The translations under genes were made by a program, and so were the position numbers. The notes beneath the pieces were generated by a model that had not been told where the DNA came from, searched no databases, and saw only the letters and a program-made list of their open reading frames with translations. From the NCBI GenBank assembly GCA_963693365.1, contig CAVNZM010000003.1:14230914-14294913 (forward strand): a DNA stretch of 64,000 bases. Reading direction: 5' to 3'. This stretch comes from Amoebidium appalachense. Its lineage: Eukaryota > Protista > Ichthyosporea. Shown in pieces: positions 1 to 64,000 of this stretch. Each line of letters starts with the position of its first letter. Position 1 is the first letter of the stretch.

Positions 1-297
1 TGGCCTCGGCCACATACATGCTGGTTAGCCTGTTGAAGGCTTGCTTGCGCTCTTCAGTGCCGGCCCCATGTTCCTGTGTTTAACGTGGGGGGGGGGGGGG
101 GGGGGGGGGGGGGGGTAAGCAATATATATCAAGTGATTGGAAGTGATTGTTTCTATCAGGACACAATGGGAGAGTTAAAGGAGAGGGTTTGAAAAGAAGT
201 TAGGAAGGAGAGGCTGAGGGAGGAAGCAAGTTAAAAGAGAGTATTTAAGGGGAAAGTAGGAGGGAGAAACTGAGGTGGGAAGTTTTTTTTATGTTTT

Positions 298-328
<31 letters not shown>

Positions 329-1363
329 GGGGGAGTGGTAAAAAAACAAGTAAAAAGGAATAGGACAGGGTTGAATGTTCATCATCGAAGTGCCTTTAGT
401 GCAATTGAATACTCGTAAATACACAATGACGAACACATCTGAATAAACACTTTGTACATCAACGAATGCAATGCACTGGTTAATGGTACTAACACATGCA
501 ATATAATGTTCAATGTACACTCGAACAACACCTGTGTAACATACGAACACTCATCAAGGACACCCAAGAACATACGAATAGTACATACATAGTGCTAAAC
601 AATGGAATCGTTTCAAGTTAGATTAAAAACAAATACCAAAGAGATGGTGGTGAATGGGGTAGTTAAATATAAAAACATATACCAAAGAGATGGTGGTGCG
701 TGGGATAGTGTGGGATAGTGTGGGGGAGGGGGGGGGGGGGGGGGGGGATGGGGATGGGGATGCATACACTGATGTCGTACTTCTCCTCCAGTTGCGGGTA
801 AGCCACATTGCGTAGCTTCCACGCAAACTGGCCACGCCCGTGGCGTACAGCGTCACGGATCGGTCCCCGGTGGTACTTCTGGGCGATGAAGGCCTTGATC
901 CCCTCGTCCTCACGGTCGCCCTCCTCGATGAGGCCCTTCTCCTCGGCGAGCAGCCACACAGCCTCGTCGAGGTCAAGGTCCGTGGCACAGTAGGTCATGC
1001 CAAAGACAATCCTGGTGACGTCTGATGTTGACGTCACCCTCCTGAGGTTGTGGTAGAGCTGGCATGTGTATGTGTGTATGAATCATGTGTTGTGCAGAGG
1101 GCCAGGGGGAAGGGGCAAAGGGGGGGGGGGGGGGGGTTTAGTTATCCACAGTGATGGCACAAGATTACGTCAAGGTGGAGGATCTCAATACATGTATTTG
1201 TGTTTTGATTCTCTTCGGGGAAAGATGGGGGAGGGGGGGGGGGGGGGGGGGGGGGAGGCGGGTGAAGGCGTGGGGTGGGGGGGGGGGGGGAAGATAAGCC
1301 ATGCACGGCATGATAAGCAGTCCAACTCAAAGGGCAGGCACTAATTTCAAAAATTATTTGTAT

Positions 1364-1419
<56 letters not shown>

Positions 1420-2487
1420 GAGAATGAGGTGAACGACGTGACATGGTACCAAATAGTACACTACGAATAGCACATACATGGTAACAAAGGATGCAGCACG
1501 TTAGCCTCTTTTAAGTAAACATGGGCCCCGGGGGGGGAAGAGGGAGGGGGAGGGGGTATAAGGAGAGCATGCAGGGGCAAAAAAGGGTGGGGGTGAGGGA
1601 GGGTCGGTGGGTGGGTGAGTGGGGGGGGGGGGGGGGGGGGGGGAGAACATACCGTTGAGACCTTGGAGGACATCTGGGCAACCACGATCTGCGGGATGGC
1701 CATCTCACTTTTCGAAGGTCGCTTGCGGTCAAATTCTTGAGCCGCCTTCTTGGGCTTAGATGCCGGGCTTTCCTGCCCGGCAAGCTCAGGGAAGGCGGCC
1801 TTCCACCTGCCCTCGGCGAGTGTCCACAAGTCCTCGGTGGTAAGGCCGGGGTTGGCCTGTTGAATCCGGACAATCTCCTTGGTGATGAAGAGGTGCTTCT
1901 GCTGGCCTGGGGAAAAAAAAAAAGATTAGCAAGGGTGGTAATGAGAGAGGGACGGGGGGTGTTGTGCTGTCATGGGGGGGAGGGGGGGGGGGGGGGGAAG
2001 AGCAGAAACCAAGTCACTTACCAGGGGCAATAGCTGGCTTCTCGCCGCCCTGCTGAGGTGGAACCACCTCTTCCGCCTCACTCTCCGACTCCTCTGCCTC
2101 ATCCGCCGAATAGTTCGAATCTCGATCGTCGTCTCCGTTTAGATCAGAACCAACACTGTCGTCTTCTTCCTGATCTTCGGATTCGGGCTCACTTTCGAAA
2201 AGATCATCGCCGTCGTCGCTGCTGCCCTCGATATCCTGACGTGCTTTCTTCTTACTTGCCCCAACACCACTACCCGCCTTGCGCTTGTTACTACCTTCCG
2301 CAAACGTAGCGGCCAGATCGAGATCGTCGTCGGGTTGCACCGTTTTGGTGGCTTTGCCATTTTGTTTTACTGGAACTCTTGCTTTCGAGCCTTTGGAAGT
2401 GGCTTGAGTAGTAGCCTTATTCTTTGGGCCCCTGGGTGTTTGCCCCTTCCCGCCCCTACCCCCTTTCTTAGTCGCACGCCCTGACAT
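1..2487 (-). CDS. Multi-exon gene of unknown function with a K/G-rich then acidic low-complexity N-terminus; divergent from the Plavaka transposase; 3' end uncertain or off the window edge
   Basis: ATG at 2487. Exons 2487-2022 (donor GTAAGT), 1906-1653 (CAG...GTATGT) and 1058-~770 join in frame: MSGRATKKGGRGG...APG|QQKHLFITKEIVRIQQANPGLTTEDLWTLAEGRW...VST|LYHNLRRVTSTSDVTRIVFG...EEKYDI. A further acceptor lies at ~73. Introns carry sense-strand poly-C. Confidence 0.7.
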
Positions 2488-4824
2488 ACTACGTGATTCT
2501 CAGCTAATGGGAGTGAACTGATGTTTTGTTTTTGGGCCAACGAAAGTGGACCTGTTTTTGCCGAAGGTTCTAGTGACTCAACGTACAACTACTATTGCGA
2601 ACCAAGGATGGGTTTGGTATTAAAAGGTTGGGGTCTGTGCAGGGTCTGTGCAAGTGACTTGCACACGTGCTGTATTTATGAACACCCATGGTGTGCTATT
2701 GTATAGTCACAGAATGCTACGCCGGTGTCCTGCACTCTACCACAACAAAACGCTGACTGGTTCGTTGCTCGTCTCTCTCAGTTCAAAATGCCAGGAAGAT
2801 TGGATCGTCGCACCAATGCAGAGCGCAGCAAATTCTCAACGGGCCAGCGGCATATAAGAGCGACACATAGCTTAAAAAAACGTTAACAAACTATAACAAT
2901 AAAATTAGTCGAAAATTATACAGATATAATATTAAAGTTGATTCTGAACCTGTATATAATGTATTTTGCTGATCAGTATACTTCTCTCTTAGGCGCGATG
3001 CACACGACGCCAGGATCTCGGTCTGCCCCCCTCGAATTGTCCATCTTCTAATGCGCAAAACATGTGGTAACAAAATGTCGTAGTATTACACGAGCAATCG
3101 CACAGCAAAATAACAAAAAGATAAAAGCCTTTGGCAAAAGAAAATTAATGTTTGATAGCTAAGTTCATGATCTTTGTAAACATTGGACAGGAATTCTTTT
3201 CAGAGCGACTGAGTCCCAAGCCCGACCATAACCCCGTTTTTACGGTAAAAAATACCCAAAAGTTTTCAAAAATACCATCAAAATTTCAGTTTATGGTAAG
3301 CCCCCGCAAGTTTCATGGTAAGTTACAGTAGGACCCCTCCTTTATCCTCCATTGACTTGGGAAGAAAAATACCATACCCCCCGGGCGAAAATACACCGGG
3401 GCTTGAAAAAATACCGAGAAAAAAGGTCTGAATTTTCGGGCTTGAGCGACTCCTCGATTTCCTTCGTTCATTCTGCCCCCCTCCTGAGCAATGAGCTCTC
3501 CACCAGTCATTTGTCTCCCGGGCAAGCTAGTCATGTAGAAACTAATTCACTACATTATTTAATAAGTACATATATTTATATACATTTGTAAAAATATATA
3601 TACTTGATTTATATATATATATATATATATATATAATGATATAAACCTGTTGTATTCCCGTAAAGTTTCTTTCATGCCCACTTGCATTTGCTTGGGCAGT
3701 CATGATACAGTAGAGTACCGTCGGATACGAGGTAAACGGTGTCATGTGCGTGCTAATACGCATTTTAATCGTTACCTAACAGCTTGAATCTTTTTGCAAT
3801 TGTTTTTTTTTTTGCGCTCTATAGCACTGTTTTTTAGGCTAACTAATTTTTACTGTTGATCCATTTAGTTGACTTCGCTCTACTTCCAAGCCAATGAGCA
3901 ATCACGCCTGAACAATGTTTTAGACCAATGAAATCTTTGCGTGATCAGGCTACAGCACCGTGGCATTGCGAATGCCGAACAACTACATAGGCTATGTACA
4001 GTGCACTGTACATGCATGCGCCATGCGCCAGTATTATATTTACATTATAATTGCCTGAATGTATTGCATTTTAATTGGAAATGTTTTTTTATAAATGATT
4101 TTTTTGGTTAAGTTAGTTTAATAAGACTTAAACAGTGGAGAAAACAAAAAAGGAGGGGGGGGGGGGGGGGGGGGGGGATCCGGCCGGGATGGCCGGCCGT
4201 GTACATGCTGCGATATCATGCATGATCGGTCATGATCATGATATATACTATCACGTCTACAATAGTATGAAGATATGTGCTTGTGTACGTAGACCATCGG
4301 ATAAAATTATTTTGCCGTATATTGTGGTTTATGTGGTAATGGTCAGGGGCACCATTAGGAGGGTGGAAGTGCGCGGGGGGGGGGGGGGGGGGGGGGGGGG
4401 TACAGTGTATGTGGGCCGCGTGGGGGAGGGAGGGCCGGCTGCGCGCGAGGCCGTCATGTATACACGTGTATACGTACATGCGAGTTTAACACGCCAACGT
4501 GTGCACATGTGTACCGGGTATCCAACAATACGATTCGGGTATTCGAGTTACCTATTGAATGCCCGTTAGCGCCAGCACTGAACGCGTCTGTTCAGTCATT
4601 GAACATTATGCATGTTTTTCGTTGTGGTTTGTCTGGTTTGTTTACATTGCCTTTTTTGGTAGAGAGGCGGCCGTATGGTGCGTGTATAGCCAATGAACAA
4701 CCAGAGCTATGCCGCGTAGACGGTGGGGCGTTCTGAGTAACGGCACGGGCGATTCACAATGATCCTTAATTTTTAGAAGAATCACGTGGGAAAAGCGGTG
4801 TGTCCCGTTATAAATTTATACACA

Positions 4825-5693
4825 ATGGCGTCCCCTTTTAATGATTATCAGTGCCCCGTTTGCCAGCGGTCATCGTTCACGAGGAAACTGAACTTCTTGC
4901 AGCATGTACGTGCGTGCGAGCAGGCCCAGCAGGCCCGGCTGGGTGAAAGGCACAAGGCGAAGAGAGGACCCCATTCCAACAGTGTGTTTTCAAACAACAA
5001 CGACAGGGCAGAACACAATCATGATCATCTCGATCTAAACAACGAATATGGTTCGGACAATCTTGTGGATGACGCCGAGGGGGTCGACAGGGAGCAGGGC
5101 TGTGCAGAGCCCCAAAACCCCCCTCCAAACGAACCACCAAAGAGAAGAATATTTGAACACCCGGGTACCCTCGAGTCGGGGTTTGGGATGATGGGGGATG
5201 AGGAGGATATAAGGTTCGGTCGGCGGTTGCCTGAGTTTATAGCCAAACGGAAAGAGGATGCTACATATCCGTTCCCCACCTACTTTGACGTAAGTGAAAA
5301 AAATGGTGCTTGTGTGTGCGTGAACAGGTGTGTGTTGGTGTGTGTGGATGGGAGTATCAGTAACCGTGTGTCTGTGTTTGTTTGTGCTTGTGTGTGTCTG
5401 TGTGTACGTGCATGTGCATGTGTGTGTATCATGTGCACGTGCGTGCACCGTACATCCGTGTGTGTCATCTAACAACATGCCTACCCAACCCTGCAGGAAG
5501 ATGTGGCACGATTCACAACGGAGAGCCAACTGTCTACAGCAGACACAGACCGGCTATTAAAATTGCTAAGGAAACACATTAGTGGCGAGGTACTGAAGAC
5601 CAAGACGGCTAAATCCATGAAAAAGGCCATTCAGAAGATTCCTGCTCCTGTATGCAAACCCCCCCCCCCCCCCCAAAAAAACAAAAACAAAAA

Positions 5694-5737
<44 letters not shown>

Positions 5738-7097
5738 GGGAAAAAAAGAAAATACATACAAATGGGTCCCTATTCGTGTACGCGTTTATTCGTGAGTGTT
5801 CGGGCCAGTGTACCAATGTGCATTCCCATATACCGGCGCGCTGTACAGGAATACCATGATTGTATATTTAGACAGCTGAACACCCTGACCTGGATATGGG
5901 GGACTACCGTTGAATACAATCGTATAGTTACAGGTGCTAGTGAATAGGGTTGGTCAGGGGTCATAGATGTAGGTTACTGCCCGGTGTGGGCCACTAAGCT
6001 TCCGAGCGTTTGGTCCTAACCCCCCCCCCCCCCCCCCCCCCCTCCCTGCGGCACACCGGCACCCGCAGGAGTGGACAGTTCGCACGCTGAAACTGGGTAA
6101 AAAATACGAAGATAAGGGGGCCCAGCCCATTCAATTCAGAATGCGCAACATCCGACACTGCATTCAGAGTCTTCTGCTCAACCCAAACGCTAAGGGAAAT
6201 ATGGACTTCACGTCCACCTATCCCCACACCGAAAATGGTGATAGGATCTATGGCGAGCACAGTTCTAGTGACTGGTTTCACCGCATAGAGGTATAGTGCC
6301 ATATGTGTATGTGTATGTGTACGTGTTTGTGTCTCAAGGTGTGTGTGTGTGATGTGTCTGCAGTTTGAGTGCAGTGTCAGGGTAAAAGTGTGTGTCACGT
6401 GTGTGTGTGTGTTACTGTGCGAGTGTGTGAATATGGGTGTGTTTGTGTGTGTCTGTCACCACGGTGTGATGATGATGATGTGTGTGTGTGTTAGCGTGTG
6501 TGTGCATGTGTGTGTGTGCATGGGTGTGTGTGCATGGGTGTGCATGTACACCTCTAAATTATGTGTTGTGGTGTGTGCTTATTTATCATCTCACCTTTGA
6601 ACTGCAGGAGGACATCGACGTAGGAGGTGTGCTCCTGTCCCTGATCCTCTACTCAGACCAGACAAAGCTCACCGTGTTCGGCAACACAACTTGCTATCCT
6701 GTGTACCTGTCAATCGGCAACATCCACCGCAGGACGAGGAGCCAAGACTGGGCCAGGTGGGTTTCACATGCACGCGAGCACTGCACTTATGATGTATTTC
6801 ACACCAGGATAGAGCCGGCTAACACTGAATACTCTTGTACAGGGTGGCAATTGCGTACATCCCAAAGCCGACCTTTTCCAAGGAGGTCAGCGACGCGACG
6901 GTGACTTCAGCCAATCTTCGGGTGTTTCAGGTTGTTCTTAATGAGGTGGTCGGCAAATCTCTCCGTCAACTAGCCAGGCTGGGTGGTATGTGGGCGTACC
7001 ATGCTGACGGCATGTGGAGGTGCTACCATCCTCGAGTGTCATATTACATCACGGACTGGCCCGAAGGCCGTAAGGTGTGCTGCATGAAACAGTATGT

Positions 7098-7130
<33 letters not shown>

Positions 7131-8370
7131 CACACACAAACATGTGCATTGGTGTCTTTTTGATTTATTACCTGCAGGTGGTGCTGGGTCGGCCGATCCA
7201 GTGTTCATTTAATGTACGAATGTATTCCTGAATGTCCAAACACGGTGATCATTAGCATTATAAAATACCCAGCAGGTGTTCGTACCTATTACATGAGTAC
7301 ACTAGGACACGTGAACACTCTGATCTAGACACAGGGTAATACCATTGAATACACTCGTATAGTTGATGGCAATTTCGAAGGGTTGAACCCCCCTCCCCCC
7401 CCCCCCCCCCCCCCCCCCCCCCCAGTGCAACTAAGGACTTCCCGTACATAGTGCACCGTTCCCCCCACCAGCATACACGACCACAACCCTTCCACGGCTT
7501 AGGGGGGCTTGCACCCACTGTTTAGGCATGCAGCGAAATATCGCGCAAACAATTTTACACCGCAAAGACCCCCCCCGTTCATCCCCCCCAGTGCATCTGT
7601 GGTCTTCCCGTGCATGGTATACGTGTTGCATGCTGGTGGGGGGCATGGTGCACTACACGTATACCATGCACGGGAAAGCAACAGATGCACTGGGGGGGAT
7701 GGACGGGGGGGGGGTCTTTGCGGTGTAAAATTGTTTGCGCGATAATTCGCTGCATGCCAAAACAGTGGGTGCAAGCCCCCTAAGCCGTAGGAAGGTTGTG
7801 ATCGTGCATGCTGGTGGGGGGCATGGTGCACTACACATATACCATGCACGGGAAGTCCACAGTTGCACTGGGGGGGGTGGACGGGGGGGGTCTTTGCGGT
7901 GTAAAATTGTTTGCGCGACATGTCGCTGCTTGCCAAAACAGTGGGTGCAAGCCCCCTAAGCCGTAGGAAGGTTGTGGTCGTGCATGCTGGTGGGGGGCAT
8001 GGTGCACTACACGTATACCATGCACGGGAAAGCAACAGATGCACTGGGGGGGATGGACGGGGGGGGTCTTTGCAGTGTAAAATTGTTTGCGCGATAATTT
8101 GCTGCATGCCAAAACAGTGGGTGTAAGCCCCCCTAAGCCGTAGGAAGGTTGTGGTCGTGCATGCTGGTGGGGGGCATGGTGCACTACACGTATACCATGC
8201 ACGGGAAAGCAACAGATGCACTGGGGGGGATGGACGGGGGGGGTCTTTGTGGTGTAAAATTGTTTACGCGACATGTCGCTGCATGCCAAAACAGTGGGTG
8301 TAAGCCCCCCTAAGCCGTGGGGAACGGTGCACTACATGTGTACCATGCACGGGAAGACCTTAGTTGCACT

Positions 8371-8414
<44 letters not shown>

Positions 8415-8670
8415 CAACCCTTCGAAATTGCCATCAACTATACGAGTGTATTCAATGGTATTACCCTATGCCTAGATCAGAGTGTTCAAGTGTCCTAGTG
8501 TACTAATGTAATAGGTACGAACACCTATTTGGTATTTTATAATGCTAATGAGCACTATATTTGGACATTCAGGAATACATTCGTACATTTTGTGAACACT
8601 TTTTCGCCCGACCCGAGCACCACAGTGAGTGCTACGGGGGGGTTGGTTGGGAGGGGAGGGGGGAGGGGGG

Positions 8671-8705
<35 letters not shown>

Positions 8706-8861
8706 AACGTACAACTCGTACTGCTTGGTAAGCTGATCCAGGGACTCGTGTAGTGCACCATGCCCCCCACCAGCATGCATCATTAAAGCCTTTCCACGAG
8801 CCTTTCCACCAGCATGCACGACCACAGCCACAGCCTTCCCCGGTATGATGCCTTTTCTGAT

Positions 8862-8894
<33 letters not shown>

Positions 8895-9125
8895 TTCCCC
8901 CACAAACAAACAAACACCTAGGGGGGCCACGCGATTCCCGTGCCACTACTGCTGGGTCAAATGGAATCGTATATGCAAGACTGGGAAAGAGACTGCTCCT
9001 TTACGCACAGAGGCACAACACAACAAGATCTATGCCAAGGCCGATAAATTACGGGCTGATAAGAAGAGTGGGAAAGTTACTCAATTGTTAAAAAACTCGT
9101 CCATGCATGACACGGAGGTACCCTT

Positions 9126-9165
<40 letters not shown>

Positions 9166-9645
9166 ATAGCTAACGCTTGACACCGGAGAGTACCATAGAA
9201 TACACTAGTAGTAGGGAATGTCAGTGTTTCGAATGATCGTGGTAGATAAGTTTATGTCTCGGTGTAGGCCAACAGAATCCAACCATGCAAACCTAACCCC
9301 CCCCCCCCCCCCCCCCCCCCCCCTTCCTACCAGAACCTCATGAGCAGGGTTCCCGGCTTCATGTACCTGAAGGGGGTCATACCTGAGCGAATGCACCAGG
9401 CGGAGAGTGGTGTGTTCATGCGCATTCTCGAGTGCTACGTCAAACTAGTGGAGCTGACGTGCCAGCGGGTATATGCCGACAACCCTCGGCAGGCCAAGAT
9501 GGAGGAGACAAAGCTGCTTCAGGAGCTTGACCGTCGCTGGAAAGCATTGCCGCCCTTTCCGTACCTTCGGAAAATGGCGCAAGGAGTTACCAACCTAGCC
9601 TTTCTGAAGGCGAACGAATACAGGGATATGATGAAGGAAAGTCTC

Positions 9646-9689
<44 letters not shown>

Positions 9690-10015
9690 ACCAGTCTCCC
9701 CCAGGAAAAACACACACCCATACAAAGGTTACCAGCTGAGTGTAGTACTTGCACTCCTAGACCCCTAGCACTAGCACACCATGGCTGCTTGACAATGCAA
9801 GTTATAAAGATAATCTATTAACTCGATCCCATCGTCAACATTACAGACGGTAATATTTGTCTTCAAGGATCTCCTGCCGTGTGATGTGACCAATAAGAAG
9901 GTGGAGCTGACAGTGGTCGCATATCTGGATTGGTACGCCCAGCTCTGCGCTGAGAGTTTCACCGACGAGTCCCTGGATCAGCTTACCAAGCAGTACGAGT
10001 TGTACGTTCCCCCCG

Positions 10016-10050
<35 letters not shown>

Positions 10051-13000
10051 CCCTCCCCCCTCCCCTCCCAACCAACCCCCCCGTAGCACTCACTGTGGTG
10101 CTCGGGTCGGGCGAAAAAGTGTCCACAAAATGTACGAATGTATTCCTGAATGTCCAAATATAGTGCTCATTAGCATTATAAAATACCAAATAGATGTTCG
10201 TACCTATTACATTAGTACACTAGGACACTTGAACACTCTGATCTAGGCACAGGGTAATACCATTGAATACACTCGTATAGTTGATGGCAATTTCGAAGGG
10301 TTGAACCCCCCTCCCCCCCCCCCCCCCCCCCACCCCCCCCAGTGCAACTAAGGTCTTCCCGTGCATGGTACACATGTAGTGCACCGTTCCCCACGGCTTA
10401 GGGGGGCTTACACCCACTGTTTTGGCATGCAGCGACATGTCGCGTAAACAATTTTACACCACAAAGACCCCCCCCCGTCCATCCCCCCCAGTGCATCTGT
10501 TGCTTTCCTGTGCATGGTATACGTGTAGTGCACCATGCCCCCCACCAGCATGCACGACCACAACCTTCCTACGGCTTAGGGGGGCTTACACCCACTGTTT
10601 TGGCATGCAGCAAATTATCGCGCAAACAATTTTACACTGCAAAGACCCCCCCCGTCCATCCCCCCCAGTGCATCTGTTGCTTTCCCGTGCATGGTATACG
10701 TGTAGTGCACCATGCCCCCCACCAGCATGCACGACCACAACCTTCCTACGGCTTAGGGGGGCTTGCACCCACTGTTTTGGCATGCAGCGAATTATCGCGC
10801 AAACAATTTTACACCGCAAAGACCCCCCCCGTCCATCCCCCCCAGTGCATCTGTTGCTTTCCCGTGCATGGTATACGTGTAGTGCACCATGCCCCCCACC
10901 AGCATGCACGACCACAACCTTCCTACGGCTTAGGGGGGCTTACACCCACTGTTTTGGCATGCAGCAAATTATCGCGCAAACAATTTTACACTGCAAAGAC
11001 CCCCCCCGTCCATCCCCCCCAGTGCATCTGTTGCTTTCCCGTGCATGGTATACGTGTAGTGCACCATGCCCCCCACCAGCATGCACGACCACAACCTTCC
11101 TACGGCTTAGGGGGGCTTGCACCCACTGTTTTGGCATGCAGCGAATTATCGCGCAAACAATTTTACACCGCAAAGACCCCCCCCGTCCATCCCCCCCAGT
11201 GCATCTGTTGCTTTCCCGTGCATGGTATACGTGTAGTGCACCATGCCCCCCACCAGCATGCACGACCACAACCTTCCTACGGCTTAGGGGGGCTTACACC
11301 CACTGTTTTGGCATGCAGCGACATGTCGCGTAAACAATTTTACACCGCAAAGACCCCCCCCGTCCACCCCCCCCAGTGCAACTGTGGACTTCCCGTGCAT
11401 GGTATATGTGTAGTGCACCATGCCCCCCACCAGCATGCACGACCACAACCTTCCTACGGCTTAGGGGGGCTTGCACCCACTGTTTTGGCATGCAGCGAAT
11501 TATCGCGCAAACAATTTTACACTGCAAAGACCCCCCCCGTCCATCCCCCCCAGTGCATCTGTTGCTTTCCCGTGCATGGTATACGTGTAGTGCACCATGC
11601 CCCCCACCAGCATGCACGACCACAACCTTCCTACGGCTTAGGGGGGGCTTGCACCCACTGTTTTGGCATGCAGCGAATTATCGCGCAAACAATTTTACAC
11701 CGCAAAGACCCCCCCCGTCCATCCCCCCCAGTGCATCTGTTGCTTTCCCGTGCATGGTATACGTGTAGTGCACCATGCCCCCCACCAGCATGCACGACCA
11801 CAACCTTCCTACGGCTTAGGGGGGCTTGCACCCACTGTTTTGGCATGCAGCGAATTATCGCGCAAACAATTTTACACCGCAAAGACCCCCCCCGTCCATC
11901 CCCCCCAGTGCATCTGTTGCTTTCCCGTGCATGGTATACGTGTAGTGCACCATGCCCCCCACCAGCATGCACGACCACAACCTTCCTACGGCTTAGGGGG
12001 GCTTACACCCACTGTTTTGGCATGCAGCGACATGTCGCGTAAACAATTTTACACCGCAAAGACCCCCCCCGTCCACCCCCCCCAGTGCAACTGTGGACTT
12101 CCCGTGCATGGTATATGTGTAGTGCACCATGCCCCCCACCAGCATGCACGACCACAACCTTCCTACGGCTTAGGGGGGCTTGCACCCACTGTTTTGGGAT
12201 GCAGCGAATTATCGCGCAAACAATTTAACACTGCAAAGACCCCCCCCGTCCATCCCCCCCAGTGCATCTGTTGCTTTCCCGTGCATGGTATACGTGTAGT
12301 GCACCATGCCCCCCACCAGCATGCACGACCACAACCTTCCTACGGCTTAGGGGGGCTTGCACCCACTGTTTTGGCATGCAGCGAATTATCGCGCAAACAA
12401 TTTTACACCGCAAAGACCCCCCCCGTCCATCCCCCCCAGTGCATCTGTTGCTTTCCCGTGCATGGTATACGTGTAGTGCACCATGCCCCCCACCAGCATG
12501 CACGACCACAACCTTCCTACGGCTTAGGGGGGCTTGCACCCACTGTTTTGGCATGCAGCGAATTATCGCGCAAACAATTTTACACCGCAAAGACCCCCCC
12601 CGTCCATCCCCCCCAGTGCATCTGTTGCTTTCCCGTGCATGGTATACGTGTAGTGCACCATGCCCCCCACCAGCATGCACGACCACAACCTTCCTACGGC
12701 TTAGGGGGGCTTGCACCCACTGTTTTGGCATGCAGCGAATTATCGCGCAAACAATTTTACACCGCAAAGACCCCCCCCCCCCCGTCCCCCCCCCCCCCCC
12801 ATGCATCTGTTGCTTTCCCGTGCATGGCACACGTGTAATGCACCATGCCCCCCACCAGCATGCAGTGAGTGAGCATGCAGTGACTATTAGTGCAAATCAA
12901 TCTGCATACAGGTTCTGTGACCGCATGGAAAAGACCTTCAAGGGCTGCAACCCATCAGAGATGAACTTCATAAAGTTCCACGTCGGCAAGCACTACTCCT

Positions 13001-13125
13001 TGGCCACAAAGGAGTTTGGGGCATTCGAGTCAGCTGAGGGTGGAGAGCGCCACCACAAGCTGTCGAAGGTGGCATACAAGTCCACTAACAAGAACACCAT
13101 CACCTTTGAAAGCCAGGTAAATCAG

Positions 13126-13156
<31 letters not shown>

Positions 13157-14511
13157 CTCCCCCACCTCATCTGCCTGCTACCCTATGGATCACACCCTTC
13201 GTTTCTCACGTATTCACTAACTCTCCCCCTTCCTCTCTCCCTCCCCCCCCCCCTCCCCCCCCCCCCCCCCCCCCCCAACCCCCCCCCCACCCCTTCCCCC
13301 AACACTCACCCTCCCCCCTTGCCCCCTCAACACACACACACCTTCGTACACACACAACAGATGGTGGAGAACATCAGAAGATACGAGGCTATGGCATTCC
13401 TCTCCAGCCTGGCTGACAGTAACCTCTTGGACAGAGGTGAGGTGGAGGACCCTAGTGGTGTTGTGGAGGACCCACTGGCTGTTGCAGCACAAGAAGAGGC
13501 CATTGCAGAGAAGCTTGGGGAGGATTTCATCCTGATCGGTGCAGTCCCCCCTTACCCAGTTAACCATAAAGAATATCCCCCCCCCCCCCCCAACACACAC
13601 ACACAGAGACATGTGCATCGGTGGTCTTTTTTGATTTATTACCTCCACGTGGTGCTGGGTCGGACGACCAACTGTCCAATCGATGTACGAATGTATTCGT
13701 GGGTGTTCCAATTGGGTGTTAACGTATCATCCTCGTTTACCAACAAGGTGTTCGTACCCATTACATTAGTATCCTAGGACACGTGAACACTCTGATCTAG
13801 GCACAGGGTAATACCATTGAATACACTCGTATAGTTGATGGCAATTTCGAAGGGTTGAACCCCCCTCCCCCCCCCCCCCCCCCCACCCCCCCAGTGCAAC
13901 TAAGGACTTCCCGTGCATAGTGCACCGTTCCCCCCACCAGCATACACGACCACAACCTTTCCACGGCCTAGGGGGGCTTGCACAAACTGTTTAAGCATGC
14001 AGCAACATATCGCGCAAACAATTTTACACCGCAAAGACCCCCCCCCCCCCCCCCCCCCCCCCTTCCATCCCCAGCAAACGGAAAACATAACAAACCGACA
14101 TAACCACTCACACACACTATACCTTTTTCTACCTTTTTCTGATAGGTAAGGAACCAAAGCCGGTCTTCCTACGCCAACTTGACCAGACCTATCCTGGATG
14201 GAACGGGAACTACCATGCGTCCGTCAAGAAGCATCCTCAACTGAAGCAACTTCCGGCCCGCCTACAGTGGGCTTTAACCCCACCAGAGCAGCGGCCTGGC
14301 GGGGCACGGCTGCGTCGGGACCAGATGCCCAACCCTGACGAGAATCAGGTGTGTTATTTTTCAGGGCACCTCTCCCTCTCTCCACCTCTCCTCCCCCACC
14401 CACTCTGCCTTTCCTTCATCCCTATCCTCACCCTGCTCCCCCTCCCCCATCCTCCCTCCCCCCCTCCTCCCCCCCCCCCCCCTTTTTCCTTGTGTTACAT
14501 GTTCTCATCAC

Positions 14512-14552
<41 letters not shown>

Positions 14553-15002
14553 ACGCACACACACACAAAACCCTTCCAACAACCTTTTGCCCAGATACAC
14601 GTCTACCGGTCCATCCACATCAGAGAGGAGGGAAGCAAGTTATACTTCCGGGTGGTGGCATCGGACTCATTCTATGGGAGCCCTCGCTACGACAGCATTC
14701 AGGTGGATGCTGTTGACGACCAAGGCAACAAGGACGAGTGGTATGCGCGGGTCTTGTGTTTGTTTAAATGCATGCACGAGGGAGAACGTAGGTGCTTTGC
14801 ATTCGTTCAGTGGTATGAGAAGAAAGGGATGTGTTGTCGGTGTGGGTGTGAAAAGCTGGTTCTTGTAGACCATTACGAATGCATAGAGGTGGAATCGATT
14901 CTAGGGCTCGTGCACGTGGTTCCTAGGTTTGGAAAGGGCCCCAATGATTTCTATGTAAACAGGTTTATCTACCTGGGGACTGTGACTGAGCGCCAGAGCT
15001 GA
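4825..15002 (+). CDS. Plavaka-type transposase (PF18759-like), 12 exons, ~961 aa, with an N-terminal C2HC zinc finger and a C-terminal beta-rich domain
   Basis: Exons 4825-5289, 5497-5649, 6069-6290, 6608-6756, 6843-7091, 8922-9117, 9334-9636, 9847-10001, 12912-13116, 13361-13538, 14146-14348, 14595-15002 sum to 2886 nt in one frame. Motifs occur in Plavaka order: RIYGEHSSSDWF, LILYSDQTKLTVFGNTTCYPVYLSIGNI, AIAYIP, YITDWPE, CHYC, PERMHQAESGVF, ELDRRWKALPPFPYLR, FIKFHVGKHY..FG..EGGERHH..KVAYKSTN, PRYDSI, YARVLCLF, AFVQWY, VHVVPRF, FYVNRF. One donor (9637) is non-canonical. Confidence 0.88.
7210..7420 (+). repeat. ~200-bp intronic module, also present at ~8410-8600 (inverted), ~10130-10320 and ~13680-13870
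   Basis: All four locations share ...tgaacactctgatctag.cacagggtaataccattgaatacactcgtatagttgatggcaatttcgaagggttgaacccc..., and each is followed by the 177-bp unit. Confidence 0.85.
7626..8749 (-). repeat. Inverted ~1.1-kb copy of the exon 8 end plus intron 8 start, lying inside intron 5
   Basis: 8706-8749 is the reverse complement of exon 8 sequence 9965-10008 (ESLDQLTKQYELY). It is followed by the intron-8 poly-C run, the module and about four 177-bp units in reverse orientation. Confidence 0.88.
10350..12862 (+). repeat. 177-bp tandem repeat (~14 copies) in intron 8 of the Plavaka gene
   Basis: The anchor ggcttagggggg recurs at 10573, 10750, 10927 and onward with 177-bp spacing; the ORF track shows a 59-aa repeating translation. 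Confidence 0.95.
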
Positions 15003-15319
15003 GTATGTAATTGGTCGTGCACGTGTAATCATCAATCTCCTTGGCTTGCATTATTTGATGTGTGTGTGTGTGTGTGTGTGTGTGTGATATTGATAGGACC
15101 CGATAAAGAAGTGTGTGTGTTCGTGTGTTGTTCAACTGACTGTTCAGTAACTATACGTGAATAGTCATAACCTAAGAGGACGATGAGTATTACATTGTGC
15201 CGCCTGTTTGTTTGAATGTTCGTACCCATAGAATGAAGGAAACCGAAACTGTGTACCGTAAAGTTTGTAACAGCATGAATGCCCCTTTACGATCTCAAAA
15301 TAAATCGAAGGACTGTATA

Positions 15320-15341
15320 ACCCGTGTGTGCGTGTGTGCGC

Positions 15342-15387
<46 letters not shown>

Positions 15388-15690
15388 ATATGTCCGTGTG
15401 TGCATGCATATATGTGCGTACGCGCGCGGGTGTGTGTGCGTGTGTGACCCACAACACAGCCACACAGCGCACGCACAAACGCGTGCATGCATGCACGCAC
15501 GCACACACACACACACACACACACGCACGCACACACACACACATACACGCACACACACACAGACACACATACACGCACACACACGCACACACACACACAC
15601 GCACACACACATACACAAAACACATACACACACGTGCGCGCAGGCACACACGCACGCACGCGCACACACACACGCATATACAGACACACG
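15320..15690. repeat. (CGTG)n / (CA)n compound microsatellite
   Basis: Direct reading of the sequence. Confidence 0.9.
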
Positions 15691-16329
15691 TCACAGAACT
15701 CCAAACAAGCACGTAGGCACTCAACAGTGTATTCACGAATACATGATGTGTTCACAAGGCGACGATGTTCAGGGATATTCGTCCAATCAAAAGTCTCCAA
15801 ATATTTCCCACAATCACAACGACCGAGGATGTTTTTGCCCTATATAAAGCCAGTATTCCCACCACTACTAATTGTGCGCAGGTATACCTGCGCACATATT
15901 AGCACTCCACATGACGTAGTATTAAAAACCCGTGGATATATATTTTTTTTCGTGCTCACTACTATATTATAGCCTTGCTAATTAATCAATATTTGAGCTC
16001 TTTGCTGTTTATTTCATATTTTACATTTCGCCGCGAGCTGCAAACAGAGTTGGCTTTTATATTTATTGAAGGGTATCGATACCTGCGTATTTCAAATAAT
16101 ACCGTCAAACATTTATAATAAAATTTGTTGATGTCTATACAGTGTTTCAAATAAACCTTCTTAAAACATTCAATCTATATTTTAGCTTTTTAGCACATCC
16201 CCCCCTTTTTTTAGTTATCTACGCAGTGGTTTTTGTCGCTCTCCCTTGCCTGGGTGCTTTAAAAAGCTATATATCGGCGGTGTCCGTTTGTGTTCATGGC
16301 ACGTTCAACGTGTATTCAGCGTGAGCACT

Positions 16330-16780
16330 CGTTTGCACTGATGGATATTCAGTTGCACCAAGCTCCTCCCCTGCCGGCGGCGGCGAACGCGGCGGAGCTG
16401 CGTTCGAATCGTGCTCAATCCTGTACAAAAACGTTCTAATCGACTGTTCGCAGAATGAAAAATAAAAAAATGGCACGAAAACTGGCCAAAATGGTGTTAC
16501 AAATTTACTGGAATGCAACAGTATATACAAAAACGTACAAAAACGTTCGGGTTGGGCACTTTGTTGCATTTTTGAGCATTCAGCGAATGTACATCCGGGA
16601 AACTGGGTACTGGTCATAACGATCTGTGCCAGAGCCGCTGTCCATTGGTGGATCTCACTCAGGATCATGGTGGCATATCCGCGGTGTACATGTGGGGTTT
16701 AATTTCGCTCTTCTCTTTCTTTTCTCGTTTGTTGTAACCAGCACAGCGTTACAAGGCGGTCGCAGTAGACGCAATAAATC

Positions 16781-16824
<44 letters not shown>

Positions 16825-17353
16825 CGTACTACTCCCACCGTCACGCGAACCTGCCTCGCTCAGCCTTGCTCGATGCACGTATCCGTGTGTGTTCATGGAA
16901 TGTTCAATCGGAACATTTGTGGATAGCCATTGGCACCCAGCTCCTCCCCTGCCGGCGCGGCGGAGCTGCGTTCGAATCGTGCTCAATCCTGTACAAAAAC
17001 GTTCTAATCGACTGTTCGCCGAATGAAAAATAAAAAATTGGCACGAAAACTGGCCAAAATGGTGTTACAAATTTACTGGAATGCAACAGTATGTACAAAA
17101 ACGTACAAAAACGTTCGGGTTGGGCACTTTTTTGCATTTTTGAGCATTCAGCGAATGTACATCCGGGAAACTGGGTACTGGTCATGACGATCTGTGCCAG
17201 AGCCGCTGGCCATTGGTGGATCTCACTCAGGATCATGGTGGCATATCCGCGGTGTACATGTGGGGTATAATTTCGCTCTTCTCTTTCTTTTCTCGTTTGT
17301 TGTAACCAGCACAGCGTTACAAGGCGGTCGCAGTAGACGCAATAAAGCTACTA

Positions 17354-17385
<32 letters not shown>

Positions 17386-17770
17386 TTATATATATATATA
17401 TATATATTACGTACTACTCCCACCGTCACGCGAACCTGCCTTGCTCAGCCTCACTCGATGCGCGTATCCGTGTGTGTTCATGGAATGTTCAATCAGAACA
17501 TTTGTGGATAGCCATTGGCACCCAGCTCCTCCCCTGCCGGCGCGGCGGAGCTGCGTTCGATGGAAAACGGAAACGGGAAGCGAATGTACATCCGGGAAAC
17601 TGGGTACTGGTCATGACGATCTGTGCCAAAGCCGCTGGCCATTGGTGGATCTCATTCAGGAATGCGGCGAGCGCAGCAAGGCCGTTTCAATGGGCGTACA
17701 TCCAACCTTTTTTCGTTTCGGTCCGGTCTGTTCTTTGCAAAAAGCACAGCGTTACAGGGCGGTCAAAGTA
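16330..17770. repeat. ~570-585-bp tandem repeat: two full copies, each with a (TA)n tract, plus one internally deleted copy
   Basis: agctcctcccctgccggcg recurs at ~16360, ~16939 and ~17524; near-identical ORFs at 16626 and 17194. Confidence 0.9.
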
Positions 17771-17867
17771 GCTAGACACAGCCTTCACTTAGTAATTCTT
17801 ATATAAGCATACCCGAACCTTTCCCTGTCGTTCCCTTACGTTTCTCCGCCATAGTATAACCTTCAAC

Positions 17868-19125
17868 ATGAGCGATTCGCCAGCAGACGCGCAACAAAAG
17901 GTAGTTGTTGAGTAAAAATTGATGAGTTGGTCGTGAAAATCCAAAATGGCCTGAACATTTCGACTCTTTCAATTCCTCTCGGTACAACAAGCCCTCTTCA
18001 GTTTGTTTCAACAACACCTGATCAAGTCGGCAGGCCAAATCGCCAACTTGGGTTTCAAGCCCCCACCCCCGCTAGGGCCTCCCCGCCGGCCTCTCACCCG
18101 CTTGTACCAGAAAACCGCGTCATCACACCCGCCGTTGCTCGCCAGCTCATCACGGACATCGGCGCAGACAAATGGCTGTCGTGCCTCTGTGTCCGGGCTC
18201 CCCAGGTCGAGGGCGTTACCGTGCAGCGGGAACCGTCGAGTTTTGGACAATGCGTAGGGTACAGTGCACCCCCTCACAACGCCACTCAGTGCAAGAAGAA
18301 AGCAACGGAGGAAGGTGGTCTGTGTGTGCTGCACCAGGCACAACTTGGGACCGGAGGAGGCTATGGCCAGGTTCACATTGGTCCCCTCTTTCCCCATCTC
18401 TCCTACTCACACACATTGTCACCCTGACGAGCAGACATCTTTGTGCCTGGATACTCACACTCTAGCTCCCCACAGTCTTGCACCTCACCTCTGTCTCTTG
18501 TTTCTTCGCATATACCCCCCCTCGCCCCCACCAGCTTTCCTCCGCCCCTCCCCCCCTCCCCCTTCCCCCCTTACACGGTCTGAACCCGAGTTGTCTTTCT
18601 GACGTTTCTCCCACTCTCATCTTGCTCCCCCCCCCCCCCCCCCCCGCCTAAACCTCCCCCCCCCCCCCCCCCCGTCCCCAACCAATACTTCCCCTTCCCT
18701 CCTCTCCTCTCACTTCTCCTGGGCCATCCCCTCTTCCCCCCTACACACACACCCTCCCCCTTCCCCCCCCCCCCCCCCTCCCCCCTTCCCCCCCCCCCCC
18801 CCCCTGGGCCCCTCCTGCACACACTCAGGTTCACAAATGCAAGAAGTTCTTGTGCGCAAACCTGGTCACCTGCTGCGAAGGGTACTGTGTGTCCCATACA
18901 GTTCACTTCCATCTTGAGCGCAACGGTGAGACACCCCCCCCTCCCCCCCCCCCCCCCCCATCCCCCCCCCCCCCCCCTCCCCCGCCCTTCCTTCCCCAGT
19001 CCCCCGCTCGCCCCCCACCGCCCCCTCACCCCACTAGCCTGCGGTTTAAACCAACCGGCCTTTGAACAGGAGTGTGGCCTCATGTTTGTTACTTCTTAGT
19101 GTTCTTTTGCTAACCCCCAGGATCC

Positions 19126-19158
<33 letters not shown>

Positions 19159-19303
19159 GCCCCTCATCAGCCACATACATTCCTTCCCCATGCTCTGCTT
19201 GCACCCCCCCCCCCCCCCCCCCCTAAACCTGCCGTCCCCTTCCCCACCCCCCCCCCCCCCACCACGCACACACGGACACGCACACGCGTGCACACTTACA
19301 CAC

Positions 19304-19351
<48 letters not shown>

Positions 19352-19466
19352 ACATACACACACACAAACACCACACACACACACACACATACACACACAC
19401 ACACATGCACACACACATGCAGGTTCTCAGATAGTTCACTCGCCTGCGGCAGCATCTTCAAGTTAA
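17868..19466 (+). CDS. Small 4-exon protein (~180 aa) with two Cys/His putative zinc-binding motifs
   Basis: Exons 17868-17900, 18002-18370, 18829-18925 and 19423-19466 (all GT-AG, 543 nt, in frame). Motifs [29 protein letters not shown] and [20 protein letters not shown]. Confidence 0.65.
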
Positions 19467-20131
19467 CGAAGCCACCACCAAGCTACTAGGGACTGCCGTT
19501 AATTTAGTAATAAAAGAAAGTGATAAAAAAACCTTGAGTCCGGGTCCTTAACCCCCCCCCCCCCCCCCCCCCCCCCCATCCTTTTGCATACATGAATATG
19601 CAGGCTGAATGTACATGTACACGGTAGTTGTACTACTGGAATATACCATCTTCTTCATATTCATTAGCATTCATATTCATATTCAATATTATCTGAGATG
19701 TGCCCAGCTACTATCCATGTATGTTCACGAAGAGTATGGGGTTAGTACACATGAGTACCATATGGACACTATGCGGTGCAATGGAATACATAGTGTATAG
19801 GTGATATTCAGAGGGTATTCATAGGATATTGTGTGGTACCAGTGACTGTTCAGTATGAGTATTTGGGTTGGTATACTATACGTGTTCATAGTGTGTTACA
19901 AGAATACAATCGAATACGCGTTGCGTGGGTACTACTTGAATGTTCGTCATTAGGTATTCACATATATTCCGCATGTGTTCCATATGTGTTCGTCTGACAT
20001 TCATAAGGCATTCATGAATACATGGTGCCCGTTAGTGTTCATTGGAATGCCATACACGTGTACGAGTGTATCATTTAATGTTCTGGCTGAATATTCATGG
20101 TCGCGTTTTGGACAGTATATTCCAATAATAT

Positions 20132-20398
20132 TCAAGTACACCCCGGGGGGGTTTGCTGATGGGCGGCCAGGACGGCGTCTTGAGAAGTCATCTGCGGGGA
20201 CGGCGGGGCCTGAGGGGGGACTTCAGGAGTGGAGGGGAGAGTAGCCGGCGGGTCCGGGTCCGTGGTGGTATGGGCCGCTGGAGGCGCGTCAGTGTCCGCG
20301 GGAGCGTTGGTCAGCCTGTGGCGGAGGTCGCTGCGGGTCAGGCGCTTAGGTGCCGCGGCAGGGGCGGCTGCTGAGGCCTGGCGCTTTTTCGGCGGCAT
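20132..20398 (-). CDS. Short Pro/Ala-rich ORF or first exon starting MPPKKRQ (NLS-like)
   Basis: GC-rich island in AT-richer context with ATG at 20398: MPPKKRQASAAAPAAAPKRLTRSDLRHRL. No downstream exons identified. Confidence 0.4.
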   Translation of the reverse strand: MPPKKRQASAAAPAAAPKRLTRSDLRHRLTNAPADTDAPPAAHTTTDPDPPATLPSTPEVPPQAPPSPQMTSQDAVLAAHQQTPPGCT

Positions 20399-20532
20399 GC
20401 TGACCGGCGTAGGGAAAGATAGGGAGAATGAAAAGGAATATATAGCTGTAAGGCTGTGGATGCTAAACACAGAAGATGTGTTTGTAGCTTGCTGATCTGC
20501 TAAAAACTGTCGTGCTTATATACCTAAGCCTA

Positions 20533-20625
20533 CCGATCTGAGCCAATCAAAAATCGATCTAGTGATATGTGAAATCTGATCCGAGCCAATCATAACTCGG
20601 TCTAGTGATCTGTGGTATCTGATGT
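20533..20625. promoter_or_regulatory. Duplicated ~45-bp CCAAT-containing element between two divergent genes
   Basis: gagccaatca....tc.(a/g)tctagtgat.tgtg..atctgat occurs twice, between the 20398 (-) start and the MTase-like gene (+). Confidence 0.35.
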
Positions 20626-20959
20626 TTTGACTGGCTAATAGGTGCCCGTGTGCGGGCAGCCAACCGCTAACTGCTAAAACACGAAATGAAGCCTACATGG
20701 TTATGTTGGTATCGAACACCCATCCTACGTGTTTACCCAGAAAAATATTTATGTCAATAATTTCCACAAATAAAACCCGTACGTACCATTTTCATTTTAT
20801 CTCTCCACTCTCCCTCCCTCCCTTGCCTGCTAGACTTGAGCCCCACCCATATTCCCTTTCCTCCTCCCCCCATGCATTGGGACGTCCCTGAGGATGGGCT
20901 CTACTCATGCTTCCTACTTGCGTTTGTGCATCACTTAAAAGTTTGTCCATTGCGAATCT

Positions 20960-21044
20960 GTGCTTCGTGACTGTGTACCGCATTCTAAACCCCCCCCCCC
21001 CACCCCCCTCCCCCCCCTGGAACCCTTTTCCTTTCCGTTTGCCC

Positions 21045-21075
<31 letters not shown>

Positions 21076-21149
21076 ACACTATCAACACGGGTGTCCCAGC
21101 TGTCCTCTTGTGCATTTCTCCCATCTTGTCTTTCCACATGTGTTCAGTT

Positions 21150-21181
<32 letters not shown>

Positions 21182-22340
21182 CCCCGTCCTCCCAGTCCCC
21201 CTTCCGTTTTCCTTCCTCCAACCTCCCCCCACCCCTATCACCACATGTGTCCCAGTGTTCTCTTGTGCATTTCTCCTATCTTGTCATTCCACACGTGTTC
21301 TCCCCCCCCCCCCCCCCCCTTTTGTCCTCCGGAACCCCGTCCTCCTTCAAGCTTCCTTCCTCGCCCATCGTCCCTTCCCCGTCCCCCCCCCCCCCCCCCC
21401 CCCCTTCCCTTTTAGTCCACTCTCTTCCGTATATTCACACTTCCTGCTTCTTCCTTTCTCCCCCCCCCCCCCCCCCCTCCCCTCCCCCCCCCCCCCCACA
21501 CACACACACACATTCACACACTCTCCCCCTAACGGGTCTCCTTCCAGTTTTCTTCACCCCCTCTCCCCCCCCCCCCCCCCCCCATCCTCTACAGCTCTAT
21601 GTGTGCTGCATGAGTTGTCACGTGTTCATCACGCTGTTTGTTGTCTGATTGTGTTTCGTGACTGGGTACCACATCCCCCCCCCCCCCCCCCCCCCACCAC
21701 CACACCCCAACCCCCTACCCCCCCCCCCCCACACACACACACACTATCAACACGGGTGTCCCAGCTGTCCTCTTGTGCATTTCTCCCATCTTGTCTTTCC
21801 ACATGTGTTCCTCCCCCCCCCCCCCCCCCCCCCCCCCCCGTCCTCCCAGTCCCCCTTCCGGTTTCCTTCCTCCCCCCTCCCCCCCACCCCTATCACCACG
21901 TGTATCCCAGCTGTTCTCTTGTGCATTTCTCCTATCTTGTCCTTCCACACGTGTTCTCCCCCCCCCCCCCCCCTTGTCCTCCGGGACCCCGTCCTCCTTC
22001 AAGCTTCCTTCCTCGCCCGTCGTCCCTTCCCCCGTCCCCCCCCCCCCCCCCTCCCCCTTCCCTTTCAGTCCACTCTCTTCCGTACATTCACACTTCCTGC
22101 TTCTTCCTTCCCCCCCCCCCCCCCCTCCCCCCTCCCCTCCCCCCCCCCACACACACACACATTCACACACTCCCCCCTCCCGGGTCTCCTTCCAGTTTCC
22201 TTCACCCCCCTCTCCTCCCCCCCCCCCCCCCCATCCTCTACAGCTCTATGTGTGCTGCATGAGTTGTCACGTGTTCATCACGCTGTTTGTTGTCAGATTG
22301 TGTTTCGTGACTGGGTACCACATCCCCCCCCCCCCCCCCC
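20960..22340. repeat. ~690-bp C-rich tandem duplication inside the first intron of the MTase-like gene
   Basis: actatcaacacgggtgtcccagctgtcc at ~21078 and ~21742; acagctctatgtgtgctgcatgag at ~21591 and ~22240. Confidence 0.85.
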
Positions 22341-22584
22341 CCCCTCTCCCCCCAACCCTCCCCCAACCCTCCCATCCACACACCGCAATATAGGCTAAGC
22401 CTTACATTTCCCCTTTCTCCTTGATAGGGTGGCTTCCCGTACGTGCGCATCGACGCCCCATCAAGCATCGAAGCTGGGGACAACGGATGGGGAGACGGGT
22501 CCAACGTGCCCTTCACAAATGAAAACTACAAGACAATCCTGACCAAGTATGTTATTTTGATATTATCCCACTGAAATCGTTATC

Positions 22585-22619
<35 letters not shown>

Positions 22620-22873
22620 ACAAGGCTCCCCTTTTGTGATCCCGCTTGAAGTTCCCAACAAATTTGCAACGTCTACCTTAGCAGCATCGTTGAGCCCCCC
22701 CCCCCCCCCCCCCCCCCCTTTCCGGGTGTGCGCATGGATCCTTCATGCCCCCACCTACCCTCCCTTGGCAACCCTGATGTCCTCACACACACACACACAC
22801 ACACACTGTCCGACGGGTACACTCACTATTGGGCACACACACACACACACACACACACTTCTATGACCCCCCC

Positions 22874-22904
<31 letters not shown>

Positions 22905-23334
22905 ATTTTTATTCTGCGGCCTTCCGGACAATGTGTAAGCGTTAGGTTTACCCGGGGTTGTTTTCAGGTTACAAGTTATAGGCTGCATTGTTGTGACTGT
23001 TCCAGTGTGTGGGTTAATCATGTCTACCCCCCCCCCCCCTATGTATGATGCATGATGATGGCATTGCATTTTTCTTTGTGGCTCGACAGGAAGTTGATTG
23101 GTGGGGTTCAATTCCACACTGACACACGAAATTTTAACTGTTGCACACACATAGTGGTTTCCCACTTACACACTCGTTGCATCCCATCACAGCCTGAAAA
23201 AATGGAACGAGACGCTCGGCCGCAGCGAATTTGTACTGGTTGCCTCCTTCTTTGGCCCAGTCGACTACGCGCAATTCGTTTTATTGATGTCGGAGCTCGG
23301 ACACGCCATGGACGACTACATGTATTGTCCATCC

Positions 23335-24414
23335 TGTTGGAAGTAGAGTCCGCTGTGACTAGGGTCGTCGTGGCGCGCTTGGGCGCTGACCCGTTTTTTA
23401 CTGCTTTCAGTGTGTTAACTCCATGACTGAACTCCATGACTGAACTCCATGACTGAACTCCATGACTGAACTCCATGACTGAACTCCATGTCTGCACCTG
23501 GCAGAGCCGTGGCTTATATACCCGTGGGGCAGCAGTCTGGAATGTAATCCGGATGCCAGGCGCTAATCGGATTGGTTACTTTCATTTAGATATCTCTGGG
23601 ACCAGTGAACCAATCGTTTGCAGTCAAAACACAATTGGCAACATTCCTCAACTATGCAGATGTGCATGTGGTGATCGAGTGTCAGCGTGTGTCTGTGTAC
23701 ACGGAACCAATTGTAAAGCTAACATACACATATTGTGGAGTGAGCGTAAGTCTGCACTCCAACACCCCTACCCAATTGGAGAAGTGTACACACCACTAGA
23801 GAAGAGAGAGTGAGTGTGGCTACTTGCAGGGTAGACCGGGGTGTGCATTCCACTGTGGTGCTTGCCCCGCCAATGAAGTGGAATACTTGACGTTGATGTC
23901 GCAGGCTGCTGCGGATGGAGTTTGTGGAAGCGAAAGTCTCTAATGAAGTTAGAGGCCGCGGTGTCGTGTCTGGGCCCATAACCCTGTTGGAAGTAGAGTC
24001 CGCTGTGACTAGGGTCGTCGTGGCGCGCTTGGGCGCTGACCCGTTTTTTACTGCTTTCAGTGTGTTAACTCCATGACTGAACTCCATGACTGAACTCCAT
24101 GACTGAACTCCATGACTGAACTCCATGACTGAACTCCATGTCTGCACCTGGCAGAGCCGTGGCTTATATACCCGTGGGGCAGCAGTCTGGAATGTAATCC
24201 GGATGCCAGGCGCTAATCGGATTGGTTACTTTCATTTAGATATCTCTGGGACCAGTGAACCAATCGTTTGCAGTCAAAACACAATTGGCAACATTCCTCA
24301 ACTATGCAGATGTGCATGTGGTGATCGAGTGTCAGCGTGTGTCTGTGTACACGGAACCAATTGTAAAGCTAACATACACATATTGTGGAGTGAGCGTAAG
24401 TCTGCACTCCAACA
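23335..24414 (-). mobile_element. TRIM (miniature non-autonomous LTR retrotransposon)
   Basis: Two apparently identical 430-bp LTRs (23335-23764, 23985-24414) with TGTTGGA...TCCAACA ends and a 220-bp non-coding interior. Minus-strand PBS GGTTATGGGCCCA next to the 5' LTR and purine-rich TGGGTAGGGG before the 3' LTR. 5-bp TSD CATCC at 23330-23334 and 24415-24419. Each LTR has a 13-bp internal tandem repeat ACTCCATGACTGA. Confidence 0.93.
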
Positions 24415-24848
24415 CATCCACCAAGGGCAGCAGCACCACTCACCTCAAGAAGCCGGACGGACCGGGCCGCTATGTCCTCGCTGTGCACATCACCCCCCAC
24501 AAGAATCACCGACCAAGCGGGTTCTTTTTTGCTGAGCCCGAGGAGGACAAATCAAGTTGGTTGGCGCAGGCACATTACCCGCGTGGTGACATTACGCAGA
24601 GAATGGGGATCGATTACTTGCGGGATGGTGAAAAGAACATCATTTGCCCCCAACAGGTAAACCCCCCCCACCCCTCCCCGCTTCTCCCCCTCCCCGCTTC
24701 TCCCCCCCCCCCCCCCCCTCCCGAGGCCGCCAGGCGCTACTGCCACTCCCACCCTATCTCTTCTCTGGCCCCATTATTCTCCTGTCACAAACACGCGCAC
24801 GATCTGTTTCATGTGCACCCACGTGCACGGCACTGGCGCTTTCCTGTT

Positions 24849-25520
24849 ACACTGCTGCAGCTGTTCAACAGTTATGGTGTAGGGCATGTACACAAAGTTA
24901 GCCACAAACACTATTCACGACTGCTAGCATGCACGAACACTGCTGCAGCTGTTCAACAGTTATGGTGTAGGGCATGTACACAAAGTTAGCCACAAACACT
25001 ATTCACGACTGCTAGCATGCACGGTGACTGAGTCTGTGTGTCCTTGTACATAACGTGAATGTTTGGCATGCACAGTCTGTGTTTCTCTGTGCACAACGTG
25101 AAAGTTACATGTCAGATATGTGTATTGTGTGTGTGCGTGTTTGTGTTTGTGCACGCGCAGGGTTGCTTATGTGCACAGTCACTACTACACTGACCTACAG
25201 GGCCTCTCATGATTTTAGCACGTGATTAGACCTCTCATGATTTTAGCACGTGATTTCCAATCCCCAGACTGTTTGATTTATTTTAGAATTTGGATCGAAA
25301 TTGTGTAATGATGTCATTTCATATGTATTTTTCAACTAGATTCGAATAGGTCGAGTCCAAACTAGATGTGTGGATGTCTAACAAAGACTAGACACTTGTG
25401 ATTTATTTTGGAAATGGGTTCGAAATTGTGTAATGATGTCATTTCATATGTATTTTTCAACTAGAATCGAATAGGTCGAGTCAAAGCTAGATGTGTGGCT
25501 GTCTAACAGAGACTAGACAT
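24849..25520. repeat. Three consecutive local tandem duplications (~88, ~29 and ~126 bp) in an MTase intron
   Basis: acactgctgcagctgttcaacag... x2 (24849/24937); cctctcatgattttagcacgtgatt x2; tcgaaattgtgtaatgatgtcatttcatatg... x2. Confidence 0.85.
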
Positions 25521-25891
25521 TTGAACTCTCTCTCCTGCCTCTTTAACTCAAAGAAAGTCAATCCTTTCCATTTCTTAAGTTGTTTTTATGAATCTTTGAG
25601 TCTTTCATTCCCTTTCTTTCTTGACTTCTTTTTTTCTAAGCTTGAACCATAATTAAGGACTGAATCCGGGTTTTTTTTTGCAGAAACCTGTTAACATGGA
25701 GAGAGCACTCATCCGTCGCTACTGCCCCCCAAACGGGCACGTTCTGTCGCTATGTTGTGGCACCGGCATGGTGGTTGAGGCTGCGGCAATGGAGCGCCAC
25801 AGTGTGATTGGTTTCGACACGGACGCTGCTCTGTGTGAGAAGGTGACCAAGGAGCGCATGCCAAGCGCTGAGCTACACAGCCAAGTGTATC

Positions 25892-26645
25892 TGTTGTTCT
25901 GTACGGGTCTAAGGGAGCAGAGTGCACAGAGGTGTCATGTAAAAACACGACTAACACATTAATGAGAGGGCAATCGGAGTTGTTCACGAGACATTGAAAG
26001 ATTTCAAACAACAACTGAATCTTTATTGTGCTCTCGGTTCCTTTTGTACTTGCGACTTATCACCTTATCACAACTAAAGAGGGAGAACCAATCGGTTCTA
26101 TCAGAAGATAGAAAAACACATTCCGACAGAGCATACGCATTCCAACTTCCGATTAAACTAAAGTGTAGAAACTCTTACTTAAATAAATTAAGTAATTATA
26201 CATCTAGTCACTATTAACTCACATATATATTTATGTTCGTCTCTATAAAGAAACTTATTTAAATACATATATTTCCTAACAGTCGACACTCTCAAAGTGA
26301 AGACACTTTGCAATAAACCGAATTCCATATATATCTATTGTCCAATCACAACACACATATATTAACAGACAGGAATGCACAACACAATCTACAGATGTAC
26401 TCGCTCGCGACTATTGGCGAGCCATCCTTTTGAGAACAAACTAGGCCATTTTGAAATAAAGGAAAGACAACGAGTGAGGCTAGCCAATCACGCTACCTCT
26501 CAGATAAACAGAGGAGAGCAACTAGAAATAAAACACAATAAGTTCTTATCAGGCAAGAGAGCCAGGTGTGCACAGATCTACAGATATCTGTGCCCACAGA
26601 AACAAGGGAGAGAGAGATACGGGGGGGGGGGGGGGGGGGGGGGGG

Positions 26646-26676
<31 letters not shown>

Positions 26677-26813
26677 GGGGAGAGAGAGGGAGAGAGAGAG
26701 AGAGAGGGAGAGAGAGAGAGCACAAAGGAGGAAAGCAGACACGAATACAAACAAGCTAGGACACATACATACTTCAAGGCTCTTGCTGTCATACATGGTG
26801 ACGTATTCCAACA
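25892..26813 (-). repeat. 3' LTR (~920 bp) of the copia element
   Basis: Near-identical to 35691-36607; contains poly-G and (GA)n tracts. Confidence 0.95.
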
Positions 26814-27531
26814 TCCCCACTCAAGGGGTTGAAGTTTGTGTTCTCGTGTCTGTTGATGTGACGGTAGATGGGGTCCAAACACAGGAGGGGCCGTCACACT
26901 CAAGTTTCCCCACTCGAGGATGCAAACCGAAGATCCTTGAGGTGGGAAGGAGAGAATCAAAACTGAAGAGGCACACAACGACGGTTGCCTCTGAAGACTC
27001 GAAATAAGAAATCATGGTGGTTATCGGCGATATATATATATAGATAGGAAACACTAGTGTATGTGTGACGTGTTGGTGGCTAATGGTTTATACTGGGGAC
27101 CACCCAGGTAAACACAAGACATGAACATCTTGTGGACTGATTTATAGACTGGTGGTCAACCAGTTAAGACACGGGGAAGGTGCATCCCGTGGACTAGGTT
27201 TAGACTGGCAGTCAACCAGCACGTCATGGCTATAGATAATTATTTATACTGGGACGCCATCCCAGTTCGACATATATATAAGTCGAATATAGAAGAAAAC
27301 CAATATATATGGTGGGATATGAATATAAATAAACGACGGATGGTGGAGAATAATCCCCACTGAAGATGCACACATATGACGATGGAAGACTGAGTCCCCA
27401 CTGATGAAGAGAAACGATGAGGAGTAGTAGACTTTCGTTGGGAGGCATCTTGATCACCGTAGGTGTGTCAACTGCTGTCTAGGGCCCCAACCTACTCAGA
27501 AACCACTCGATGATGAACACCAGTGCACGGG

Positions 27532-29615
27532 TCAGTCACGGAGACTGAGGTTGGCACGGTGTGTGTCGTGGGCCGTACCAGCCAGAGGCTTGGTGAAGAT
27601 GTCGGCCAGGTTCTTCTTGGTGTCGATGTAGGTGACAGTGACGTCCCCACTGTTGATGTAGTCCTTTGTGTTGAAGTAACGAACGGCAATGTGCTTGGTC
27701 CGGTGCTTGATGGTGTTGGAGTGGACCAGAGCAATGGTGGACTGATTGTCACAGTACACGGGGGTGGGCTCGGTCATGGGGTAGCCCAGCTCCTTTAGTA
27801 GATCACGGTGCCAGACAACATCTTGCACGGCAGCATTGAGGGCCAGGAGCTCGGCCTCACACGTGGAGGTTGCAGTGATCGTCTGCAGCTTGGAGTGGTA
27901 GGTGACGGGGGAGCCTTCGAGGAGGATGACGTACCCAGACGTGGAACGACGGGTGGTGGGGCAACCAGCAAAGTCAGAATCCGAGTAGCACTCAAGGATG
28001 GGCACCTTGCTGTTGGGGGCCTTCTTCTTGTAGTAGAGGCCGAGGTTGATGGTGCCGAGCAGGTAACGAACGACACGGAGGAGAAGCTCCCAGGCAGTCT
28101 TGGTGGGCTTGGAGCTGAATCGGCCGAGGTAGCCAATGGCATACGAGATGTCAGGCCGGGAGCACCGAGCAACCCACAGCAGACGGCCGAGGAGTTCACG
28201 GTAGGGGACGGTGGTGGGCAGGGATGAGTGGGAGGTCTCGTTGATGATGGTGCCCACGGGAATAGGGGGGGCCTTAGGCTTGGCATCGACCAGGTTGAAG
28301 TCGGTGATGATGTCCTCGATGTAGGAGGACTGCAGCAGCTTGAGGGAGTCACGGGTGTACAGCAGTTGGGTGCCGAGGAAGATGTCTGGCAGACCGACCT
28401 TGCACTCGGCAGACTTCGTGATGTGACGAACAAGCCCCTGCATGATGGTGGAGTTCCGTGTGCAGGTGATGATGGCATCATCAACGTAGTTGCCCGAACG
28501 GATGATGTGCCCGTTGGGGAACTGACGGAAGTAGACACACGGATCGGAACGGAGACGGGTGAGGCCGTGGGCAATGAGAATGGAGTTGAAGAACTCGTAC
28601 CATGCCAGGGATGCCTTCTTGAGTCCGTAGATGGCCTTCTTGAGTTTCCAGACTTTGTGTTCATTGCCATGGAGGATAAAACCAGGAGGTTGCTCCATGT
28701 ACAAAGTCTCGTCGAGGGGGCTGTTGAGGAAGGCCGTGCTGATGTCGAGTTGATGGATCTCGTGGTCCTGTTGCACACCGAGGGCAAGCAGGGCACGGAC
28801 GGAGGAGGACATGACGACGGGGGAAGAGTTTTCACCGTAGTCAACACCGTAGACTTGGGTGAAACCCTTGGCCACACCACGACCCTTGATCTTGGTGTCA
28901 CCAGCAGAGTTGAGGACCTTCTCCGTGACAATCCACTTGAATCGGATGATGTTGGCATCGGAGGGGGGCTCAACTACGTCGAAGATGTCCTTGTCGATGA
29001 AAGCCTTGTACTCGGCAGTGAGGGCAGTCACCACTTCATCACCCTTGGTGCCAGAGCACAGCTTCTGAATTGACCGGGGCAGCTGAGACACATCAAGGCT
29101 GGGTCGGGAGATGCTCACCATAGCCATAGCAGGCCGGGAGGAGAGACGGGAGGAACGACGGGGAACGGTACGGAGGGGCTCAGGGGCCGGGGGGTTGTCT
29201 GTGACAGACACTCGGTGGTCGGGGATGGGGGCCTGGAAGCCAGGGATGGGTGCCGTGTTGAGGGGGGAGTCGGATAACACGGGGCTGGACGGGGCCGAGT
29301 GGAACTCCGGAGACCCAGGACGAACCGGGGTGAGATGACCAGGTAGGTGGTCATTGACGGCAGGGGCCGGCAGCAGGGGTTGCTGACCGGTGGGGGGGGG
29401 GGTGGGTGGAGCCACGGGGGCAGGTACACGACGGGGGGAACGACGGATAATCACCGACGGAATTTCATCGTCATCGGAATTGGAATTTCCGGAATGCAGG
29501 GATGAATCGATTGAGGTCGTCTGATTGGTGGCCTGCACAGAAATCTGATTGGATGCCGTGGTGAATTGTGATTCGTCGAAGACGACATCGCGGTAGAGGT
29601 TGACCGTGTTGCCAC
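27532..29615 (-). pseudogene. pol: Duplicated 3' part of pol (RT + RNase H), open frame but 5'-truncated
   Basis: HQLDISTAFLN, KKAIYGLK, YVDD, YSDSDFAG, YCDNQS, RTKHI, NLADIFTKPL; offset 3618 bp from the copy at 31150. Confidence 0.92.
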
Positions 29616-30260
29616 AAAGATTTCAAACAACAACTGAATCTTTATTGTGCTCTCGGTTCCTTTTGTACTTGCGACTTATCACCTTATCACAACTAAAGAG
29701 GGAGAACCAATCGGTTCTATCAGAAGATAGAAAAACACATTCCGACAGAGCATACGCATTCCAACTTCCGATTAAACTAAAGTGTAGAAACTCTTACTTA
29801 AATAAATTAAGTAATTATACATCTAGTCACTATTAACTCACATATATATTTATGTTCGTCTCTATAAAGAAACTTATTTAAATACATATATTTCCTAACA
29901 GTCGACACTCTCAAAGTGAAGACACTTTGCAATAAACCGAATTCCATATATATCTATTGTCCAATCACAACACACATATATTAACAGACAGGAATGCACA
30001 ACACAATCTACAGATGTACTCGCTCGCGACTATTGGCGAGCCATCCTTTTGAGAACAAACTAGGCCATTTTGAAATAAAGGAAAGACAACGAGTGAGGCT
30101 AGCCAATCACGCTACCTCTCAGATAAACAGAGGAGAGCAACTAGAAATAAAACACAATAAGTTCTTATCAGGCAAGAGAGCCAGGTGTGCACAGATCTAC
30201 AGATATCTGTGCCCACAGAAACAAGGGAGAGAGAGATACGGGGGGGGGGGGGGGGGGGGG

Positions 30261-30293
<33 letters not shown>

Positions 30294-31149
30294 GGGGGAG
30301 AGAGAGGGAGAGAGAGAGAGAGAGGGAGAGAGAGAGAGCACAAAGGAGGAAAGCAGACACGAATACAAACAAGCTAGGACACATACATACTTCAAGGCTC
30401 TTGCTGTCATACATGGTGACGTATTCCAACATCCCCACTCAAGGGGTTGAAGTTTGTGTTCTCGTGTCTGTTGATGTGACGGTAGATGGGGTCCAAACAC
30501 AGGAGGGGCCGTCACACTCAAGTTTCCCCACTCGAGGATGCAAACCGAAGATCCTTGAGGTGGGAAGGAGAGAATCAAAACTGAAGAGGCACACAACGAC
30601 GGTTGCCTCTGAAGACTCGAAATAAGAAATCATGGTGGTTATCGGCGATATATATATATAGATAGGAAACACTAGTGTATGTGTGACGTGTTGGTGGCTA
30701 ATGGTTTATACTGGGGACCACCCAGGTAAACACAAGACATGAACATCTTGTGGACTGATTTATAGACTGGTGGTCAACCAGTTAAGACACGGGGAAGGTG
30801 CATCCCGTGGACTAGGTTTAGACTGGCAGTCAACCAGCACGTCATGGCTATAGATAATTATTTATACTGGGACGCCATCCCAGTTCGACATATATATAAG
30901 TCGAATATAGAAGAAAACCAATATATATGGTGGGATATGAATATAAATAAACGACGGATGGTGGAGAATAATCCCCACTGAAGATGCACACATATGACGA
31001 TGGAAGACTGAGTCCCCACTGATGAAGAGAAACGATGAGGAGTAGTAGACTTTCGTTGGGAGGCATCTTGATCACCGTAGGTGTGTCAACTGCTGTCTAG
31101 GGCCCCAACCTACTCAGAAACCACTCGATGATGAACACCAGTGCACGGG

Positions 31150-34100
31150 TCAGTCACGGAGACTGAGGTTGGCACGGTGTGTGTCGTGGGCCGTACCAGC
31201 CAGAGGCTTGGTGAAGATGTCGGCCAGGTTCTTCTTGGTGTCGATGTAGGTGACAGTGACGTCCCCACTGTTGATGTAGTCCTTTGTGTTGAAGTAACGA
31301 ACGGCAATGTGCTTGGTCCGGTGCTTGATGGTGTTGGAGTGGACCAGAGCAATGGTGGACTGATTGTCACAGTACACGGGGGGTGGGCTCGGTCATGGGG
31401 TAGCCCAGCTCCTTTAGTAGATCACGGTGCCAGACAACATCTTGCACGGCAGCATTGAGGGCCAGGAGCTCGGCCTCACACGTGGAGGTTGCAGTGATCG
31501 TCTGCAGCTTGGAGTGGTAGGTGACGGGGGAGCCTTCGAGGAGGATGACGTACCCAGACGTGGAACGACGGGTGGTGGGGCAACCAGCAAAGTCAGAATC
31601 CGAGTAGCACTCAAGGATGGGCACCTTGCTGTTGGGGGCCTTCTTCTTGTAGTAGAGGCCGAGGTTGATGGTGCCGAGCAGGTAACGAACGACACGGAGG
31701 AGAAGCTCCCAGGCAGTCTTGGTGGGCTTGGAGCTGAATCGGCCGAGGTAGCCAATGGCATACGAGATGTCAGGCCGGGAGCACCGAGCAACCCACAGCA
31801 GACGGCCGAGGAGTTCACGGTAGGGGACGGTGGTGGGCAGGGATGAGTGGGAGGTCTCGTTGATGATGGTGCCCACGGGAATAGGGGGGGCCTTAGGCTT
31901 GGCATCGACCAGGTTGAAGTCGGTGATGATGTCCTCGATGTAGGAGGACTGCAGCAGCTTGAGGGAGTCACGGGTGTACAGCAGTTGGGTGCCGAGGAAG
32001 ATGTCTGGCAGACCGACCTTGCACTCGGCAGACTTCGTGATGTGACGAACAAGCCCCTGCATGATGGTGGAGTTCCGTGTGCAGGTGATGATGGCATCAT
32101 CAACGTAGTTGCCCGAACGGATGATGTGCCCGTTGGGGAACTGACGGAAGTAGACACACGGATCGGAACGGAGACGGGTGAGGCCGTGGGCAATGAGAAT
32201 GGAGTTGAAGAACTCGTACCATGCCAGGGATGCCTTCTTGAGTCCGTAGATGGCCTTCTTGAGTTTCCAGACTTTGTGTTCATTGCCATGGAGGATAAAA
32301 CCAGGAGGTTGCTCCATGTACAAAGTCTCGTCGAGGGGGCTGTTGAGGAAGGCCGTGCTGATGTCGAGTTGATGGATCTCGTGGTCCTGTTGCACACCGA
32401 GGGCAAGCAGGGCACGGACGGAGGAGGACATGACGACGGGGGAAGAGTTTTCACCGTAGTCAACACCGTAGACTTGGGTGAAACCCTTGGCCACACCACG
32501 ACCCTTGATCTTGGTGTCACCAGCAGAGTTGAGGACCTTCTCCGTGACAATCCACTTGAATCGGATGATGTTGGCATCGGAGGGGGGCTCAACTACGTCG
32601 AAGATGTCCTTGTCGATGAAAGCCTTGTACTCGGCAGTGAGGGCAGTCACCACTTCATCACCCTTGGTGCCAGAGCACAGCTTCTGAATTGACCGGGGCA
32701 GCTGAGACACATCAAGGCTGGGTCGGGAGATGCTCACCATAGCCATAGCAGGCCGGGAGGAGAGACGGGAGGAACGACGGGGAACGGTACGGAGGGGCTC
32801 AGGGGCCGGGGGGTTGTCTGTGACAGACACTCGGTGGTCGGGGATGGGGGCCTGGAAGCCAGGGATGGGTGCCGTGTTGAGGGGGGAGTCGGATAACACG
32901 GGGCTGGACGGGGCCGAGTGGAACTCCGGAGACCCAGGACGAACCGGGGTGAGATGACCAGGTAGGTGGTCATTGACGGCAGGGGCCGGCAGCAGGGGTT
33001 GCTGACCGGTGGGGGGGGGGTGGGTGGAGCCACGGGGGCAGGTACACGACGGGGGGAACGACGGATAATCACCGACGGAATTTCATCGTCATCGGAATTG
33101 GAATTTCCGGAATGCAGGGATGAATCGATTGAGGTCGTCTGATTGGTGGCCTGCACAGAAATCTGATTGGATGCCGTGGTGAATTGTGATTCGTCGAAGA
33201 CGACATCGCGGTAGAGGTTGACCGTGTTGCCACGTAGATTCATGATCTTGTGGGCTTTGTTGGTGATATCCCAGCCCACGTAGGTGCCGAGTTTGACGGT
33301 AGAGGCCAACTTGTCTCGTTTGGATGCAGGGACGTGTACATAGGCTGGGCAGCCGAACACGTGCAGGTGGGAGATGTCAGGCTTGACACCGTAGAAAATT
33401 TCAAACGGTGTACGGCCATTGGCAGCTCTGGCCGGGGTCACGTTGATGATGTAGGCAGCATGCTTGAGAGCAGCTCCCCACAGTTTGGGGGAAAGGGAGT
33501 CGGCCTTGTCCTGATGAAGGAAGCACCGAACGATCTCCTGCAGATCCCTCATCTTACGTTCAACGAAGCCGTTGAGTTGGGGGCAGTCAACCGGGGCAAA
33601 TTCTTGAATGATGCCCTTGGACTGGCAGTACTGCTCCATAGCGTGGGAGGTGAACTCGGACCCAGAGTCTGAACGGAAGTGGGTCACCACCTTGTCGGGT
33701 TGCTTGTCAGTAGTCTCAACCAGGGCCTTGACGTATTCGAGAGTTTCGGATCGATCACGGAGGAGGTACACGATGGTGTAGCCGGAGGCATCACAGGTAC
33801 ACACGAGGGCCACCTTGTAGCCACCATAGGAGGCACAGGGAGGCTCGAAGAAGTCCATGTGCCACTTGGCACCGGGGAAGGGGCACTGGGTTCTGGTGCC
33901 GGAGAATGGGGCCTTGGTGGTCTTGCCGGAGACACAACCGAAGCAGTCAGTGGTGTCAGCCACTGAGAGGGATGAGGGGAGGCCTGTCACGAGGTCACCT
34001 CTCACCATCTTGGTGAGGGTGGACAGGGCACGATGGCCGAGACGGTGGTGCCAGAGCTGAGGATCATTGTTGACCTTGACGTTGGCTACCAGAGCAGTGA

Positions 34101-35571
34101 CGGTCCGAGGGATGGAGGGACGTATCTCATAGTCAGTGATGAAGTACAGTCCATCTGTGCCTGTGAGGGAACACACGATGTTGCCACCACGAGTGTAGAG
34201 GTATGATGGGAATGCATCCTCATCATCGAGGTGGGCAAGGAGACCCGACTTGGAGGCCATTGAGGGTGATATCAGGAAGGCTGGGGAGTCGGGTACATAG
34301 AGGGTGTTGAGGCTCAGTACTGATGTTACTCCGTTGTAGGTGACGGCCAGGTTGATGACACCACGGTGATGTGCAGTGACGATGCCGAGGCCGTGGACGT
34401 CAGTTGGGGGGCATGGCTCAAGAGTAGAGAAGTACTCTTTTACTGGGCACACGTGGACGTTTGAAGCCGAGTCCCAGCAGGGGTCCATGGGTAGGGAGGC
34501 CGTGGTGGACACGAGGGCAAAATGCACCTCTTTTCCAGACTTGGTGTTGGCACGGTGACGACGGGCAATTGAGCAGCCAGGTTTGTCACACTGTGTGACA
34601 TGATGGTCTTCGTGACAGTAGGCACAGTCGAGGGAGCCAGTGGTCTTGGCTCGGGGTGGCTGGGAATGACGGTTACCCCCTTTACGTGGGGGGTAGGGTG
34701 ACCGGGAACGATAGCCGGGGGAACGGGACCGTGAGTAATCACGGTCAACTGAGGGGAATCGATCGGTGGGACGACCGCGGGGGTGACGGGAGACGGAGCT
34801 GTCACGTCGGGGGATCCGGTGTCTGAGGTCGTCCTTGGTGAGTAGACGGCTTTGCAGGGCACGTGCTGTTCGGACGGTGGAGGAGGACCCGGACCCAGAG
34901 TCGATGAGACCTTCACGGATCTCTGCAGCTCTGATGTCACTCATTAGACGGTTGTAGGTCTCGTAGTTAATGGTACGACGGAAGTAGTCGGCAATCATGG
35001 CCTGGATGTCGGTACAAACTAACTTACGGTTCTTCTTGAGGTGGATGAAGAAGTTATCCACCATAGTCTTGTGAGGAATGGGCTCTTCGAGGATGTGCAG
35101 GGTAGTGCACAGACGGCGTGCCATGGTGAGGTAGGCCGTGACGGTCTTGAAGTCTTTGAGTTCAAGCTCATGGTAGTCGAGGAGGATTTGACGAGCACGA
35201 TCTTCACGTTCAGCCGCATAGGTCATACGGAGGTTGTGGAAAGCTTGGGCAGGTGACACATCATCGTGGATTTGACCAGAGTTATACAGCTCATCATTGG
35301 AGACGAGTTGAGTAAACATCTGTTCAAGGAGGTTGGAAGCCTCGGTGTAGGCCTCCTCAGTGTCGTAGCCGTGCCACTCATTCTCGTCGGAAGGGTCGAC
35401 CCACTCGGGGGCCTTGATGACGGGCACGAACTTGGCCGCGGTGGTGGTACGTAGGTACCGGAAGATGACGGGTTCCCACTGATAATAGGTGAGACGTTTG
35501 CCGGACTTCTTGTCCGTGGTGTCATCCCCTTTCCAGGGGGTGAGGTTGAGATACGCAGGTTTCTCCGACAT
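31150..35571 (-). CDS. gag-pol: Copia Gag-Pol polyprotein (Gag-PR-INT-RT-RH) with two homopolymer frameshifts (~33010, ~31380)
   Basis: Zinc knuckle CAYCHEDHHVTQC; protease WDSASNVH; LWHHRLGH...CFGC; integrase WHMDF / RSDSGSEF / NGFVER; RT YVDD; RNase H. INT precedes RT, the copia order. Confidence 0.93.
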
Positions 35572-35690
35572 GGTGATCAATCAGTCAGATGATGCGTGAG
35601 AGAGGAATCAGATCGGTATTCAAATTTGAATATTTTTGATTGCAGCGAGAGTATGTGTTTGCGAGAGCGTGCGAAAATGGGCCTTTAACC

Positions 35691-36607
35691 TGTTGTTCTG
35701 TACGGGTCTAAGGGAGCAGAGTGCACAGAGGTGTCATGTAAAAACACGACTAACACATTAATGAGAGGGCAATCGGAGTTGTTCACGAGACATTGAAAGA
35801 TTTCAAACAACAACTGAATCTTTATTGTGCTCTCGGTTCCTTTTGTACTTGCGACTTATCACCTTATCACAACTAAAGAGGGAGAACCAATCGGTTCTAT
35901 CAGAAGATAGAAAAACACATTCCGACAGAGCATACGCATTCCAACTTCCGATTAAACTAAAGTGTAGAAACTCTTACTTAAATAAATTAAGTAATTATAC
36001 ATCTAGTCACTATTAACTCACATATATATTTATGTTCGTCTCTATAAAGAAACTTATTTAAATACATATATTTCCTAACAGTCGACACTCTCAAAGTGAA
36101 GACACTTTGCAATAAACCGAATTCCATATATATCTATTGTCCAATCACAACACACATATATTAACAGACAGGAATGCACAACACAATCTACAGATGTACT
36201 CGCTCGCGACTATTGGCGAGCCATCCTTTTGAGAACAAACTAGGCCATTTTGAAATAAAGGAAAGACAACGAGTGAGGCTAGCCAATCACGCTACCTCTC
36301 AGATAAACAGAGGAGAGCAAATAGAAATAAAACACAATAAGTTCTTATCAGGCAAGAGAGCCAGGTGTGCACAGATCTACAGATATCTGTGCCCACAGAA
36401 ACAAGGGAGAGAGAGATACGGGGGGGGGGGGGGGGGGGAGAGAGAGAGAGAGAGAGAAAGAGAGGGAGAGAGAGAGAGAGAGGGAGAGAGAGAGAGAGAG
36501 GGAGAGAGAGAGAGCACAAAGGAGGAAAGCAGACACGAATACAAACAAGCTAGGACACATACATACTTCAAGGCTCTTGCTGTCATACATGGTAACGTAT
36601 TCCAACA
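35691..36607 (-). repeat. 5' LTR of the copia element
   Basis: Adjacent to the PBS and gag start; matches the 3' LTR. Confidence 0.95.
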
Positions 36608-38082
36608 GTATCATGCTGTCGTGGCGAAAAACGCGATAATATTGCTTCTGACTCAAGAGGCCGAGTCCGATCTTCGTGTACCCTCTGAAGAGGCCAAGCA
36701 GCTGGTCAACCGAATCGTGAAATTCGCAATGTCGGACGACGGGGTTTTCTTCGACTTCGGGGGTCCCAACACGGATGGAACATGGGGCAACATGACAAGT
36801 GAACGGAAGTTCAACGAAGCAATCCGTGTCAGCATCCTCGAGTACTGGAAACCTGGCAGTTTTAAGGGCCAGAAACGCGTCCGCGATCTAGACGACGATC
36901 CTTACTCGAGCTCTAAGCGGTCACGGGAGGACAAAGAAGCTGAGCTGTCAGGGGGGCCCAAGCCAATGGTCTTCGGATACTCTGCCATCGGGACCAGTAC
37001 CGCTGCTGACGCACTAGTCGCTGGCGGTTTGTTGGATGCTATGTCGCGCAAGAAGAAGAAGCCCAATCCGACATCTCTCCCGACTTCAGAATCGGGTGTG
37101 CAACCTGCCCAGCACCCAGCACCGGCATCACCCCCGACCAACCCGGCACCGATCCCGGCAGCGTCACCAGTACCGACACCTGCACCTGCACCAGCCGAGA
37201 CACCTGCCCAGAACTCGCCACTTTCGACCCAACAGCCAATTGCAGTAGCCGAAAATGGAGTCGACCAGAATCAGACTATTGAGCCCGACGATAATGATTT
37301 GCTCGAGCTCGTAGAGGAGGCCGAAACAAACTCCATCTAAGATTAAGCAGGATTGTTCTTTGTTGTTTTTGCGATTGCTCGTGTTTTCTTATGATTTAGT
37401 TTTTGGAATTTGCTGTGCTCTAATCTGTTAATGAAAACACAATTTTAGTCTATCATTACTAAACTGAGTGCCATACAAGATTCCATGTGGTCCACCGTCT
37501 TTTGAACTAGATGCCGATGAGTCTTTTTTTATCTAGATAAGTCCTTCAACTCTATCTCATTCGTCTACTCTGTATTTGAAAGTCAAATTATGATTACTAC
37601 TGGACGGCAGTATAATTGTATTATTGTGTACATGGACGGCTTACACAGTAAATTTCTTGACCGAGAATGATGAGTTATCCAACACTTTTTGTTCCTGACA
37701 AATAAAATCATAAGCAAACTTTGCAATGGTTTACACGACATACATTACCCCCCCCCCCCCCCCCATTTTTCCTCGTCTTTTCCCGCATCCCGGTCCCTTC
37801 CAGTCTTTTTAGTGTCAAATCATACACAGTGCCAAGAGCCGCTTTTCAGCAGGGCAACAAATCTGTATAAGTTTTGGTTATCATTGATCGGTGAGGCCAA
37901 CGTGATTTTGCTGATTCTTGAAGTGAAATAAGAAATTTTCAGTTCCTTAGAGTCCCGAAATCTAGTACACCACTCTAGCATATATAGTATTGCATACTTT
38001 TGCCCCGTACCAAAAAATAATGGGCAAAATCGAGGTTTTTGGTCAAAATCGAAGATACCCCAGAAATCGGAAGCAACCTCCT

Positions 38083-38564
38083 TAATGGTTTATACTGGGG
38101 ACCACCCAGGTAAACACAAGGCATGAACATCTTGTGGACTGATTTATAGACTGGTGGTCAACCAGTTAAGACACGGGGAAGGTGCATCCCGTGGACTAGG
38201 TTTAGACTGGCAGTTAACCAGCATGCCATGGCTATAGATAATTATTTATACTGGGACGCCATCCCAGTTCGACATATATATAAAGTCGAATATAGAAGAA
38301 AACCAATATATATGGTGGGATATGAATATAAATAAACGACGGATGGTGGAGAATAATCCCCACTGAAGATGCACACACATGACGATGTAAGACTGAGTCC
38401 CCACTGATGAAGAGAAACGATGAGGAGTAGTAGACATTCGTTGGGAGGCATCTTGAGCACCGTAGGTGTGTCAACTGCTGTCCAGGGCCCCAACCTACTC
38501 AGAAACCACTCGATGATGAACACCAGTGCACGGGGCAGTCACGGAGACTGTGGTTGGCACGGTG
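38083..38564 (-). mobile_element. Fragment of the same copia family (end of RNase H plus part of the 3' UTR)
   Basis: Matches ~27081-27562 with scattered substitutions; directly abuts the LTR at 38565. Confidence 0.9.
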
Positions 38565-38656
38565 TGTTGGAATACGTCACCATGTATGACAGCAAGAGCC
38601 TTGAAGTATGTATGTGTCCTAGCTTGTTTGTATTCGTGTCAGCTTTCCTTCTTTGT

Positions 38657-38726
<70 letters not shown>

Positions 38727-41700
38727 CCCCCCCCCCCCCCCCCCCCCGTATCTCTCTCTCCCTTGTTTCTGTGGGCACAGATATCTGTAGATCTGTGCAC
38801 ACCTGGCTCTCTTGCCTGATAAGAACTTATTGTATTTTATTTCTGTTTGCTCTCCTCTGTTTATCTGAGAGGTAGCGTGATTGGCTAGCCTCACTCGTTG
38901 TCTTTCCTTTATTTCAAAATGGCTTAGTTTTGTTCTCAATAGGATGGCTCGCCAATAGTCGCGAGCGAGTACATCTGTAGATCGTGTTGTGCATTCCTGT
39001 CTGTTAATATATGTGTGTTGTGATTGGACAATAGATATATATGGAATTCGGTTTATTGCAAAGTGTCTTCACTTTGAGAGTGTCGACTATTAGGAAATAT
39101 ATGTATTTAAATAAGTTTCTTTATAGAGACGAACATAAATATATATGTGAGTTAATAGTGACTAGATGTATAATTACTTAATTTATTTAAGTAAGAGTTT
39201 CTACACTTTAGTTTAATCGGAAGTTGGAATGCGTATGCTCTGTCGGAATGTGTTTTTCTATCTTCTGATAGAACCGATTGGTTCTCCCTCTTTAGTTGTG
39301 ATAAGGTGATAAGTCGCAAGTACAAAAGAAACCGAGAGCACAATAAAGAATCAGTTGTTGTTTGAAATCTTTCAATGTCTCGTGAACAACTCCGATTGCC
39401 CTCTCATTAATGTGTTAGTCGTGTTTTACATGACACCTCTGTGCACTCTGCTCCCTTAGACCCGTACAAAAACAACAGGTTATGGGCCCATTTTCGCACG
39501 TTCTCGCAACACATACTCTCGCTGCAATCGAAAATATTCAAATTTGAATACCGATCTGATTCCTCTCTCACGCATCATCTGACTGATTGATCACCATGTC
39601 GGAGAAACCTGCGTATCTCAACCTCACCCCCTGGAAAGGGGATGACACCACGGACAAGAAGTCCGGCAAACGTCTCACCTATTATGAGTGGGAACCCGTC
39701 ATCTTCAGGTACCTACGTACCACCACCGCGGCCAAGTTAGTGCCCGTCATCAAGGCCCCCGAGTGGGTCGACCCTTCCGACGAGAACGAGTGGCACGGCT
39801 ATGACACTGAGGAGGCCTACACCGAGGCTTCCAACTTCCTTGAACAGATGTTTACTCAACTCGTCTCCAATGATGAGCTGTATAACTCTGGTCAAATCCA
39901 CGATGATGTGTCACCTGCCCAAGCTTTCCGCAACCTCCGTATGACCTATGCGGCTGAACGTGAAGATCGTGCTCGTCAAATCCTCCTCGACTACCATGAG
40001 CTTGAACTCAAGGACTTCAAGACCGTCACGGCCTACCTCACCATGGCACGCCGTCTGTGCACTACCCTGCACATCCTCGAAGAGCCCATTCCTCACAAGA
40101 CTATGGTTGATAACTTCTTCATCCACCTCAAGAAGAACCGTAAGTTAGTTTGTACCGACATCCAGGCCATGATTGCCGACTACTTCCGTCGTACCATCAA
40201 CTACGAGACCTACAACCGTCTAATCAGTGACATCCGAGCTGCAGAGATCCGTGAAGGTCTCATCGACTCTGGGTCCGGGTCCTCCTCCACCATCCGAACA
40301 GCACGTGCCCTGCAAAGCCGTGTCCTCACCAAGGACCACCTCAGACACCGGATCCCCCGACGTGACAGCTCCGTCTCCCGTCACCCCCGTGGTCGTCCCA
40401 CCGATCGATCCCCCTCAGTTGACCGTGATTACTCCCGGTCCCGTTCCCCCGGCTATCGTTCCCGGTCACCCTACCCCCCACGTAAAGGGGGTAACCGTCA
40501 TTCCCAGACACCCCGAGCCAAGACCACTGGCTCCCTCGACTGTGCCTACTGTCACGAAGACCATCATGTCACACAGTGTGACAAACCTGGCTGCTCAATT
40601 GCCCGTCGTCACCGTGCCAGCACCAAGTCTGGAAAAGAGGTGCATTTTGCCCTCGTGTCCTCCACGGCCTCCCTACCCATGGACCCCTGCTGGGACTCGG
40701 CTTCCAACGTGCACGTGTGCCCAGTAAAGGAGTACTTCTCTACTCTTGAGCCATGCCCCCCAACTGACGTCCACGGCCTCGGCATCGTCACTGCACATCA
40801 CCGTGGTGTCATCAACCTGGCCGTCACCTACAACGGAGTAACATCAGTACTGAGCCTCAACACCCTCTACGTACCCGACTCCCCAGCCTTCCTGATTTCA
40901 CCCTCAATGGCCTCCAAGTCGGGTCTCCTTGCCCACCTCGATGATGAGGATGCATTCCCATCATACCTCTACACTCGTGGTGGCAACATCGTGTGTTCCC
41001 TCACAGGCACAGATGGACTGTACTTCATCACTGACTATGAGATACATCCCTCCATCCCTCGGACCGTCACTGCTCTGGTAGCCAACGTCAAGGTCAACAA
41101 TGATCCTCAGCTCTGGCACCACCGTCTCGGCCATCGTGCCCTGTCCACCCTCACCAAGATGGTGAGAGGTGACCTCGTGACAGGCCTCCCCTCATCCCTC
41201 TCAGTGGCTGACACCACTGACTGCTTCGGTTGTGTCTCCGGCAAGACCACCAAGGCCCCATTCTCCGGCACCAGAACCCAGTGCCCCTTCCCCGGTGCCA
41301 AGTGGCACATGGACTTCTTCGAGCCTCCCTGTGCCTCCTATGGTGGCTACAAGGTGGCCCTCGTGTGTACCTGTGATGCCTCCGGCTACACCATCGTGTA
41401 CCTCCTCCGTGATCGATCCGAAACTCTCGAATACGTCAAGGCCCTGGTTGAGACTACTGACAAGCAACCCGACAAGGTGGTGACCCACTTCCGTTCAGAC
41501 TCTGGGTCCGAGTTCACCTCCCATGCTATGGAGCAGTACTGTCAGTCCAAGGGCATCATTCAGGAATTAGCCCCGGTTGACTGCCCCCAACTCAACGGCT
41601 TTGTTGAACGTAAGATGAGGGATCTGCAAGAGATCGTTCGGTGCTTCCTTCATCAGGACAAGGCCGACTCCCTTTCCCCCAAGCTGGGGGGAGCTGCTCT

Positions 41701-44700
41701 CAAGCATGCTGCCTACATCATCAACGTGACCCCGGCCAGAGCTGCCAATGGCCGTACACCGTTTGAAATTTTCTACGGTGTCAAGCCTGACCTCTCCCAC
41801 CTGCACGTGTTCGGCTGCCCAGCCTATGTACACGTCCCTGCATCCAAACGAGACAAGTTGGCCTCTACCGTCAAACTCGGCACCTACGTGGGCTGGGATA
41901 TCACCAACAAAGCCCACAAGATCATGAATCTACGTGGCAACACGGTCAACCTCTACCGCGATGTCGTCTTCGACGAATCACAATTCACCACGGCATCCAA
42001 TCAGATTTCTGTGCAGGCCACCAATCAGACAACCTCAATCGATCCATCCCTGCATTCCGGAAATTCCAATTCCGATGACGATGAAATTCCGTCGGTGATT
42101 ATCCGTCGTTCCCCCCGTCGTGTACCTGCCCCCGTGGCTCCACCCACCCCCCCCCCCCCCCCCCCACCGGCCAGCAACCCCTGCTGCCGGCCCCTGCCGT
42201 CAATGACCACGTACCTGGTCATCTCACCCCGGTTCGTCCTGGGTCTCCGGAGTTCCACTTGGCCCCGTCAAGCCCCGTGTTATCCGACTCCCCCCTCAAC
42301 ACGGCACCCATCCCTGGCTTCCAGGCCCCCATCCCCGACCACCGAGTGTCTGTCCCAGACACCCCCCCGGCCCCTGAGCCCCTCCGTACCCCGTCTCTCC
42401 TTCCGGCCTGCCATGGCTATGGTGAGCATCTCCCGACCCAGCATTGATGTGTCTCAGCTGCCCCGGTCAATTCAGAAGCTGTGCTCAGGCACCAAGGGTG
42501 ATGAAGTGGTGACTGCCCTCACTGCCGAGTACAAGGCTTTCATCGACAAGGACATCTTCGACGTAGTTGAGCCCCCCTCCGATGCCAACATCATCCGATT
42601 CAAGTGGATTGTCACGGAGAAGGTCCTCAACTCTGCTGGTGACACCAAGATCAAGGGTCGTGGTGTGGCCAAGGGTTTCACCCAAGTCTACGGTGTTGAC
42701 TACGGTGAAAACTCTTCCCCCGTCGTCATGTCCTCCTCCGTCCGTGCCCTGCTTGCCCTCGGTGTGCAACAGGACCACGAGATCCATCAACTCGACATCA
42801 GCACGGCCTTCCTCAACAGCCCCCTCGACGAGACTTTGTACATGGAGCAACCTCCTGGTTTTATCCTCCCTGGCAATGAACACAAAGTCTGGAAACTCAA
42901 GAAGGCCATCTACGGACTCAAGCAGGCATCCCTGGCATGGTACGAGTTCTTCAATTCAATTCTCATTGCCCACGGCCTCACCCGTCTCCGTTCCGATCCG
43001 TGTGTCTACTTCCGTCAGTTCCCCAACGGGCACATCATCCGTTCGGGCAACTACGTTGATGATGCCATCATCACCTGCACACGGCACTCCACCATCATGC
43101 AGGGGCTTGTTCGTCACATCACGAAGTCTGCCGAGTGCAAGGTCGGTCTGCCAGACATCTTCCTCGGCACCCAACTGCTGTACACCCGTGACTCCCTCAA
43201 GCTGCTGCAGTCCTCCTACATCGAGGACATCATCACCGACTTCAACCTGGTCGATGCCAAGCCTAAGGCCACCCCTATTCCCGTGGGCACCATCATCAAC
43301 GAGACCTCCCTCTCATCTCTGCCCACCACCGTCCCCTACCGTGAACTCCTCGGCCGTCTGCTGTGGGTTGCTCGGTGCTCCCGGCCTGACATCTCGTATG
43401 CCATTGGCTACCTCGGCCGATTCAGCTCCAAGCCCACCAAGACTGCCTGGTAGCTTCTCCTCCGTGTCGTTCGTTACCTGCTCGGCACCATCAACCTCGG
43501 CCTCTACTACAAGAAGAAGGCCCCCAACAGCAAGGTGCCCATCCTTGAGTGCTACTCGGATTCTGACTTTGCTGGTTGCCCCACCACCCGTCGTTCCACG
43601 TCTGGGTACGTCATCCTCCTCGAAGGCGTGGCACCCCCGTCACCTACCACTCCAAGCTGCAGACGATCACTGCAACTTCCACCTGTGAGGCCGAGCTCCT
43701 GGCCCTCAATGCTGCCGTGCAAGATGTTGTATGGCACCGTGATCTACTCAAGGAACTGGGCTACCCCATGACCGAGCCCACCCCCGTGTACTGTGACAAT
43801 CAGTCCACCATTGCTCTGGTCCCCTCCAACACCATCAAGCACCGGACCAAGCACATTGCCGTTCGTTACTTCAACACCAAGGACTACATCAACAGTGGGG
43901 ACGTCACTGTCACCTACATCGACACCAAGAAGAACCTGGCCGACATCTTCACCAAGCCTCTGGCTGGTCCGGCCCACGACACACACCGTGCCAACCTCAG
44001 TCTCCGTGACTGCCCCGTGCACTGGTGTTCATCATTGAGTGGTTTCTGAGTAGGTTGGGGCCCTGGACAGCAGTTGACACACCTACGGTGATCAAGATGC
44101 CTCCCAACGAAAGTCTACTACTCCTCATCGTTTCTCTTCATCAGTGGGGACTCAGTCTTACATCGTCATATGTGTGCATCTTCAGTGGGGATTATTCTCC
44201 ACCATCCGTCGTTTATTTATATTCATATCCCACCATATATATTGGTTTTCTTCTATATTCGACTTTATATATATGTCGAACTGGGATGGCGTCCCAGTAT
44301 AAATAATTATCTATAGCCATGGCGTGCTGGTTGACTGCCAGTCTAAACCTAGTCCACGGGATGCACCTTCCCCGTGTCTTAACTGGTTGACAACCAGTCT
44401 ATAAATCAGTCCGCAAGATGTTCATGCCTTGTGTTTACCTGGGTGGTCCCCAGTATAAAACATTAGCCACCAACACGTCACACATACACTAGTGTTTCCT
44501 CTATATATATATATCGACGAGAACCACCATGATTTATTGTTCCGAGTCTTCAGAGGCAACCGTCGTTGTGTGCCTCTTCAGTTTTGATTCTCTCCTTCCC
44601 ACCTCAAGGATCTTCGGTTTGCATCCTCGAGTGGGGAAACTTGAGTGTGACGGCCCCTCCTGTGTTTGGACCTCATCTACCGTCACATCAACAGACACGA

Positions 44701-44822
44701 GAACACAAACTTCAACCCCTTGAGTGGGGATGTTGGAATACGTCACCATGTATGACAGCAAGAGCCTTGAAGTATGTATGTGTCCTAGCTTGTTTGTATT
44801 CGTGTCTGCTTTCCTTCTTTGT

Positions 44823-44881
<59 letters not shown>

Positions 44882-46012
44882 CCCCCCCCCCCCCCCCCCG
44901 TATCTCTCTCTCCCTTGTTTCTGTGGGCACAGATATCTGTAGATCTGTGCACACCTGGCTCTCTTGCCTGATAAGAACTTATTGTATTTTATTTCTGTTT
45001 GCTCTCCTCTGTTTATCTGAGAGGTAGCGTGATTGGCTAGCCTCACTCGTTGTCTTTCCTTTATTTCAAAATGGCTTAGTTTTGTTCTCAATAGGATGGC
45101 TCGCCAATAGTCGCGAGCGAGTACATCTGTAGATCGTGTTGTGCATTCCTGTCTGTGAATATGTGTGTTGTGATTGGACAATAGATATATATGGAATTCG
45201 GTTTATTGCAAAGTGTCTTCACTTTGAGAGTGTCGACTATTAGGAAATATATGTATTTAAATAAGTTTCTTTATAGAGACGAACATAAATATATATGTGA
45301 GTTAATAGTGACTAGATGTATAATCAGTGGGGACTCTGTCTTACATCGTCATGTGTGTGCATCTTCAGTGGGGATTATTCTCCACCATCCGTCGTTTATT
45401 TATATTCATATCCCACCATATATATTGGTTTTCTTCTATATTCGACTTTATATATATGTCGAACTGGGATGGCGACCCAATATAAATAATTATCTATAGC
45501 CTTGCGAGCTGGTTGACTGCCAGTCTAAACCTAGTCCACGGGATGCACCTTCCCCGTGTCTTAACTGGTTGACACCCAGTCTATAAATCAGTCCACAAGA
45601 TGTTCATGCCTTGTGTTTACCTGGGTGGTCCCCAGTATAAAACATTAGCCACCAACACGTCAAACATACACTAGTGTTTCCTCTATATATATATATATGT
45701 ATATCGACCATAACCACCATGATTTATTGTTCCGAGTCTTCCGAGGCAACCGTCGTTGTGTGCCTCTTCAGTTTTGATTCTCTCCTTCCCACCTCAAGGA
45801 TCTTCGGTTTGCATCCTCGAGTGGGGAAACTTGAGTGTGACGGCCCCTCCTGTGTTTGGACCTCATCTACCGTCACATCAACAGACACGAGAACACAAAC
45901 TTCAACCCCTTGAGTGGGGATGTTGGAATACGTCACCATGTATGACAGCAAGAGCCTTGAAGTATGTATGTGTCCTAGCTTGTTTGTATTCGTGTCTGCT
46001 TTCCCTCTTTGT

Positions 46013-46072
<60 letters not shown>

Positions 46073-46814
46073 CCCCCCCCCCCCCCTATCTCTCTCTCCC
46101 TTGTTTCTGTGGGCACAGATATCTGTAGATCTGTGCACACCTGGCTCTCTTGCCTGATAAGAACATATTGTATTTTATTTCTGTTTGCTCTCCTCTGTTT
46201 ATCTGAGAGGTAGCGTGATTGGCTAGCCTCACTCGTTGTCTTTCCTTTATTTCAAAATGGCTTAGTTTTGTTCTCAAAAGGATGGCTCGCCAATAGTCGC
46301 GAGCGAGTACATCTGTAGATTGTGTTGTGCATTCCTGTCTGTTAATATATGTGTGTTGTGATTGGACAATAGATATATATGGAATTCGGTTTATTGCAAA
46401 GTGTCTTCACTTTGAGAGTGTCGACTATTGGGAAATATATGTATTTAAATAGGTTTCTTTATAGAGACGAACATAAATATATATGTGAGTTAATAGTGAC
46501 GAGATGTATAATTACTTAATTTATTTAAGTAAGAGTTTCTACACTTTAGTTTAATCGGAAGTTGGAATGCGTATGCTCTGTCGGAATGTGTTTTTCTATC
46601 TTCTGATAGAACCGATTGGTTCTCCCTCTTTAGTTGTGATAAGGTGATAAGTCGCAAGTACAAAAGGAACCGAGAGCACAATAAAGATTCAGTTGTTGTT
46701 TGAAATCTTTCAATGTCTCGTGAACAACTCCGATTGCCTTCTCATTAATGTGTTAGTCGTGTTTTACATGACACCTCTGTGCACTCTGCTCCCTTAGACC
46801 CGTACAAAACAACA
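38565..46814 (+). mobile_element. Second copia copy in opposite orientation, with a duplicated 3'UTR/LTR segment
   Basis: 5' LTR 38565-39477, PBS GGTTATGGGCCCA at 39478, gag-pol, 3' UTR, truncated LTR 44731-~45323, repeated 3' UTR, full LTR 45921-46814. Confidence 0.93.
39596..44012 (+). pseudogene. gag-pol: Disabled copia gag-pol
   Basis: Same domains as the first copy. Frame-shifted and deleted spacer at ~42150-42400, premature TAG at 43451-43453 (GAG in the other copy), frameshift at ~43627, and terminal TGA changed to TGC. Confidence 0.92.
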
Positions 46815-49300
46815 GGTTATGGGCCCATTTTCGCACCCTCTCGCTACACATCTAGACCTAGCAATCGTTAAATTCCTGGTACACATCATAGCTGTGGTCA
46901 GCTCCTCATGCACCTCATCTAATGGTCACTTGCGTGTTAACGTTGAGTGCCTATTCCGTAAATTGACGCCGCCCCCCCTTCCTCTTGGTGCTGAGGCCGT
47001 GTACATCTCTCCCTGGCGTCCCCTAAACCCGTCTGTGCTTTTCTGCACATTCCGTCTCTGGCACTTCCCGCCGTCACCTAGCCTCTCGGCTCCTCCCGCG
47101 ACCGGCCGTTACCGGTCCTCCGTCACTCCCCTTGACAAGATCTGACACATCTTGACAAGCGCTTCTGTCATGCCTTGACAATCGTGCCATCCTTGCAAGT
47201 TTCAGCTTGCCCTCCTTCCAGTTCCGTCCTGGTTCCTCTCCGTCACGTCAAACCTTCCTCCACCCTTGGTTCTGCCGTCGCGCTCCAAGTTCTTCTTTGA
47301 CACTTCATGACGTGTCCCCCTGTCCCGACGTGGTCTCCACCGCGCCGCCCTGCTGTCTGCCCCGGAGGCTCCCACATCGAAATCCCAATCACTCGTCCCA
47401 ATTTCAAACCCCGGCTCCATTCCGATCAACGATCATTTGACACCCCGTCTCGATCCGACTTGACTATCCTCCCTCAAGTCCATCTGAAGTACCCAAATTC
47501 GGTACTTCTTTCCAGTCTCCCGTGTTCAACACAGTCCAAGCACTTTGTGCTTTCCTACTCCATAGGAGTCCCGGCCCCGAGTCCCTGCCAGAACCGTTTA
47601 CCATGTCGTCCAACGTGCTCCCTTCCAGGATTTCCAACCCTGTTCTCACCACCGTGCCGTCACTGTCGCCGGACCCCTCACATTCCATTGATCTGCCCCG
47701 CATTCCGGCAGCAGTTTCCTCCGATCACGTGGCCAGCCTCGTCGAGCTCTCAGCTCCCCCAAACCCTGCACGGGCCCCAGTTACCCCTGCAGCTGTTTCC
47801 CCCCCGTTACCCCCCGACCCTGGCAAGCAACACGTGCTGCCAGGTCCGGCCGTTCCCATCCAAGTTACTAGCCAGCCTACCGTGCTGCCTGCCCCCGTTT
47901 CCGAAGCCCCTGTCTTCGACGAATCACAATTCACAACGGCATCCAATCAGATTTCTGTGCCGGCCACCAATCAGCCGACCTCAATCGATCCATCACTGCC
48001 GTCCCTGGATCCTCACTCCGATGACGATGAGATTCAGTCAGTGATTCTCCGTCGTTCCCCCCGTCGTGTGCCTGCCCCCGTGGGTCCACCCATCCACCCC
48101 CCCTCCGGCCAGCAACCCCTGCTGCCGGCCCCTGCCGTCAATGACCACGTACCTGGTCATCTAACCCCGGTTCGTCCTGGGTCTCCGGAGTTCCACTCGG
48201 CCCCGTCCAGCCCCGTGTCATCCGACTCCCCCCTCAACACGGCACCCATCCCCGGCTTCCAGGCTCCCATTACAGACCCCCAAGTGTCTGCCCCAGCCAC
48301 CCCCCCCCGGCCCCTGAGCCCCTTCGTCCCGTCCCCCGTCGCTACTTCAACACCAAGGACTACATCAACAGTGGGGACGTCACTGTCACTACATCGACAC
48401 CAAGAAGAACCTGGCCGACATCTTCACCAAGCCTCTGGCTGGTCCGGCCCACGACACACACCGTGCCAACCTCAGTCTCCGTGACTGACCCGTGCACTGG
48501 TGTTCATCATCGAGTGGTTTCTGAGTAGGTTGGGGCCCTGGACAGCAGTTGACACACCTACGGTGCTCAAGATGCCTCCCAACGAAAGTCTACTACTCCT
48601 CATCGTTTCTCTTCATCAGTGGGGACTCTGTCTTACATCGTCATGTGTGTGCATCTTCAGTGGGGATTATTCTCCACCATCCGTCGTTTATTTATATTCA
48701 TATCCCACCATATATATTGGTTTTCTTCTATATTCGACTTTATATATATGTCGAACTGGGATGGCGACCCAGTATAAATAATTATCTATAGCCTTGCGAG
48801 CTGGTTGACTGCCAGTCTAAACCTAGTCCACGGGATGCACCTTCCCCGTGTCTTAACTGGTTGACACCCAGTCTATAAATCAGTCCACAAGATGTTCATG
48901 CCTTGTGTTTACCTGGGTGGTCCCCAGTATAAAACATTAGCCACCAACACGTCAAACATACACTAGTGTTTCCTCTATATATATATATATATCGACCATA
49001 ACCACCATGATTTATTGTTCCGAGTCTTCCGAGGCAACCGTCGTTGTGTGCCTCTTCAGTTTTGATTCTCTCCTTCCCACCTCAAGGATCTTCGGTTTGC
49101 ATCCTCGAGTGGGGAAACTTGAGTGTGACGGCCCCTCCTGTGTTTGGACCTCATCTACCGTCACATCAACAGACACGAGAACACAAACTTCAACCCCTTG
49201 AGTGGGGATGTTGGAATACGTCACCATGTATGACAGCAAGAGCCTTGAAGTATGTATGTGTCCTAGCTTGTTTGTATTCGTGTCTGCTTTCCCTCTTTGT

Positions 49301-49363
<63 letters not shown>

Positions 49364-50110
49364 CCCCCCCCCCCCCCCCCCCCGTATCTCTCTCTCCCTT
49401 GTTTCTGTGGGCACAGATATCTGTAGATCTGTGCACACCTGGCTCTCTTGCCTGATAAGAACTTATTGTATTTTATTTCTGTTTGCTCTCCTCTGTTTAT
49501 CTGAGAGGTAGCGTGATTGGCTAGCCTCACTCGTTGTCTTTCCTTTATTTCAAAATGGCTTAGTTTTGTTCTCAAAAGGATGGCTCGCCAATAGTCGCGA
49601 GCGAGTACATCTGTAGATTGTGTTGTGCATTCCTGTCTGTTAATATATGTGTGTTGTGATTGGACAATAGATATATATGGAATTCGGTTTATTGCAAAGT
49701 GTCTTAACTTTGAGAGTGTCGACTATTGGGAAATATATGTATTTAAATAGGTTTCTTTATAGAGACGAACATAAATATATATGTGAGTTAATAGTGACTA
49801 GATGTATAATTACTTAATTTATTTAAGTAAGAGTTTCTACAATTTAGTTTAATCGGAAGTTGGAATGCGTATGCTCTGTCGGAATGTGTTTTTCTATCTT
49901 CTGATAGAACCGATTGGTTCTCCCTCTTTAGTTGTGATAAGATGATAAGTCGCAAGTACAAAAGGAACCGAGAGCACAATAAAGATTCAGTTGTTGTTTG
50001 AAATCTTTAAATGTCTCGTGAACAACTCCGATTGCCCTCTCATTAATGTGTTAGTCGTGTTTTACATGACAACTCTGTGCACTCTGCTCCCTTAGACCCG
50101 TACAAAACAA

Positions 50111-50112
<2 letters not shown>
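45921..50112 (+). mobile_element. Non-autonomous derivative of the copia family sharing an LTR with the upstream copy
   Basis: LTR 45921-46814, PBS at 46815, ~1.05 kb of sequence not matching gag, a diverged INT-RT spacer (~47910-48330), the RNase H tail, 3' UTR, PPT and LTR 49209-50112. Confidence 0.88.
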
Positions 50113-50148
<36 letters not shown>

Positions 50149-51199
50149 GTGTGTAGGTTTGTGGTGGTGTGTTGTCCGTATTGTGTGTGTGTGATAGTGT
50201 GTTAAGAGTGGCGGTATACCGATGAACCTACGTACACATGTGCACTCAATCATCTCTGCCAAACCTTGTGCACAACACAAGACAAAACGAAGCAAGTCAA
50301 GCACAGCAGAAGTCAATCAAAGAAAACGATCAAACTTACCACCCTCTGTCCCGCAAGTAAAACAACAAAGGGAACACATGCAGACAGGAAACATCCTTCT
50401 TCAAACAGGCGCACGAACACACACACACGTGTGTGTAGTGTGCGTGTGTGTGCCCGTGTGCTTGTGTATGTGTGTGCGTGTGTGCGTGCGTGCCCGGTGT
50501 GTGTGTGTGTGTGTGTGTGTGTGTGCATGTGTGTGTGTGTAGGTGTGTCGTCCGGATCTTGTGTTTGTGTGCGGAAGTGCAACGGTATACGTGTGTTGTG
50601 CGTGCGTTGTGTGTTTGCGAGGGTGGGTGAGTGACCAGGAAGGTGTGGGGTGTACACATGTAAGCATCGATAATATGCAAGGACGTAGGTGTGACAAGCA
50701 AGAGTATGGCCGGTGTGTGTGTGTATGCCTGCAGGTCTAATTTTGTGTGTACTTCATCAAATCGAAGCCATGGGAGAAAAGCAAAAGCCTGGAAAAACAG
50801 TCAATCTTCACAACATGATCCAAAACGGTGGAATTCGAGGGAGGAAAGGGAGAGAGGGAGGTGGAGGAGAGGGGGGGGGGGGGAAGACATGGAATGGAGG
50901 GAGGAGAAAAAAAAAGCACAAGGGAACAAGGTGGTTAACTTTGCAATGCATGAAGGGCAAAGAGTTGGGAGAAAGAAGAGGAGAATATAGAATTGAGATG
51001 CCAGGAAATGGGACGGACGGTGAAAAGAAAAGGGGGGGGGGGGGGGGGGGGGGGGGGGGACCTCAGGTCGGGGGAACCTCGATCGGGGGGACCTCAGGGC
51101 AGATGTGCAAGCTGGCATGTTGACCGTGATGTCGACAGCATTCTTGCTGTGCCTGCAGAGTGTATAGGTGAGTGTTTTTGTGTCGCTTGTCCGTGTGTT

Positions 51200-51252
<53 letters not shown>

Positions 51253-52612
51253 TCGTGTGTGCTGTGTGGAAGGGAGTGTGGGGGAGTGAGAATGGGTGGG
51301 TGGGGGGGGGGGGGGGGGGGGGGGGGGGGAGGCGGTGGTTAGATGAGTGGGTGCCTATGGGTATAAATGTACAACGCCATGGCAAGTATGGGTGTTCAGG
51401 TGTGTGTGTGAAAGCAACGGGGGAAACGGGGAGAGGGAAAAGGGGGGGAGGGGGGGGGGGGGGGGGGAGGGAAGGAAGGGAGAGGCGAGGGCATATGTGG
51501 GTTAGAGTGAAAAGAAGGAGAAGGGATATGAGAACTATTGCCTTATGGATGCATGGGCCGAGGTCCCGGTGGGTGGGTGGGTGGGTGGGTGGGGGGGGGG
51601 GGGGTGGGGGTGGAGAGAGGACTGGAGAGAAAGAGGGAAAGGGTTGAGGGGGGAGGGCATTACATAAACAGCCGGGGGGGGGGGAGGGGGAGGGGGGGGG
51701 GAGGGGGGCAGCACCTGGGGGGAGCAGGGGGTCCCCGCTGAGCTGGGCTAACCAACCGTTTCGGGATGTCACGTCTGTGTGTGTGTGCACGTGGTGTGTG
51801 TGTGTGTATGTGCGCGCGCGCGCGGTGTGTGGTGCAAGTATTCATGTGTAAGGTTGGTGTGTTGGGGGGGCAGGGAGGGGGGACTCTCTATGGGCATAGA
51901 TTTAGGAAGGAAGCAAAATGTCAAGCAAAGGCCCTCAGGGTGTCTGGGCTAACACGTGTGGGTGTATGCATGCCAGCTTTCCAGCAGGTGTATGCATCGG
52001 TGTTCGTGTGTGCTCTCGTCTGTGTGTGTGTTGTGTGTGTGTGCGTGTGTGTGTGTGTGTGTGTGTCTGTGTGTGTGGGTGTGTTCGTGTGCTTGTGTGT
52101 TTTCCTGTATAGCCCGCAAGGCATGGTGTATGTCTTTGTGTGCCCTTATACGCCGTGTGTGTATACCTGCACGACTTTGTGGTCAGATGCTAGCCTGCAA
52201 AATCGTGTGGCATGCGAATGTGGCCCTGCAAGCACGTGTGAAAACAAGTGCACGTGCGTCTGCCTGTAAGGGTGTGCTTGCCTAGACGGTTACGTGTGTG
52301 TGCTAAAAGCCAGCACGGTGTGAAACAGGTGGATTTGAGGCCAATCAAACCATGGCCCCTTGCATGTAGAGGTGCAACTCTAAACGGGAGTGCGTGCCTG
52401 TAGCTGTCTTTGATTCCAACAAGTGTGAAAGTAAATTGTGCGCACGTGTGTGTCTGTGTGTTTGTGGTGGGTGCGGGTGTGTGTGTGTGTACGTGTGTTT
52501 GTGTGCTGGTGTCCTTGTGTGTGTATGTATGAAACTTGTGTGTAAACGAGTGCGTCTTATCGTCTGCACGCTCTTACTCCATGCGTGCGTGTGTGTGTGT
52601 GCCGTGTGTGTG

Positions 52613-52696
<84 letters not shown>

Positions 52697-53399
52697 CGTG
52701 CAAGTGTGTGCGCGAGCTTGTGTACCACTTTTCGTCACCCTACCCTAGGCAGACTATACGCGAAGTTGTATACAAGCAGAGAATTAGGAACATGCTTTTG
52801 GTATGTTCAATACCTTTCTCGACGGTAGAAGTATAGAGGCGTGACGACCAGGACCACTCACGCCTTGGACTTCCTAATTCTCTCTACCTCTAGAAAAATG
52901 ATCTGTCGGCCCTTATTCTAAAATTGCACGCCGCACCCTTAAGCCATTTAAGTGACCCCATACTCTGCTAGTTCGCACACTAAAAATCATAACGACCAAC
53001 TTGAACTTTTCCTCCTTTCCATCATCAACCGACTCTCACTTCAGGACAAGCTCAAACTGTACAGTAGAGCGGCCGTCGGGAAGCTCATGACTCCAAGCCC
53101 GGAGGCGCACATTCAGCATAGCCCCCATTTTGTACAAAGTTGGTTTTCGATTGGTTGGCGAAGTGTGGTGCGACATTCCATCATCCGATTCCACTCATGA
53201 GCCCGCGAAAAGCGCACGAGCCCGAATGTGATCGTGCGATTATCGAAGGTCGCGGTCAATGTGTCGCGTGCGCCGGCTAGTTTCTACCCTTCCGTCGATT
53301 ATCGGCAGATCAAAAAGTGTGGTACAATTTACCTCCCGATTACCCACAGATTTCGCTACATGCCGCTTCGGATTATCTGCGGGTACGGGGGGTAGTTTT

Positions 53400-53853
53400 C
53401 CGCAGAGCATGTCCCCCATAGACGCATTCAGCCCTTGCACCGACTGCAGCAGCTGCTTGAAGTGGTTAATGTGTCTGTACGGCTGAGACCTCTTTCTGTC
53501 CCAGAAGGCCGTGCAGAGTCCCTCGTACGTCTTCCTCCCCTCACCGTCACTCCCCTCCCACCCCCTCCCGTCGTACACCCAGTCCTCCTCCTCCTCCTCC
53601 CCCTCCCCCCCCCTCCCTCCCCCTCCTCGTACACGTACTCCTGGTCCCCTCCGTCGTGCTCGTATTCGTCGTGTTCCCCCGTGCACGTCTCCCTCTCCTT
53701 GCAGGATGCCCACCAACATGCACACGGTGGCTATGGTTTTGGTTGTGTGGTGGTGGTGTTGCAGTACATGTCATAGAGGAAGGGGCACAAGTCTAGCAGC
53801 TTCTCAGGGTCTGTGGTGTCGGCCACCATACTTAGCAGTGTGTCCTCGTCCAT
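53400..53853 (-). pseudogene. Degraded viral-type gene, possible VLTF3-like fragment
   Basis: Begins MDEDTLLSMVADTTDPEKLLDLCPFLYDM, then an internal stop, an acidic tract with a frameshift, and QPYRHINHFKQLLQSVQG, which resembles the VLTF3 Y-x-R-x-N-H-F-x-E-x-L-x3-Q motif. Intronless and on the same strand as pPolB. Confidence 0.45.
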
Positions 53854-54335
53854 TTTAATTTTTTTTTTTTTTACGTGTGTGTGTGTGTGTGTGTGTGTGT
53901 GGTCTACGGGTGTTGCAAAAAGTGAAGTGTTTGTGTACATGTGTGTGCGCCTTTTATATGTTTTGGTGCCTGCTCTTTCTGGCAAGCCTCCCACCCTTGT
54001 ATGCATGTACGGTGGTGGTGTTGGTGTTGTTTCTACCTGTGCCTGCATGTGGTGGTCTGCTGAACGACACGTTTGTGTTTGTGTTTGCATTAAGTCCTGA
54101 TTTTAATGGCTGTTGCCCCTCGTGCACACGGTGCACATGGTGTATACCTAAAAACACACTCTTTTTCTTTAAGTTCTTCTTCTGACCCCCCTGCCCGTGC
54201 ACATGGTACCCCATTTTTCTATCTTTCAAAGCTAAGTTAACAGACACCTCATATAATTTTCAAATTTACTCTAATGTAACTTCAGGTGCTTAGACTACGT
54301 ATGGTCCGCATGCTCTAACCAACCCCCTCCCCTAA

Positions 54336-57300
54336 TCAAAACTGCAGCGTGCCCTCCGGTGCAGCCCACCCAATGGGGTAGCTGCGTACACTACCGTCTG
54401 CCGCCTCAAACACCCCCCTCTTGTCGAAGGCACCCGACTGTGTCTTGCGCTGGTCCTTGCTGGCCAGGTGGTAGTTGTGGGGGACCCCGGGCACGGGTTC
54501 ACGGAGCAGCCGGTGGTTGGTGACGCTCACGCTCGGCAGCTCGCCGTGCACCAGCCTACAGAGGTTGGGCTTGTTGACGGTGTCGGCTGCACGGCGGGAG
54601 AGGGTGATGCCCTTGACCTTGACGTCGGTCTTGCCGTCCTGGGTGCGGTAGGCATACGTCTTGGGGGCCACCGTGACCCCCACGAACTCGACGATGGGGG
54701 TGGTGGTCTCGTTCTTCCAGTTGCCCAGCAGGTCGCCGTTGGTGGAGTCGATGTTGTGGCGGAGGTGGGGCACCCTCAGGCTGTCGTAGTGGTACACGAT
54801 GGAGTCGGTGTCCATGTACACCACCTGCTGGGGGGACAGCCTGAGGGACCGGAGGGCCCCGTAGAGGTGCAGCCGGGCATGTGCCGTGACGTACGTGCCA
54901 ATGGCAATGTTGGCATAGGAGGGGGGTGGGGCCGTCTCCTTCTTGGGCCGGTACTTGATGGCCACCCCCTGCTCGCCGATGGGCTCGACGTCGAGCACCA
55001 GGAGGTTGGGGTTGGTCACCAGCAGCCTCAGCCGGTCGACGTCGTCGACAAACTCGATGGTGTCCAGCCCCGCCCTCTGCACCAACTTGCCCCAGAGGCT
55101 GTTCAGAAACAGCTTGCTGATGGTACGCAGGGCCGGGTTGGGGTCAAACTCGTCGGCGGTCACCGTAATGCCGTAGTGCTCCTTGAACAGGTGCACGAGG
55201 GCAGGAATGTCGGCCGGGTCGACGGTGGTGCTGGTGAGCTTCACCTTCAGGAACGTCTGCACGTACTTCCGGAAGAGGTTCTTGGTGCGTTTCTTGAAGT
55301 GCACCACGTCGTACACGTCGAGTATGGTGTACCCGTCACGCACGGCCATCTTCAACTCCTCCGTCGTCCACGTGCCCACCAGCGCCCTCTCCTCGTCCGT
55401 GTGTGTGCACAGTGTGTGCTCACGTACCCTGGGGTTGCCGTCCTCGTCCATGCAGGTGGCCCGGACCTCCTCCTTGCTGCTGCAGGCCCTGCACAGCACA
55501 AAGCCCAGCTTGTCGTACCCCTGGGCACCCGTCATTCGCACCGGCAGCACCGGAATGAAGAGGTCCTTGGGGGGCAGCACCCTCACACGTGCAACACCAA
55601 AGTACCCCTTGGTCCTGGCCTGGGGGGAGCCGGGGGCCATACGGCACGTCTTGTCGAGCCTCTCCTTGAGCACCTGGGGGTCGGTGACGATGGCCGATGG
55701 GTGGTCCTCCGGCTTGATGGGCAGGCAGGTGAACCACTGTGACTTGCCACCCTGCCGGTGCCCCCCCTCCGTGCTGCCTGGGTTGCAAGTGCAGCCTTGA
55801 CCTCGGGGCTCTGCCTCAGCCTGTCCCACCTGCACTCCCACATGCTCTGCACCTTGTGCCCCTGGGCACGGATGTAACGCTCGTGGGCCATGGTGCTGTC
55901 GTAGGCCTCCCTGGCCGGCCTCTTCACCACCCTCATCGTCAGATCCTCGTGCCTGTTGCAGTCGGGGCACCCATGGAACACACACCCGTGGAAGAAGTAG
56001 TAGGTGCACGTGCCGTCGTCGTGGGTGGCCTTGGCATCGGCCGTGGCCCTGCCGTGGGGGCCGTACCCGGTGGCCACGTGCCGTGCAGCGTCGTCTGGCC
56101 CCACCCCCAGGCTGTGGGTGATGTAGTCGATCTACTCCTGCTCCTTCTTGCTGCTGTTCACGTTGCCCATGGTCTGGTCACGCATCACGGCCACGTCCTT
56201 GGGCATGGCCTGCGTGATCCAGAAGTGCATGGCGAGGGAAGCAAGGGTGACGCACGTGAAGGGGTCGATGCCCGTCAGCTCCACCAGCTTGGACATGAAG
56301 GCCTTGACCACCTGCTGCAGCAGCACCACGTCCTTGACGCAGTAGTCCTCGCACTGCTGCACAATGTCGTAGCATGTGGCCGCCGGTGCCCCCTCGTGCA
56401 GACGTGCCTGCTCCTCGTGCCACCACTGCATGAAGGCAGTATGCTGCCTGGGCTTCATGTCCTGGGCCCCAAAGTCCTCGGGCCCGGGGAAGGCAATGCG
56501 GCCGGCCTTGAAGTTGGCAAACGTGGCTGCACGGTGGGGGAAGTGGCCCTTGGTCTCCTGGCAGCCCATGGCCTTGCCTGCATCCGACAGTGACATGGTG
56601 AGGAAGTTGAGGGTGTCCACGAACGCCAGCTCCACCACCGTCGTGCGGCTGCCGTCCCCCCTCTGCCCCCCGTGCCTCCTCTTGTGCCCGGTGCCTGCTG
56701 CTGCTTCGCCATGGCCATCACCATGGCCATCACCATGGCCATGGCCATCGCCGTCCACGTGCATGGGCTCGGGGCCGGGGGGTGCCGGTGCACCGGCATT
56801 CTTGATGTAGTGACGGATACGGCAGGACTTGATCTTGCTGTTGGCCATGATGGGGACGTACACATAGTCCTGGCAGCCCACCACCCTCTTGGTCACAAAG
56901 TGGAAGTCGAAACCACTACCGTTGTGGCAAAACACCCGGCCGCCGGCATGTGGCGGTGTGTCAAACAGCCACTTCACCACCTTGTCAATAACATGGTGGT
57001 GGTCTTCCATCAACACATCCCAGCCGTTCTTGCCGTCGGCAGAGGCCTCAGGCCAGAAGATGATGGGGGCTGAGGGCTGGCTGGCCGCCGGCTCGACGTA
57101 TGTGGCCACTGCAAGGTAGACAATGTGTATGAAGTGGGGGTTGTCGTCGGTGTGGTCGGGTGCAGGCACGGGCATGGTCTCGAAGTCGAGCACTATGTCC
57201 CGGATGGGCTGCCGGGTCTGCCTCCATGCACCCTTGCTGCCGTCGTCGGGCAGGTGCAGCTTGCACACGTGTGCACCCACCCTGCCGTCGGCACCATCCA

Positions 57301-57880
57301 CCCTGGCCCTCTGCCGTGCAGGTGACCCCTCCCCCTCCCCCTCCTCCCCCTCCCCCTGCTCGTTGGAGTAGCATGCCACCCTGTCACACTCCTTGCCGTC
57401 TGCATCCGTGTGCGTGCACATATGCACACGTCGCTGGTCACGCTTGCTGCGTATGAGGCACGTGTGGTTGCCGGGCATGTAACCCCCGCACCCCTTGCAG
57501 TCGTAGTCGGTGCACAGGTGCTGTGTCCACGTGTCGTCCTTCTTCTTGCCCCCGTCCTCACCCCCCTCCCCCTCCCCCTCAGACATCTGCATGAGGTCGA
57601 TGCCATCATCATCATCGTCACCCTCGTCGTCTGACGACTCGGCAAGGTTGGGTGGGGGGTCGGTGTCGGCATCCTCGGCATCCGAGCCCTCCCCCGTGTC
57701 CGTGCCCCAACCCCAGTCCTCCCCCCTCGTCGTTGGCGCCTGCATCTGCACCTGCATCGTACCCCCCTTGCTCCTGGGCGGTGTGCAGCCGACGTAGCCG
57801 GCGCACGCTGGCGTACTTGAACTTGTAGAAGAACCGGCCGGCAGGGTTGCCCGACACACACACCCGGCGGACACCATCGC
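54336..57880 (-). pseudogene. polB: Protein-primed family B DNA polymerase (Polinton/Maverick/Adintovirus type) pseudogene with an inserted Vsr-like nuclease domain
   Basis: HLC..CKGC..HTC; ExoI VLDFET; ExoII HNGSGFDFHF; FVDTLNFL; KGHFPH; ExoIII YCVKDV; IDPF..TLAS; FHGCVFHGCPDC...MWEC; KLFLNSLWGK; YVTAHARLHLY; YMDTDS; APKTY; KVKGI. Stop at 56132, frameshifts at ~56090 and ~55770, motif A absent. Intronless and GC-rich. Confidence 0.92.
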
Positions 57881-57884
57881 CGGT

Positions 57885-58370
57885 ACACACACAGTGTGTG
57901 CACGTGCTCCTGTACATATATCCACCCATATCTCATATCCCATATCGCGATGTGTGTACACAGATATCACACATCTCACATCCACTTATGCCATATCTTT
58001 GGGGGCTGCGGTTCTGATTGGTCAGTTTTCCGGCAAATTTGCTTTTTCGCCTCCTAATTCCCATTGGGCGGCTATTTCCATTGGTCAGTTTTCGCCTGAA
58101 TTCAGAATCATTTCGCATTCCTTCGATCCGCAGCACCTGTAGGTGTGCGCACCACATGTACGCGTACACGTACGCGTACACGTGTTCCGCCCTCTCTCTC
58201 TTTAATTATTTAATTACAATCACGTGCGCTGCACGTGTTTTACACACACACACACAGTGTGTGCACGTGCTCCTGTACATATATCCACCCATATCTCATA
58301 TCCCATATCGCGATATACACAGATATCACACATCTCATATCCACTTATGCCATATTTTGGGGGCTGCGGG
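57885..58370. repeat. ~125-bp direct repeat pair (~57885-58010 and ~58248-58370) upstream of pPolB
   Basis: acacacacagtgtgtgcacgtgctcctgtacatatatccacccatatctcatatcccatatcgcgat...atccacttatgccatat.ttgggggctgcgg occurs twice. Confidence 0.85.
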
Positions 58371-58566
58371 ACCGCGTGAATGTGACGTCACACCTGTGAC
58401 GTCACCATTCACGGGGTGCCGCGCCCCCAATTGTAGTGGGGGGGCAGGGGGAAGGAAGGGAGGGAGATCAGGGGGCCCGAGGGGGTGAGGGGGGGGAGGG
58501 GGAAGGAGAGAGAGAGACAGAGGGAGGAAGTATTGGGGGGGAGGATCCGGAAGGAGAGAGAGAGAG

Positions 58567-58604
<38 letters not shown>

Positions 58605-58606
58605 CT

Positions 58607-58653
<47 letters not shown>

Positions 58654-58852
58654 GCACACGCACACACACACATAGAGAGACAGAAGGGGGGGGGGGAGAG
58701 AGAGAGAGAGAGAGAGATATCATGATATATATATATAGAGAGAGAGAGCTCTCGATTAAGCTCGAGTGTGAGTGTGTGTTCGACATCATACATGTACAGC
58801 ATGGGTGGACGAAGAATCCAGTCAATTGTGGGTCTTTCAAATGCTTGCACCT

Positions 58853-59031
58853 ACCCTCACTGTATCGTGGCGGTCATTCCCTTGTCTTTTTTGCCGCCAA
58901 TATACAGCCCTGAGCCTCTGTGTGTCGTTTGTTGTTGCCTCCGAGTGCCCCTCTGCAATGCTTGCTGCCAGGCATAGTGCCTGGGGTCCCGCCCCGACAA
59001 TCAGAAGCTCATACAGTATGCGTCCACGCAT
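58853..59031 (-). CDS. Probable first exon or remnant of an FAD/NAD(P)-binding oxidoreductase
   Basis: MRGRILYELLIVGAGPQALCLAASIAE is a Rossmann beta-alpha GxGxxA motif; possible donor GTAGGT at ~58853; downstream exons not found. Confidence 0.55.
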
Positions 59032-59445
59032 AACATACTCCACGCACAACATAACGTCGACGCCGATTTTCAAAAATCTTAACATACTGACCTCGGTTAT
59101 TTTTCGGGATTATGTTAGCGCACCAAGGGGTCCTATACATAGTAGGAGGAGTAATCGGGTTTATCTGGTCAGTTTAGACCCCCTATGTTTAGTATTTCGA
59201 TCTCTTTCCCAGACAAAACAGTGGTTCGCCGTGATTTCGAATTCAACGACCGCCCAAAGCTCGCCAGGGCCAATGATAGGCGGCGGCCGCACATCGCATG
59301 GTATGCAAAGGACTCATGTGGCCGACTATGTCGATAAACGAGCAGAAACATACGAAGGCCCCAACTAGTTCGAAGCAGTCTTGTATAGCTAGTTTTTACA
59401 TCCTAGTCATATAGGCAGGTTGAATGCATATTAAACCCACCGATC

Positions 59446-59724
59446 ATGACCAAGCCAGTAGTCCAGGTGCAGGCAGCTGCACTTGGGGCGTTGAATAGTG
59501 CACTGCACACAGTAAATGAGGCCACAGACAAGTTTCAGGAAACTACCCAAGAAGCCCAAGCAATCATTTCTGAGGGTTTTGTAAACGCAAACAACACAAT
59601 CAACAACGCAACCACACGTGCAATTGCACAAGCCGAAACGGCAAAAGCACAATTGCGCTCGCACATGGAGAGTTTAGAGAGCCGCAGAGCCCCCACACGC
59701 GCGGAATCGCTGAGTCTTTTCCGT
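59446..59724 (+). CDS. Probable first exon of an alpha-helical/coiled-coil protein
   Basis: ATG at 59446, Ala/Gln/Thr-rich amphipathic sequence, phase-0 donor GTGAGT at 59725; divergent from the oxidoreductase exon. Confidence 0.5.
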
Positions 59725-60104
59725 GTGAGTTACGGTAATGGTTTGGAGCTTGATGAAACCCTGAATACGGATTTGTATGAGGCGAAGGGGGAGGGGTTGC
59801 CTCTTACTCGTGTAGGTGTGTGGTGCCAAATTCGTGGTGTGAGAGTAAGGTGTGAGGGAGCAGAAAGACTAGTACGTCCTTGTTTGTATGAGTTGTTTTG
59901 TGTGTGTGTGTGTGTGTGTGTCTGTGTTTCTTTTTTGGTTTGGTCCCCTTGAAAAAAATTAGTATGTTTTTATTATTATTTGAATCAAATACTTATTGAT
60001 TTCCTCTATATTTACTTATTTAGCAGGTTCGGGAGGAGGGGAGGGGGGTGGGGGGGGGGACTTGATGTACTAAATGCTAGACTTTCAAGTATTGATTTAG
60101 ATTT

Positions 60105-60199
<95 letters not shown>

Positions 60200-60363
60200 C
60201 ACACACACACACACATAGGCTTTCACGCTTTCAGCTTCTTCTTTTTTTTTTTTTTTTTCAAAGTTTTTTTTTTCCCCCCGAATTTCTCTTTTTTTTTTTC
60301 ACCATCTCAAAAAGGAACTAGTATAAGTATTCTTTGTTTATTCATTCATTTGATCAATTTATT

Positions 60364-60913
60364 GTTTTTTTATTTTTTATTTTTTTTATTTTTTATTTTT
60401 ATTTATTTATTTTATCACCTTTTGTTCCCGGAGGGCCTTTTCAGGCCCTCCAGGGAAACTACCGTCTACCACACAGCACCGACAGTACACTAGTTAAGGT
60501 GCTATCTATGAGTTCAGCTAAGCTAAACCATCCTTCACAACCTAACTATAAGTACACACTTTGCCCAGGGCTACTACCCCAGCCACGCCGGCAGGAGGCT
60601 CCAGTCCTCCCCTCCATTCAAAACCTAGCAATAAACGTTAACTGAGGGCTCTCATTGGTCGATCTACAGTATTGGGAAGGCCTAGGTGTTGTGTATAATA
60701 TTTACGGTGGGTATGGGTGGATGATGGGGTGTGGTGGTGGTGGTGGGGGGGGGTTGCTGCCTAACATTATGTGTTGTTGTACGTATGTTGTGGCGATGTT
60801 TTTGTGGACTAAAAGGTGGGTTTTACAGGGCACACCGGGTCTGTGTGTGTTCCGGCAGTCAGAACAGGCCGGCCGGGTGTGTGTGGGGGGTGTATTTGTT
60901 GGTGTTTTGGGTT
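60364..60913 (-). mobile_element. Non-LTR retroelement 3' end or SINE-like insertion
   Basis: 15-bp direct repeat TTTGATCAATTTATT at 60349-60363 and 60914-60928. A-rich tail on the minus strand, preceded by a strong hairpin TTCCCGGAGGGCC-TTTTCA-GGCCCTCCAGGGAA (~60426-60458). Confidence 0.65.
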
Positions 60914-61050
60914 TTTGATCAATTTATTATTTGTTTACTACTATATTTATGTCATTTAGCGGTTTGCGGATTCCCCGCCCGATGGAGAAGCCCAGTGTGG
61001 CCTCCTGGGCGGGCGGGAGGGCGGGCGGGCGGGAGGGCGGGCGGGCGGGG

Positions 61051-61084
<34 letters not shown>

Positions 61085-63172
61085 AACATAATCGAGACGG
61101 GCTCTGGGAGCCTATTTTTAGATACTAATTAAAATTTAACATAATGACCTCGACCCTTGTCGGGGCGGTATGTTATGCGTGGACGCATACTGTAGTCGAA
61201 CTCCATGGCCATTTCGGCGTGTATTAAGATTGACCTTTTGAGTCACGTTTTGGTTGGCGAGCTGTTTACGTAGTAAGTATGGGCGGAGGTGTGGTGCTTT
61301 GCTACGGAGTATACTCCGTTTTCGCCGATGAAAGTGTTGTTAAAACGAAATTCGAGGCCTGCACTACTGCCTGCACTGATCGCTCTCGGGTTGTTTATAT
61401 CCTTGATCAGCACAGCTGCTAAAATAGATTCGTGATTCGCAGCTAATCATCATTACCGACAGTGATCATCATCACCTACAGGCCCTTCCGCATCTGCCGG
61501 TACGTGTTTGAATAACACGTGCTAATGAACTCATATTGCTCAAACCTATATAACGTTGTAGTTTATAGGACTTTTAGTTGCTCTTGGGGTCAATAGTTTG
61601 TGTGTGTCAGCGATATGGTGCTACTGAGAACTGCTTGTTCGGTGGTAGAGTTTGGTTGCCCAATCATAGAGAAGAATTAAAAGAATAAAACCTCCACGCA
61701 ATGCTTCGCTCTGATTGGCCGTATTGCGAAATCAAATAATTGCTGACAGTTCCACAAGTTGAAGTGCCAAGAACGTGATCCCCAAGTGATTCTTGTTTAC
61801 ATAAATTTGCAAATATGTTTAACAAAAAGGAATTTGAAATATTAAAAAGTACATGTACAGGCAGCTTTCTGCCTTTTGTATCATTGATAGCACTTCTAAA
61901 CGTTTATGTGAAATTGTGCCCGCACAGGATTGAAGTTAGAGCCGCACGTTCCACATATTTTTGATTGGTTAAGAAAGCACCAACATATCCATATATAGGT
62001 AACAAATTGTCCCACAATCAAACAACCGTTACCAGCAACCAGCACTTGCTTTTCGCGCCATTTTCCCTATTTATGCAATCACGTTTGGTACACTCTGTGG
62101 CCATAGCTCATACGCCATGACGCGCAACAATTTTCAACCAAACCAGAGATACAGCCGCCTTACTCACCGATTCCTCCTCTATGGTGGGGGCTTTGGTCTT
62201 GAGGCTGGCGATATATAAAACGTTACATGCTAGAGCTCAAACTGCAAAGAAAAGACAAAAAAGACGAAGAAAAATGAAGCAGTGCCACTCGGGTACTTTT
62301 ATGATAGTCACGGTAGTTTCGTGATGAATGACGGCGGCGGTTAATCTGGTGCTCAGTAGTACCATTGCTGTCACGGGAGCTTCGTGATAACGATTTAAAG
62401 GTGGAGGTTGCAAGTTTGGACGAGTCGCACCCGGTAAACAAGAAAACTTGGCAGCCGTGGCCGCGGGTGGTTACCGTAGGGAATGTGCATGCACGTTCGT
62501 CTGCGCCGGCGTGAGCTGCCGGCACGTGTGTACATAGAGAGAGTGAGTGTTTACGTTTGTGTGTGCGTGTGTGTGTGTGTGTGTGTGCGTGTGCGCGCGC
62601 GCGCGCGCACCTGTGCTGCGTGTGTGTGTGTGTGTCTGTGTGTCCGTGTGTCTGCTTGTCTGTGTACGTGTGTGTGTGGGTGCGTGTGTAAAATATACCA
62701 CACGACACTAGACCCGATGAAAGCAGACACCTTGAGAAACTAAGCCTTATGTCTCGTTTTATATATATTGACCGCCTAAATCATATTGCCAAATGTGGCA
62801 CTCGAAAATGTGTAACACCTAAATACATATTACCTTCCTGTAGAATTGGTCTTTCTCTAGCTGACGGTATTATTGACCACACTTACCACGCTTTTACTGT
62901 ACACGTGCCATACAGTGGAGATCTAATAAGTATAAGGTGGCATCGTTTGCATGCCCAAACAACACACACACACACCAGTTTAAACGGTCTTGTATTGCCA
63001 AATGTAGTTTGATAGACCACATTATACCACAGCACACACACGACACATTCACAGCAGACACCCAGAAAGATAGCTTACCTGAAAATTACAACATCCTTGA
63101 TTCTATACTAAACACACATAACTATGACCTGTTTATTAGATGTATTGATTGGCTTGAGAAACTCATAATTTT

Positions 63173-63243
<71 letters not shown>

Positions 63244-63867
63244 CTGATACCGAGTGTCCTAGGGGAGCCCGTTAAAAAAAAAACAAAAAAAAACGGGGAA
63301 CCCAACTAATTGATTTTCTTAGTCTTTATGGTGCTTCGTAGAGTAAGAAAACTCTGATATATATCAGCACCCGACATCTATGTACTTGATCATGATATAC
63401 CGCTGAGGGGATAATCCGAGCAAAACCCCCCCATACATGACATGAGACTGGTCTTTCTTTGCCTCGAGTAAACAGCGTAAACCCCCCCCGAGTGTGTGTG
63501 TATTCTCTTCTGTGTATGTGTGTGTGCTTGCACGTGCGCTGTGTTTGTTTCTATGCGCGACGGTTTCGGCGGGTGGCACTGCCGATGTACTTGCACCTTC
63601 TAGTTTCTGCCAAACACATGCATCGCAGCCAAATTTGGTTGCATCACTGATGTCTGCGTTACTATAGTGTGCACGATTTTTGTTGTGTTGCCGAGTATGC
63701 TGAGCCTCATGCGTGTCCGTGTGTGTCTCGGTGAGGAGAAAGAGAGGAGAAGGAGGGAGAGATGTGGAGGGGGGGGAGGGGGGGGGGGGGGGGCAGGGGA
63801 AGAGAGAGAAAGGCGGGGGGGGGGGGGGGGGGGGAGGGGGGAGAGGGAGGGAGGGGGGGGGGGTGAG

Positions 63868-63923
<56 letters not shown>

Positions 63924-64000
63924 AGGGAGAGAGCGAGAGAGACAGAGAGACATCTGGAGAGGAGTAGGGGGAGGGAGAGAGAAAGAGCCGAAGAGAGCGA

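Follow-up and report, generated by a model that had tools for sequence, protein, structure and literature searches.

A Spliced Gene with a Beta-Class SAM-Binding Segment, Broken by Two LTR Insertions, beside a Plavaka Transposase in Amoebidium appalachense

The window analyzed here, a stretch of 64,000 nucleotides from Amoebidium appalachense, contains a Plavaka transposase gene and a methyltransferase-like gene (20872-37340, plus strand; Table 1). Removal of a TRIM and a copia array, each with one copy of its target site duplication (TSD), and of three GT-AG introns yields 500 codons with one terminal stop. The first-pass annotation had proposed that excision of these elements (TSDs CATCC and GTATC, respectively) fuses the reading frame and that GT-AG splicing then gives a ~500-aa protein. 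Both proposals hold, the latter for predicted splicing: both TSDs are seen, the frame is kept when each insertion is taken out with one TSD copy, and a contig of public DNA run X4 carries the TRIM-free site. GC content is lowest at codon position 2 in all six coding pieces, and the last piece (241 codons) is stop-free in just 2 of 10,000 base shuffles. The locus is a real spliced gene, broken in the present copy by two young LTR insertions.

Table 1. Features of the methyltransferase-like gene, its insertions, and its neighborhood (window coordinates)
Feature	Position	Strand	Remarks
Further orphan gene	1-2484		Directed away from transposase; no family match
Plavaka (CMCT) transposase gene	4825..15002	+	12 exons, 926 aa, stop-free; one GA-donor intron
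Cys/His-rich spliced orphan gene, candidate second accessory gene	17869..19489	+	Exon set partly solved
Short ORF starting MPPKKR, candidate accessory gene	20135..20400	-	Head to head with methyltransferase-like gene
Likely first coding exon, least certain	20872..20940	+	Frame fits next exon; weak GT donor GTTTGT
Predicted introns of methyltransferase-like gene	20941-22427, 22547-23192, 24657-25683	+	GT-AG
Exon with DAPS (22452-22463)	22428..22546	+	DAPS at motif IV position in forced global alignments
TRIM-split exon, 5' part	23193..23334	+	Joined to 24415 in run X4
TRIM, 1,080 bp	23335..24414	-	LTRs TG..CA, 430/430 bases identical; TSD CATCC both sides
TRIM-split exon, 3' part	24420..24656	+	Ends ICPQQ, the HPTQKP equivalent
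SAM-binding exon part	25684..25891	+	KP helix, motif I VLSLCCGTG, acidic GFDTD; 69 aa
Copia array	25892..36607	-	Three LTR copies, 3.6-kb internal duplication; TSD GTATC both sides; ~10.7 kb
C-terminal extension, 241 aa	36613..37340	+	~100 ordered-looking residues, RKKKK, Pro/Ala-rich tail

Within the 500-aa protein, DAPS is found at residue 32, CPQQKP at 186 (its coding sequence interrupted by the third intron), VLSLCCGTG at 209, GFDTD at 232, and RKKKK at 404. Four in-frame splice options exist for the second intron, from which GTATGT at 22547 and the CAG before 23193 were chosen. Owing to these options and the weak donor of the first exon, the exact N-terminus of the protein is uncertain. 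Two RNA runs cover the locus over the TRIM only, a coverage uninformative as to expression, and the splice junctions stay predicted. A word-index protein search, queried with the SAM exon (100 candidates) and with the C-terminal tail (172 candidates), returned no relatives of either, and ESM Atlas gave no usable match with exon 24420-24656.

Both insertions carry polypurine sites and primer sites of what we take to be the copia type. The outer LTRs of the copia array agree in 911 of 922 aligned columns. One contig of run X4 joins 23329 to 24415, skipping 1,085 bases that correspond to the TRIM plus TSD, with 0 other differences over 526 bases; the TRIM-free exon therefore exists as DNA. The TRIM-split exon is without cover in run X3, in which one contig is identical to exon 22428-22546; depths in these runs are not copy numbers. 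The run contigs bear on the TRIM site and the DAPS exon, and removal of the copia array rests on the window sequence. Among the matched contigs, which show presence and not absence, the exons occur in one sequence version, with no diverged paralog at 80% or above. Through the TRIM, a stop falls within the methyltransferase domain, which would abolish the protein of the present copy; the copia array lies behind the SAM-binding motifs and severs the C-terminal extension only. Tolerance of two insertions is as expected of a dispensable gene.

By its motifs and profile matches, the SAM-binding part is clearly beta-class. The SAM exon matches the N6_N4_Mtase family, as the first-pass annotation had predicted (PF01555 positions 166-219, E 5.4e-5, 23.7 bits, below the gathering cut-off of 26.7), and the PHROG DNA methyltransferase phrog_3008 (E 1.7e-9, from the first residue of the exon). 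Both matches begin at the KP helix, which precedes motif I in the permuted class only. The segment scores 37.7 bits against a phage beta-class profile, and the exon matches M.BceJIV chains in PDB with E 0.005-0.007. General class I models match the exon as well, but an HPTQKP-like element is present before SAM-binding motif I: CPQQKP carries the match into the preceding exon, as is typical of the permuted class. The SAM-binding residues, i.e., the G-T-G loop and the acidic end of strand 2, appear intact.

A search among 1.84 billion representatives returned 18 matches: 12 beta-class-like segments, two ordinary class I enzymes (P0008 and P0010), and four cases of Cys-rich noise (repeats in P0001-3 and P0012), the latter six being dropped. 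Four of the 12 share an unusual S/V-x-C motif I, and a profile of those four and the window exon retrieved 20 proteins among 7,994 candidates (the P0009 family). In alignment A2, comprising 18 of the 20 (P0006 and P0035 omitted), S-x-C-N-G is present in 18/18 rows and DPPF in 17, the remaining row being truncated. An odd motif I is hence compatible with an intact catalytic motif, and the divergent motif I of the window protein probably marks the family and is no product of decay. Modeled on this alignment, P0009 reaches pLDDT 69.5 and pTM 0.72 (pLDDT 33 for the single-sequence model), and Foldseek matches the model to M.BceJIV (E 1e-11) as well as M1.HpyAVI, CcrM, M.RsrI, and N4CMT, in agreement with Atlas. 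The metagenomic P0009 and P0022-P0039 resemble the window protein in the S-x-C motif I, an N/C-x-x-QK element, and similar spacing, with ~40% identity over the SAM segment; however, the family keeps DPPF and the window protein does not. In a tree of the SAM segment built from 24 rows and 88 columns, with rows chosen by likeness to the window and the 78 phage loci not among them, the window protein groups with 14 S-x-C rows at 90/91 support, under the starred level. Kinship of the window gene to the P0009 family is thus proposed tentatively.

Relatives of the window protein or the P0009 family were absent from viral related-locus scans (0/3, 1/3, 1/157, and 0/1), metagenome scans (0/49 and 0/23), and a prokaryote-genome scan (0/2); the single viral candidates were rejected as a C5-type enzyme (L001, from the 1/3 scan) and an ordinary phage beta enzyme (L002, from the 1/157 scan). 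Several proteins of the family diverge sharply past one common point that resembles a splice donor, and P0006 has cysteines that we read as a PHD-like pattern. From the prokaryote and viral scans, the donor-like breakpoint, and these cysteines, we infer a eukaryotic origin of the family.

The catalytic half is far less recognizable. Motif IV, [DNSH]PP[YFW], is absent from the whole 500 aa, and between 20400 and 25900 no hidden exon carrying it turns up, poly-C noise within introns aside. When the protein is forced into global alignment with the P0009 family or with the phage beta profile (65 of 78 phage loci, picked for carrying the motif), YVRIDAPS falls on the DPP[YF] column each time, and the spacing from DAPS to motif I is the same as in the P0009 family. 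Against this family, the N-terminal half scores 0.7 bits in local HMMER (35 of 1,000 shuffles as high) and z 1.9 globally (42 of 1,000 shuffles), with z 2.0-2.9 across the four splice options; with the first exon added, the score is no higher (z 1.1, 291 of 2,000 shuffles). The phage profile gives z 1.0 (149 of 1,000 shuffles), compared with z 1.15 for a negative control and z 3.9-7.1 for four family members (0 of 300 shuffles each). The permuted order, with the catalytic half before motif I, fits the global alignments, at z 1.0-2.9 only for the N-terminal half. The beta-class assignment proposed by the first-pass annotation finds support in the SAM-binding segment (PF01555, phrog_3008); the N-terminal half does not rise above chance. 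With no [DNS]PP[YFW] in the protein either, its placing of DAPS as catalytic motif IV is a positional guess. As the exon is identical in the run X3 contig, DAPS is not an assembly error.

In amino-methyltransferases, the aromatic residue of motif IV is described as stacking the target base (PMC4738411), and bdelloid N4CMT is reported to be killed by an SPPY to APPA change, in which S and Y are replaced (PMC8885841). Given this precedent and the missing aromatic residue, the product is likelier a weak or dead enzyme. The annotation had taken both divergent motifs as signs of possible inactivity or new chemistry; the absence of a canonical motif IV still points to weak or lost activity, but motif I, with S-x-C-N-G throughout the family alignment, probably does not.

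Three of the transposase exons, at 5973-7209, match PF18759 (E 1e-7 to 9e-12). The Plavaka motifs, as defined in PMC12730594, follow in order: D 295, D 399, C(2)C 420, H 498, and E 669, with roles assigned by position. The transposase gene ends 5.9 kb upstream of the methyltransferase-like gene on the same strand, with a 570-bp tandem duplication and two orphan genes in between. Two CCAAT-box repeats (20535-20620) separate the MPPKKR ORF, which has no Pfam match, from the methyltransferase-like gene; the Cys/His-rich gene has no Pfam or PHROG match. No convincing element ends (a TIR with TSD; TGT..ACA or CATCA..TGATG with a 2-3 bp TSD) were found within the window, ten short TIR candidates (9-10 matches each) and a 14-bp inverted match (3088/37371) being judged chance. 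The left end of the Plavaka may lie beyond the window; on the right, the flank meets a truncated copia cluster at 38083. The cargo status advanced by the first-pass annotation thus gains from the adjoining open transposase and loses from the lack of a TIR/TSD and of a second copy. Position, strand, dispensability, and precedent together make it somewhat probable that the methyltransferase-like gene is Plavaka cargo.

The precedent comes from the red alga Bostrychia moritziana, in which Plavaka families of 17-19 kb are described with three accessory genes, one of them, PAG2, combining PF01555 with SET; PAG2 is also a companion of Zisupton and Fanzor elements (bioRxiv 10.1101/2025.02.11.637652). 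Plavaka with a PF01555 accessory gene is therefore already known, and the novelty claimed by the first-pass annotation was overstated. Compared by the description of PAG2 and not its sequence, both systems have a PF01555 gene among several accessory genes beside a Plavaka transposase, as well as tandem and inverted repeat arrays. PAG2, however, resides in red algae and contains SET, whereas in the Amoebidium gene the 241-aa tail is unrelated and a canonical catalytic motif is missing; SET matched neither any window exon nor ten long P0009-family relatives. In the accessible portions of the literature searched on Plavaka and transposon methyltransferases, neither the window gene nor an intron-bearing SET-less version is described. 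The novel points are that the form bears introns and lacks SET, that the catalytic motif is lost, that the host is not a red alga, and that there is a tentative tie to the P0009 family.

Beta-class enzymes such as M.BceJIV, M1.HpyAVI, CcrM, M.RsrI, M.PvuII, and M.MboIIA have the same HPTQKP-like element, helix, motif I, and acidic strand 2 near the domain C-terminus, whereas the window protein lacks [DNS]PP[YFW], ends strand 1 with S for D, has an unrecognizable N-terminal half, and contains introns. Bdelloid N4CMT (PF01555, permuted, with gained introns; PMC8885841) and Marchantia DN4MT1 (bioRxiv 10.1101/2021.02.12.428880) are likewise prokaryote-type amino-methyltransferases in eukaryotes. 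Both are described as active host enzymes that mark transposons, N4CMT with SPPY and a chromodomain, whereas the window gene lies beside a transposase and lacks the SPPY motif. DNA-modifying cargo is also described in fungal Plavaka with TET/JBP, although of the dioxygenase class (PMC12730594), and in DIRS1 retrotransposons, although their N6A-MTase domains are unpermuted, PCIF1-like, and described as likely inactive (PMC4738411).

Our tentatively preferred reading is that the gene with the beta-class SAM segment, broken by two insertions, is a Plavaka accessory gene whose product would bind DNA and SAM with little or no catalytic activity. A prokaryote-derived beta-class enzyme would have passed into a mobile element of a eukaryote, acquiring introns and a tail of nuclear type there and losing the base-stacking aromatic residue (DPP[YF] to DAPS). 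Made with the transposase as an accessory factor of the VANDAL or DIRS type, the protein might bind the element's own DNA and either shield it from host 5mC silencing or aid transposition, with no mark written. Counted against a cargo pseudo-enzyme are the missing TIR with TSD, the single locus, the chance-level N-terminal half, and the structure of the locus, which differs from the giant Plavaka repeats published for Amoebidium, tandem clusters that are poor in introns and have tyrosine recombinases (PMC11244446).

A rather unlikely alternative is a laterally acquired host gene, orphan or domesticated, that adjoins Plavaka by virtue of a mobile-element-rich region; it nevertheless accounts for several observations: the element ends not found, the one sequence version among matched contigs, the poly-C introns of host type, and the copia clusters and type B polymerase of the window, among which varied neighbors are expected. 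It fits poorly with two recent disruptive insertions, with an open transposase nearby on the same strand and only orphan genes between, and with the same pairing described for red-algal PAG2 (bioRxiv 10.1101/2025.02.11.637652). Less probable still is Plavaka cargo that actively writes 6mA or 4mC, DAPS being helped by a residue elsewhere, or sister copies keeping DPP[YF] with decay in this copy lineage only. The seemingly intact SAM-binding residues, the DPPF kept beside an S-x-C motif I in a family whose model folds like M.BceJIV, M1.HpyAVI, and CcrM, and the permuted clades of eukaryotes for which PMC4738411 describes unusual strand-4 motifs would permit activity, but the stacking aromatic is missing, with DAPS identical in run X3, and the N-terminal half has diverged widely from every active profile. 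It is improbable, too, that the window gene belongs to a widespread, so far unrecognized clade of beta-class methyltransferases that are carried by eukaryotic transposons and have an S-x-C motif I (the P0009 family and perhaps PAG2), here as a DAPS pseudo-enzyme or with new chemistry protecting Plavaka from CG methylation; if true, this would amount to a transposon-encoded anti-silencing system of the 6mA/4mC type in a relative of animals. Most doubtful is a chimera in which only the C-terminal SAM segment is beta-class and the N-terminal exons are unrelated, giving a chimeric or non-DNA methyltransferase-like product: the chance-level N-terminal half and the matches of the SAM exon alone to small-molecule and protein methyltransferases (NCBIfam CpaM, E 8e-7; top PDB matches) suit it, but CPQQKP before motif I is a mark of the permuted class alone, the match extends into the preceding exon, and the DAPS-motif I spacing equals that of the family.

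Amino-methyltransferase cargo in Plavaka is, in the available account, published from red algae only and never assayed there. A version with introns and without SET in a further eukaryotic lineage, its TRIM-free form present in another sample, would extend the range of such cargo and offer an anti-silencing candidate open to testing, in a host that is apparently a heavy CGC/GCG methylator; for a merely decaying orphan, the value would be limited to annotation and the P0009-family lead. In Amoebidium, 6mA is reported at gene 5' ends, with no mention of such cargo in the accessible part of that source (PMC12695648). The observed/expected ratio of CGC/GCG is 0.06-0.10 in the copia frames, 0.80 in the methyltransferase-like gene, and 0.78 in the transposase; depletion as a marker of element extent was rejected, since non-coding DNA is near 1 window-wide. 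The copia depletion, type B polymerase, and Plavaka of the window resemble the Amoebidium genome as described in PMC11244446.

The beta-class methyltransferases of the P0009 family (P0009, P0022-P0039 and cluster members), tentatively tied to the methyltransferase-like gene through an S-x-C motif I, carry DPPF, and their motif I reads S-x-C-N-G without variation. Their sequences come from ENA and Logan assemblies, and one cluster contains 44 members. Searches of prokaryote genomes and viral contigs turned up none of them. The family is possibly eukaryotic and mobile.

The Plavaka transposase gene carries two arrays of the same 177-bp unit in different introns, in opposite orientations (see the table). 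Positions 9965-11085, including an exon end, have an inverted copy at 7627-8749. The arrays are reminiscent of the inverted tandem arrays reported for the giant, accessory-gene-bearing Plavaka elements of the red alga Bostrychia moritziana (bioRxiv 10.1101/2025.02.11.637652). An open transposase frame requires an intron with a GA donor at position 9637 (AAG|GAAAGT), a predicted non-canonical splice site. The orphan gene facing the transposase, with an acidic first exon and helical later exons, gave no match in a family search and is a candidate accessory gene.

Features in the window
Feature	Position	Strand	Remarks
Spliced orphan gene	1-2484	-	Head to head with transposase; incomplete at window edge
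Small MITE-like element	3211-3452		Imperfect inverted ends, CAAGCCCGA core
177-bp-unit array, 3.9 copies	7627-8318		Inverted; transposase intron
177-bp-unit array, 13.9 copies	10393-12864		Forward; another transposase intron
35-bp hairpin, perfect-looking	15868-15902		AT-rich DNA 3' of transposase
Tandem duplication, ~570 bp	16388-17661		Intergenic
Tandem duplication, ~670 bp	21044-22383		First intron of methyltransferase-like gene
Second copia cluster	38083-50113		Same family as 25892-36607 array, opposite orientation
Protein-primed type B DNA polymerase (PF03175)	54339-57985	-	Split over two reading frames
27-bp perfect inverted repeat	59012-59038 / 61168-61194		~2.2 kb enclosed

The second copia cluster starts without an LTR; alongside several partial copies, it has a single 1,288-codon frame. 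CGC/GCG is extremely depleted in the copia reading frames 39587-43450 and 32734-35580 (8 observed vs ~125 expected), a loss that suggests long exposure to trinucleotide-specific CG methylation.

Toward the right end, the type B polymerase is Polinton- or adintovirus-like; no further viral genes were seen in the window. The segment bounded by the 27-bp repeats, which encloses a 181-codon coiled-coil-like ORF, might represent a non-autonomous DNA transposon.
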